In this document: positions 1-32,000 of the stretch, in pieces
How the letters are laid out: each line of letters starts with the position of its first letter
How positions within the stretch are numbered: position 1 is the first letter of the stretch
The notes under the pieces: model-generated
What the model saw: only the letters and a program-made list of their open reading frames with translations
Told to the model about the DNA's origin: nothing
The model's database searches: none
Position numbers and translations under genes: made by a program
Source: Micrococcus luteus NCTC 2665
Lineage (GTDB): Bacteria > Actinomycetota > Actinomycetes > Actinomycetales > Micrococcaceae
Reading direction: 5' to 3'
Length of the DNA: 32,000 bases
Assembly (NCBI RefSeq): GCF_000023205.1
Contig: NC_012803.1
Coordinates: 2,280,001-2,312,000, forward strand

Positions 1-358
1 CGAGGCGGTGCCGGGCGGAGGCGTGCACGGCGGGCTGGCCGCGCCGCAGCACGTCCCGATCGATGACGTCGTCGTGGACGAGCAGCGCGGTGTGCAGCAG
101 TTCGAAGGCGGCCCCGAGTCGGTCGACGGCAGCGCGGCCGGACGGAGGGACCGGGTCGGCGGTCGCCAGGCGCCAGCCGAGCTCGACGAGACGGGGGCGG
201 ATGAGCTTGCCGGCGCCCACATGGACGTGGAGCGAGTCGAGCAGCTCGGCGAAGGCGGCGGATCCGGGCGCCTGGGCCGCGGCGTGTCGGAGCGCGGCGT
301 CCAGCTCGGCGGTCACCCCGGAGAGCGCGGCCTCGCCGCCCGTCCTCGCTTCACCCAT
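1..358 (-). CDS. Polyprenyl (geranylgeranyl/farnesyl-type) diphosphate synthase, N-terminal fragment; the gene continues past the left window edge
   Basis: My reverse-strand translation from ATG 358 reads MGEARTGG...GAGKLIRPRL...LLVHDDVIDRDVLRRGQP. This contains the GKxxRP motif and the first Asp-rich DDxxD..RRG motif of trans-prenyltransferases. SD gaggagg lies about 4 nt upstream. It is absent from the ORF track because there is no in-window stop. Confidence 0.8.
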   Translation of the reverse strand, partial: MGEARTGGEAALSGVTAELDAALRHAAAQAPGSAAFAELLDSLHVHVGAGKLIRPRLVELGWRLATADPVPPSGRAAVDRLGAAFELLHTALLVHDDVIDRDVLRRGQPAVHASARHRL

Positions 359-421
359 GGCGCCTCCTCGGTGGCGGACACGACGCGGCACCGACCGCCG
401 CACCTGTTCGACCGTCTAACT

Positions 422-437
422 TCTGGACGCAGAAGAC
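422..437. promoter_or_regulatory. 16-bp palindrome CTTCTG-GACG-CAGAAG upstream of the prenyl synthase gene; candidate operator
   Basis: Perfect 6-bp inverted arms with a 4-bp spacer, about 65 nt upstream of ATG 358 on the minus strand, in a locally less GC-rich stretch. Confidence 0.3.
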
Positions 438-519
438 ACTACGGGCCGCGCCGGTCCCGCGTCCATCCGCGGCGGTCCCGGGCGGCGCGATCTCACGACG
501 CACGGGGCCGCCGGCGGGA

Positions 520-1068
520 TCAGGCGTCGGCGGACGCCGTCTCCAGGGTGATCTCCGGGTCCACGATCTGACCCTCCCACTCACCGGAGACCCCGTACAC
601 GACGCAGTGCTTCTCGTCGGTGCCGTAGTTGCCCAGCTCGGAGGAGGTCAGGACGGCCCCGTTCAGCTGGTCCTCCTTCTCCTCGCTCAGGCGCTGGGCC
701 TGGGCGGTGCAGGTCTGGGCGGCGGCGGGGTCGGCCTCCTCACCCTCGGCCACGGCCGGCACGGCCCACAGGTACTCCGCGGTGTGGGCGCCCTCGCAGT
801 CGGTGGTCTCGAAGGAGGACAGGTCACGCGCGCCGAGCGGGGCGGTGAAGCACGTGCCGGCCTCGTAGTCGGCCGGGGCCGCGGACAGCGACGACGCCGA
901 GGCGGACGAGGACTCCGCACCCTGCGTGGACGCGGAGGCGGGCGCCGTCGTCGAGGCGGACGCGTCGGCGTCGGACGAGTCCTGACCGCCGCACGCGGTG
1001 AGGGCCAGCAGCGCGGCAGCGGACAGGCCGGCAAGACGGGCGGAACGGGACAGGGCGGCGAAGGCCAT
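520..1068 (-). CDS. Secreted lipoprotein with Ser/Ala-rich linker and a 4-Cys C-terminal domain (possibly septum-formation-family-like)
   Basis: Internal ATG at 1068 with SD aggaga. The N-terminus MAFAALSRSARLAGLSAAALLALTAC GG is a signal peptide plus lipobox LTAC. The track ORF 520..1404 is trimmed to this start. Confidence 0.7.
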   Translation of the reverse strand: MAFAALSRSARLAGLSAAALLALTACGGQDSSDADASASTTAPASASTQGAESSSASASSLSAAPADYEAGTCFTAPLGARDLSSFETTDCEGAHTAEYLWAVPAVAEGEEADPAAAQTCTAQAQRLSEEKEDQLNGAVLTSSELGNYGTDEKHCVVYGVSGEWEGQIVDPEITLETASADA

Positions 1069-1200
1069 GGGATGCTCTCCTGGAGTGACGTGGGACGCGC
1101 CGGGGTGTGGCGCCGACCTCAGCACTCTAGCCACGCCCGGCCGTCGGGATCGGGCCGAGGTGACGTGGCCCACATCTGATGGGCGGCCCGGCTCGCCTGC

Positions 1201-1206
1201 CACACT
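1201..1206 (+). promoter_or_regulatory. -10-like box CACACT, 7 nt upstream of the idi ATG (putative leaderless promoter)
   Basis: Same geometry as the other TANNNT-N6/7-start cases in the window. The first base deviates from T. Confidence 0.35.
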
Positions 1207-1213
1207 GAGAGGC

Positions 1214-1843
1214 ATGCAGACCCCGGCCACGCCCTCCCCGCACGACCGCCCCTCCCCCGTCGTCCGACCGTGGATGGCGGCCTCGGACGTCCCGGTCGCA
1301 GGCCCCGACGACGTCGAGCGCGTGGTCCTGCTCTCCCCGGCGGGCGAGGCCGTGGGCACGGAGGCCAAGGCCGCGGTCCACCGCCGCACCGAGGACGGCG
1401 GCACGCCCCTGCACCTGGCCTTCTCCTGTCACGTGTACGACGAGGCCGGCCGGTTCCTGCTCACCCGCCGGGCGCTGGGCAAGGCGGCGTTCCCCGGGGT
1501 GTGGACCAACGGGTTCTGCGGGCACCCCGGCCCCGGCGAGTCCCCCGCGGAGGCCGTGCTGCGCCGCGCCCCGCAGGAGCTGGGCGTGGAGGTGTCCGAC
1601 GTCGTCGAGGTGCTCCCCGACTTCCGCTACCGGGCCGCGGACGCCTCCGGCATGGAGGAGCACGAGGTCTGCCCGGTGTTCCGAGCCCGGATGCACGGCG
1701 ACCCCGCCCCGGAGCGGGACGAGGTCGCGGAGTGGTGCTGGGTGGAGCCGGCCGGTCTGGCCGCCGCCCTGGCCGCCGTCCCCCGGGCGTTCAGCCCGTG
1801 GCTCGTGGAGCAGTGGCGGCAGGGGGCGTTCGACCCGCGGTGA
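1214..1843 (+). CDS. idi: Isopentenyl-diphosphate delta-isomerase, type 1 (Nudix fold)
   Basis: The translation contains HLAFSCHVYDEAGRFLLTRRALGKAAFPGVWTNGFCGHP...EHEVCPVF, typical of type-1 IDI. The start is uncertain between ATG 1214 and ATG 1274. Confidence 0.85.
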   Translation: MQTPATPSPHDRPSPVVRPWMAASDVPVAGPDDVERVVLLSPAGEAVGTEAKAAVHRRTEDGGTPLHLAFSCHVYDEAGRFLLTRRALGKAAFPGVWTNGFCGHPGPGESPAEAVLRRAPQELGVEVSDVVEVLPDFRYRAADASGMEEHEVCPVFRARMHGDPAPERDEVAEWCWVEPAGLAAALAAVPRAFSPWLVEQWRQGAFDPR

Positions 1844-1873
1844 GCGGGCGGCGCGGCCACGACGCGCGGGTCG

Positions 1874-2305
1874 TCAGCGGCCGTTGACGTCGTCGGCCGT
1901 GGACTGCACGGCCTCGTCCTGCCCCGGCTCGGCCTCGTCCTGCTGGCCCTGCTGTTCCTCGGCCAGGCGGTGGACCTCTGCGATGTCGAGGCCCTTGACC
2001 TGCTCGAGCAGCTGCTCGAGCGCGGTGCCCGGCAGGGCGCCGGCCTGGGAGAACACGAGCACGCCGCCGCGGAAGGCCATGAGCGTGGGGATGGAGGTGA
2101 TGCCGGCCATCGCCGCCAGCTGCTGCTGGTCCTCCGTGTCGACCTTGGCGAACACGACGTCGTCGTGCTTCTCCGAGGCGGCCTCGAACACGGGGGCGAA
2201 CTGGCGGCACGGGCCGCACCAGCCGGCCCAGAAGTCCACGAGCACGGTGTCGTTCTCGGCGACGGTGGAGCCGAACTCCTCGAGGGTCAGGTCCTTGGTG
2301 GCCAC
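1874..2305 (-). CDS. Thioredoxin with an acidic/Gln-rich C-terminal tail
   Basis: WCGPC active site (VLVDFWAGWCGPCRQFAP). GTG start at 2305 preceded by SD gaaagga. The track ORF 1874..3031 is trimmed. Confidence 0.9.
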   Translation of the reverse strand: MATKDLTLEEFGSTVAENDTVLVDFWAGWCGPCRQFAPVFEAASEKHDDVVFAKVDTEDQQQLAAMAGITSIPTLMAFRGGVLVFSQAGALPGTALEQLLEQVKGLDIAEVHRLAEEQQGQQDEAEPGQDEAVQSTADDVNGR

Positions 2306-2327
2306 GGTGGGTCCTTTCGTCAGCGGG

Positions 2328-2347
2328 GCCGACGCGAGCGCGTCGGC
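2328..2347 (-). promoter_or_regulatory. 20-bp perfect palindrome GCCGACGCG-AG-CGCGTCGGC in the predicted thioredoxin 5' leader
   Basis: 9-bp perfect inverted arms, lying between the predicted SigH/SigR-type promoter and the SD. Confidence 0.4.
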
Positions 2348-2364
2348 GATCGTCCTGCCGACCA

Positions 2365-2391
2365 CAACGGACGCCCCGCCGCACCTATTCC
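2365..2391 (-). promoter_or_regulatory. SigH/SigR (ECF, thiol-stress) type promoter GGAAT-N18-GTTG upstream of thioredoxin
   Basis: The minus strand reads GGAAT aggtgcggcggggcgtcc GTTG. This matches the actinobacterial SigR/SigH consensus GGAAT-N18-GTT exactly, and it sits upstream of a thioredoxin, a classic regulon member. Confidence 0.55.
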
Positions 2392-2403
2392 GCCCCACCC
2401 CCG

Positions 2404-2454
2404 CTTTCGTTCGGGAAACGGCGGCGTGTCCCGGCACTTTCGTTCGAGAAACGG
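2404..2454 (+). repeat. Repeat locus A: tandem dimer of the CTTTCGTTCGGGAAACGG family (units 2404-2421 and 2437-2454, period 33)
   Basis: CTTTCGTTCGGGAAACGG and CTTTCGTTCGAGAAACGG. Lies in the divergent trx/aroQ intergenic region, immediately upstream of the trx -35. Confidence 0.85.
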
Positions 2455-2506
2455 GTGCCTTCCACGCACTGTCGTGGCCGAGACGGGCGCCGTCGTCGTC
2501 GCTTCC

Positions 2507-2512
2507 TAGACT
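2507..2512 (+). promoter_or_regulatory. -10 box TAGACT, 6 nt upstream of the aroQ ATG (leaderless promoter)
   Basis: tccTAGACTgaccgcATG. The 10-mer TCCTAGACTG recurs at two other gene starts. Confidence 0.5.
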
Positions 2513-2518
2513 GACCGC

Positions 2519-2971
2519 ATGACCGCCACTCCCGCCCTGCCCCTGCTCGTGATCAACGGCCCCAACCTGAACCTGCTCGGCACCCGCGAGCCCGAGGTCT
2601 ACGGCACGGCCACCCTCGACGACGTCCATGCGCTCACCGAGGCCCGCGCGGCCGAGCACGGGCTGACCGTTGACTTCCGACAGTCCAACCACGAGGGCGA
2701 GCTCATCGACTGGATCCAGGAGGCCCGCACCTCCCACGCGGGCGTCCTCATCAACCCCGCCGCGTACTCGCACACCTCCATCGCGATCCGCGACGCCCTC
2801 GCCGCCGTGGACCGGCCGATCGCCGAGGTGCACATCTCCAACATCCACCGGCGCGAGGCGTTCCGACACCACTCGCACGTCTCCGCCGTCGCCGACGTCG
2901 TGATCGCCGGGGCGGGCGTCCAGGGCTACGCCCTGGCCGTCGACTGGCTCGCCGCGGCTGTGCGCCGCTGA
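2519..2971 (+). CDS. aroQ: 3-dehydroquinate dehydratase, type II
   Basis: [21 protein letters not shown] ... [14 protein letters not shown] ... [16 protein letters not shown] ... [11 protein letters not shown] are hallmark AroQ motifs. Confidence 0.95.
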
Positions 2972-3068
2972 GCGCTGGTCAGACCCCGCCTGGCCGTGCC
3001 TAGGGTCGGTGCTACGAACCGGTGGCCGCATTCAGGCCGCCGGCACCCGACGACGAAGGAGTCACGCC

Positions 3069-3551
3069 ATGGGCACCCAGGATCCCCGCGCCCGTCTGCT
3101 CGAGAGGCTCGCGAAGGTGCACGTCTGCATGCTGACCACCGCTGAGCGGGACGGCACGCTCGTCACCCGCCCGATGGGCCTGCAGCAGGCCGAGGACGGT
3201 GGCACGCTCTGGTTCATGACGCGCTCCACCTCCGACGTCGCCGCGGACGCTCCGCAGCGCCCGGTCAACGTCGCCGTGCAGGACAAGGACTTCTGGGCCT
3301 CCCTCGCGGGCCACGGTCAGCTCGTCCGCGACGACGCCCGCAAGAAGGAGTTCTGGAACCCGGCCACCGAGGCGTTCTTCGGTGAGGGCTCGAGCCCCGA
3401 GGATCCGCAGATCGTGCTCGTGCGCGTGGATGTGCAGACCGCCCAGTTCTGGGAGTCACCGGGCGCGGTGGCCACCGCCGTCGAGATGGTGAAGGCCAAG
3501 GTCACCGGCGGGACCGCCGAGCCGGGCGACAGCGAGACCGTCCGCTTCTGA
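3069..3551 (+). CDS. Pyridoxamine 5'-phosphate oxidase-like / general stress protein 26 family protein
   Basis: ATG 3069 with SD gaaggag. The sequence pattern (CMLTT...DGTLVTRPM...LWFMT...DKDFWASL...VRVDVQTAQFWE) is typical of the PNPOx-like split-barrel family. Confidence 0.75.
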   Translation: MGTQDPRARLLERLAKVHVCMLTTAERDGTLVTRPMGLQQAEDGGTLWFMTRSTSDVAADAPQRPVNVAVQDKDFWASLAGHGQLVRDDARKKEFWNPATEAFFGEGSSPEDPQIVLVRVDVQTAQFWESPGAVATAVEMVKAKVTGGTAEPGDSETVRF

Positions 3552-3566
3552 CGGCGCCTCCCGACG

Positions 3567-3598
3567 CCGGCCCCGCGGCTCCTCCGCGGACGGGCCGG
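3567..3598. terminator. GC-rich hairpin between convergent genes (CCGGCC-CCGCGG-ctcct-CCGCGG-acg-GGCCGG)
   Basis: Inverted repeat seen in the sequence between stop 3551 (+) and stop 3627 (-). There is no U-tract. Confidence 0.35.
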
Positions 3599-3626
3599 TG
3601 AGCGCCGCGCGAGGGGCCTCGGCAGG

Positions 3627-5024
3627 TCAGTCGACGTCCTCGGCCGCCAGCTGGCCGCACGCGCCGTCGATCTCCTTGCCACGGGTGTCGCGCAGGGTGG
3701 TGGGGATGCCGGCGGCGTTGAGCCGGTCCACGAACTCGCGCGTCACGTCCTTCTCCGAGGCGGTCCAGATGGAGCCCGGCGTCGGGTTCAGCGGGATCGG
3801 GTTCACGTGCACCCAGCCCTTGCCCCGGGCGTTGAGCTTCTTGGCCAGCAGGTCGGCGCGCCACGCGTGGTCGTTCATGTCCTTGATGAGCGCGTACTCG
3901 ATGGACACCCGGCGGCCGGTGGCCACGAAGTAGTCGTACGCGGCGTCGATCGCCTCGTCCGCCTTCCAGCGCGAGTTCACGGGGATCAGCTCGTCGCGCA
4001 GCTCGTCGTCCGGCGCGTGCAGGGACAGCGCGAACGTCAGCGGCACGCCCTCCTCGGCCAGCTTCCGGATGGCCGGCACCAGGCCCACGGTGGACAGCGT
4101 GATGTTCCGCGCGGACATGCCCAGGCCCTCGGGCGAGGGGTCCACCATGCGGTGCACGGCGGCCATCACGCGCTTGTAGTTGGCCAGGGGCTCACCCATG
4201 CCCATGAACACGACGTTGGTGACGCGGTCGGCGTCGTGCCCGCCGTCCTTGCGCTTGCCGCCCAGTCCGCCCTGGGCGATCACCTGGTTGGCCAGCACGA
4301 TCTGCTCCACGATCTCCGCCGTGGACATGTTGCGGGTCAGCCCGGCCTGGCCCGTGGCGCAGAACGGGCAGTTCATGCCGCAGCCGGCCTGGCTGGACAC
4401 GCACAGCGTCACGCGGCCGGGGTACCGCATCAGCACGGACTCCACGAGCGCGCCGTCGAACAGCCGCCACAGGAACTTGATGGTGTCCCCGCGGTCGGTC
4501 TCCATGCGCCGTACCTCGGTGAGCAGCGGCGGGAAGAACGCCTCCGCGATCGCCTCCCGCTTGTCCCTGGGCAGGTCCGTCATCTGCTCCGGATCGGTGG
4601 TGTAGTGCTCGAAGTAGTGCACCGAGAGCTGCTTGGCGCGGAACGCCGGCAGCCCGATCTCCTTGGCCTTCTCCTGCCGCTCCTTCAGCGTGAGGTCGGC
4701 CAGGTGGGTGGGCGGCTGGGAGACGCGCGGCTGCTTGAACTGCAGCTGCGGTCGGCCGTCCGGGCCCATCGGCTGGGTCCAGCCCTCGGTCTTCGGCATC
4801 ACCTGGGGGCGCTCGGCGGTGGCGGCCTCGCGGCGCTTGGGCGCGGAGAGCTGGTGGCCGACGCCGGCGCGGCGCATGCGCTCTCGGTCCTCGGCGAGCT
4901 GGCGCGCCTCGGACTCGTCGATCAGGCCGCGCTCGGGGCGGCCGAGGGCCGGCTTGCCGGCGCGGTCCCTCTGGCGGTTCGGGGTGGGCTTCGATCCGGG
5001 GCGGCGGGGCTGGTAGTCAGACAT
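3627..5024 (-). CDS. rlmN: Radical SAM 23S rRNA/tRNA adenine-C2 methyltransferase RlmN, with a long basic N-terminal extension
   Basis: [19 protein letters not shown] is the CxxxCxxC radical-SAM cluster motif, and GMGEPLANY is also present. ATG 5024 has SD gggaga 9 nt upstream. The track ORF 3627..5813 is trimmed. Confidence 0.9.
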
Positions 5025-5889
5025 CGGCACCATTCTCCCAGACGGGGCGGACTTCGCGGCGGGTCGCCTCCACGTCGACGGCGCCGCGCGGATTCCGCGT
5101 CCGGGGCAGCCCCCGCAGGACCCAGCGGACGACGACGCTGCGCACCGTCGCCGGCAGCGGCCGGTACAGGGTGCGCGCCAGCCCCCAGAGGCGTGCCTCC
5201 CGGACGGAGTCCCGCCCAGTCCAGGACCAACCGAGGCCGGCGCGCACGCGGCCTGGGAGGAGACCGGCGGTGACGAACCGGGCCAGGGGCATAGCCGCCC
5301 GCAGCGGCGCGGGGACGCCCTGGCCGGAGAACAGGTCGGCGGCGACCCGCCGCGCGTCGTCCGTGACCTCGAGCCGGGCCACCCGGTCGTCCCAGTAGTC
5401 CGCGAACGCCGCGCGGTCGACCGGCCAGGCGGAGGCGGGGACCTCGAGGCTCGTGGCGAGCGGGGCGTACCCGCGGTAGAGGCGGTCGGCGTCCTCGGCG
5501 TCGAGGGCGCCCCACATCCGGCGGCGCACCTGCTCCCCCATCGCATAGAGGGTGGCGGCCACCCAGAGCTGGGCGTCCGGGTCGGCGGCGTCGTAGGGGT
5601 GGCCTCCGGCGTCGAGCCCGCGGACCGGGCGGTGCGCCGCCCGCACCCGGTCGACGACCGCGTCGCGCAACGGCGCGGCCTCGGGGAGGGTGACCGCGTA
5701 GATGTAGGCGAGCGTGTGGCGGAGCCGGCGCATCGGGTCCTCGGTGAACCGGGAGTGGACGGCGACGCCGGCCCCCACCGGCCGGTGCGCCACCTGGAGC
5801 AGGATCGCCGCACCGGCGCCGGCGAGGATCACGGCCTCGCGGGCGAGGGCGGCCGCGGAGGTCGGGGCGGAGTGGCGGTCGGGGCGCAT
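5017..5889 (-). CDS. DUF2236 / MpaB-family oxygenase-like protein
   Basis: Consistent coding frame. The sequence pattern ([24 protein letters not shown]...) resembles the MpaB/DUF2236 family. The 3' end overlaps the rlmN start by 8 nt. Start ATG 5889 is chosen over 5991. Confidence 0.65.
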
Positions 5890-5935
5890 GGTCCCAGCCT
5901 CGCACCGGGCCGGGCGGAGGGGCAGGGGGCCGAGA

Positions 5936-5951
5936 TGAACGGCGCCGTTCA
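5936..5951. promoter_or_regulatory. Perfect 16-bp palindrome TGAACGGCGCCGTTCA in an AT-enriched divergent intergenic region
   Basis: Seen directly, 47 nt upstream of ATG 5889 (minus strand). Additional GTTCA(C) half-sites occur at about 5958, 6069 (reverse), 6110 and 6121. Confidence 0.4.
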
Positions 5952-6234
5952 GCTTCTGTTCATCTTGCTGTTCGCCTGCCGCTCGTGGCACCTCGATCCG
6001 AAAACCGCATGATTGCGCCGATTTCGCAGCATGCAGGCATGCGCGGCGGAGTGCCTCAGGTCACGTTGGTGAACACGGAGTTGCACCCTGGGAGGGAATC
6101 TGTAAACTTGTTCACAAGCAGTTCACCTAGCGTTTACGGAACGCGAGGTCGGGACTCCACCGAACTCATCACCCGCGGCCCCGCCGCGACGATCCGCCGG
6201 ACTCATGGTCCGGCAACCGAAGGAGGTGCTCACC

Positions 6235-6507
6235 GTGAGCATCAACACGACCAGCCACCACCTGCCCACCGCCCCGAGCCCCCTCATGCAGCGCCACGTG
6301 CTCCAGCGCGTCGAGGAGACCCTCCTCCGCCGCTTCGAGGGCACCGTCACCGCCGAGACCGTCCGCTCGGTCGTCCGCGAGGTCGTCGCCGACCTCAAGC
6401 GCGGCGCCCGCATCACCACCTTCCTGCCGGCCCTTGCCGAGCGCGAGGCCACCCGCCGCCTCCAGGCCGCGACGCCGGCCCACGAGGCCATGGCCGTCGC
6501 CGCCTGA
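6235..6507 (+). CDS. Small stand-alone protein paralogous to the N-terminal domain of the downstream LMW-phosphatase-like protein (three-helix-bundle-type domain)
   Basis: GTG 6235 is preceded by a strong SD gaaggagg. HVLQRVEETLLRRFEGTVTAETVRSVV...FLPALAEREATRRLQA aligns with HVLEREVGPLMARFPGVADEATVRQLL...MLPTTAVQHAASRLRA of the 8197..8964 product. Confidence 0.55.
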   Translation: MSINTTSHHLPTAPSPLMQRHVLQRVEETLLRRFEGTVTAETVRSVVREVVADLKRGARITTFLPALAEREATRRLQAATPAHEAMAVAA

Positions 6508-6586
6508 TCCCTCACATCGACGCGAAGACCCGTCGGCCCGCCCCGCGAGGGGCCGTGGCCGGCGGGTCTTCTCGCCTCCCAGGACG

Positions 6587-6743
6587 CTTTCGTTCGGGAA
6601 ACGGCGGGTGCCAGAACGCTTTCGTTCGGGAAACGGCGTGAACGCTCCGGGGCGCCGTTCCATCGCCGCCCACGCGAATCCGGCGTGCGGCGTCGTTTCC
6701 CACACGAAAGCACCGCGACACGCCGCCGTTTCCCGAACGAAAG
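6587..6743. repeat. Repeat locus B: two forward units (6587-6604, 6619-6636) and two inverted units (6693-6710, 6726-6743) of the CTTTCGTTCGGGAAACGG family
   Basis: The outer units are perfect reverse complements over 21 bp (CTTTCGTTCGGGAAACGGCGG). The locus lies between convergent stops 6507 (+) and 6755 (-). Confidence 0.9.
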
Positions 6744-6754
6744 CGCGGGGGGCC

Positions 6755-7999
6755 TCAGTCCTCGGCGACGCCCAGCGCTCGGCGCATCGGCAGGAACTTG
6801 GCCCGGATCTCCGTGACCTCCTCCTCGGGCACCGCTCCCGGGACCATCCCGCCCCCGGCCTGCAGCCGCACCCCGCCGGGCACCTGCTGGCCACAGCGCA
6901 GCGCCAGGGCGATCTCGCCGTCGCCGTCCTGGTCCAGCCACCCGACCGGCCCGGCGTAGCGGCCGCGGTCCACGGGCTCGACCTCCGCGATCACCCGCAC
7001 CGCGTCCGGCGTGGGGGTCCCGCCGACGGCCGCCGTCGGATGCAGCGCGGCCACCACGTCCAGCACGGTCCCCCGCCCGTCCCGCAGCCGGCCGCGCACG
7101 GACGTGGCCAGGTGGTGCACGTTCGGCAGGGTCAGGACGGTGGGCACGGGGTCGTCGTCGGCAAGGTCGACGACGGGCGCCAGCGCGTCCAGCACCGACC
7201 GCGCGGCCCAGCGGTGCTCCTCCGCCAGCCGCGGATCGGAGGCCAGACGCTCGCGCAGCGCGGCGTCCTCCACCTCGTCCGCGCCGCGCGGCATGGACCC
7301 CGCCAGCACCCGCGAGCCCACGAGCCCCGCGTGCCGCGTGGCGAGGACCTCGGGCGTGGCGCCCAGCAGCCCGCCGACGGCGAACACCCAGGTCTGCGGG
7401 TACTCGCGGCGCAGGGCCCCGATCGCCCGCCACAGGTCGGCGTCGTCCGCGGGGACGGTCATCGTGCGGCTGATCACGACCTTCGCCAGCTCCCCGCCCG
7501 AGTCGGCCATCCGCGTCAGCAGCTCGCGCACCCCGGCCGCGTAGCCGACGTCGTCCCAGGCGCGGTCGGCGACGTCGGCGGGCAGGGGCACCGCACCGTC
7601 GGCCAGCAGCCGGGCTCCGCGGTCCGCGGCGACGGCGGCTGCGAGCGCGTCCGCGTCCACGTGCTGGGCCACGTCCCGCACGCCGGACGGCGTGGCGCGG
7701 CGCAGATCCGCGGGGATGCGCAGGACCGCGGGCTCGGGCGAGTCATCGGCGAAGGTCGAGGAGATCCAGCCCCGCAGCGAGGCCGTCGGGTCCGGTCGCC
7801 CGGCGACGGCGGCCTGCCACAGCGCGGAGAGCCGGCGGAGCCGGTCGGTGCCGTCCAGGAGCACGGTCCAGCCGCCCTCGCCCCGCCACGCGTCGTCCCC
7901 GTGCGCCCACAGCACCGCCCGGGCGAACGGGGGGACGGCGGCCTCGGGGGTCCCGGTCGCGGGGGTGCCGAGGTCCGGGAGCAGGGAGCGGGCAGACAT
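6755..7999 (-). CDS. Isochorismate synthase (chorismate-binding enzyme, MenF/EntC type)
   Basis: C-terminal chorismate-binding signatures: LHPTAAVGGTP, DRGRYAGPVGW, and GGGMVPGAVPEEEVTEIRAKF. The start is ATG 7999 (SD gggagag 10 nt upstream) or ATG 8008. Confidence 0.8.
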   Translation of the reverse strand: MSARSLLPDLGTPATGTPEAAVPPFARAVLWAHGDDAWRGEGGWTVLLDGTDRLRRLSALWQAAVAGRPDPTASLRGWISSTFADDSPEPAVLRIPADLRRATPSGVRDVAQHVDADALAAAVAADRGARLLADGAVPLPADVADRAWDDVGYAAGVRELLTRMADSGGELAKVVISRTMTVPADDADLWRAIGALRREYPQTWVFAVGGLLGATPEVLATRHAGLVGSRVLAGSMPRGADEVEDAALRERLASDPRLAEEHRWAARSVLDALAPVVDLADDDPVPTVLTLPNVHHLATSVRGRLRDGRGTVLDVVAALHPTAAVGGTPTPDAVRVIAEVEPVDRGRYAGPVGWLDQDGDGEIALALRCGQQVPGGVRLQAGGGMVPGAVPEEEVTEIRAKFLPMRRALGVAED

Positions 8000-8196
8000 G
8001 GCCCCCATTCTCTCCCACCTCGGCGGACCCCGCTCCGGGCCCGGGCCTCGGCCGCCGCCCCGACGGCGGGGGCGAGCGGCGTCGTCGTGCGCGGAGGGAT
8101 CCCGTCAAGGCTTGCGCCGGCACACCCGACGTCGCAGGGTGGGGGCACCCGTTCACCTCGCGTTCAACCGACCGCCTTCCCCGGAGGACTCGCACC

Positions 8197-8964
8197 ATGA
8201 CCCCCATCCCCCCGGACCCCCACGCCGATCACGCACCGGCGGTGGACGACATGCCGCTGGACACGACGGCTGCGCCAGACACCCCCGCCGCGGTGGACCC
8301 GGTGCCGCACGGGATGGCCGCGCACGTGCTGGAGCGCGAGGTCGGGCCGCTGATGGCGCGCTTCCCCGGCGTGGCGGACGAGGCGACGGTGCGTCAGCTC
8401 CTGTTCGACTCCTACGCCGAGCTCGCCGCGACGAGCCGCCACCCGGAGATGCTGCCGACCACCGCGGTGCAGCATGCCGCCTCGCGCCTGCGCGCCAGGG
8501 CGATCAACCAGGGCAGCATCGAGTCGCGCCACCCGCGTGTGCTGTTCGTCTGCCACGGCAACGCCGGCCGCTCGCAGATGGCCGCGGCCCTGCTCGAGAA
8601 CCGCACCCACGGCGAGGTCAGGGCCCGCTCGGCCGGCACGGAGCCCGCCGGCGAGGTCATCTCCACCGCGTTCGAGGCGATGAGCGAGATCGGCATCCCG
8701 CTGCACCACACGTACACCAAGGGCCTGGACCCGGACGTGCTCCGGGCCGCCGAGATCGTGGTGCTCTTCGACGGCGTGGATCAGTTCGAGATCCCCGAGG
8801 GCGCGCAGGTGCAGAAGTGGTCCGTGCCGTCGATCCGCGGCATGAGCCTCGAGCAGGTGCGCGGCGTGCGCGACGCCCTGGACCTGCAGGTCCGCGGTCT
8901 GATCGCCGATCTGGGGGAAGCCCCCGCCGCCCCGCTGCCGAGCGCGGACACCCGCGCCGACTGA
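8197..8964 (+). CDS. Two-domain protein: N-terminal three-helix-type domain plus LMW phosphatase / ArsC-like domain
   Basis: P-loop VLFVCHGNAGRSQMAAALL (C-X5-R-S). ATG 8197 has SD ggagga. Only one Cys occurs in the whole protein. Confidence 0.8.
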   Translation: MTPIPPDPHADHAPAVDDMPLDTTAAPDTPAAVDPVPHGMAAHVLEREVGPLMARFPGVADEATVRQLLFDSYAELAATSRHPEMLPTTAVQHAASRLRARAINQGSIESRHPRVLFVCHGNAGRSQMAAALLENRTHGEVRARSAGTEPAGEVISTAFEAMSEIGIPLHHTYTKGLDPDVLRAAEIVVLFDGVDQFEIPEGAQVQKWSVPSIRGMSLEQVRGVRDALDLQVRGLIADLGEAPAAPLPSADTRAD

Positions 8965-8968
8965 CCCC

Positions 8969-8997
8969 TTGACCCATACCCCCCTGGGGTATAGAAC
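8969..8997 (+). promoter_or_regulatory. csoR promoter: -35 TTGACC (8969-8974), 17-nt spacer, -10 TAGAAC (8992-8997), 7 nt to ATG 9005
   Basis: Canonical spacing read directly from the 40-nt intergenic gap. It implies a leaderless or near-leaderless csoR mRNA. Confidence 0.5.
8976..8992. promoter_or_regulatory. CsoR-type operator ATACCCC-cct-GGGGTAT
   Basis: 7-bp perfect inverted arms of the GC-rich TACCC..GGGTA type known for CsoR operators. It is located in the -35/-10 spacer of csoR. A further GGGGTAT half-site at 9000-9006 overlaps the ATG. Confidence 0.7.
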
Positions 8998-9004
8998 AGG
9001 GGGT

Positions 9005-9385
9005 ATGAGCACGGACAGCACGACGACGGCGCCCGCCGCCGCCTCGCCCCTTCCGTCCGCCGCGGCGGACGCCTGCGACGGCCACCGGCCCCCGCACGAG
9101 GTCCACCGGGACAAGGCCAAGCACCTGGCGCGACTGCGCCGCATCGAGGGGCAGGTGCGCGGCCTCCACCGCATGGTGGACGAGGACGTGTACTGCATCG
9201 ACGTCCTCACGCAGATCGCCGCCGTCACGAAGGCGCTGCAGTCCCTCAGCCTGAACCTCACCTCGGAGCACCTGCGTCACTGCGTGGCCGAGGCCGCGGT
9301 GCAGGCCGAGGCGGAAGGCCGCACCGAGCTCATCGACGAGAAGGTCGCCGAGGCGACGGCCGCCCTCGGCCGCCTGCTGCGCTGA
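9005..9385 (+). CDS. csoR: Copper-sensing transcriptional repressor, CsoR family
   Basis: CsoR/DUF156 pattern HLARLRRIEGQVRGLHRMVDEDVYCIDVLTQIAAV...EHLRHCV, giving the C-H-C copper ligand set. The TTG at 8969 used by the track is rejected in favour of ATG 9005. Confidence 0.85.
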   Translation: MSTDSTTTAPAAASPLPSAAADACDGHRPPHEVHRDKAKHLARLRRIEGQVRGLHRMVDEDVYCIDVLTQIAAVTKALQSLSLNLTSEHLRHCVAEAAVQAEAEGRTELIDEKVAEATAALGRLLR

Positions 9386-9424
9386 CCGGCGCCGTCGCTC
9401 CCCCCACCCCGACAGGAGTTCGAG

Positions 9425-9643
9425 ATGACCACCACCGACCTGAAGATCACCGGCATGACCTGCGGCCACTGCGTCGCCTCCGTCCGGGAGGAGCTCGGCG
9501 AGATCGCCGGCGTCTCCGCCGTGGACGTGGACCTGAACGCCGGGGGCGTGTCCACCGCCACCGTCACCTCCGAGGGCCCCCTCGACCCCGCCGCCGCGCG
9601 CGCCGCCGTCGAGGAGGCCGGCTACACGCTGGTGGAGGCCTGA
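9425..9643 (+). CDS. copZ: Copper chaperone CopZ (HMA domain)
   Basis: 72 aa with GMTCGHC metal-binding motif. SD aggag. Confidence 0.9.
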   Translation: MTTTDLKITGMTCGHCVASVREELGEIAGVSAVDVDLNAGGVSTATVTSEGPLDPAAARAAVEEAGYTLVEA

Positions 9644-9647
9644 CCCC

Positions 9648-12107
9648 ATGACCCACCCCGCCTCCTCCACCCCGGCCGGCCCGCCGGCCGGGACCACCCG
9701 CCGCGTCGACCTGGACGTCACCGGCATGACCTGCGCCTCGTGCGTGGGCCGCGTCGAGCGCAAGCTGGGCAAGCTCGAGGGCGTCACGGCGTCCGTGAAC
9801 CTGCCGCTCGAGCAGGCCACCGTCACCGCGCCCGCCGGCGTCTCGGACGAGGAGCTCGTGGCCGCCGTCGAGAAGGCCGGGTACGGCGCCACCGTGCGCC
9901 GTCCCGCCCCGCCGGCCGGACACGCCGGACACGCCGGGCACGCGCACACCTCCGAGCACGGCGAGGAGCATGCCGCGGACCATGACGGCGTGGACCACCA
10001 CGACCACATGGCCCACGGTCCGAGTGAGGACATGCTCAAGCCGCGCCTGATCGGCGCGGCGGTGCTGACGGTGCCGCTCGTGCTGATCTCCATGGTCCCG
10101 GCGCTGCAGTTCCCGCACTGGGGCTGGGTCGCGTTCGCCCTGGCGGCGCCCGTGGCGCTGTGGGCGGCGTGGCCGTTCCACTCGGCGGCGTTCCGCGCGG
10201 CCCGGCACGGCTCGTCCACGATGGACACCCTCGTGTCCCTGGGCGTGCTCGTCTCCTTCTCCTTCTCGGCCGTGGAGCTGATCCTGGCGCCGGACATGAC
10301 CGCCCACGTGGGCGGGACCATGGCGGAGATGGCCCACCACAGCCTGTACTTCGAGGCGGCCGCGGTCATCACCACGTTCCTGCTGCTGGGCCGCTGGCTC
10401 GAGGCCCGCGCCAAGCGTGAGGCCGGCGCCGCACTGCGGGCCCTCCTGGACCTGGGCGCGGCCCAGGCCACCCTCTACGACCCCGAGACCCACGACGAGC
10501 GCACGGTGCCCGCCGAGTCCCTCGCGCCGGGCGACGTCGTGCTGATCCGCCCCGGCGAGAAGGTGCCCACGGACGCCGAGGTGCTCGAGGGCACCTCGGC
10601 CGTGGACGCCTCCCTGCTCACCGGCGAGTCCGTGCCCGTGGAGGTCGGCCCCGGGGACGCCCTCACCGGCGCCACCCTGAACACCTCGGGCCGGCTCGTG
10701 GCCCGCGCGACGCGGGTCGGCTCGGACACGACGCTCGCCCAGATGGGACGGCTCGTCTCCGAGGCGCAGACCGGCAAGGCCCGCGTGGCCCGGCTGGCCG
10801 ACCGCATCTCCGCCGTGTTCGTGCCGATCGTGCTCGGGATCGCCGTGCTGACCTTCGCGGTGTGGATGCTGGTGACCGGCGACCTGCCGTCCGCGCTGCG
10901 CGCCGGCGTGGCCGTGCTCGTGATCGCGTGCCCGTGCGCCCTCGGTCTGGCGACCCCGGTCGGCCTGCTGGCCGGCACCGGCCGCGCCGCGCAGCTGGGC
11001 ATCCTCATCCGCGGCCCCGAGGTGCTCGAGGACTCGCGCACCGTGGACACGATCGTGCTGGACAAGACCGGCACCGTGACCGAGGGCCGCATGGCGCTGG
11101 CGGACGTGCTCGTCCTCGACCCCGCTTTCGTGGCCGAAACGGGCGCCTCCCGGAGCGCTTTCGTTGACGAAACGGCGCCGGACCAGGCCGCCGACGTCCT
11201 GCTGACCCTGGCGGCCGCCGTCGAGCGCGGGTCCGAGCACCCGATCGCCCGCGCGATCGTGGCCGGCGCCGAGGAGCGCGGCCTGACCGTGCCCGGCGTG
11301 GCGGACTTCGCCTCCACGGCCGGCGGCGGCGTGTCCGGGCTGGTCGCCCTCCCCCACGACGACGGCGCCCTCGGCTCCGGCGCGCACGGCGCCGCCGGCC
11401 CGGATCCGGTCCGCGTGGCCGTCGGCCGCGGCTCCGTCCTCGAGACCGCCCTCGACGGCGGCATCCTCGCCGAGCACCGGGCCGCGTTCGAGGCCGCGGA
11501 GCAGGCCGGCGCCACAGCCGTGTGGGTCGCGGTCGGCGGCCGCGTGGCGGGCGTCCTGTCCGTCCGGGACACCGTGAAGGACACCTCCGCCGACGCGATC
11601 GCCCGCCTGCGGCAGATGGGCCTGCGCCCGCTGCTGGTGACCGGCGACAACGCCGCCGTCGCCGCCCAGGTGGCGGAGGCCGTCGGGATCCCGGCCGCGG
11701 ACGTGGTGTCCGGCGTGCGCCCCGAGGACAAGGTGGACGTGGTGACGCGCCTGCAGTCCGAGGGCGCCGTGGTGGCCATGGTGGGCGACGGCGTCAACGA
11801 CGCCCCGGCGCTCGCCGCGGCGGACATGGGCATCGCCATGGGCTCGGGGACGGACGTGGCCCGCGAGGCCGCGCAGATCACCGTGATGGGCGACGACCTG
11901 CACCAGGTGGTCCAGGCGCTCGACCTGAGCCGCCGCACCCTGGGGATCATCCGGATGAACCTGTTCTGGGCGTTCCTCTACAACGTGCTCGGCATCCCGG
12001 TCGCGGCCCTGGGCCTGCTCAACCCGATGATCGCCGGCGGCGCGATGGCGGCCTCGAGCGTGCTCGTGGTGCTGAACTCGCTGCGGCTCACCCGCTACGC
12101 GCGCTGA
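9648..12107 (+). CDS. copA: Copper-translocating P1B-type ATPase
   Basis: N-terminal HMA GMTCASC, TM6 CPCALGLATP, phosphorylation site DKTGTVT, and hinge GDGVNDAPAL. It follows csoR-copZ. Confidence 0.95.
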   Translation: MTHPASSTPAGPPAGTTRRVDLDVTGMTCASCVGRVERKLGKLEGVTASVNLPLEQATVTAPAGVSDEELVAAVEKAGYGATVRRPAPPAGHAGHAGHAHTSEHGEEHAADHDGVDHHDHMAHGPSEDMLKPRLIGAAVLTVPLVLISMVPALQFPHWGWVAFALAAPVALWAAWPFHSAAFRAARHGSSTMDTLVSLGVLVSFSFSAVELILAPDMTAHVGGTMAEMAHHSLYFEAAAVITTFLLLGRWLEARAKREAGAALRALLDLGAAQATLYDPETHDERTVPAESLAPGDVVLIRPGEKVPTDAEVLEGTSAVDASLLTGESVPVEVGPGDALTGATLNTSGRLVARATRVGSDTTLAQMGRLVSEAQTGKARVARLADRISAVFVPIVLGIAVLTFAVWMLVTGDLPSALRAGVAVLVIACPCALGLATPVGLLAGTGRAAQLGILIRGPEVLEDSRTVDTIVLDKTGTVTEGRMALADVLVLDPAFVAETGASRSAFVDETAPDQAADVLLTLAAAVERGSEHPIARAIVAGAEERGLTVPGVADFASTAGGGVSGLVALPHDDGALGSGAHGAAGPDPVRVAVGRGSVLETALDGGILAEHRAAFEAAEQAGATAVWVAVGGRVAGVLSVRDTVKDTSADAIARLRQMGLRPLLVTGDNAAVAAQVAEAVGIPAADVVSGVRPEDKVDVVTRLQSEGAVVAMVGDGVNDAPALAAADMGIAMGSGTDVAREAAQITVMGDDLHQVVQALDLSRRTLGIIRMNLFWAFLYNVLGIPVAALGLLNPMIAGGAMAASSVLVVLNSLRLTRYAR
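11125..11175 (+). repeat. Repeat locus C: tandem dimer of the CTTTCG..GAAACGG family inside the copA coding sequence (units 11125-11142 and 11158-11175, period 33)
   Basis: CTTTCGTGGCCGAAACGG matches the intergenic consensus at 14/18 positions and CTTTCGTTGACGAAACGG at 15/18. The 33-bp phasing is the same. The units translate in frame as AFVAETGA..AFVDETAP. Confidence 0.75.
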
Positions 12108-12122
12108 GCCGGGGCGGGGCGC

Positions 12123-12143
12123 GGGCCGGGTCCACCCCGGCCC
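12123..12143. terminator. GC hairpin GGGCCGGG-tccac-CCCGGCCC between convergent copA and the DUF4259 gene
   Basis: 8-bp perfect stem with a 5-nt loop. The flanks extend the pairing towards both stop codons. Confidence 0.45.
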
Positions 12144-12153
12144 GGCCGGCCGG

Positions 12154-12567
12154 TCAGGGCAGGCATTCGCGGGAGTACTCGAGCCACTGCTCGAGCTCCC
12201 CGGACTCCTCCCAGAGCTGGTAGAGCTCGGAGCAGGAGGGCTCGCGGATGACCACGCCGATCAGCTCGCGCAGGGTCTCGATGTCCTCGTCCGAGAACTG
12301 GTCGATGAAGGCGGTGAGGTCCACCTCGTCCGTCTCCGCGTGCTCGAGCAGGGCCTCGAGGTCCGCGTGGTCCTCGTTCCGGGCGATCCGCACGAGCGCC
12401 CCGAGGGTGAGGAGTGCGGCGCCCTGGCTCGCGGTCAGGTAGCCCTCGTCCTCGTCGCGACGGAAGTTCCTGCGGAACTCGTCCAGGTCGAAGGTGCCGT
12501 CGAGGACCTCGTCCACGATGTCCAGCGCGGTGTCGTTCTGGAAGACGTTTCTGCCCCATGCACCCAT
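12154..12567 (-). CDS. DUF4259-family protein
   Basis: The N-terminus MGAWGRNVFQNDTALDIV matches the characteristic MGxWG..F.ND.A.D start of DUF4259. The protein is acidic. Confidence 0.7.
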   Translation of the reverse strand: MGAWGRNVFQNDTALDIVDEVLDGTFDLDEFRRNFRRDEDEGYLTASQGAALLTLGALVRIARNEDHADLEALLEHAETDEVDLTAFIDQFSDEDIETLRELIGVVIREPSCSELYQLWEESGELEQWLEYSRECLP

Positions 12568-12573
12568 GACCTG

Positions 12574-12579
12574 ACCCTA
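12574..12579 (-). promoter_or_regulatory. -10 box TAGGGT, 6 nt upstream of ATG 12567 (leaderless promoter)
   Basis: The minus strand reads ccTAGGGTcaggtcATG. Confidence 0.5.
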
Positions 12580-12665
12580 GGCCCGGGGCGGGCCCCCGGC
12601 AAGAGTCCTGTGGTGTCCCGCCGAGGGGTGCCGTCGCCTCCGCTTCCGGTGTCCGCGGCGGTTCC

Positions 12666-12671
12666 TAGACT
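12666..12671 (+). promoter_or_regulatory. -10 box TAGACT, 7 nt upstream of ATG 12679 (leaderless promoter)
   Basis: tccTAGACTgggcggcATG. It shares the 10-mer TCCTAGACTG with aroQ and the 26773 gene. Confidence 0.5.
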
Positions 12672-12678
12672 GGGCGGC

Positions 12679-13233
12679 ATGAGCACCGAGCCGACCCCCT
12701 CGTCCGCCGCCCCCGAGACCGAGCCCGCCGCGCCGTCGTCGTCCGGGCTGCCGCAGGCCGCCCCGCAGGCGGCGTGGCCCGAGCGCGTGGAGACCGGCGA
12801 GCACCAGGTGTCCTACCGGGTCACCGTGGCCGCGCCGGCGCACGAGCTGTGGGCGATGCTCGCGGACCCGCACCGCCATCACGAGGCGGACGGGTCCGGG
12901 ACCGTGCGGCCGAAGGTGAGCGGGCCGCACCGGCTGGCCGTGGGCGACCGGTTCCGCGTGGCCATGCGGAAGTACGGGGTGCCGTACACGATGCCGCTGA
13001 CCGCCACCGCCGTGGACGAGGACGAGCTCGTGGAGTGGGCCCACCCGGGCGGACATCGGTGGCGCTGGGCGTTCCGAGACAACGGGGACGGCACCACCGA
13101 GGTCACCGAGACCTTCGACTACTCGTGGGCCCGGCCGGCCGTGCGCCGCGCGTACGAGCTGCTGCGGGTGCCGGCGGACAACGGGCGGGGCATCCAGTCG
13201 AGCCTCACGCGGCTGGCGGGCCGCCACCTCTGA
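12679..13233 (+). CDS. SRPBCC (polyketide cyclase/dehydrase-like) family protein with a Pro/Ser/Ala-rich N-terminus
   Basis: Size and pattern (YRVTVAAPAHELWAMLADP...GDRF...EWAH...W.W.F...GDGTTEVTETFDYS) are typical of SRPBCC ligand-binding proteins. The track ORF is trimmed to ATG 12679. Confidence 0.7.
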   Translation: MSTEPTPSSAAPETEPAAPSSSGLPQAAPQAAWPERVETGEHQVSYRVTVAAPAHELWAMLADPHRHHEADGSGTVRPKVSGPHRLAVGDRFRVAMRKYGVPYTMPLTATAVDEDELVEWAHPGGHRWRWAFRDNGDGTTEVTETFDYSWARPAVRRAYELLRVPADNGRGIQSSLTRLAGRHL

Positions 13234-13251
13234 ACCGACCGCGTCTCCGCA

Positions 13252-13362
13252 CTTTCGTTCGGGAAACGGCGGCGTGTCGGGCACTTTCGTTCGGGAAACG
13301 GCGGCCCTCACGCCGTTTCTCGAACGAAAACGCGCTGGGGACCGCCGTTTCCCGAACGAAAG
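13252..13362. repeat. Repeat locus D: two forward units (13252-13269, 13284-13301) and two inverted units (13313-13330, 13345-13362) of the CTTTCGTTCGGGAAACGG family
   Basis: Both forward units are identical to the consensus. The inverted units read CCGTTTCTCGAACGAAAA and CCGTTTCCCGAACGAAAG. The locus lies between convergent stops 13233 (+) and 13378 (-). Confidence 0.9.
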
Positions 13363-13377
13363 CGGGGGGTGCGGGGG

Positions 13378-13695
13378 TCAGACGGCGGACCAGTGGGTCG
13401 CGGCCGGCAGCTGCGCCAGGTGCGGGGTGACGAGCGCACGCCACGCGAGGAACGAGTCGGACTCGCGGAAGGCCACGGTGTGGTCCTCGAGCGTGCGCCA
13501 GCCGATCAGCAGCCGGTAGCGCGCCGGGTCCTCCACCTGCCGGGACAGCGCGAAGGACGTCGCGCCCCCGTCCCGGAACAGCGGCTCGGCCTCGGCGACG
13601 GCGGCCTCGAACGCCGCCTCCGCCCCCGCGGCCACGTGCAGCTCCACCGACTCGACGACCGGCCCGGCCGTCGTCGCGTCCTGCCCGACGCTCAT
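13378..13695 (-). CDS. Antibiotic-biosynthesis-monooxygenase (ABM) domain protein
   Basis: 105 aa with a ferredoxin-like ABM pattern (VELHVAAGAEAAFEAAV..A.PLF....G..S..L.R..EDP.RY.LLI.W.TLEDH). The start overlaps the upstream stop (ATGA). Confidence 0.7.
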   Translation of the reverse strand: MSVGQDATTAGPVVESVELHVAAGAEAAFEAAVAEAEPLFRDGGATSFALSRQVEDPARYRLLIGWRTLEDHTVAFRESDSFLAWRALVTPHLAQLPAATHWSAV

Positions 13696-14132
13696 GCGTG
13701 CACCCGCGGGCTCGTGGAGTGGCCGGTGAACCAGGCGACGAGCTGGCCGTCCGCCTCGATGCCGACCTCGATCATGCGGTCGCGACCGAACTCCACCGAC
13801 TGGCGGGCGGTCGCCACGAGGTGCGCGCCGAGCCTGGCGGGCGCCACGTAGGTGATCTCGGCGCGCCGGGTGACGGGCGCGGCACCGAAGGTCGCCACGC
13901 AGTACGCCAGCGCCGAGTCCGCAAGGTGGAACAGGAAGCCGCCGTGGCAGATCTCGTGCGAGTTCACCATGTCCGCGGTGACCTCGCGGTGCAGCACCAC
14001 GCGCCCCTCGGCCACCTCGCCGAGGGTGACGCCGTGCTCGCGCACCGCGGGGTCGTTCGCGTAGATCTCCTCGAGGCGGGCGAGGATCTCGTCCCGGCTC
14101 TGGCCGGACGAGCTCTGGGGAGTCTCAGTCAT
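13692..14132 (-). CDS. PaaI-type hotdog-fold acyl-CoA thioesterase
   Basis: NSHEICHGGFLFHLADSALAYC is the PaaI/YdiI-type motif. The track ORF 13692..15005 is trimmed to ATG 14132. Confidence 0.8.
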   Translation of the reverse strand: MTETPQSSSGQSRDEILARLEEIYANDPAVREHGVTLGEVAEGRVVLHREVTADMVNSHEICHGGFLFHLADSALAYCVATFGAAPVTRRAEITYVAPARLGAHLVATARQSVEFGRDRMIEVGIEADGQLVAWFTGHSTSPRVHA

Positions 14133-14138
14133 GGGCCC

Positions 14139-14144
14139 ATTGTG
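14139..14144 (-). promoter_or_regulatory. -10-like box CACAAT, 6 nt upstream of ATG 14132 (putative leaderless promoter)
   Basis: The minus strand reads gaCACAATgggcccATG. The first base deviates from T. Confidence 0.35.
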
Positions 14145-14168
14145 TCGCACGTCGCGCCGCTCCGCGCC

Positions 14169-14174
14169 TAGGGT
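14169..14174 (+). promoter_or_regulatory. -10 box TAGGGT, 6 nt upstream of GTG 14181 (leaderless promoter)
   Basis: ccTAGGGTggcggcGTG. It lies back-to-back with the 14139-14144 box within a 48-nt divergent gap. Confidence 0.5.
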
Positions 14175-14180
14175 GGCGGC

Positions 14181-15083
14181 GTGACGCAGACCACCTCCAC
14201 CCTCGTGCGCCTCCGCGCCCGCGACGGCTTCGTGCTCGCGGCCCGCCACTTGGCCCCCATGACGACGCCCCCGGCCTCGCCTGCCGGCACCGTGGTGATC
14301 GCCTCGGCGACCGGGGTGAAGGCCACGTACTACCGGCGCTACGCCGAGTTCCTGGCCAGCCACGGGTTCCACGCGGTCACGTTCGACTACCGGGGTGTCG
14401 GGGAGTCCCGTGAGCCGTTCGCCGTGGCGCGGCGGGCGCGGTGGGCGGACTGGGGCGCCCTCGACGCGGACGCCGTGCTCGGCTGGGCCCGGACGCGCCT
14501 GCCCGGCCCCCTCCTGACGGTGGGCCACAGCTTCGGCGGGTTCGGCGTCGGGCTCGCGGACGAGGCGCGTCACGTGGCCCGGCACGTGGCCGTCGGCGGG
14601 CAGCACGCCTACTGGCGGGACTACCGGGCGCGGCCGGGGAGGGCGCGGATGTGGGCGCGCTGGCACGCGGCGATGCCGGCGATCACGCTGGCCCGCGGGC
14701 ACTTCCCGGGGCGGCGGCTCGGCTGGCTCGAGGACCTGCCGCGCGGGGTCGCCCTGGACTGGGCGCGCAGTCGCCGCGACTTCACCGCGAGCGCCCGCAC
14801 CACCGCCGGCCGGGACGAGCTGCGCCGTCGTCTGGCCGCGTTCACGGCGGACGCGCTGATCGTGGCGCCCGTGGACGATGACTTCGGCACCGACGCCGCC
14901 CTCGACCGCGCGGACGCCTACTCGCCGGGTCGGCGGACGGTGCGCTGGCGGGTGCGGCCGGAGGAGCTCGGTGTCGCGGAGATCGGGCACTTCGGACTGT
15001 TCCACGCGCGGTCCGCGCCGACCTTCTGGCCGGCCACGCTGGAGTGGCTGCGCGACGGGGTCGCCCCGGACGCGGCCCGCTGA
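14181..15083 (+). CDS. Alpha/beta-fold hydrolase
   Basis: Nucleophile elbow GHSFGG and a C-terminal IGHFGLF His region. 300 aa. Confidence 0.75.
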   Translation: MTQTTSTLVRLRARDGFVLAARHLAPMTTPPASPAGTVVIASATGVKATYYRRYAEFLASHGFHAVTFDYRGVGESREPFAVARRARWADWGALDADAVLGWARTRLPGPLLTVGHSFGGFGVGLADEARHVARHVAVGGQHAYWRDYRARPGRARMWARWHAAMPAITLARGHFPGRRLGWLEDLPRGVALDWARSRRDFTASARTTAGRDELRRRLAAFTADALIVAPVDDDFGTDAALDRADAYSPGRRTVRWRVRPEELGVAEIGHFGLFHARSAPTFWPATLEWLRDGVAPDAAR

Positions 15084-15129
15084 GGCTCGGGCGTCGGGCG
15101 CGCTGCGGCCCGCCCCGTCCCCGCGACGA

Positions 15130-15178
15130 CGACGGCGGCCGCCCCGGCCCGGATCTCCGGGTGGGACGACCGCCGTCG
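15130..15178. terminator. Nested GC hairpin between convergent genes (CGACGGCGG ... CCCGGA-tc-TCCGGG ... CCGCCGTCG)
   Basis: Outer 9-bp and inner 6-bp inverted repeats, seen between stop 15083 (+) and stop 15238 (-). Confidence 0.4.
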
Positions 15179-15237
15179 CACTGGTGCGCGTGATGTGTCG
15201 ATACTACCCCGCGCCCAGCCGACGCCCAGGCGACACG

Positions 15238-16269
15238 TCAGTCCTGCATCGCGTAGTCGATCACGACGCGGCCCTCGATCTTGCCGTGGCGCATCTCGTC
15301 GAACACGTCGTTGATCTCGGTGAGCGGACGGGTGTGGAACGTCGGGTGGATCTTCCCGGCCGCGTAGAACTCGAGTGCCTCGACCATGTCCTGCCGGGTG
15401 CCCACGATCGAACCGCGGATGGTCAGGCCCTTGAGGACGATGTCGAAGATCGGCGCGGGGAAGTCGCCCGGGGGCAGGCCGTTGAACACGATCGTGCCGC
15501 CGCGGCGGGTCATCGCGATGGCCTGGCCGAACGCCTGCGGGTGCACGGCCGTGACGAGCACGCCGTGGGCGCCGCCGATCTTCTCCTGGATCTCCACGGA
15601 GGGGTCCGCGACGTTCGCGTTCACGGTCAGCTCCGCGCCGTGCCGGGAGGCGAGCGCCAGCTTGTCGTCCGCGACGTCCACGGCCACCACGCGCATGCCC
15701 ATCGCCACGGCGTACTGCACCGCGATGTGCCCCAGGCCGCCGATGCCGGAGATCACGACCCACTGCCCGGGCCGCACCTCGGTCTGCTTCAGCCCCTTGT
15801 ACACCGTGACGCCGGCGCACAGGATCGGGCCGACCTCCATCGGGTCCGCGCCCTCGGGGATCACGGGCGCGTAGCGGGCGTCCACGAGCATGTACTCACC
15901 GAACGAGCCGTCCACGGAGTAGCCGCCGTTGACCTGCTCCTCGCACAGCGTCTCCCACCCGGTGCGGCAGTACTGGCAGTGGCCGCACGCTCGCCACAGC
16001 CACGCGTTGCCGACCATGTCCCCGACCTTGAGGTTCTCGACGTCGGGTCCGACCTCCTCGACGATGCCCACGCCCTCGTGGCCCGGGATGAACGGCGGGG
16101 TCGGCTTCACCGGCCAGTCGCCCTCCATCGCGTGCAGGTCCGTGTGACAGACGCCCGAGGAGATGAGCTTCACGAGCGCTTCGTGCTGGCCGGGCGTCGG
16201 ACGCTCGACCTCCTTGACGTCGGCCTCTGTGCCGAACTGGGTGACGACGGCTGCCTTCATCGTGGTCAT
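15238..16269 (-). CDS. Zinc-dependent alcohol dehydrogenase (AdhP-like, MDR family)
   Basis: GVCHTDLH, GHEGVGIVEEVG, and the C..C..C structural zinc loop (CGHCQYCRTGWETLC). Confidence 0.9.
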   Translation of the reverse strand: MTTMKAAVVTQFGTEADVKEVERPTPGQHEALVKLISSGVCHTDLHAMEGDWPVKPTPPFIPGHEGVGIVEEVGPDVENLKVGDMVGNAWLWRACGHCQYCRTGWETLCEEQVNGGYSVDGSFGEYMLVDARYAPVIPEGADPMEVGPILCAGVTVYKGLKQTEVRPGQWVVISGIGGLGHIAVQYAVAMGMRVVAVDVADDKLALASRHGAELTVNANVADPSVEIQEKIGGAHGVLVTAVHPQAFGQAIAMTRRGGTIVFNGLPPGDFPAPIFDIVLKGLTIRGSIVGTRQDMVEALEFYAAGKIHPTFHTRPLTEINDVFDEMRHGKIEGRVVIDYAMQD

Positions 16270-16321
16270 GGGGGATCACCTTTCGTGGAGTGGGGAGGGG
16301 GCGTGCAGTGCCGGAGTCGGC

Positions 16322-17845
<1,524 letters not shown>

Positions 17846-17901
17846 AGTGCTGGCTCCTTTGCCTGCGGTTGCCTCGGCGCCGGGTGGCGCCCTGCCGTGG
17901 C

Positions 17902-17939
17902 TGTGACCCTAGTCACAAGGAGGTTGCACGAAGGTTGCA
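17902..17939 (-). promoter_or_regulatory. Aldehyde dehydrogenase promoter/operator. Direct repeats TGCAACCT x2 have an 11-bp period (17939-17932 and 17928-17921, minus strand). Palindrome TGTGAC-n4-GTCACA (17902-17917) encloses -10 TAGGGT (17911-17906).
   Basis: The minus strand reads gcTGCAACCTtcgTGCAACCTccTTGTGACTAGGGTCACAgcc. The sequence at the -35 position (CCTTCG) is poor, consistent with activator dependence. Confidence 0.55.
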
Positions 17940-17967
17940 GCCGGGCGGGGGTGAGGGGCGGGCCGGG

Positions 17968-19437
17968 TCAGGCCAGGTCCCGCTCGATCCGCTCGAGCGT
18001 GGACACGGCGAGCGCGCGCCGCGGCGAGTCCGTCGGCAGCAGACGCAGGGCGGCGCCCCAGAGCTCGACGTCGTCGCGGGCCTCGGGGCGGCCCAGGTAG
18101 GCCCAGAGCTGTTCGACATCCGCGTCCTGGGCGACGGCCTCGCGCAGCGCCTCCCCCAGCTCCGCGCGGATCGAGGCGACACCGGGGGACGCCGACCGCG
18201 GCAGCACCGGCCCAACCGCCGCGTGCAGCGCACGGTCCAGATCCCCGGCGCGCAGCGCCTCCCGCGCGCACAGCAGGTCCGCGTGCACCTCCCCCACGAG
18301 CCGGTACGGCCGGGACAGCAGCTCCACCGGCGCCCCCACGTCCCGCAGCGCCCGGCGGAGTCGATGCACCTCGGCGCGCAGCGAGATGGCGCGGGCGGGG
18401 GCGTCGCCCGGCGCGGACCGGGGCCCGGCCATCTCCTCGGGATACAGCGCGACCTCGAGCTCGGCGCCGGTCAGGCCCGGGCCGTGCCACGCGAGGAGGG
18501 TGAGGATCTCGGCGTGCCGGCCGGTGAGCTCGACCCCGTCCAGCGTGGGCGGCAGGTGGCCGGTGACGCGCAGCAGGCCCGCGGCCTCGTCGTGGCGGTG
18601 CGGCGCGCCGGCGGGGCTCGGCCCCGGCGAGGCGGACGGCGGAGCCGAGGGGCCCGGCGTCGGGACGGTGCCGCGGGAACGGCCCCGGGACGGGGCGGGC
18701 AGGTCCCGCCAGGCGGCGTGCACGGCGTCCACGGTGGCCTGGAGCAGCGGCAGGGCGAGGTGGCTGACGGCGTCCTCCCCGCCCGTGAGGTCCAGGACCC
18801 CGACGAGCCGCCCGGTGGCCGGGTCCGTGAGCGGGACGGCCGAACAGCTCCACGGGTGCACGCGCGGGCTCAGGTGCTCGCCGCGGCTGACCTGCGTGGG
18901 GGCGCCGGTCGCGAGGACGATGCCGGGGGCGGAGGTGCCCATGGACGCCTCGGACCAGTCGGCGCCGGCCACGAAGCCCATGGTCTCGGCGTGGCGCACC
19001 GCGGTCCGGTCGCCCTCGACCCACAGCAGGTGGCCGCGCGCGTTGCCGATCGCGGCGAGCATCCCGGCCTCGGCCGCGGGGTGGATGAGCATGCGTCGGA
19101 CCACCGGCAGGGCCACGGCGAGGCGCTGGTCTCGGCGGGCGGCGGCGAGGTCGTCGTCGGAGAGGGTGGCCGGGTCGGTCTGACCGGGCACCGCGGCCGC
19201 GGTCGCGGACGCCCCGGCGTCGAGGGCCGACCCCGCGGGGGTGAGGGCGCCGAGGGAGCGCAGCCAGGACTCGCGGATCTCCCGCCGCAGCCCCTGGAGG
19301 GCGGCGCGCAGGCCCTGGTCCGCGCCGGTCGGAGCGGTGGACGACGACGGCGCGAGCGACAGGCGGACCGAGTCGAGGGACTCGTGGGCCCGGTCCACGG
19401 CGCGTCGGTAGGCGCCGGTGGCGAGGGTCGAGCTCAT
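17968..19437 (-). CDS. Transcriptional regulator: AcoR-type GAF sensor domain fused to a C-terminal SARP/OmpR-like winged-helix plus BTAD-like region
   Basis: GAF core WSEASMGTSAPGIVLATGAPTQVSRGEHL...WSCSAVPLTDPATGRLVGVLDLTG. C-terminus LDGVELTGRHAEILTLLAWHGPGLTGAELEVALY...LRAEVHRLRRAL...YRL. ATG 19437 overlaps the DUF779 stop (ATGA). Confidence 0.75.
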   Translation of the reverse strand: MSSTLATGAYRRAVDRAHESLDSVRLSLAPSSSTAPTGADQGLRAALQGLRREIRESWLRSLGALTPAGSALDAGASATAAAVPGQTDPATLSDDDLAAARRDQRLAVALPVVRRMLIHPAAEAGMLAAIGNARGHLLWVEGDRTAVRHAETMGFVAGADWSEASMGTSAPGIVLATGAPTQVSRGEHLSPRVHPWSCSAVPLTDPATGRLVGVLDLTGGEDAVSHLALPLLQATVDAVHAAWRDLPAPSRGRSRGTVPTPGPSAPPSASPGPSPAGAPHRHDEAAGLLRVTGHLPPTLDGVELTGRHAEILTLLAWHGPGLTGAELEVALYPEEMAGPRSAPGDAPARAISLRAEVHRLRRALRDVGAPVELLSRPYRLVGEVHADLLCAREALRAGDLDRALHAAVGPVLPRSASPGVASIRAELGEALREAVAQDADVEQLWAYLGRPEARDDVELWGAALRLLPTDSPRRALAVSTLERIERDLA

Positions 19438-19871
19438 CCTGAGCCGGCCATCAACCGCGAACGGATCAGGAACCGCTTGCCCTCGGGCGCCTCGACGGAG
19501 AAGCCGGAGCCGCGCCCGTCCACCACGTCCAGGGTGAGGTGGGTGTGCTTCCAGTACTCGAACTGGGCGGCGGACATCCAGAACGGGATCTCCACGGCGG
19601 CCTGGTCCCCCTCGGCCGGCAGCGCGAAGGTGCCCAGCAGGACGTCGGCGGCGCCGGTCGTGAAGTCGCCGGCGGGATAGCACATGGGCGCGGACCCGTC
19701 GCAGCAACCGCCGGACTGGTGGAACATGAGCGGGCCATGGATCGGGAGGAGTCGGCGGATCAGCTCGAGCGCCGCGGACGTCATGGCGACGCGGGACAGG
19801 GTCTCGCCCGGCATCTCGGGGCGAGCCTCGAGCGCGGGCGCATGCTCCGCCGACGAGGACGGCACGGTCAT
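19434..19871 (-). CDS. DUF779-family protein
   Basis: The MFHQSGGCCDGSAPMCYP motif is characteristic of DUF779, a family usually adjacent to aldehyde dehydrogenases. ATG 19871 has SD aggagg. Confidence 0.8.
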   Translation of the reverse strand: MTVPSSSAEHAPALEARPEMPGETLSRVAMTSAALELIRRLLPIHGPLMFHQSGGCCDGSAPMCYPAGDFTTGAADVLLGTFALPAEGDQAAVEIPFWMSAAQFEYWKHTHLTLDVVDGRGSGFSVEAPEGKRFLIRSRLMAGSG

Positions 19872-19911
19872 CGCGGCCTCCTGGGGATGGGCGATCGTCG
19901 GTCCCCCCCCC

Positions 19912-19940
19912 ACCCTAGCCTGCAACGTGATCCACGTCAC
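19912..19940 (-). promoter_or_regulatory. Candidate promoter of the DUF779-regulator operon: -35 GTGACG, N17, -10 TAGGGT, followed directly by a G9 run
   Basis: The minus strand reads GTGACGtggatcacgttgcaggcTAGGGTggggggggg. Confidence 0.35.
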
Positions 19941-20030
19941 CCCACCTGGCGTCATGGGAGCGCCCCGGAGGGTGCACCGGGGGGCTGGGTCGCGCGCAGG
20001 GCCGCGCGCAGGGCCAGGTGCTTCGCCGCG

Positions 20031-20083
20031 AGCCAGACGTTTCGGCTGCAATCAGGGGCTGATCACGACCGAAATGTCTGGCT
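20031..20083. other. 53-nt extended stem-loop: 15-bp outer stem with one G-T/U wobble and an inner 5-bp hairpin
   Basis: AGCCAGACGTTTCGG ctgca ATCAG ggg CTGAT cacga CCGAAATGTCTGGCT. It lies in the 302-bp gap between divergently transcribed genes. Confidence 0.5.
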
Positions 20084-20161
20084 CACGGCGCAGGGGGTGG
20101 GGAGGGGAGGAGGGCTGGGGCGGCGGGCGGCTCACGCGGCCACGCCCGGCATCCACCCTCG

Positions 20162-20167
20162 TACACT
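20162..20167 (+). promoter_or_regulatory. -10 box TACACT, 6 nt upstream of ATG 20174 (leaderless promoter)
   Basis: cgTACACTcggcacATG. Confidence 0.5.
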
Positions 20168-20173
20168 CGGCAC

Positions 20174-20734
20174 ATGCTCCCGGACCCCAGCCCCACCGTC
20201 ACCGTGGACGGCCTCCTGCTGCGCCCGCTGCGCGCCGCGGACGAGATCGCGGCGCGCGAGGCGGACGCCGAACTGCATCGGGAGGGGTTCGACTTCCTGA
20301 TGGCCGGCACCCGCTCCTTCCCCGCGATCCGCCGCGCGTTCGCCGCCGAGGCGCGCGGCGACGTCGAACCCGGCCGGGTGCCCGCGTCCTTCTACGTGGG
20401 CGTGGACGAGAACGGCGAGCTGGTGGGCCGGGTGTCCGTGCGGTGGGAGCTGAACGAGGCGCTGCGGCACGTCAACGGGCACGTGGGCTACGCGGTGCGC
20501 CCCGCGTTCCGGCGGCGGGGGCACGCCGTGCGCCTGCTGCGGGGCGCGCTGACGCTGCTGGCCGCGCGCGGGGTGTCCGCCGCCCTGCTCACGTGCGACG
20601 AGACGAACACCGCCTCCGTGGCCACGATCCGTGCGTGCGGGGGCGTGCTGCGGGACCGGGTCGAGGCGGGCCTCGACGGTGCGCCCCTCCCCGTCCCCAA
20701 GCTGCGCTTCGACGTCCCCACGACGGCGGCCTGA
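20174..20734 (+). CDS. GNAT-family N-acetyltransferase
   Basis: Acetyl-CoA-binding segment GYAVRPAFRRRGHAVRLLRGAL (R/Q-x-x-G-x-A type) and an overall GNAT-like size. Confidence 0.8.
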   Translation: MLPDPSPTVTVDGLLLRPLRAADEIAAREADAELHREGFDFLMAGTRSFPAIRRAFAAEARGDVEPGRVPASFYVGVDENGELVGRVSVRWELNEALRHVNGHVGYAVRPAFRRRGHAVRLLRGALTLLAARGVSAALLTCDETNTASVATIRACGGVLRDRVEAGLDGAPLPVPKLRFDVPTTAA

Positions 20735-20741
20735 CCGGAGG

Positions 20742-20767
20742 GGCGGCGCGGATCGCGCCGCGCCGCC
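20742..20767. terminator. GC hairpin GGCGGCGC...GCGCCGCC between convergent genes
   Basis: 8-bp inverted repeat. The alternative inner pairing is GGCGCG-gat-CGCGCC. Confidence 0.35.
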
Positions 20768-20771
20768 GGCC

Positions 20772-22427
20772 TCAGTAGGCCTTGACGCGCTGCTCCACGA
20801 TCAGGTGGATGAGCGCGAATCGGCCCTCCTCCTGGACGGCCTTGAGCGCCGCGTCCACGGCCGCCGGCACGTCCGTGTCCCGCTCCACGCGCACCCCGAA
20901 GCCGCCGAACGCCTGGGCCATGGCGGCGAAGTCGGGGTTCTTCAGCTGGGTGCCGGAGACGCGCTCGGGGTACTCGCGCTCCTGATGGGTGCGGATGGTG
21001 CCGTACTCCTGGTTGTCCATGACGATCACGAGGGGCGTGGCGCCGTACTGCGCGGCGGTCGCCAGCTCCTGGCCGTTCATGAGGAACTCGCCGTCGCCGG
21101 CGATGGTCACCACGGTGCGGTCCGGGAAGTTCAGGGACGCGGCCACGGCGCCCGGCACCGAGTAGCCCATGGAGCCGTTGCGGGCCGAGATCATGGCGCG
21201 GTAGCCCTCGGTCGGGAAGTAGCGGTGCGCCCAGTTGGTGTGCTCGCCCGCGCCGAGGGAGATCATCGAGTCCTTCGGCAGCTTCGGCACCAGGTTGGCC
21301 ATGAGGGTGGCCATCTTCGCCCGACCCTCGGACGGCTCGGCCGGGGGCAGGGCCGCGAACTTCTCCTGCTCGCCGCGCATGCGGGAGGTCCACTCCTCCC
21401 ACTCCGGCTTGACCTCGAGCTCCATGCGGACGAGGTCGCGGATGAACACGTCCGGCTTGGCCACGATCTGGTGGGACACGGGGCCGGAGCGGCCGCGCAG
21501 GGACGGGTCGATGGTGACCAGGAAGTTCTTCTTGTCCCAGTTCTGGCGGATGGTGAAGCCGTTGGTCACGACGTCGCCCGGCACGGTGCCGACGAACACG
21601 ATGAGGTCGGTCTCCTCGAGCATGTCGTAGGTCGGCTTCGGGCGGCCGTAGCCGATCGGGCCCACGTAGGACGGCGAGGAGAACGGCACGGTGCCCTCGG
21701 TGCGCCACTCGGCGGCGGCGGGGATCTTGTGCTCCTCCAGCCACGTCGTCAGGGTCTGCGCACCCTCGTCCGTCCAGTCGTTGCCACCGGTGATGAACAG
21801 CGGCTTGCGGGACTCCTTGAGCGCGGCGTGCAGGGACTTCCAGTCCTCCACGGTCATGCCGCCTGGGGCCACGGGGATCTGCGGGTGCAGGTGCGCATCG
21901 ATCTCCTCACGGATCACGTCCTCCGGCAGGCCGACGACGACGGGCCCGGGCCGGCCCGAGCTCGCGGCGAACATGGCCTCGGCCACGATCTCGGAGGCGC
22001 GCTCCGGGTGGTCCAGGACCATCACGCGCTTCGCACCGGTGCCGAACCAGGCGTGCGGGTCGAACTCCTGGAAGGCCTCGCGGTCGCGGTGCTCGAACGG
22101 GATCAGGCCGACGAACAGGACGAGCGCCGTCGAGTCCTGCCACGCGGTGTGCAGGCCGACGTGGGCGTTCGCGGCGCCCGGGCCGCGCGTCACCATGGCG
22201 ACGCCAGGGACCACGTTCATCTTGCCGTCGGCCTCGGCCATGTACGTGGCGCCGCCCTCGTGGCGGCACACCACGTTCTCGATGCCCGAGTCGTGCAGGC
22301 CGTCCAGGACGTCCAGGTAGGACTCGCCCGGCACGGAGTAGACGCGCTTCACGCCGTGGGACTCGAGGGTCTTGACGATGACGTGCCCGGCGGAGAGGCG
22401 ACCGGTCGCCTGGGAGGTCTGGGACAT
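20772..22427 (-). CDS. Thiamine-diphosphate-dependent enzyme (acetolactate synthase / benzoylformate decarboxylase-like superfamily)
   Basis: N-terminal PYR domain (VYSVPGESYLDVLDGL...RHEGGATYMAEA) and TPP-binding motif GDGEFLMNGQELATA. SD caggaga. Confidence 0.9.
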   Translation of the reverse strand: MSQTSQATGRLSAGHVIVKTLESHGVKRVYSVPGESYLDVLDGLHDSGIENVVCRHEGGATYMAEADGKMNVVPGVAMVTRGPGAANAHVGLHTAWQDSTALVLFVGLIPFEHRDREAFQEFDPHAWFGTGAKRVMVLDHPERASEIVAEAMFAASSGRPGPVVVGLPEDVIREEIDAHLHPQIPVAPGGMTVEDWKSLHAALKESRKPLFITGGNDWTDEGAQTLTTWLEEHKIPAAAEWRTEGTVPFSSPSYVGPIGYGRPKPTYDMLEETDLIVFVGTVPGDVVTNGFTIRQNWDKKNFLVTIDPSLRGRSGPVSHQIVAKPDVFIRDLVRMELEVKPEWEEWTSRMRGEQEKFAALPPAEPSEGRAKMATLMANLVPKLPKDSMISLGAGEHTNWAHRYFPTEGYRAMISARNGSMGYSVPGAVAASLNFPDRTVVTIAGDGEFLMNGQELATAAQYGATPLVIVMDNQEYGTIRTHQEREYPERVSGTQLKNPDFAAMAQAFGGFGVRVERDTDVPAAVDAALKAVQEEGRFALIHLIVEQRVKAY

Positions 22428-22582
22428 GGAGGTCTCCTGTGCTGGTTCGGGGGCCCCTCCGGCCCCGTGGGTGCACCCCGCCGCGCAGACGGGGTCCGTG
22501 GGGGTCAGGGTACTGGACGGGGCGGCGCCGGAGGCGACCCGATACGCGGCGTGAAGCCGGTGACGGGAGGGCGGGCCCGCCG

Positions 22583-22588
22583 TACGAT
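22583..22588 (+). promoter_or_regulatory. -10 box TACGAT, 6 nt upstream of ATG 22595 (leaderless promoter)
   Basis: cgTACGATttccccATG. Confidence 0.5.
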
Positions 22589-22594
22589 TTCCCC

Positions 22595-23383
22595 ATGCTC
22601 TCCGCGCCGACGCTCACCCGCCTCGCCTCCCTGGCCGCGTTCCTGAACACCGCCCCCGGCCTGCGGGGCGGTCAGCCGGCGGACGAGCGGTTCACCGCCG
22701 CCACGCAGCTGCCCTCCCTCGTCCCTGAACTCCAGGAGGACGAGGTCCGCCTCCGCCTGGCCGCCGCCGCGGCCGTGCGCGGCCGCGAGCTCCGCGGCCG
22801 TCTGGCCGAGGTCTGGGCCCTCGCCGCCGTGGACGAGGCGGCCGCCGTGGAGCGCGTGAACGCCCTCCTCGCCGCGGCCGGGCCGCTGCGGCTGACGGCC
22901 GGGGGCGACGTCGTCGGGCTGGCCCCGGCACAGGTCCCCGCCGACGCGGTCGAGCGGCTGGCCGCGATGGCCGCCCTCGCGCTGGCGGAGACCGCGATGG
23001 ACGGCGAGCTGACCCGCCTGCGCGTGTGCGAGGGCGAGGACTGCGAGAACGCGCTCGTGGACGCCAGCCGGAACCGGTCCAAGCGCTTCTGCGACGAGGC
23101 CAACTGCGCCAACCGCACCCACGTGCGCTCCTACCGGGCACGCCTGGCCGAGGCGGCGGAGGCCGCACCCGCGACGGATCCGGCCGGGCCGGCCGGGCCG
23201 GAGGAGGCGGAGGCGCCGGAGGCCGTCGTGGACTCCGAGGCCGCCGGGGGCGACGAGCCCCGCCAGGAGACCGAGAAGGAGAAGAAGGAGCGCAAGAAGG
23301 CGGAGAAGAAGGCGGAGAAGAAGGCCCGCAAGAAGGCCGAGAAGAAGTCCGGCAAGAAGAAGTCGGACAAGAAGAAGGACTGA
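22595..23383 (+). CDS. ABATE/CGNR zinc-finger family protein with a Lys-rich C-terminal tail
   Basis: RVCEGEDCENALVDASRNRSKRFCDEANCANRTHVRSYRARL is the zf-CGNR pattern with CANR in place of CGNR. The tail reads KEKKERKKAEKKAEKKARKKAEKKSGKKKSDKKKD. Confidence 0.8.
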   Translation: MLSAPTLTRLASLAAFLNTAPGLRGGQPADERFTAATQLPSLVPELQEDEVRLRLAAAAAVRGRELRGRLAEVWALAAVDEAAAVERVNALLAAAGPLRLTAGGDVVGLAPAQVPADAVERLAAMAALALAETAMDGELTRLRVCEGEDCENALVDASRNRSKRFCDEANCANRTHVRSYRARLAEAAEAAPATDPAGPAGPEEAEAPEAVVDSEAAGGDEPRQETEKEKKERKKAEKKAEKKARKKAEKKSGKKKSDKKKD

Positions 23384-23464
23384 CCCGGCCCGGCCCGCCA
23401 GGTGGTCCGGCGCTGAACATCGGGGGACGGGGCCGCCTCTGGTTCCGTCGGCCGGCCGGACACC

Positions 23465-23470
23465 CCTAGC
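23465..23470. repeat. Target-site duplication CCTAGC (left copy)
   Basis: Identical hexamer immediately flanking both IS ends. It matches the NCTAGN target described for IS481. Confidence 0.75.
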
Positions 23471-24473
23471 TGTAGGAGGTCATGACGTTGTTGACTCGGG
23501 CCGGGGCCAGTGAGGCCGGAGGAGCGTCTCCGCAGGAGGTATGAGGCCGATGGTAGTTGTAGTGGTTCACCCACACTGCCAACGCCTCACGCCGAGCTGT
23601 CTCTGAGGTATACGGGCGGGCGTAGAGGACCTCATCGACCATCAGCCGGTTGTAGCGTTCGACCTTCCCGTTATGGCGGGGCGTGTATGGGCGGATCCGG
23701 TGGTGCCGGCCCCCGAGCGAGACCACCTTGGCGGTGAACTCCGCGGCCCGATAGTTGTTCCCGTTGTCCGTGACCACCCGGTCCACGGTGATGCCGTGGG
23801 CGGCGAAGAACGCCCTCGCCCGGCAGAAGAACCCGATCGTGGTCACCGCTTTCTCATCCTCCAACGCCTCGGTGTACGCCAGGCGGGTGAACCCGTCGAT
23901 CGCCGAGTGCAGGTAGGTGTACCCGACCCGCCGGCCAGGCCCGCGCTTGGCTGCTCGCGCGTTCTCGGAGTCCCGTCCGTGAGCACGCCAGCCGCCCCCG
24001 TCAGGGATCTTCCCGATCTTCTTCACGTCCAGGTGCACCATGTGCCCCGGCCCTCTCGCGGTGATCTTCTGCGGTCGTTGGCGCAGGTCCTCACCCGTGG
24101 GCGCGAGGTCTGGCAACCGGGAGATGCCCAGCCGGTGCAGCCACCTGCCCACCGTTCGGAGGCACACCCGGTGGCCTTCAGAGACGAGGTGGTGATGGAT
24201 CCGGCGGGCCGACCACTTGCGCTCCCGCCGCAGGGCGTGGATCTGGGCGACCAGGACCGGATCGAGCTGGGCAGGTGAACGGTGCGGCCGGCTGGGCAGG
24301 TCCTGAAGACCGGCTTCTCCCTGGGCGCGGTAGCGGGCCACCCAGGTGGCCACCGTGGGGCGGCTGACGCGGAACTCGGCGGCCACGTGCGCTTGTGGGA
24401 TCCCGTCGTTCAGGTGGCGTTGGACCATCCTGAGACGGCCGGTGGGAGTCAGGGGTGCATTAGCGTGAGTCAT
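23466..24473 (-). CDS. IS481-family DDE transposase
   Basis: N-terminal HTH (MTHANAPLTPTGRLRMVQRHL...VSRPTVATWVARY). rve core with HLDVKK, VVTDNGNNY and NGKVERYN. The stop TAG lies in the left target duplication. Confidence 0.9.
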   Translation of the reverse strand: MTHANAPLTPTGRLRMVQRHLNDGIPQAHVAAEFRVSRPTVATWVARYRAQGEAGLQDLPSRPHRSPAQLDPVLVAQIHALRRERKWSARRIHHHLVSEGHRVCLRTVGRWLHRLGISRLPDLAPTGEDLRQRPQKITARGPGHMVHLDVKKIGKIPDGGGWRAHGRDSENARAAKRGPGRRVGYTYLHSAIDGFTRLAYTEALEDEKAVTTIGFFCRARAFFAAHGITVDRVVTDNGNNYRAAEFTAKVVSLGGRHHRIRPYTPRHNGKVERYNRLMVDEVLYARPYTSETARREALAVWVNHYNYHRPHTSCGDAPPASLAPARVNNVMTSYS

Positions 24474-24587
24474 GAGTGGGTCTCTTTTCGGGCAGGTGGG
24501 TGGTGTAGGAACTTCCATCCTGCGGGAGAGGCCCACTCGTCTCATCTCAGCCCGGCCCTCGTGCCAAGAACCTCATGCCCCACAACA
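23471..24587 (-). mobile_element. Complete IS481-family insertion sequence (1117 bp)
   Basis: Imperfect terminal inverted repeats start with TGT: left TGTAGGAGGTCATGACGTTGTTGACTCGGGCCGGG, and right (reverse complement) TGTTGTGGGGCATGAGGTTCTTGGCACGAGGGCCGGG. There is a single transposase ORF and a 6-bp CCTAGC direct repeat. Confidence 0.8.
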
Positions 24588-24593
24588 CCTAGC
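24588..24593. repeat. Target-site duplication CCTAGC (right copy), overlapping the ldh -10 box
   Basis: See the left copy. Confidence 0.75.
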
Positions 24594-24595
24594 CT
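24590..24595 (+). promoter_or_regulatory. -10 box TAGCCT, 7 nt upstream of the ldh ATG 24603 (leaderless promoter)
   Basis: ccTAGCCTgcgaggcATG. The sequence upstream of the box is now IS DNA. Confidence 0.5.
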
Positions 24596-24602
24596 GCGAG
24601 GC

Positions 24603-25589
24603 ATGAGCGAGCACACCCCCGTCCACTCCCCCGCGTCCCTCGGACCCGCCCACCGCAAGGTCGGCGTCGTGGGGGCCGGCGGCGTCGGCACGGCGATCTG
24701 CTACGCGACGCTGATCCGCGGCGTCGCCCGCGAGGTCGCCCTCTACGACATCGACGAGCCCAAGGTCCGCGCCGAGGTCCTCGACCTGGCCCACGGCACC
24801 CCGTTCACCTCTGCGTCCGCGATGACCGGCGGCGCGGACCCGGACGTCCTGGCCGGCTGCGAGGTCGTGGTGATCACGGCCGGCGCCAAGCAGAGGCCGG
24901 GGCAGACCCGCCTCGACCTCGGCGCGCACAACGTGGAGATCCTGCGCGGTCTGCTGCCCCAGGTGCAGGCGCACGCGCCGGACGCGCTGGTCGTGCTCGT
25001 CACCAATCCCGTGGACGTCCTCACGCTGGTGGCCCAGCGCCTCACCGGTCTGCCTGCCGGCCGGGTGATCGGCTCGGGCACCCTCCTGGACACGTCCCGC
25101 CTGCGGTGGCTGCTGGCGTCGCGGGCGCAGGTCCACGCGTCGTCGGTGCACGCGGCCATCCTCGGCGAGCACGGGGACACGGAGTTCCCCGCGTGGAGCT
25201 CGGCGCGCATCGGCCCGACGCCCATCCTGGAGTGGCCGACGCCGGCCGACCCGCTGTTCACCCGCGCCGACCTGGACGAGGTGGCGGACACCGTGGTGCA
25301 CGCCGAGTACGAGGTGATCCAGGGCAAGGGCGCCACCACCTACGCGGTCGGCGTGGCCACGACCCGCCTGCTCGAGGCGATCCTGCGCGACCAGCACGCC
25401 ATTCTGCCGGTCTCCACCGTGCTCGACGGCGTCCACGGGCTCTCGGACGTCGCCCTGTCCATGCCGTCCGTGGTGGGGCGCGACGGCGTCACCCGCGTGA
25501 TCCAGCCCGAGCTGGACGACGCGGAGATGCGGGCGCTGCACGCCTCGGCGGACGCGCTGCGGCGGGAGGCACGCAGCCTCGGGTTCTGA
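24603..25589 (+). CDS. ldh: L-lactate dehydrogenase
   Basis: KVGVVGAGGVGTA Rossmann motif, ITAGAKQRPGQTRLDL substrate loop, GEHGD catalytic His. The track ORF 24282..25589 is trimmed. Confidence 0.9.
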   Translation: MSEHTPVHSPASLGPAHRKVGVVGAGGVGTAICYATLIRGVAREVALYDIDEPKVRAEVLDLAHGTPFTSASAMTGGADPDVLAGCEVVVITAGAKQRPGQTRLDLGAHNVEILRGLLPQVQAHAPDALVVLVTNPVDVLTLVAQRLTGLPAGRVIGSGTLLDTSRLRWLLASRAQVHASSVHAAILGEHGDTEFPAWSSARIGPTPILEWPTPADPLFTRADLDEVADTVVHAEYEVIQGKGATTYAVGVATTRLLEAILRDQHAILPVSTVLDGVHGLSDVALSMPSVVGRDGVTRVIQPELDDAEMRALHASADALRREARSLGF

Positions 25590-25603
25590 GGCGCCGGCCT
25601 CAG
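25586..25603. terminator. 18-bp perfect palindrome CTGAGGC-gccg-GCCTCAG containing both convergent stop codons
   Basis: The TGA of ldh (25587-25589) and the TGA of the minus-strand gene (25602-25600) sit in opposite arms of the 7-bp stem. Confidence 0.45.
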
Positions 25604-26001
25604 GCGCGGGGGGCGTCGCCTCCGGTGCCGCCCTGCTCGCGGCGCTCCCGGGCGGCCTGGGCGCGGCGGTCGGCGGCGGCCTTGCGGAACATCTCCTCGG
25701 AGGACCGGTTCACGCCGGAGCCCTGGGAGAGGTGGTCCGGGTTCTCGCGCGCGGCGAGCTGCAGCATGGCCACCACCACGAGCGAGGTCATGAAGAAGAC
25801 GCCGAAGGCGATCAGCGCGATGTCGATGCGCAGCGGGTTCTGCGTGCCGCCGGAGGCCGTGATGCCGGCGATCACCCCGCCGATCACGCCGAGCACAGCG
25901 GAGAAGACCAGCGGGCCCTTGACCGTGGTGCGCAGACCGCCGCGTGCCGGGCGGCCGGATCCGGCGCGATCGGCGGACGGGCGGGGGGACGGTGCGCTCA
26001 C
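25600..26001 (-). CDS. Small membrane protein (two predicted TM helices), unknown function
   Basis: Hydrophobic segments LVFSAVLGVIGGVIAGI and IALIAFGVFFMTSLVVVAMLQL. GTG 26001 has SD caggag 7 nt upstream. Confidence 0.5.
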   Translation of the reverse strand: MSAPSPRPSADRAGSGRPARGGLRTTVKGPLVFSAVLGVIGGVIAGITASGGTQNPLRIDIALIAFGVFFMTSLVVVAMLQLAARENPDHLSQGSGVNRSSEEMFRKAAADRRAQAARERREQGGTGGDAPRA

Positions 26002-26191
26002 GGCGGGACTCCTGACGGCTGGGGGCGGCTGGGGCGGCACGGCCCGCGCAGGCGCCCGGGGCTGAGGCCCTCGGGGCGCGGCGGACCGGAGCCAGTCTAC
26101 GCGTCCGGTCGGCGGGTGGCCCCTCGAGGCCCCGAGGTCCTCCCCCGGCGAACGTCCGCCCCGCGGGTCAGGACGGCGACGTCGACCCGGT

Positions 26192-26773
26192 TCAGAGGCC
26201 CCTGGCCGTGCCGCGGTCGCGGCGCACCTCGTGGTGGAAGCCGAGCCCGGAGACCATCAGGAGCACCCCGATCAGGATCGCCCCGCCGCCGGCGATGCCG
26301 AGCAGGGCGTGCGGGCCGAAGCCCTGCAGGGCCGCCACGACCACCCCGCCCCCGGAGAGCAGGCCCACGAGCCCGGTCCACAGCTGGTCCCGCGCGGGGA
26401 TGAACTCGCGGCGGTGGCGGGCCCACGCCACGAGCTCGGCGACGCCGCCGAGCACGAGGGCGGCGCCGGCCGCCACGCCCACCGCGGCCGGGGACCCCAG
26501 GAACAGCAGCACGATCACGCCGAGCATCCACGCGGCCGCCGCCAGGGACAGCGGAGAGCGCATGGCCACGGGCACCGGGTCGCGGCGCAGGTACTCCCAC
26601 ATCGCCGAGCCGGAGAACGCCAGGTACAGCGCGAACATGACCTTCATCCACGTCAGGCCCGGCTCGGCGACGAACACGGTGGTCAGGCCGAACGCCAGCG
26701 CCACCACGGCGCGGATCAGGATCGGCTTGAACACCACGGACGAGATCTCGAGGGGGGTCTGCACGGTAGCCAC
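26192..26773 (-). CDS. Polytopic membrane protein, DUF308/HdeD-like
   Basis: About 6 hydrophobic helices in 193 aa, with Gly/Ala/Leu-rich repeats as in HdeD-like proteins. GTG start. Confidence 0.55.
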   Translation of the reverse strand: MATVQTPLEISSVVFKPILIRAVVALAFGLTTVFVAEPGLTWMKVMFALYLAFSGSAMWEYLRRDPVPVAMRSPLSLAAAAWMLGVIVLLFLGSPAAVGVAAGAALVLGGVAELVAWARHRREFIPARDQLWTGLVGLLSGGGVVVAALQGFGPHALLGIAGGGAILIGVLLMVSGLGFHHEVRRDRGTARGL

Positions 26774-26779
26774 CGCCCC

Positions 26780-26785
26780 AGTCTA
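26780..26785 (-). promoter_or_regulatory. -10 box TAGACT, 6 nt upstream of GTG 26773 (leaderless promoter)
   Basis: The minus strand reads ctccTAGACTggggcgGTG. This is the third copy of TCCTAGACTG. Confidence 0.5.
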
Positions 26786-26833
26786 GGAGCCGTGCGGCCG
26801 CGGCCCGGCCCGCGCGTCACCGCCCGGACGCGC

Positions 26834-28246
26834 TCACACGACGCCGAGCCGCATCCAGTCGTCGCGCCGGGCCCGCCACCCGAGGGTGAGCGCCCGCATC
26901 CCCATGTAGACCCCTGCGAAGCCGAGCCAGAGCAGGCCCAGCTGCACGCCGGCGTCGGGCACGGCGGCGTGCGGTCCGGGCCAGGCCGCGGTCCAGCCGA
27001 ACCCGCCCGTGGCGAGCTGCGCGAGCACCCAGAGCGCCGGCGCGTAGACCACGAGGTTCACGAGGCCGGCGAGGGCGAGGTAGCGGGCGTCGCCGGCGCC
27101 GATCAGCACGCCGTCCAGCACGAACACGTAGCCGGCCACCGGCTGCCCGGCGGCCAGCACCCACAGGCCCACGGTGGCGGCGGCCTGCACGGTCGGGTCC
27201 GTGGTGAACAGCCCCGGCAGCACCGGTGCCGCCAGGGCCAGCACGGCCCCGGTCACGACGCCGAAGCCCAGCCCCCAGCGCACCATCGTCCGGGTGAGGC
27301 GACGGGCGGCGTCCGGTCGGGCGGCCCCGAGCTCGGCGCCGATCAGGGCCTGCGCGGCGATCGCGAGGGCGTCGAGGGCGAACGCCAGCGTGGAGAACAG
27401 CGTGAAGACGAGCTGGTGCGCGGCGAGGGTGAGGTCGCCCGCGCCGGCGGCGGCCATGACGGTGATGAGGATGGCCGCGCGCAGGCTCGCGGTGCGTAGC
27501 AGCAGCCACGAGCCCACCTGGGCCGTGGCCCGCATGCCCGACGCGCGGGGCGCCCACGCCGTGCCCGAGCGGCGGAAGCGCGGGGCCAGCACGAACAGGT
27601 ACGTCACGAGCATCGCCCACTGCACCACGGACGTGCCGACGGCCGAGCCGGCCACGCCCCAGCCCAGCCCGTACACCAGGGCCACGTTCAGCCCGATGTT
27701 CGCGCCGAAGCCCACACCCGCCACCACGAGCGGCGTCACGGTGTCCTGGAGGCCGCGGAGCACCCCGGTGGCCGCGAGCACGGCCAGCAGGGCCGGCAGC
27801 CCCGGCATGGACCAGCGCAGGTAGGCGACGGCGTGGGCCTGCACCTCGCCCGTCGCGCCGAGGGCCGCCGTCAGCGCGGGGGCCGCGAGCCAGCCGAGGA
27901 CGGCCAGCACCGCGCCGAGCAGCAGGCCCAGCCAGATCCCGTCGCGGCCGCGGTCCATCGCGGCGGCCGGGTTCCCCGCCCCGATCAGCCGGGCCACCGC
28001 CGGGGTGGTGGCGTAGGCCAGGAAGATCATGAGGCCGGTGAGCGTGTGCAGGATGGTGGTGCCGATCCCGACGCCGGCCAGCTGGGCCGTGCCCAGGTGC
28101 CCGATGATCGCGGTGTCGGCCAGCAGGAACAGCGGCTCCGCGATGAGCGCGCCGAACGCGGGGACCGCGAGCGCGAGGATGCGCCGCGTGAGGGCGCGCG
28201 CGTCCTGCGGGGCGGGCGCCGCCGTCGAGCCGGAGGGTCCCGCCAT
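26834..28246 (-). CDS. MATE-family efflux transporter (DinF-like)
   Basis: 12-TM-like profile. The N-terminus ILALAVPAFGALIAEPLFLLADTAIIGHLG is typical of MATE. The start lies 1 nt after the upstream stop. Confidence 0.9.
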   Translation of the reverse strand: MAGPSGSTAAPAPQDARALTRRILALAVPAFGALIAEPLFLLADTAIIGHLGTAQLAGVGIGTTILHTLTGLMIFLAYATTPAVARLIGAGNPAAAMDRGRDGIWLGLLLGAVLAVLGWLAAPALTAALGATGEVQAHAVAYLRWSMPGLPALLAVLAATGVLRGLQDTVTPLVVAGVGFGANIGLNVALVYGLGWGVAGSAVGTSVVQWAMLVTYLFVLAPRFRRSGTAWAPRASGMRATAQVGSWLLLRTASLRAAILITVMAAAGAGDLTLAAHQLVFTLFSTLAFALDALAIAAQALIGAELGAARPDAARRLTRTMVRWGLGFGVVTGAVLALAAPVLPGLFTTDPTVQAAATVGLWVLAAGQPVAGYVFVLDGVLIGAGDARYLALAGLVNLVVYAPALWVLAQLATGGFGWTAAWPGPHAAVPDAGVQLGLLWLGFAGVYMGMRALTLGWRARRDDWMRLGVV

Positions 28247-28247
28247 G

Positions 28248-29201
28248 TCAGCCCAGCAGGGCCAGCAGCGGGGCCAGCGCCGTGGTCGGGGCCGTGGGCT
28301 CGGGCAGCGTGTCCGGCAGCAGGGGGGCCACGAGGTAGAGCATCGCGATGGCGATGCCGTTGTTCACCATGTGCAGCAGCACCGCGTACCCGAACGAGCG
28401 GCCCATCAGGATGTAGGACACCGTGATCGCCACCGCGAGGGTCAGGTACGGGACGGTCTCCACGAGCCGGAAGTCGCCGCCGGTGCCGAGGAAGTGCAGG
28501 AGTGTGAACGCGAGCACGGAGACCACGGCGCACACCCACACGTTGATCCAGCGGGAGAGCTTGCCGATCAGCAGGTGGCGGAACAGGTACTCCTCCACGA
28601 GCGGGGCGGCCACCACGGTCATGAGGATCATGAGCACGGGCGGGGCCTGCGTGGTCATCTCCTCGAGCGCGGCCTGGTTGGCGCTGGTCTGCGCCTCCCC
28701 GATGAGGCTCAGCACGATCACGTTCACGACGATGCACGCCAGCCACGTGGCGGGCAGCAGCAACAGCTTCCACCACGTGCCCGTGCGGAACACCCGCAGC
28801 GACGTCACGAGCGGGCGCCAGGCCACGGCCAGCACGAGCACCACGAGGATCGCGTAGCTGACGATGTTCACCGTGAACCCGTCGCGGACCAGGTCGAACG
28901 CCTCGAGGTCACCGGGGACCAGGCCGAGCGACACCGCCAGCCACAGCCCCAGCCCGAGCACCATGAGCGCCACGTACACGAGCACCACGACGGCGTCGCC
29001 CCAGTGGAACCGACCCGGGGTCCAGTCCGGCGCGGGGCGGGCCGCGGGCCGGCGGCCGGGCCAGCCGGCGGGGACGCCACCGGGGGCGCCGGGGTGCCCG
29101 TGCAGGCTCGGGGCGACGGCGGCGCGGCGGGCGGACGGCCGGCCCGACGGCGGCCAGCCGGCGGGCGGACCGGCCGGCGGGCCAGAGGGAGGAACGCTCA
29201 T
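28248..29201 (-). CDS. CPBP-family intramembrane glutamic endopeptidase (CAAX protease/Abi type) with a Pro/Gly-rich N-terminal region
   Basis: Motifs EEYLFRH (EExxxR), FTLLHF (FxxxH) and HMVNN (HxxxN). Confidence 0.85.
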   Translation of the reverse strand: MSVPPSGPPAGPPAGWPPSGRPSARRAAVAPSLHGHPGAPGGVPAGWPGRRPAARPAPDWTPGRFHWGDAVVVLVYVALMVLGLGLWLAVSLGLVPGDLEAFDLVRDGFTVNIVSYAILVVLVLAVAWRPLVTSLRVFRTGTWWKLLLLPATWLACIVVNVIVLSLIGEAQTSANQAALEEMTTQAPPVLMILMTVVAAPLVEEYLFRHLLIGKLSRWINVWVCAVVSVLAFTLLHFLGTGGDFRLVETVPYLTLAVAITVSYILMGRSFGYAVLLHMVNNGIAIAMLYLVAPLLPDTLPEPTAPTTALAPLLALLG

Positions 29202-29208
29202 GGCGGCC

Positions 29209-29214
29209 ACGCTA
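29209..29214 (-). promoter_or_regulatory. -10 box TAGCGT, 7 nt upstream of ATG 29201 (leaderless promoter)
   Basis: The minus strand reads ggTAGCGTggccgccATG. Confidence 0.45.
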
Positions 29215-29331
29215 CCAACGGGGGCGGACGCGCCAGGCCGCGGGCGCCGTCGTCGGGAGCGGCTCCGTGGCCCACGCCACGCCCGCGCGCCCGCGACACG
29301 CGCGCGGTGGCGGCGGACCGAACGCCTCGTC

Positions 29332-29337
29332 TACGGT
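29332..29337 (+). promoter_or_regulatory. -10 box TACGGT, 7 nt upstream of ATG 29345 (leaderless promoter)
   Basis: cTACGGTgctccccATG. Confidence 0.45.
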
Positions 29338-29344
29338 GCTCCCC

Positions 29345-29758
29345 ATGGCCTTGTTCTCCCAGCCGGTGTTCATCAACCTCCCGACGACGGACACCGAGCG
29401 GATCCGTGAGTTCTGGACGACCCTGGGCGCCACCGCAATGGACGACTACTCGGACGAGCACTCGGTGTGCATCGAGCTCACCGAGTCGACGTACGCGATG
29501 TACCTCAGCCCCGGCTACTACACCGACTTCATCGGCAACCGTGAGATCGCCGACTGCCTCACCACCAACTCCGCCCTCATGGCGCTGACCGTCGGCGACG
29601 CCGCGGCGGTGGACGCCCTGGCGGACCGGGCGATCGAGCTCGGCGCCGCCGAGGTGCCCCTGCCCGAGGACCTGCGCGAGGAGATGGCCGACTCCGGCAT
29701 GCACTCCCGCGAGATCGTCGACCCGGACGGGCACCAGTGGGAGTTCATCACCGCCTGA
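29345..29758 (+). CDS. VOC (glyoxalase/bleomycin-resistance fold) family protein
   Basis: 137 aa. It begins FINLPTTD..R...F and ends REIVDPDGHQWEF, typical of small VOC proteins. The track ORF is trimmed to ATG 29345. Confidence 0.7.
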   Translation: MALFSQPVFINLPTTDTERIREFWTTLGATAMDDYSDEHSVCIELTESTYAMYLSPGYYTDFIGNREIADCLTTNSALMALTVGDAAAVDALADRAIELGAAEVPLPEDLREEMADSGMHSREIVDPDGHQWEFITA

Positions 29759-29772
29759 GCCCGCCGGCTCAG
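29755..29772. terminator. 18-bp perfect palindrome CTGAGCC-cgcc-GGCTCAG containing both convergent stop codons
   Basis: Same architecture as 25586-25603. TGA 29756-29758 (+) and TGA 29771-29769 (-) lie in the stem arms. Confidence 0.45.
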
Positions 29773-31286
29773 GTGCCGAGCCGCCCGGTGAGGCGCGCGT
29801 GCATCGCCGCGGAGGCCTCGTTCAGCCCCGTCACCTCGGCGTGGATCCCGTGCTGGGCGTACTTGGTCAGCACCGAGTCGAGCGCGGCCACAGTGGAGGC
29901 GTCCCACACGTGCGCGGCACCCATGTCGATCACGACGCACGGCGGATCGAGGGCGTACTCGAACTGCGAGTAGAGGTCGTTCGATGACGCGAAGAACAGG
30001 GCGCCGTGCACGCGATACGTGACGGCGCCGCCGTCGTCGTGGACCTCGCGGGCCACCGTGACCAGACGCGAGACGCGCTGGGCGAAGAGCACCAGCGCAG
30101 TGAGCACACCCACACCCACGCCGATCGCGAGGTTGTGAGTGAGCACCGTGGCCGCCACGGTCACGGCCATGACGGCGGTCTCCGAGCGCGGCATCGCGCG
30201 CAGGGTGGCGGGGCGCACCGAGTGCCAGTCGAAGGTCGCGGCGGCCACGAACATCATCACGCCCACGAGCGCGGCCATGGGGATCTGCGCCACGAAGCCG
30301 CCGAAGGCCACCACGAGCACCAGCAGGAACACGCCCGCGAGGAACGTGGAGATCCGGGTGCGGGCGCCGTTCGCCTTGACGTTCATCATGGTCTGCCCCA
30401 CCACCGCGCAGCCGCCCATGCCGCCGAACAACCCCGAGACCACGTTCGCGACCCCCTGCCCCCAGGACTCGCGCGTCTTGTCCGAGCGGGTGTCGGTGAT
30501 GTCGTCCACGAGCTTCGCGGTGAGCAGGGACTCGAGCAACCCCACGAACGCGATGCCGACGCTGAACGGCAGGATCAACCGGAGGGTCTCCCACGTCAGC
30601 GGGACGTCCGGCGGGCCGAGCACGGGCAGCGCATCCGGCAGCGCGCCCCGGTCCCCCACGCGCGGCACGGCCAGGCCGGCGGCCATCACCAGGGCGGTGA
30701 CCACGACGACGGCCACGAGCGTCGCAGGCACCGCAGTGGTGAGCCGCGGCAACAGCACCACGATCGCCAGGGCCAACGCCGTGAGCGGGTACACGAGCCA
30801 CGGGACGCCGATCAGCTCGGGCAGCTGCGAGGTGAACACGAGGATGGCCAGGGCGTTGACGAACCCCACCATCACCGAGCGCGGGACGAACCGCATGAGC
30901 CGGGCCACCCCGAACACGCCGAGCAGGATCTGGATGACGCCGCCGAGGATGATCGCGGCGAGCAGGTGCCCCACCCCGTGCTCGTGGGACAGCGGCGCGA
31001 CGACCAGCGCCACCGCCCCCGTGGCCGCGGAGATCATGGCGGGGCGGCCGCCCACGATCGCGGTGGTGACGGCCATGGTGAAGGACGCGAACAGCCCGAC
31101 GCGCGGATCCACGCCCGCGATGATCGAGAACGCGATGGCCTCCGGGATGAGCGCCAGCGCCACCACGAGGCCCGCGAGGACCTCGGTGCGCAGCCAGCGC
31201 GGGGTGCGGAGCGTGCGCAGGACGGACTGGCGTTCCAGGGGCGTGGGCGCGCGGTCGGGCGCGGCCACGGAGGCGGAGGAGGGCAT
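29769..31286 (-). CDS. SulP-family anion transporter with a C-terminal STAS domain
   Basis: LIPEAIAFSIIAGV, multiple TM segments, and STAS-like C-terminus YRVHGALFFASSNDL...VVIDMGAAHVWDASTVAALD. Confidence 0.9.
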   Translation of the reverse strand: MPSSASVAAPDRAPTPLERQSVLRTLRTPRWLRTEVLAGLVVALALIPEAIAFSIIAGVDPRVGLFASFTMAVTTAIVGGRPAMISAATGAVALVVAPLSHEHGVGHLLAAIILGGVIQILLGVFGVARLMRFVPRSVMVGFVNALAILVFTSQLPELIGVPWLVYPLTALALAIVVLLPRLTTAVPATLVAVVVVTALVMAAGLAVPRVGDRGALPDALPVLGPPDVPLTWETLRLILPFSVGIAFVGLLESLLTAKLVDDITDTRSDKTRESWGQGVANVVSGLFGGMGGCAVVGQTMMNVKANGARTRISTFLAGVFLLVLVVAFGGFVAQIPMAALVGVMMFVAAATFDWHSVRPATLRAMPRSETAVMAVTVAATVLTHNLAIGVGVGVLTALVLFAQRVSRLVTVAREVHDDGGAVTYRVHGALFFASSNDLYSQFEYALDPPCVVIDMGAAHVWDASTVAALDSVLTKYAQHGIHAEVTGLNEASAAMHARLTGRLGT

Positions 31287-31292
31287 GCGTCG

Positions 31293-31298
31293 AGGGTA
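31293..31298 (-). promoter_or_regulatory. -10 box TACCCT, 6 nt upstream of ATG 31286 (leaderless promoter)
   Basis: The minus strand reads gcTACCCTcgacgcATG. Confidence 0.45.
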
Positions 31299-31344
31299 GC
31301 GGCGGCCCCGGACGCGGCAGGCGCGGACGACGCGGAGCGTGCAC

Positions 31345-31971
31345 TCAGCCGAGCAGCTCCTCGATCAGCGAGGACTCCTCCCGATGGAGGCGCGCCACGA
31401 ACGGCAGCAGCATGAGCACGCCGAACAGCGCACCGTCCCGTGTGGTGCCGGCGGCCTCGTGATCCACCTCGACGCGGGTCAGGGAGAACATCCCACCCGA
31501 GTGGAACCGGGCGACCCGCCGTGGCCGGCCGCCGTCCTCCCCCTGTGCCCGCACCTCCACGGAGCCGTCCCAGTCCGCGCGGGCCACCACGCGACGCCCC
31601 TGGACCGTCCCGTCGACGGCGAAGTAGAGCACGTTCTCGCCCCAGATCTCCTTGAGCTCGTCATGCACGGGCGCCGGTGGCTCCCCCTCGGCCGGTGCCG
31701 TGACGTCCGGTCGATGCGTCACGGCATAGGTCGGGCGCAGCAGGCGGCCCACCGCGCTGCGCCACGTGGCCCGGCGGATCCCCACCGTGGTGGCGGCACC
31801 GCCGATCGACTCCCAGCGGAACGTGCCGGTGCGTTCGCAGCCCGCCAGCTCCCCACGGACCACCCGGCCGACGAGCTCGCCGTCGTCGCGATGCACCGCG
31901 ACGGTCCGCATGCTGCGCCGGACGGTGTCCAGCGTCCCCTCCCGGAACCCGTACGTGCTGGTGCGCGTCAT
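31345..31971 (-). CDS. Hypothetical protein, no family recognised
   Basis: 208-aa ORF with a strong SD (ggagaggaggg) before ATG 31971 and coding-like third-position GC. It has one C-terminal hydrophobic segment (ALFGVLMLLPFVARL). Confidence 0.5.
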   Translation of the reverse strand: MTRTSTYGFREGTLDTVRRSMRTVAVHRDDGELVGRVVRGELAGCERTGTFRWESIGGAATTVGIRRATWRSAVGRLLRPTYAVTHRPDVTAPAEGEPPAPVHDELKEIWGENVLYFAVDGTVQGRRVVARADWDGSVEVRAQGEDGGRPRRVARFHSGGMFSLTRVEVDHEAAGTTRDGALFGVLMLLPFVARLHREESSLIEELLG

Positions 31972-32000
31972 GGCCCTCCTCTCCGCCCGCCGCGGTCCGG

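What the first reader, a model, noticed from the sequence alone, without database searches (positions are those of the whole stretch)
11120..11185. In-frame copy of the repeat dimer inside the copA coding sequence
Two units lie 33 bp apart within copA. CTTTCGTGGCCGAAACGG matches the intergenic consensus at 14/18 positions and CTTTCGTTGACGAAACGG at 15/18. They sit just after the DKTGT phosphorylation motif and before the conserved AAAVE.GSEHP segment of the nucleotide-binding domain.

Two units of 33 bp make 66 bp, or 22 codons, so the frame is preserved. The units are read as the peptide repeat AFVAETGA-SRS-AFVDETAP. The same frame through intergenic copies gives AFVRETAA/TFVRETGA.

CopA proteins I know have only a short linker here, so this looks like a domesticated or tolerated repeat insertion in an essential-domain loop of a P-type ATPase. 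The substitutions in the two units improve the TTTCG-N4-CGAAA hairpin.
Basis: partly seen in the sequence, partly recalled or inferred. Interest (0 to 1): 0.75.

Follow-up and report, generated by a model that had tools for sequence, protein, structure and literature searches.

The report
Interspersed repeat embedded in-frame in copA
A short DNA repeat that normally sits just after genes in Micrococcus lies twice, in frame, inside the copper-pump gene copA, adding a 22-residue loop whose copy number differs between strains; this is a new example of a known phenomenon, repeat DNA tolerated inside proteins.

Summary
Two 33-bp units at 11122-11187 match the window's intergenic repeat CTTTCGTTCGGGAAACGG at 14/18 and 15/18 positions. 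They lie 33 bp apart, in frame, between DKTGT and SEHP of a Micrococcus luteus-type CopA.

Chance is excluded. About 1e-6 such dimers are expected per window. The match also exceeds what the peptide requires (0 of 200,000 synonymous resamplings), and 5 of copA's 18 A/T-ending codons fall in these 21 codons.

The segment is an insertion. DKTGT-to-SEHP spans 41 residues in most other Micrococcaceae homologues but 61 here. Solved CopA structures show a 21-residue gap at this point.

It occurs across Micrococcus sensu stricto at the same loop, with 1-7 units. Within M. luteus, sampled strains carry 2 or 3 units in 16 haplotypes. A second gene, rlmC, carries the same repeat in another frame, also in variable number.

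The insert has no significant RNA structure. Its "hairpin-improving" centres are variants already present in intergenic arrays.

Best reading: a tolerated coding minisatellite in a permissive N-domain loop, comparable to Rickettsia palindromic elements and MIRU-VNTRs. The family seems undescribed. Intergenic arrays abut stop codons in sense orientation, which is unexplained.

The parts
9648..12107 (+). copA, a P1B-type copper ATPase of 819 aa and the host gene. It is the last gene of a csoR (8969-9385), copZ (9425-9643), copA operon.
   Evidence: ORF and translation show GMTCASC, CPC, DKTGT, SEHP and GDGVNDAP. It is 93-97% identical to M. luteus heavy-metal P-type ATPases with Pfam HMA, E1-E2_ATPase and Hydrolase. 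The same csoR-copZ-copA synteny is seen in L066-L071.
11061..11075 (+). DKTGT phosphorylation motif, the upstream anchor of the variable segment.
11122..11154 (+). Repeat unit 1 (33 bp, core 11125-11142, CTTTCGTGGCCGAAACGG, 14/18 to consensus). It reads (P)AFVAETGASRS.
   Evidence: The closest copy elsewhere in the window is the intergenic unit at 2467-2491 (22/25).
11155..11187 (+). Repeat unit 2 (33 bp, core 11158-11175, CTTTCGTTGACGAAACGG, 15/18 to consensus). It reads (S)AFVDETAPDQ.
   Evidence: The same TGAC-type centre occurs in intergenic units of other Micrococcus genomes (L018 6820, L041 2622/3257/3323, L052 312).
11124..11189 (+). The 22 inserted codons (CopA residues 493-514) in the loop between the first N-domain strand and first N-domain helix.
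   Evidence: 21-residue gap against 3RFU and 3J08. 61 aa against 41 aa from DKTGT to SEHP. AlphaFold shows a short helix at 492-498 and coil at 499-510, with pLDDT 72 and 49. 5 of 21 codons end in A/T.
11232..11243 (+). SEHP motif of the N-domain, the downstream anchor.
2404..2491 (+). Intergenic array of three direct units (cores at 2404, 2437 and 2470). The third has the GTGGCC centre also seen in copA unit 1.
6587..6743 (.). Intergenic composite of two forward units (6587, 6619) and two reverse units (6693, 6726). It lies between convergent genes 6205-6507 (+) and 6755-8008 (-).
   Evidence: It folds into a long hairpin (MFE -104 kcal/mol, z = -6.9).
13252..13362 (.). Intergenic composite of two forward units (13252, 13284) and two reverse units (13313, 13345). 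It lies between a + gene ending at 13233 and the - gene 13378-13695.
   Evidence: It folds into a long hairpin (MFE -86 kcal/mol, z = -9.5). The same array at the orthologous site in L066, L067 and L069 has a different unit number.

Best explanation
The 66 bp at 11124-11189 are two units of a Micrococcus-specific interspersed repeat lying inside copA in the sense orientation. The repeat has a conserved core of about 22 bp and a variable spacer of about 11 bp, giving a 32-33 bp period.

Why the gene survives (shown):
- The unit is 33 bp, or 11 codons.
- The 18-nt core has no stop codon in any of the six frames.
- The reading frame is therefore preserved, and CopA gains 22 residues.

Where the extra residues sit (shown by alignment, modelled by AlphaFold): they form a low-confidence excursion in the loop between the first strand and the first helix of the nucleotide-binding domain. 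This loop also varies in length in relatives that lack the repeat.

Inferred history:
- The array entered this loop at or near the base of Micrococcus sensu stricto.
- Since then it has behaved as a coding minisatellite. Units are gained and lost by slippage or unequal recombination. They drift or decay towards GC-ending codons in some lineages. They are re-homogenised against the genome's other copies, or re-inserted, in others.

Inferred function: the insert most likely does not contribute to copper transport. It is tolerated because the loop is permissive.
For: Membership in the family:
- Sequence, 33-bp spacing and frame.
- Chance and peptide-driven similarity excluded.
- Compositional signature of foreign AT-rich codons.
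- copA unit 1 has a 22/25 match to the terminal unit of the intergenic array at 2467-2491, and unit 2's centre recurs in intergenic arrays elsewhere.

Insertion rather than ancestral linker:
- 41 aa in most outgroup homologues against 50-107 aa in 24 of 26 sequences of the Micrococcus clade.
- 21-residue gap against 3RFU and 3J08.
- On a tree built with the segment masked, all unit-bearing CopAs form one clade.

Minisatellite behaviour:
- L066 has an exact 33-bp tandem duplicate of unit 1 relative to the window.
- 43 M. luteus-group CopAs give 16 haplotypes of this segment, 34 with 2 units and 9 with 3, while the flanks are invariant.
- Other species carry 1-7 units, always with a 33-bp period, and forward units always in the same frame.
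- Decayed, GC-shifted relics occur in M. antarcticus (L070) and L072.
- Intergenic arrays at orthologous sites also differ in unit number between strains.

Permissive site and lack of structure:
- pLDDT of 49-72 in the insert against about 90 in the flanks.
- The loop is also lengthened, without repeat units, in several outgroups (48-57 aa).
- No excess RNA stability in the insert (z = -0.4).

Generality: Micrococcus RlmC-like methyltransferases carry 1-4 in-frame units of the same repeat, read in another frame (ALSFEKRxxPx), before the NPPRRG motif. Citricoccus and other outgroups lack them.
Against: - Purely neutral decay since one ancient insertion does not fit all the data. Rare codons GCT, GTT and GAA persist in species whose CopA is only 68-77% identical.
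- The copA units of M. lylae and MAG SUG2227 carry their own species' spacer variants (11/12 and 10-11/12 tail matches, against 8 or fewer to other species). This requires gene conversion, re-insertion or nucleotide-level selection. None of these was demonstrated.
- Two members of the clade (P0021 with 44 aa, P0027 with 41 aa) lack units, so either loss or more than one gain must be invoked.
- No target-site duplication could be identified.
- No transposase or other mobilising function is known for this family.
- No functional data exist for the insert.
- The 7-unit allele comes from a metagenome-assembled genome.
Confidence: 0.8

Rival explanations
1. The units inside copA are kept because they work at the DNA or RNA level, like the intergenic copies. 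They might be a binding site for the factor that recognises the family, or an internal pause, processing or attenuation site in the cop transcript. On this view the encoded peptide is a by-product.
For: - The flanking half-sites GCTTTCG and GAAACGG are intact in both units, and rare AT-ending codons are retained against 98% GC3.
- Near-consensus units persist in copA of distant species (L068, L069).
- Intergenic arrays are strongly orientation-biased: at least 17 arrays lie 1-22 nt after a stop codon, all in sense orientation. The copA and rlmC units are also in sense orientation.
Against: - Units decay freely in some strains and species. In L067, unit 1 is GCCTTCGTCACCGACACGG. L070 and L072 show GC-shifted relics.
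- The segment is highly polymorphic within M. luteus.
- The insert has no significant secondary structure.
- No terminator-like or promoter-like site is found there.
- No Rfam family matches anywhere in the window.
Confidence: 0.1
2. The insert has been domesticated as a protein feature. It would be a flexible acidic linker that tunes movement between the N- and P-domains or an interaction of CopA, and extra loop length would be under selection.
For: - Almost all Micrococcus sensu stricto CopAs keep extra length at this loop (50-107 aa against 41).
- The consensus Arg (AFVRET) is replaced by Ala, Asp or Thr in M. luteus alleles.
- AlphaFold predicts a short helix for unit 1 (residues 492-498).
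Against: - Length (1-7 units), sequence and even reading orientation (SRFSNES in SUG2227) vary widely.
- There are 16 haplotypes within one species.
- Model confidence is low.
- The insert holds no His, Cys or Met residues of the kind that bind copper.
- Two clade members have 41-44 aa.
Confidence: 0.08
3. The similarity is coincidental, or the 22 residues are an ancestral linker and peptide repeat unrelated to the intergenic family.
For: A family HMM scores the single units only weakly (E = 0.34 and 0.94).
Against: - About 1e-6 dimers are expected per window.
- 0 of 200,000 synonymous resamplings reach the observed match.
- Outgroups have 41 aa with no such peptide.
- The same family sits in frame in rlmC.
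- Variant centres are shared with intergenic units.
Confidence: 0.01

Closest known systems
Rickettsia palindromic elements (RPE; Ogata et al. 2000, as summarised in PMC3184786 and PMC10969869)
   Same: Both are interspersed repeat families whose copies lie in frame inside unrelated housekeeping genes without disrupting them. Both add a peptide segment at a structurally permissive place. Both are found in more than one gene (here copA and rlmC).
   Different: RPEs are about 105-150 bp single palindromic elements in reduced genomes of intracellular alphaproteobacteria. Here the unit is 33 bp, occurs in tandem arrays of variable number, and lives in a free-living actinobacterium with 74% G+C. 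The copA copy is not palindromic and shows no excess folding. No sequence relationship is expected, and none was tested.
Mycobacterial interspersed repetitive units, MIRU-VNTR (Supply et al. 1997, as summarised in PMC3184786)
   Same: Both are actinobacterial minisatellite-like families. Both occur as short tandem units with open reading frames and strain-to-strain copy-number variation, at many loci, closely apposed to gene ends.
   Different: MIRUs are 40-100 bp and lie mainly between genes of operons, overlapping stop and start codons. Here the units are 32-33 bp, the arrays lie mostly just after stop codons of convergent genes, often with an inverted partner array, and one lies inside a catalytic domain.
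SPRITE, and REP/BIME-type elements at gene 3' ends (Croucher et al. 2011, as summarised in PMC3184786)
   Same: This comparison concerns the intergenic family. It is concentrated at the 3' ends of genes, mostly convergent pairs (20 of 24 classifiable intergenic clusters). The composite ++/-- arrays fold into long hairpins (z = -7 to -9.5).
   Different: No U-tract terminator signature is present. Single units fold weakly. The arrays are direct repeats with a helical-phase period rather than single palindromes. No association with a RAYT transposase could be examined.
Intragenic ERIC and other small mobile sequences of enterobacteria (Delihas 2007, cited in PMC3184786 and PMC10969869)
   Same: [quoted passage not shown]
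   Different: They differ in taxa, sequence and size (ERIC is about 127 bp). They are not tandem and not copy-number variable within the gene.

Membership tests
P1B-type (CopA-like) copper ATPase (host gene) | N-terminal HMA domain with CxxC, a CPC motif in the membrane, DKTGT, SEHP, and the GDGxNDxP hinge. | tested here: met
   GMTCASC, IACPCALG, DKTGT, GSEHP and GDGVNDAP are present in the translation. Pfam HMA, E1-E2_ATPase and Hydrolase are recorded on close homologues. E = 4e-33 to LpCopA 3RFU. csoR-copZ-copA synteny is conserved.
Micrococcus 33-bp interspersed repeat (the family defined in this window) | Core close to GC(G/A)CTTTCGTTCG(G/A)GAAACGG. | tested here: met
   14/18 and 15/18 matches to the 18-mer. 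GCTTTCG and GAAACGG are intact in both units. The variant centres are also found in intergenic members. A single-unit HMM score is weak.
Micrococcus 33-bp interspersed repeat (the family defined in this window) | Tandem arrangement with a 32-33 bp period and variable unit number. | tested here: met
   The copA units lie 33 bp apart. M. luteus alleles carry 2 or 3 units, and other species carry 1-7. Intergenic arrays have 1-3 units at 32-33 bp spacing.
Micrococcus 33-bp interspersed repeat (the family defined in this window) | Restricted to Micrococcus, with multiple loci per genome. | tested here: met
   Clustered exact matches occur only in Micrococcus records, plus tiny contigs that are probably contaminants. 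Singletons elsewhere number about what chance predicts (roughly 35 for an 18-mer in 596 Gb). 60 units were collected from 16 Micrococcus loci. Genome-wide copy number could not be obtained.
RPE-like in-frame repeat insertion | A member of an interspersed family lies inside a conserved gene with the frame preserved, and orthologues outside the clade lack it. | tested here: met
   Shown for copA and for rlmC.
RPE-like in-frame repeat insertion | The element is palindromic and forms a stable hairpin. | tested here: not met
   The copA insert folds at -25.9 kcal/mol against -24.6 +/- 3.2 for shuffles (z = -0.4). Only composite forward-plus-reverse arrays fold strongly: the intergenic ones, and the SUG2227 copA allele at z = -3.6.
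RPE-like in-frame repeat insertion | The insertion lies at the protein surface, away from catalytic residues. | tested here: inconclusive
   The insert is a low-confidence loop between strand 478-489 and helix 511-526. It aligns to a loop gap in 3RFU and 3J08. Solvent exposure and distance to the ATP site were not computed.
MITE | [quoted passage not shown] | tested here: inconclusive
   Empty sites (M. terreus L071 and outgroups) and filled sites were compared. Composite ++/-- arrays have inverted halves. No target-site duplication is recognisable at copA. A GACC found 66 bp apart is equally explained by unit periodicity.
REP/REPIN | A short imperfect palindrome mobilised by a RAYT transposase. 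| not testable with these tools
   The single unit is only weakly self-complementary (-3.7 kcal/mol; pair counts). No whole Micrococcus genome was available to look for a RAYT gene flanked by units.
MIRU-type VNTR / minisatellite | Tandem units whose number differs between strains of one species. | tested here: met
   2 or 3 units occur in M. luteus copA, including an exact 33-bp duplication in L066. The orthologous intergenic arrays read ++-- in the window against +++-- and ++--- in L066.
Intrinsic terminator / SPRITE-like element (intergenic copies) | A G+C-rich hairpin followed by a U-tract at gene 3' ends. | tested here: not met
   The 3'-end location is met. No hairpin-plus-T-run site is found at any array in 2000-14000.

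The most novel reading that the evidence does not exclude
The 33-bp family may be an active, transcription-oriented element of Micrococcus, not a set of dead relics.

- It is placed or kept in sense orientation within about 20 nt of stop codons.
- It is kept homogeneous within each species, even where it lies inside coding sequence. The copA copies of M. lylae and SUG2227 match their own genome's variant.
- Its 11-codon, stop-free design lets it colonise protein loops repeatedly.

This would imply an unknown mobilisation or gene-conversion mechanism, or a sequence-specific DNA- or RNA-binding partner. It would give an RPE-like "selfish DNA in proteins" system in a culturable, genetically tractable, free-living actinobacterium.
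Probability: 0.25. Interest if true: 0.7.

Novelty: new member of a known kind. Interest (0 to 1): 0.5.

Why it matters
In-frame colonisation of proteins by repeat DNA is documented mainly for Rickettsia (RPEs) and a few other repeat families. This case shows the process in a free-living, high-G+C actinobacterium.

- It occurs inside the catalytic nucleotide-binding domain of a copper pump.
- It has strain-level copy-number polymorphism (2 or 3 units).
- It has a second, independent host gene (rlmC).

Three uses follow:
1. It gives a natural series of loop-length variants (0 to 7 units) for studying how a P-type ATPase tolerates insertions.
2. It offers a possible typing marker for M. luteus strains.
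3. It is an entry point to an apparently undescribed repeat family whose strict sense orientation next to stop codons suggests a role, or an insertion mechanism, tied to transcription.

For annotation, it explains why Micrococcus CopA and RlmC lengths vary in 11-residue steps.

Tried and rejected
- **Rfam:** the whole window gave no family at gathering threshold.
- **Family HMM:** nhmmer with 60 units detects the intergenic units at E of about 1e-7 to 1e-9, apart from the diverged unit at 6693 (E = 0.049). The copA units appear only as weak partial hits (E = 0.34, 0.94, 18). No further diverged copies were found elsewhere in the window.
- **RNA structure in the insert:** rejected. The insert has z = -0.4, and a wider context has z = -0.38.
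- **Conserved single-unit hairpin:** two registers (TTTC/GAAA and CGTT/AACG extended) each pair in 71-75% of cells, against about 50-69% for slid controls. Changes are mostly one-sided, and only the SUG2227 lineage extends the stem. Inconclusive.
- **Canonical terminators or promoters at the arrays:** none.
- **Plasmid or phage origin of the repeat:** no blastn match in PLSDB or INPHARED.
- **L041 4747/4780:** my ORF filter flagged these as coding. The units lie upstream of the likely start (MTTHQ...) of a permease, so they are not an in-frame insertion.
- **Exact look-up of P0016:** failed. Its DNA was recovered from L045 instead.
- **Literature:** searches for the sequence and for Micrococcus repeats found nothing relevant. 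The 2010 M. luteus genome paper is not held.
- **Genome-wide copy number:** the single genome-contig scan returned only one stretch for the M. luteus representative, despite 4 clusters in this 32-kb window. No census is possible.
- **Species-specific affinity of the M. luteus copA units:** none was seen. They resemble the genus-level consensus spacer, unlike the M. lylae and SUG2227 units.
Full report
**1. The observation**

The window is a 74% G+C actinobacterial segment. The ORF at 9648-12107 encodes an 819-aa P1B-type ATPase that is 93-97% identical to Micrococcus luteus heavy-metal ATPases. It follows csoR (8969-9385) and copZ (9425-9643).

At 11122-11187 the sequence reads GCTTTCGTGGCCGAAACGG-GCGCCTCCCGGAGC-GCTTTCGTTGACGAAACGG. 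The two 18-nt cores differ from the intergenic consensus CTTTCGTTCGGGAAACGG at 4 and 3 positions. They lie 33 bp apart in the copA frame and read AFVAETGASRS-AFVDETAPDQA.

The same consensus occurs in three intergenic arrays in the window:
- 2404/2437/2470, all forward.
- 6587/6619 forward with 6693/6726 reverse.
- 13252/13284 forward with 13313/13345 reverse.

**2. Chance is excluded**

- TTTCG-N4-CGAAA occurs nowhere else in 32 kb and never in shuffles.
- A first-order Markov null gives 0.013 hits with 3 or fewer mismatches per window, and about 1e-6 dimers at the observed spacing.
- The nucleotide match goes beyond what the peptide requires. With AFVAET...AFVDET held fixed and codons redrawn from the window's own usage, 12.8 +/- 0.9 mismatches are expected. 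Seven are observed, and none of 200,000 resamplings reached that.
- copA has 98% GC3. Five of its 18 A/T-ending codons, and all four of its runs of 3 or more A/T, lie in these 21 codons (Fisher p = 4.6e-5).

**3. It is an insertion**

Among the 120 best homologues, DKTGT-to-SEHP spans 41 residues in most Arthrobacter, Citricoccus, Zhihengliuella and related sequences, and 42 in M. terreus. It spans 61 residues here. phmmer alignments to the solved structures LpCopA 3RFU and AfCopA 3J08 open a 21-residue gap exactly at the two units.

An AlphaFold model (43-sequence alignment, mean pLDDT 77) places residues 493-514 between strand 478-489 and helix 511-526. The insert forms a short helix (492-498) and then coil. 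Block pLDDT is 72 and 49, against about 90 for the flanks. From established knowledge of CopA structures, this is the loop joining the first strand and the first helix of the nucleotide-binding domain. It lies upstream of the ATP-contacting E...SEHP segment.

**4. It is genus-wide and copy-number variable**

I recovered orthologous csoR-copZ-copA loci and read the DNA.

| Source | Locus | Units in copA |
|---|---|---|
| M. luteus strains | L066, L067 | 3 (L066 has an exact 33-bp duplicate of unit 1) |
| M. lacusdianchii | L069 | 2 (1 and 5 mismatches) |
| M. lylae | L068 | 2 (3 and 2 mismatches) |
| MAG SUG2227 | L045 | 4 forward plus 3 reverse, read TSRFSNES; 107 aa from DKTGT to SEHP |
| M. 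antarcticus | L070 | GC-shifted relics |
| Unnamed contig | L072 | GC-shifted relic |
| M. terreus | L071 | none |

All forward units share one frame and a 33-bp period.

Among 43 M. luteus-group proteins there are 16 haplotypes of this segment. Thirty-four have 2 units and nine have 3 units, while the flanks are invariant. The window carries the commonest haplotype.

On a neighbour-joining tree built with the segment masked, all unit-bearing CopAs form one clade. Twenty-four of its 26 members are expanded. P0021 (44 aa) and P0027 (41 aa) are not.

**5. A second host gene**

In MAG SUG2227 an RlmC-like 23S rRNA methyltransferase (L031 6546-7946) contains two sense-oriented units 33 bp apart. 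They are read in another frame (ALSFEKRELPQ-ALPCEKREVPD) just before VVVNPPRRG. Homologues from other Micrococcus carry 1, 2, 3 or 4 such units (for example P0127, P0122, P0124 and P0153). Citricoccus and more distant genera have none. In-frame residence is therefore a property of the family, not a peculiarity of copA.

**6. The hairpin claim fails**

- The insert is no more stable than dinucleotide shuffles (z = -0.4). Single units fold at -3.7 and -4.6 kcal/mol, against -3.7 for the consensus.
- The variant centres are not copA-specific. GTGGCC occurs in the terminal unit of the intergenic array at 2467-2491, matching copA unit 1 at 22/25. This is the best match anywhere else in the window.
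- TGAC-type centres occur in intergenic units of M. lylae (L018 6820), L052 and SUG2227 (L041).

**7. What the family looks like**

Sixty intergenic units from 16 Micrococcus loci give a conserved core, GC(G/A)CTTTCGTTCG(G/A)GAAAC(G/C)G, followed by a spacer that differs by species.

Exact copies cluster only in Micrococcus records. Singletons elsewhere match the chance expectation for an 18-mer in 596 Gb. None is found on plasmids or phages, and none matches Rfam.

Of the 24 intergenic clusters that could be classified by flanking genes, 20 lie between convergent genes, 3 between tandem genes and 1 between divergent genes. Forward arrays start 1-22 nt after the stop codon of a forward gene, and reverse arrays abut the stop of a reverse gene. 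At least 17 arrays are in sense orientation to the gene they follow. The source gene calls for L066 and L069 agree.

Forward-plus-reverse composites fold into long hairpins (z = -9.5 and -6.9). There is no U-tract terminator signature. Single-unit pairing is weak and shows no clear covariation. Array length differs between strains at orthologous sites.

**8. Mechanism**

Shown:
- The units belong to the family.
- They were added to an ancestral 41-residue segment.
- The frame is preserved because the unit is 11 codons and the core is stop-free in all six frames.
- The number of units changes by whole-unit steps.

Inferred:
- One early insertion at the base of Micrococcus sensu stricto.
- Later slippage or unequal recombination, decay under GC pressure in some lineages, and loss in two.
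- No contribution to copper transport, judged from variability and low model confidence.

Not resolved: the copA units of M. lylae and SUG2227 match their own species' spacer variants, and rare codons persist across deep splits. Pure neutral decay is therefore insufficient. Gene conversion with other copies, re-insertion at the same loop, or nucleotide-level constraint must act.

**9. Comparison with known systems**

Two reviews (PMC3184786, PMC10969869) document in-frame fusion of repeat elements with genes. The clearest case is the Rickettsia palindromic elements. [quoted passage not shown]

This case resembles an RPE in being an in-frame, tolerated insertion, and resembles a MIRU-VNTR in its tandem, variable units. 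It is not a member of either. The unit is 33 bp, the copA copy is not palindromic, and the taxon and sequence differ.

I found no description of this Micrococcus family in the searchable literature. That library is incomplete.

**10. Verdict**

It is a new member of a known kind. The intergenic family's strict sense orientation next to stop codons is the most intriguing open point.

Noticed in passing
L031 6546-7946 (+), units at 7662-7727; proteins P0121-P0153: An RlmC-like 23S rRNA methyltransferase of Micrococcus carries 1-4 in-frame units of the same repeat, read as ALSFEKRxxPx, between GDAT and PDxVVVNPPRRG. Citricoccus and other outgroups lack them.
   Followed up: yes
window 6587-6743 and 13252-13362; L001-L069 Micrococcus loci: Intergenic arrays sit 1-22 nt after stop codons, in sense orientation to the gene they follow, mostly between convergent genes. 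Forward-plus-reverse composites form long hairpins (z = -7 to -9.5) but have no U-tract. Unit number differs between strains at orthologous sites.
   Followed up: partly
L045 5346-5666 (MAG Micrococcus sp. SUG2227 copA): This allele has four forward (VDETGG-type) and three reverse (TSRFSNES) units in frame. It spans 107 aa from DKTGT to SEHP, and its mRNA could fold on itself (z = -3.6). It comes from a metagenome assembly and needs confirmation.
   Followed up: partly
window 9915-9943 (CopA residues about 88-123): A 9-bp tandem repeat (GCCGGACAC, 3.2 copies) encodes AGHAGHAGHA within a His-rich linker between the HMA domain and the first membrane helix. pLDDT there is below 50. It is a possible extra metal-binding stretch.
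   Followed up: no
window 11363-11450 (CopA residues about 573-600): A second low-confidence, Gly/Ala-rich expansion of the N-domain overlaps imperfect 15- and 27-bp tandem repeats. It is absent from 3RFU and 3J08 in the alignment. It is unrelated to the 33-bp family.
   Followed up: no
window 22439-23383 (+), especially 23265-23380: This ORF has a CGNR-type zinc-finger-like region (C..C....C..C.NR) and ends in a Lys/Glu-rich tail (KEKKERKKAEKKAEKKARKKAEKKSGKKKSDKKKD). The tail is encoded by AAG-rich 12-36-bp tandem repeats, which is unusual for this G+C content.
   Followed up: no
L005, L013, L015, L053 (Carideicomes alvinocaridis, 350-550 bp scaffolds); L043, L063 (Streptomyces sp. NPDC0521xx, 1.5-2.2 kb contigs): Tiny contigs in non-Micrococcus assemblies carry typical 33-bp dimers at 69-76% G+C. 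They are probably Micrococcus contamination of those assemblies.
   Followed up: no
L007 (CP179711.1, M. luteus MAW843): The collection scan found only one stretch with an exact 18-mer in this complete M. luteus genome. The 32-kb window has four clusters, and L066 and L067 have two per 10 kb. Either the scan is incomplete or strains differ greatly in repeat load.
   Followed up: no

Follow-up and report, generated by a model that had tools for sequence, protein, structure and literature searches.

The segment 13252-13362 of the 32,000-nucleotide stretch of Micrococcus luteus NCTC 2665 analyzed here (the window) lies between two convergent genes, encoding an SRPBCC/Polyketide_cyc2 protein (12679-13233) and an ABM monooxygenase (13378-13695, minus strand). 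It holds two forward and two inverted copies of a short repeat that recurs elsewhere in the window. Matches to its core, CTTTCGTTCGGGAAACGG, at no more than 3 mismatches occur 11 times, against 0.01 expected from shuffled sequences. A 12th unit, at 11125, has 4 mismatches to this core, and a profile search of the window (nhmmer --max) returned exactly these 12 units and no others. The initial annotation had reported 12 monomers at 4 loci; all were recovered at their positions, together with a degenerate 13th unit (2469-2486), in register, 32 nt past the one at 2437. In total, the window carries 13 monomers in 6 same-strand arrays at 4 loci, with units starting at 2404/2437 (plus), 6587/6619 (plus), 6693/6726 (minus), 11125/11158 (plus), 13252/13284 (plus), and 13313/13345 (minus). 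The period of 32-33 bp given for them also held, all start-to-start spacings being 32 or 33 nt. The features are as follows.

2399-2486, plus strand: array 1, with three cores (2404-2421, 2437-2454, and a degenerate one, CTGTCGTGGCCGAGACGG, at 2469-2486), placed between the divergently oriented aroQ (2519-2971; Pfam) and a thioredoxin gene that ends at 1874 on the minus strand; sense to aroQ, 33 nt upstream of its ATG.
3600-3617, minus strand: empty site, the array being absent in the window and in sequences L129 and L111 and present in L083 and L092.
6581-6640, plus strand: array 2a, with two cores (6587-6604 and 6619-6636; period 32), 79 nt past the TGA of a gene in the same orientation (6205-6507; phosphatase-like N domain), a separate GC hairpin (6519-6573) lying between this gene and the array.
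6687-6749, minus strand: array 2b, with core 6726-6743, a degenerate core 6693-6710, period 33, and linker CGGCGTGTCGCGGTG; first core 11 nt past the TGA of a gene for a chorismate-binding enzyme (6755-8008, minus strand; co-oriented).
6575-6754, no strand assigned: arrays 2a and 2b taken together, with convergent genes on either side, a predicted long imperfect hairpin.
11120-11180, plus strand: array 3, with degenerate cores 11125-11142 (CTTTCGTGGCCGAAACGG) and 11158-11175 (CTTTCGTTGACGAAACGG), period 33, inside copA (9648-12107).
13247-13307, plus strand: array 4a, with two exact units (cores 13252-13269 and 13284-13301), period 32, and linker CGGCGTGTCGGGCA; first core 18 nt past the TGA of the co-oriented SRPBCC/Polyketide_cyc2 gene.
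13310-13366, minus strand: array 4b, with cores 13345-13362 and 13313-13330, period 32, and leader TGACCCCCGCACCCCCCG; first core 15 nt past the TGA of the co-oriented ABM monooxygenase gene.
13234-13377, no strand assigned: composite of arrays 4a and 4b, filling the entire convergent intergenic region, a predicted long imperfect hairpin on either strand.

Each unit comprises a near-invariant core of 18-21 nt, with the consensus (G)C(R)CTTTCGTTCG(G/A)GAAACGG, and a variable linker of 12-15 nt. Units within an array are direct repeats, and the period across sequences was 32 nt (n = 62) or 33 nt (n = 73), with almost no other values. The linker CGGCGTGTC, initially described as frequent, occurs in 3 of the 6 window arrays, and the internal inverted repeats (TTTC-N6-GAAA and CGTT-N5-AACG) noted with it are present in the sequence. 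The statement that units always come as tandem dimers applies to the window but not elsewhere, where arrays carry from 1 to 6 units, all on the same strand.

A dispersed, non-random family of 32-33-nt repeats is thereby confirmed as real, and it is apparently undescribed. No Rfam family reached the gathering threshold across the window, a scan by E value of 13200-13400 gave only subthreshold, miRNA-like matches to the long hairpin, and the core CTTTCGTTCGGGAAACGG was not found in the literature searched, which agrees with the initial view that this is not a described family. A CRISPR array, for which we required repeats of at least 23 nt and unique spacers of at least 26 nt, usually with cas genes, was rejected: the cores and linkers are too short, linkers repeat within an array, and the window contains no cas genes. 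Resemblances to LexA, GlnR, and ParB/Noc-like sites, to a mimic of the tRNA T-arm, to a GGA loop of the CsrA type, and to hammerhead motifs were discarded as well, the sequence fitting none of them.

Arrays and neighboring genes

The three settings first noted for the repeats, i.e., 3' ends, a divergent promoter region, and a coding sequence, were all seen in the window. Across the sequences analyzed, the gap between the stop codon and the first core peaked at 7-16 nt and was at most 24 nt in 32 of 47 cases. A frequent layout at the start of an array was TGA-CCCCCC-core, and TGACCCC was found at about half of the array-linked stops, compared with 9.5% of all stops. An enrichment of TGA itself was rejected: all 47 array-linked stops are TGA, but so are 96% of all stops. 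Among arrays in co-directional gene contexts, 11 were sense and 2 antisense, and in convergent contexts 22 arrays were nearer to their own gene and 6 nearer to the other one. The paired sites that we saw were all ordered plus then minus. Where two genes converge, each often has an array of its own, which makes the intergenic region a palindrome of about 110-180 nt. Some arrays were found in 5' or divergent regions (locus 1 of the window and the permease gene of L041).

These positions bear on whether the core could be the operator of a transcription factor governing a local regulon in the window. The partial dyad TTTC-N6-GAAA of the core and the array in a divergent promoter region would fit, but the arrays lie mostly past stop codons or between convergent genes and not at promoters, the genes that flank them are functionally unrelated, and dozens of sites occur elsewhere in the genome. 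The positional data effectively refute this explanation, to which we attach almost no probability, and they bear out the initial judgment that the repeats are not a conventional operator.

M. luteus is capable of natural transformation, and uptake sequences are often arranged as inverted pairs in terminators, with further copies inside genes. Competence, inverted pairs at gene ends, copies in coding regions, and a genus-specific, highly conserved core would all suit a DNA uptake sequence comparable to the Neisseria DUS or the Haemophilus USS. However, DUS and USS are 9-12-mers that occur singly, about once per kb, and on both strands, whereas the core here has 18-21 nt, and its units form phased tandem arrays, oriented with genes and their transcription, at the far lower density of roughly one array per 5-10 kb. 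We accordingly rejected membership in this class, which we regard as very improbable.

A further explanation is that the units are DNA sites bound by an abundant chromosomal protein (such as gyrase or a nucleoid-associated protein) or by a polar roadblock protein, placed where convergent transcription piles up supercoils. The conserved feature is indeed an 18-21-bp sequence and not a structure, the period of 32-33 bp corresponds to about three helical turns, which would place the sites on one face of the DNA, and the regions between convergent genes are enriched in arrays, which often form symmetric pairs there. There is also the precedent of E. coli, whose BIMEs bind gyrase and IHF. Nevertheless, the relief of supercoils requires neither the 11:2 orientation with transcription nor the abutment on stop codons, canonical units bound as roadblocks in coding regions would block or perturb transcription, and no candidate protein was identified. 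This explanation seems to us improbable.

The initial annotation also stated that the elements encode no protein, which is right for the dispersed, non-coding family but not for the copA units, whose in-frame translation (AFVAETGASRS-AFVDETAPDQA) is placed between the DKTGT and GSEHP motifs of CopA. Arrays can persist in-frame as 11-residue repeats because of the 33-nt period, and such repeats were found in copA, in a methyltransferase of the tRNA_U5-meth_tr family (uracil-5 RNA), in SelO, and in an ABC exporter. At the copA site, M. lacusdianchii has about 2 decayed units, and Micrococcus sp. SUG2227 has 7 (77 aa), with inverted units next to the sense units. A synthetic protein query, built from translations of the repeat frames and used to search for in-frame insertions, gave no match reaching an E value of 0.001. 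Sense units inside the essential-looking coding regions of the methyltransferase and the ABC exporter are canonical, and the arrays are therefore not strong unconditional terminators.

Predicted hairpins and gene ends

Facing dimers had been proposed to form long imperfect hairpins, and the predicted folds, with z scores from −7.8 to −9.7, support this. The composite at 6575-6754 folds at −113.6 kcal/mol (z = −7.8; 0 of 200 shuffles as stable), and that at 13234-13377 folds at −101.7 kcal/mol on the plus strand (z = −9.7) and −92.2 kcal/mol on the minus strand (z = −9.2). The arms of the 4a/4b inverted pair are 57 nt long and 79% complementary. The hairpin thus stands, but not the notion of a single palindromic unit: the facing dimers are the two 3' arrays of convergent genes, and the two arms carry different linkers.

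Single units were predicted to fold slightly better in the sense than in the antisense orientation, both in M. luteus (−13.65 versus −12.76 kcal/mol; P = 0.019) and in M. lylae (−15.0 versus −11.8 kcal/mol; P = 4e−5). The 5-bp stem CGUU/AACG plus U.G is nearly universal among units, with U.G pairs at stem positions 4-18 and 2-20. The SUG2227 variant CUCCCGUU-CGAGA-AACGGGAG gives a stem of 8 bp without mismatches, and the predicted fold of its array has a z score of −4.9. This stem is limited to SUG2227, the lower stem being mismatched in M. luteus and M. lylae, and single M. luteus arrays showed no unusual stability (z about 0). A unit-specific covariation of the flanks was rejected, as chimeras with swapped flanks fold as well as real units (P = 0.3 to 0.8); there is little true covariation because most stem pairs are invariant. 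A scan for intrinsic terminators found nothing at any array, and no T run follows the arrays, which are not classical intrinsic terminators because they have no U-tract. Hairpins without a U-tract do not terminate the mycobacterial RNA polymerase, according to PMC3993855.

Taking position and folding together, we favor, with moderate confidence, a REP/BIME-, MIRU-, and TRIT-like interspersed repeat that would act on the RNA, either as a hairpin at its 3' end or as an insulator. The arrays would be transcribed as the 3' untranslated end of the mRNA, where each sense-strand unit would form a small CGUU-N5-AACG hairpin, extended by U.G pairs, and convergent array pairs a very long one. Such hairpins may block exonucleases at the 3' end or insulate convergent transcription units from one another. 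In E. coli, REP sequences reportedly stabilize the upstream mRNA, as Newbury et al. are said to have found in 1987. Several arrays are accompanied by a separate GC hairpin, and the array may therefore be dispensable for 3'-end formation.

High-GC Actinobacteria have few canonical terminators, and their gene ends are poorly understood. M. luteus has an unusual Rho factor, a small genome, and is transformable. An oriented repeat that hugs stop codons is a testable candidate for a 3'-end signal in this species. The strong conservation of the core suggests that it could be recognized by a dedicated protein factor. A bolder version, which we consider unlikely, is that the core is the site of a dedicated Micrococcus factor (protein or RNA) for 3'-end formation or termination at stop codons, and that the same or another factor copies and homogenizes the units. 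If true, this would be a gene-end punctuation not yet described in bacteria, mobile, oriented with transcription, and able to colonize genes in-frame, and its mechanism would be one that has so far only been hypothesized for the mycobacterial TRITs.

Distribution and spread of the repeats

The initial annotation had made the novelty of the family depend on copies beyond the window, and these are frequent: at least 32 distinct array sites were found in non-redundant M. luteus metagenome DNA totaling about 266 kb, and arrays are also present in M. lylae, M. lacusdianchii, and other Micrococcus species. In an exact 18-mer scan of a genome collection, on which the range outside Micrococcus rests, multiple copies occurred only in Micrococcus, and as far as searched the family is specific to this genus. 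Counts from the genome collection were rejected as a census, since M. luteus MAW843 gave one stretch while 97% identical strains had more than 30 sites. Matches labeled 'Carideicomes' and 'Streptomyces' were rejected as evidence of a wider range; these short contigs are M. luteus contaminants. Arrays of this kind break short-read assemblies, and they can expose M. luteus contamination in assemblies of other organisms. A search for aldehyde dehydrogenase homologs in sister genera returned only proteins that were 98-100% identical, from Micrococcus where named.

The number of units differs between strains at the same site (2/3, 3/4/6, and 1/2/3), which makes the arrays possible typing markers. 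The presence/absence polymorphism between strains that the initial annotation proposed to look for was found at 3600-3617, downstream of a radical-SAM gene (3627-5024, minus strand), where L083 and L092 carry a segment of ~98 bp with two CTTTCGTTGACGAAACGG-type units and a GC hairpin. This whole-array indel is bounded by a 5-nt GAGCG repeat, which may be a microhomology. No consistent target duplication was found in this indel or in the aligned dimer copies. The latter end exactly at the cores, with unrelated flanks and neither terminal inverted repeats nor target duplications, which matches the initial remark that IS-like ends are missing. Identical core-CGGCGTGTC-core dimers of 50 nt were found at 10 or more sites with unrelated flanks. 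Orthologous arrays carry species-specific core variants, a pattern that we read from the sequences as concerted evolution. Under the 3'-end reading, units would be spread and homogenized by some process of recombination or transposition, and array length would change by slippage. The arrays may also mediate chromosomal rearrangements.

Much of this variation would also be expected of selfish, non-autonomous mobile DNA without a host function (REPIN-, MITE-, or minisatellite-like), whose units are copied by a trans-acting enzyme or by gene conversion and survive where insertion is harmless, namely, at convergent gene ends and in-frame in surface loops of proteins. Besides the whole-array polymorphism with its 5-nt boundary, the strain-variable unit number, the identical dimers, and the concerted evolution of orthologous arrays, this explanation accounts for the enrichment in convergent "safe" intergenic regions, for the inverted units that arose beside sense units inside the SUG2227 copA, for combinations of flanks that suggest array-to-array recombination, and for in-frame insertions in four unrelated genes, as in the Rickettsia palindromic elements (PMC10969869). 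On the other hand, the units have neither terminal inverted repeats nor a consistent target duplication, and no transposase linked to the arrays was found (the only one in the window is of the IS481 type and single-copy). Plasmids and phages gave no copies either: a BLAST search of them with locus 4 returned no match, and a pattern scan of viral contigs gave 6 single chance matches, in contigs of 43-60% GC, and no arrays. Moreover, the core is near-invariant across species despite diverged linkers and flanks, and neutral survival alone predicts neither the tight stop-codon abutment nor the orientation with transcription. We regard a purely selfish origin as a rather unlikely account.

Relation to known bacterial repeats

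The initial annotation compared the elements to REP/BIME, Correia-type, and MITE-like elements. The first likeness is supported, and the latter two are not, given the lack of terminal inverted repeats and of a consistent target duplication; the family stands nearer to REP/BIME, MIRU, and TRIT than to MITEs of the Correia type. Lacking terminal inverted repeats, target duplications, U-tracts, and GTAG, the repeats are therefore not MITEs, canonical REPs, or intrinsic terminators. They are a new relative of the REP/BIME-, MIRU-, and TRIT-type repeats, with a function that is inferred.

Like REP/BIME, the Micrococcus repeats are short (about 20-40 nt), genus-specific, highly repeated, and extragenic, occur in clusters at 3' ends and convergent intergenic sites, may form hairpins, and evolve in concert. 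Protection of mRNA 3' ends and binding of DNA-binding proteins have been proposed for REP/BIME. However, REP units alternate or are inverted, whereas Micrococcus units are direct tandem repeats, and an inverted layout arises only from two separate arrays with different linkers. The M. luteus hairpin is weak, its conserved part is the apical core and its flanks are variable, and the species consensus has no GTAG or GTGG at the 5' end of the unit. No RAYT gene, which in REP/BIME systems is flanked by the repeats, was seen at the array loci examined. The Micrococcus arrays also differ in being phased at 32-33 nt, oriented with transcription, abutting on stop codons, and present in-frame in genes.

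MIRUs are oriented with their flanking genes and touch stop codons, and the Micrococcus arrays are likewise gene-oriented and stop-abutting. Both are dispersed, head-to-tail repeats of Actinobacteria with strain-variable copy number (PMC2734929), the MIRU/VNTR minisatellites of Mycobacterium tuberculosis having been described by Supply et al. (1997, 2000; summarized in PMC2734929). By description, the two differ in unit length (32-33 nt in Micrococcus versus 40-100 nt in Mycobacterium), in the conserved core and variable linker of the Micrococcus units, in location (mostly at convergent gene ends, while MIRUs lie inside operons), and in the palindromic pairing of Micrococcus arrays.

The TRIT, of which 147 copies conserved in sequence and structure were described, is restricted to Mycobacterium (Gardner et al., 2011; PMC3152330). 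It has a narrow distribution at the stop codon, and its authors proposed an extra factor (PMC3152330); TRITs overlap few of the mapped transcript 3' ends in M. tuberculosis. The Micrococcus repeat resembles it in genus restriction, strong sequence conservation, a copy number of around a hundred, a very narrow placement next to stop codons, lack of a U-tract, and a suspected dedicated factor, and both are often bidirectional because they are palindromic. However, their sequences differ, and the TRIT is a single conserved hairpin that overlaps the coding sequence at its end (about −8), whereas the Micrococcus element is a tandem array that starts about +7 to +16 after the stop. The family thus offers a second, independent system for comparison with the mycobacterial TRITs and MIRUs.

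In the pneumococcal BOX element, the internal boxB modules are arranged in tandem and vary in number. The neisserial Correia elements and the ERIC elements, both co-transcribed, change the processing of mRNA. BOX and Correia elements have terminal modules or terminal inverted repeats with target duplications, none of which was seen in Micrococcus, and Correia elements differ further in carrying promoters. Similar to the in-frame copies are the Rickettsia palindromic elements, small repeats inserted in-frame in unrelated genes, where they add a peptide without destroying the gene (PMC10969869). Unlike the 33-nt tandem units, these are palindromes that span about 100-150 bp, and they are not concentrated after stop codons. 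The in-frame arrays of copA, SelO, the RNA methyltransferase, and the ABC exporter provide a clean case, outside Rickettsia, of peptides added by repeats to conserved proteins.

Repeat units and gene context in the window

The 18-nt core CTTTCGTTCGGGAAACGG matched the 32-kb window 11 times with at most three mismatches, against 0.01 matches expected from dinucleotide-preserving shuffles, and a twelfth unit, at 11125, carried four mismatches to the core. An unfiltered search with a profile built from these 12 units recovered exactly the same 12 in the window (G+C content, 73.7%) and no others. The spacing between unit starts was 32 or 33 nt. Inspection of the sequence confirmed all the repeat coordinates of the initial annotation, and its 12 monomers were all recovered by the profile search; the total is nevertheless 13, because of a degenerate unit at 2469-2486 (CTGTCGTGGCCGAGACGG) lying in register, 32 nt past the second unit of locus 1, and similar to GTGGCCGAAAC, a variant present in copA. 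The same-strand runs of units (arrays) are placed as follows.

Repeat loci in the window
Locus 1, 2399-2486: array between the divergent thioredoxin gene and aroQ, ending 33 nt upstream of the aroQ start codon
Locus 2, 6575-6754: two arrays (2a and 2b) between the convergent genes 6205-6507 (+) and 6755-8008 (-, chorismate-binding)
Locus 3, 11120-11180: array within copA (9648-12107)
Locus 4, 13234-13377: two arrays (4a and 4b) filling the spacer between the convergent genes 12679-13233 (+, SRPBCC) and 13378-13695 (-, ABM)

The ABM protein had exact matches, with identical neighbours, on the complete M. luteus chromosomes LS483396.1 and CP035298.1, whose gene calls were consistent with Pfam scans of the window. 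The copA gene belongs to a csoR-copZ-copA copper-resistance operon (9005-12107). Between the stop codon of gene 6205-6507 and array 2a lies a strong GC-rich inverted repeat (6519-6573, GAAGACCCGTCGGCC...GGCCGGCGGGTCTTC), distinct from the array and terminator-like, without a T-run; comparable additional hairpins were seen beside arrays in three other Micrococcus loci (L083, L110, and L144). Upstream of the same gene, at 6130-6147 (-), a weak core-like sequence, CGCGTTCCGTAAACGC, is followed by TAGGTGAAC. It resembles CCGTTAGGTGAACGG...GGTGAAC, found upstream of the homologous gene in Micrococcus sp. SUG2227 (L045, ~515-540), and is probably a different regulatory motif rather than a member of the repeat family.

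Unit anatomy, distribution, and classification

Each unit consists of a near-invariant core and a variable linker. The core-to-core distance was 32 nt (n = 62) or 33 nt (n = 73), with four exceptions, and linkers were alike within one array and unlike between arrays. The linker CGGCGTGTC, already noted in the initial annotation, marks one subfamily, in which a 50-nt core-linker-core dimer occurs at 10 or more sites with similarity stopping precisely at the outer core edges; the dimer copies compared showed neither terminal inverted repeats nor target duplication. The core presented small, consistent differences between species, its consensus being gCgcTTTCGTTCGGGAAACGGCGg in M. luteus, CgCTccCGTTcgaGAAACGGGAGg in SUG2227, and CgCTTTCGTTCGGGAAAC.GTCG.GTccc in M. 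lylae. Arrays at orthologous sites (locus 4, the copA site, and a methyltransferase site) carried the variant of their own species, and the repeat copies therefore evolve in concert. This concerted change, together with a core that stays near-invariant while linkers and flanks diverge, calls for a putative sequence-specific partner or for active copying or conversion.

When one genome per species was searched for the exact pattern, Micrococcus was the only genus to give multiple hits (M. lylae, M. lacusdianchii, M. luteus, and two further species), and the single hits elsewhere were chance matches. Hits assigned to "Carideicomes alvinocaridis" and "Streptomyces sp." do not widen this range, since their contigs are 95 to 100% identical to M. 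luteus DNA and are contaminants. These contigs (L005, L013, L015, and L053 from C. alvinocaridis SCR17; L043 and L063 from Streptomyces sp. NPDC052101/052107) are short (350 to 2200 bp), and their breaks fall at the repeat. The species scan, which was not exhaustive, returned a single stretch of the complete M. luteus MAW843 chromosome (L007), with the match right at the locus boundary; the scan counts are unusable as copy numbers, because contigs 97% identical to MAW843 have more than 30 sites. Copies beyond the window were also abundant in metagenomes, where a pattern of two exact cores separated by 12 to 18 nt matched at least 119 stretches. In 80 metagenome loci (659 kb, ~266 kb non-redundant) we counted at least 152 arrays and 326 units at no fewer than 32 distinct M. 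luteus sites. Extrapolated roughly to a 2.5-Mb genome, this corresponds to anything from dozens to a few hundred arrays, a figure biased upward because the sampled loci were chosen for their array content. No match was found in plasmids and phages or, for the window, in Rfam, and the literature search returned no description of the core sequence or of such repeats in Micrococcus, in agreement with the initial view that this was not a described family. The family is real, dense, genus-specific, and apparently undescribed.

The resemblance to REP/BIME, Correia-type, or MITE-like elements proposed initially is right as to the broad class, small bacterial interspersed repeats, and fails for the canonical REP/BIME and MITE types; the element fits the definition of no described family. 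Its units are direct rather than inverted, lack GTAG, and have a weak palindrome (REP/BIME), terminal inverted repeats and target duplication are missing (MITE), and there is no U-tract (intrinsic terminator); CRISPR and uptake sequences were also excluded. The closest analogues are the MIRU minisatellites, which are also tandem, dispersed, and variable in number and likewise belong to an actinobacterium (PMC2734929), the Rickettsia palindromic elements, which parallel the in-frame copies (PMC10969869), and the Mycobacterium TRIT motif, with 147 copies, a conserved sequence, a narrow stop-codon peak, restriction to the genus, and a suspected extra factor (PMC3152330). The kind of element is known and its architecture new.

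Arrays inside genes and variation between strains

The elements had been thought to encode no protein, which does not hold for copA, where the array is read in frame within the nucleotide-binding domain, at a point between the DKTGT (phosphorylation) and GSEHP motifs. This insertion site is occupied in three species, with lengths of 22 to 77 residues. Other genes also carry in-frame arrays, each flanked on both sides or surrounded by Pfam domains, and the in-gene period is 33 nt, i.e., 11 codons, without exception.

In-frame arrays in Micrococcus genes
copA, M. luteus: two units
copA, M. lacusdianchii: about two units, decayed
copA, SUG2227: four sense and three antisense units, 77 residues in total
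tRNA_U5-meth_tr family methyltransferase, M. luteus and SUG2227, same site: repeat LSFEKRx
ABC exporter, between membrane and ATPase domains: repeat FVRETAPS
SelO, M. lylae: three copies of AFVRETVESPD

The number of units at one site varied from strain to strain (2/3, 3/4/6, and 1/2/3). Presence/absence polymorphism, suggested initially as worth looking for, was found at ~3612, where a ~98-bp segment (two units and a GC hairpin), present downstream of a radical-SAM gene in two M. luteus strains, is absent from the window and from two others; the indel edges are a 5-nt GAGCG repeat. Between species, the locus 2 arrays are wholly absent from SUG2227, and locus 4 has 2+1 units in M. lacusdianchii versus 2+2 in the window. 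These dynamics and the in-gene copies lend good support to the main rival explanation, that the repeats are purely selfish DNA persisting at harmless sites.

One 50-nt dimer array was seen on four metagenome contigs (L100, ~5818-5868; L116, ~5309-5360; L082, 957-1008; L157, 7232-7282) in all four flank combinations (X-P, Y-Q, Y-P, and X-Q). Such combinations are expected, and may have arisen, from an inversion or a reciprocal recombination event involving two arrays in different M. luteus strains; mis-assembly at the 50-nt repeat is the alternative.

Position, structure, and possible role of the arrays

Where the flanking genes are co-directional, the array was sense in 11 cases and antisense in 2, counted over the distinct M. 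luteus sites together with those of the other species; the two antisense cases seem to reflect missed gene calls. Of the arrays in convergent spacers, 22 were closer to the stop codon of their co-oriented gene and 6 were closer to the other gene, most of these 6 being ties in very short spacers. Paired arrays in convergent regions always ran forward then inverted on inspection (~9 M. luteus sites and 3 in other species). Arrays therefore lie downstream of the gene to which they belong, the exceptions being sense arrays in the 5' region at locus 1 and at a permease gene of SUG2227. The distance from stop codon to first core peaked at 7 to 16 nt and was at most 24 nt in 32 of 47 cases; the intervening stretch is typically a C-run (e.g., TGACCCCCC), and about half of the array-linked stops have a TGACCCC context, versus 9.5% of all stops. 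That TGA was the stop in 47/47 cases is uninformative, since it makes up 96% of stops in these sequences (TGA 344/359, TAG 15/359, and no TAA at confidently called gene ends in the Micrococcus loci examined). Selfish persistence alone leaves this orientation and stop-codon proximity unexplained.

About 90 to 99% of 137 non-redundant units have, on the sense strand, a CGUU-N5-AACG hairpin extended by a U.G pair, and the pairs of this hairpin hardly vary. The next three stem pairs are perfect in SUG2227 (CUCCCGUU-CGAGA-AACGGGAG), U.G, mismatch, and U.G in M. luteus, and largely mismatched in M. lylae. Single M. luteus arrays folded like shuffles (z about 0; SUG2227 array, z = -4.9), and units had no folding advantage over chimeras with flanks exchanged between units (P = 0.3 to 0.8). 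Compared with their reverse complements, sense units had a slight folding advantage in M. luteus (P = 0.019) and M. lylae (P = 4e-5) and none in SUG2227. The folding and pair tests thus provide modest evidence of a sense-strand RNA hairpin, and covariation is not strong; true conservation lies in the sequence of the core. Composites of a forward and an inverted array between convergent genes form very long hairpins on either strand (-92 to -114 kcal/mol; z = -7.8 to -9.7). No T-run followed the arrays, and a terminator scan detected no terminator at any of them.

Three features suggest that the arrays have a role in the transcript, or are at least constrained there: they are oriented with transcription, they abut stop codons, and their sense-strand hairpin contains U.G pairs. 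Other observations argue against strong autonomous termination by the arrays: genes accommodate canonical sense units, arrays often have a separate GC hairpin alongside, the mycobacterial polymerase is reported to require a U-tract at intrinsic terminators (PMC3993855), and TRITs coincide with few mapped 3' ends. The most likely role of the arrays would be that of a 3'-end barrier or insulator: the structure would block exonucleases and insulate convergent genes, and the long composite hairpin would be its strongest form. The family bears on bacterial genome architecture and actinobacterial transcription.

Elsewhere in the window, an IS481-family transposase gene (23466-24473, -; LZ_Tnp_IS481 and rve; 335 aa) gave exact-sequence matches at one genomic place only (four contigs, all of the same region). 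A zf-CGNR protein (22595-23383) has a Lys/Glu-rich low-complexity C-terminal tail, EKEKKERKKAEKKAEKKARKKAEKKSGKKKSDKKKD, encoded at 23266-23383 (+) by a short imperfect 9- to 15-nt repeat.
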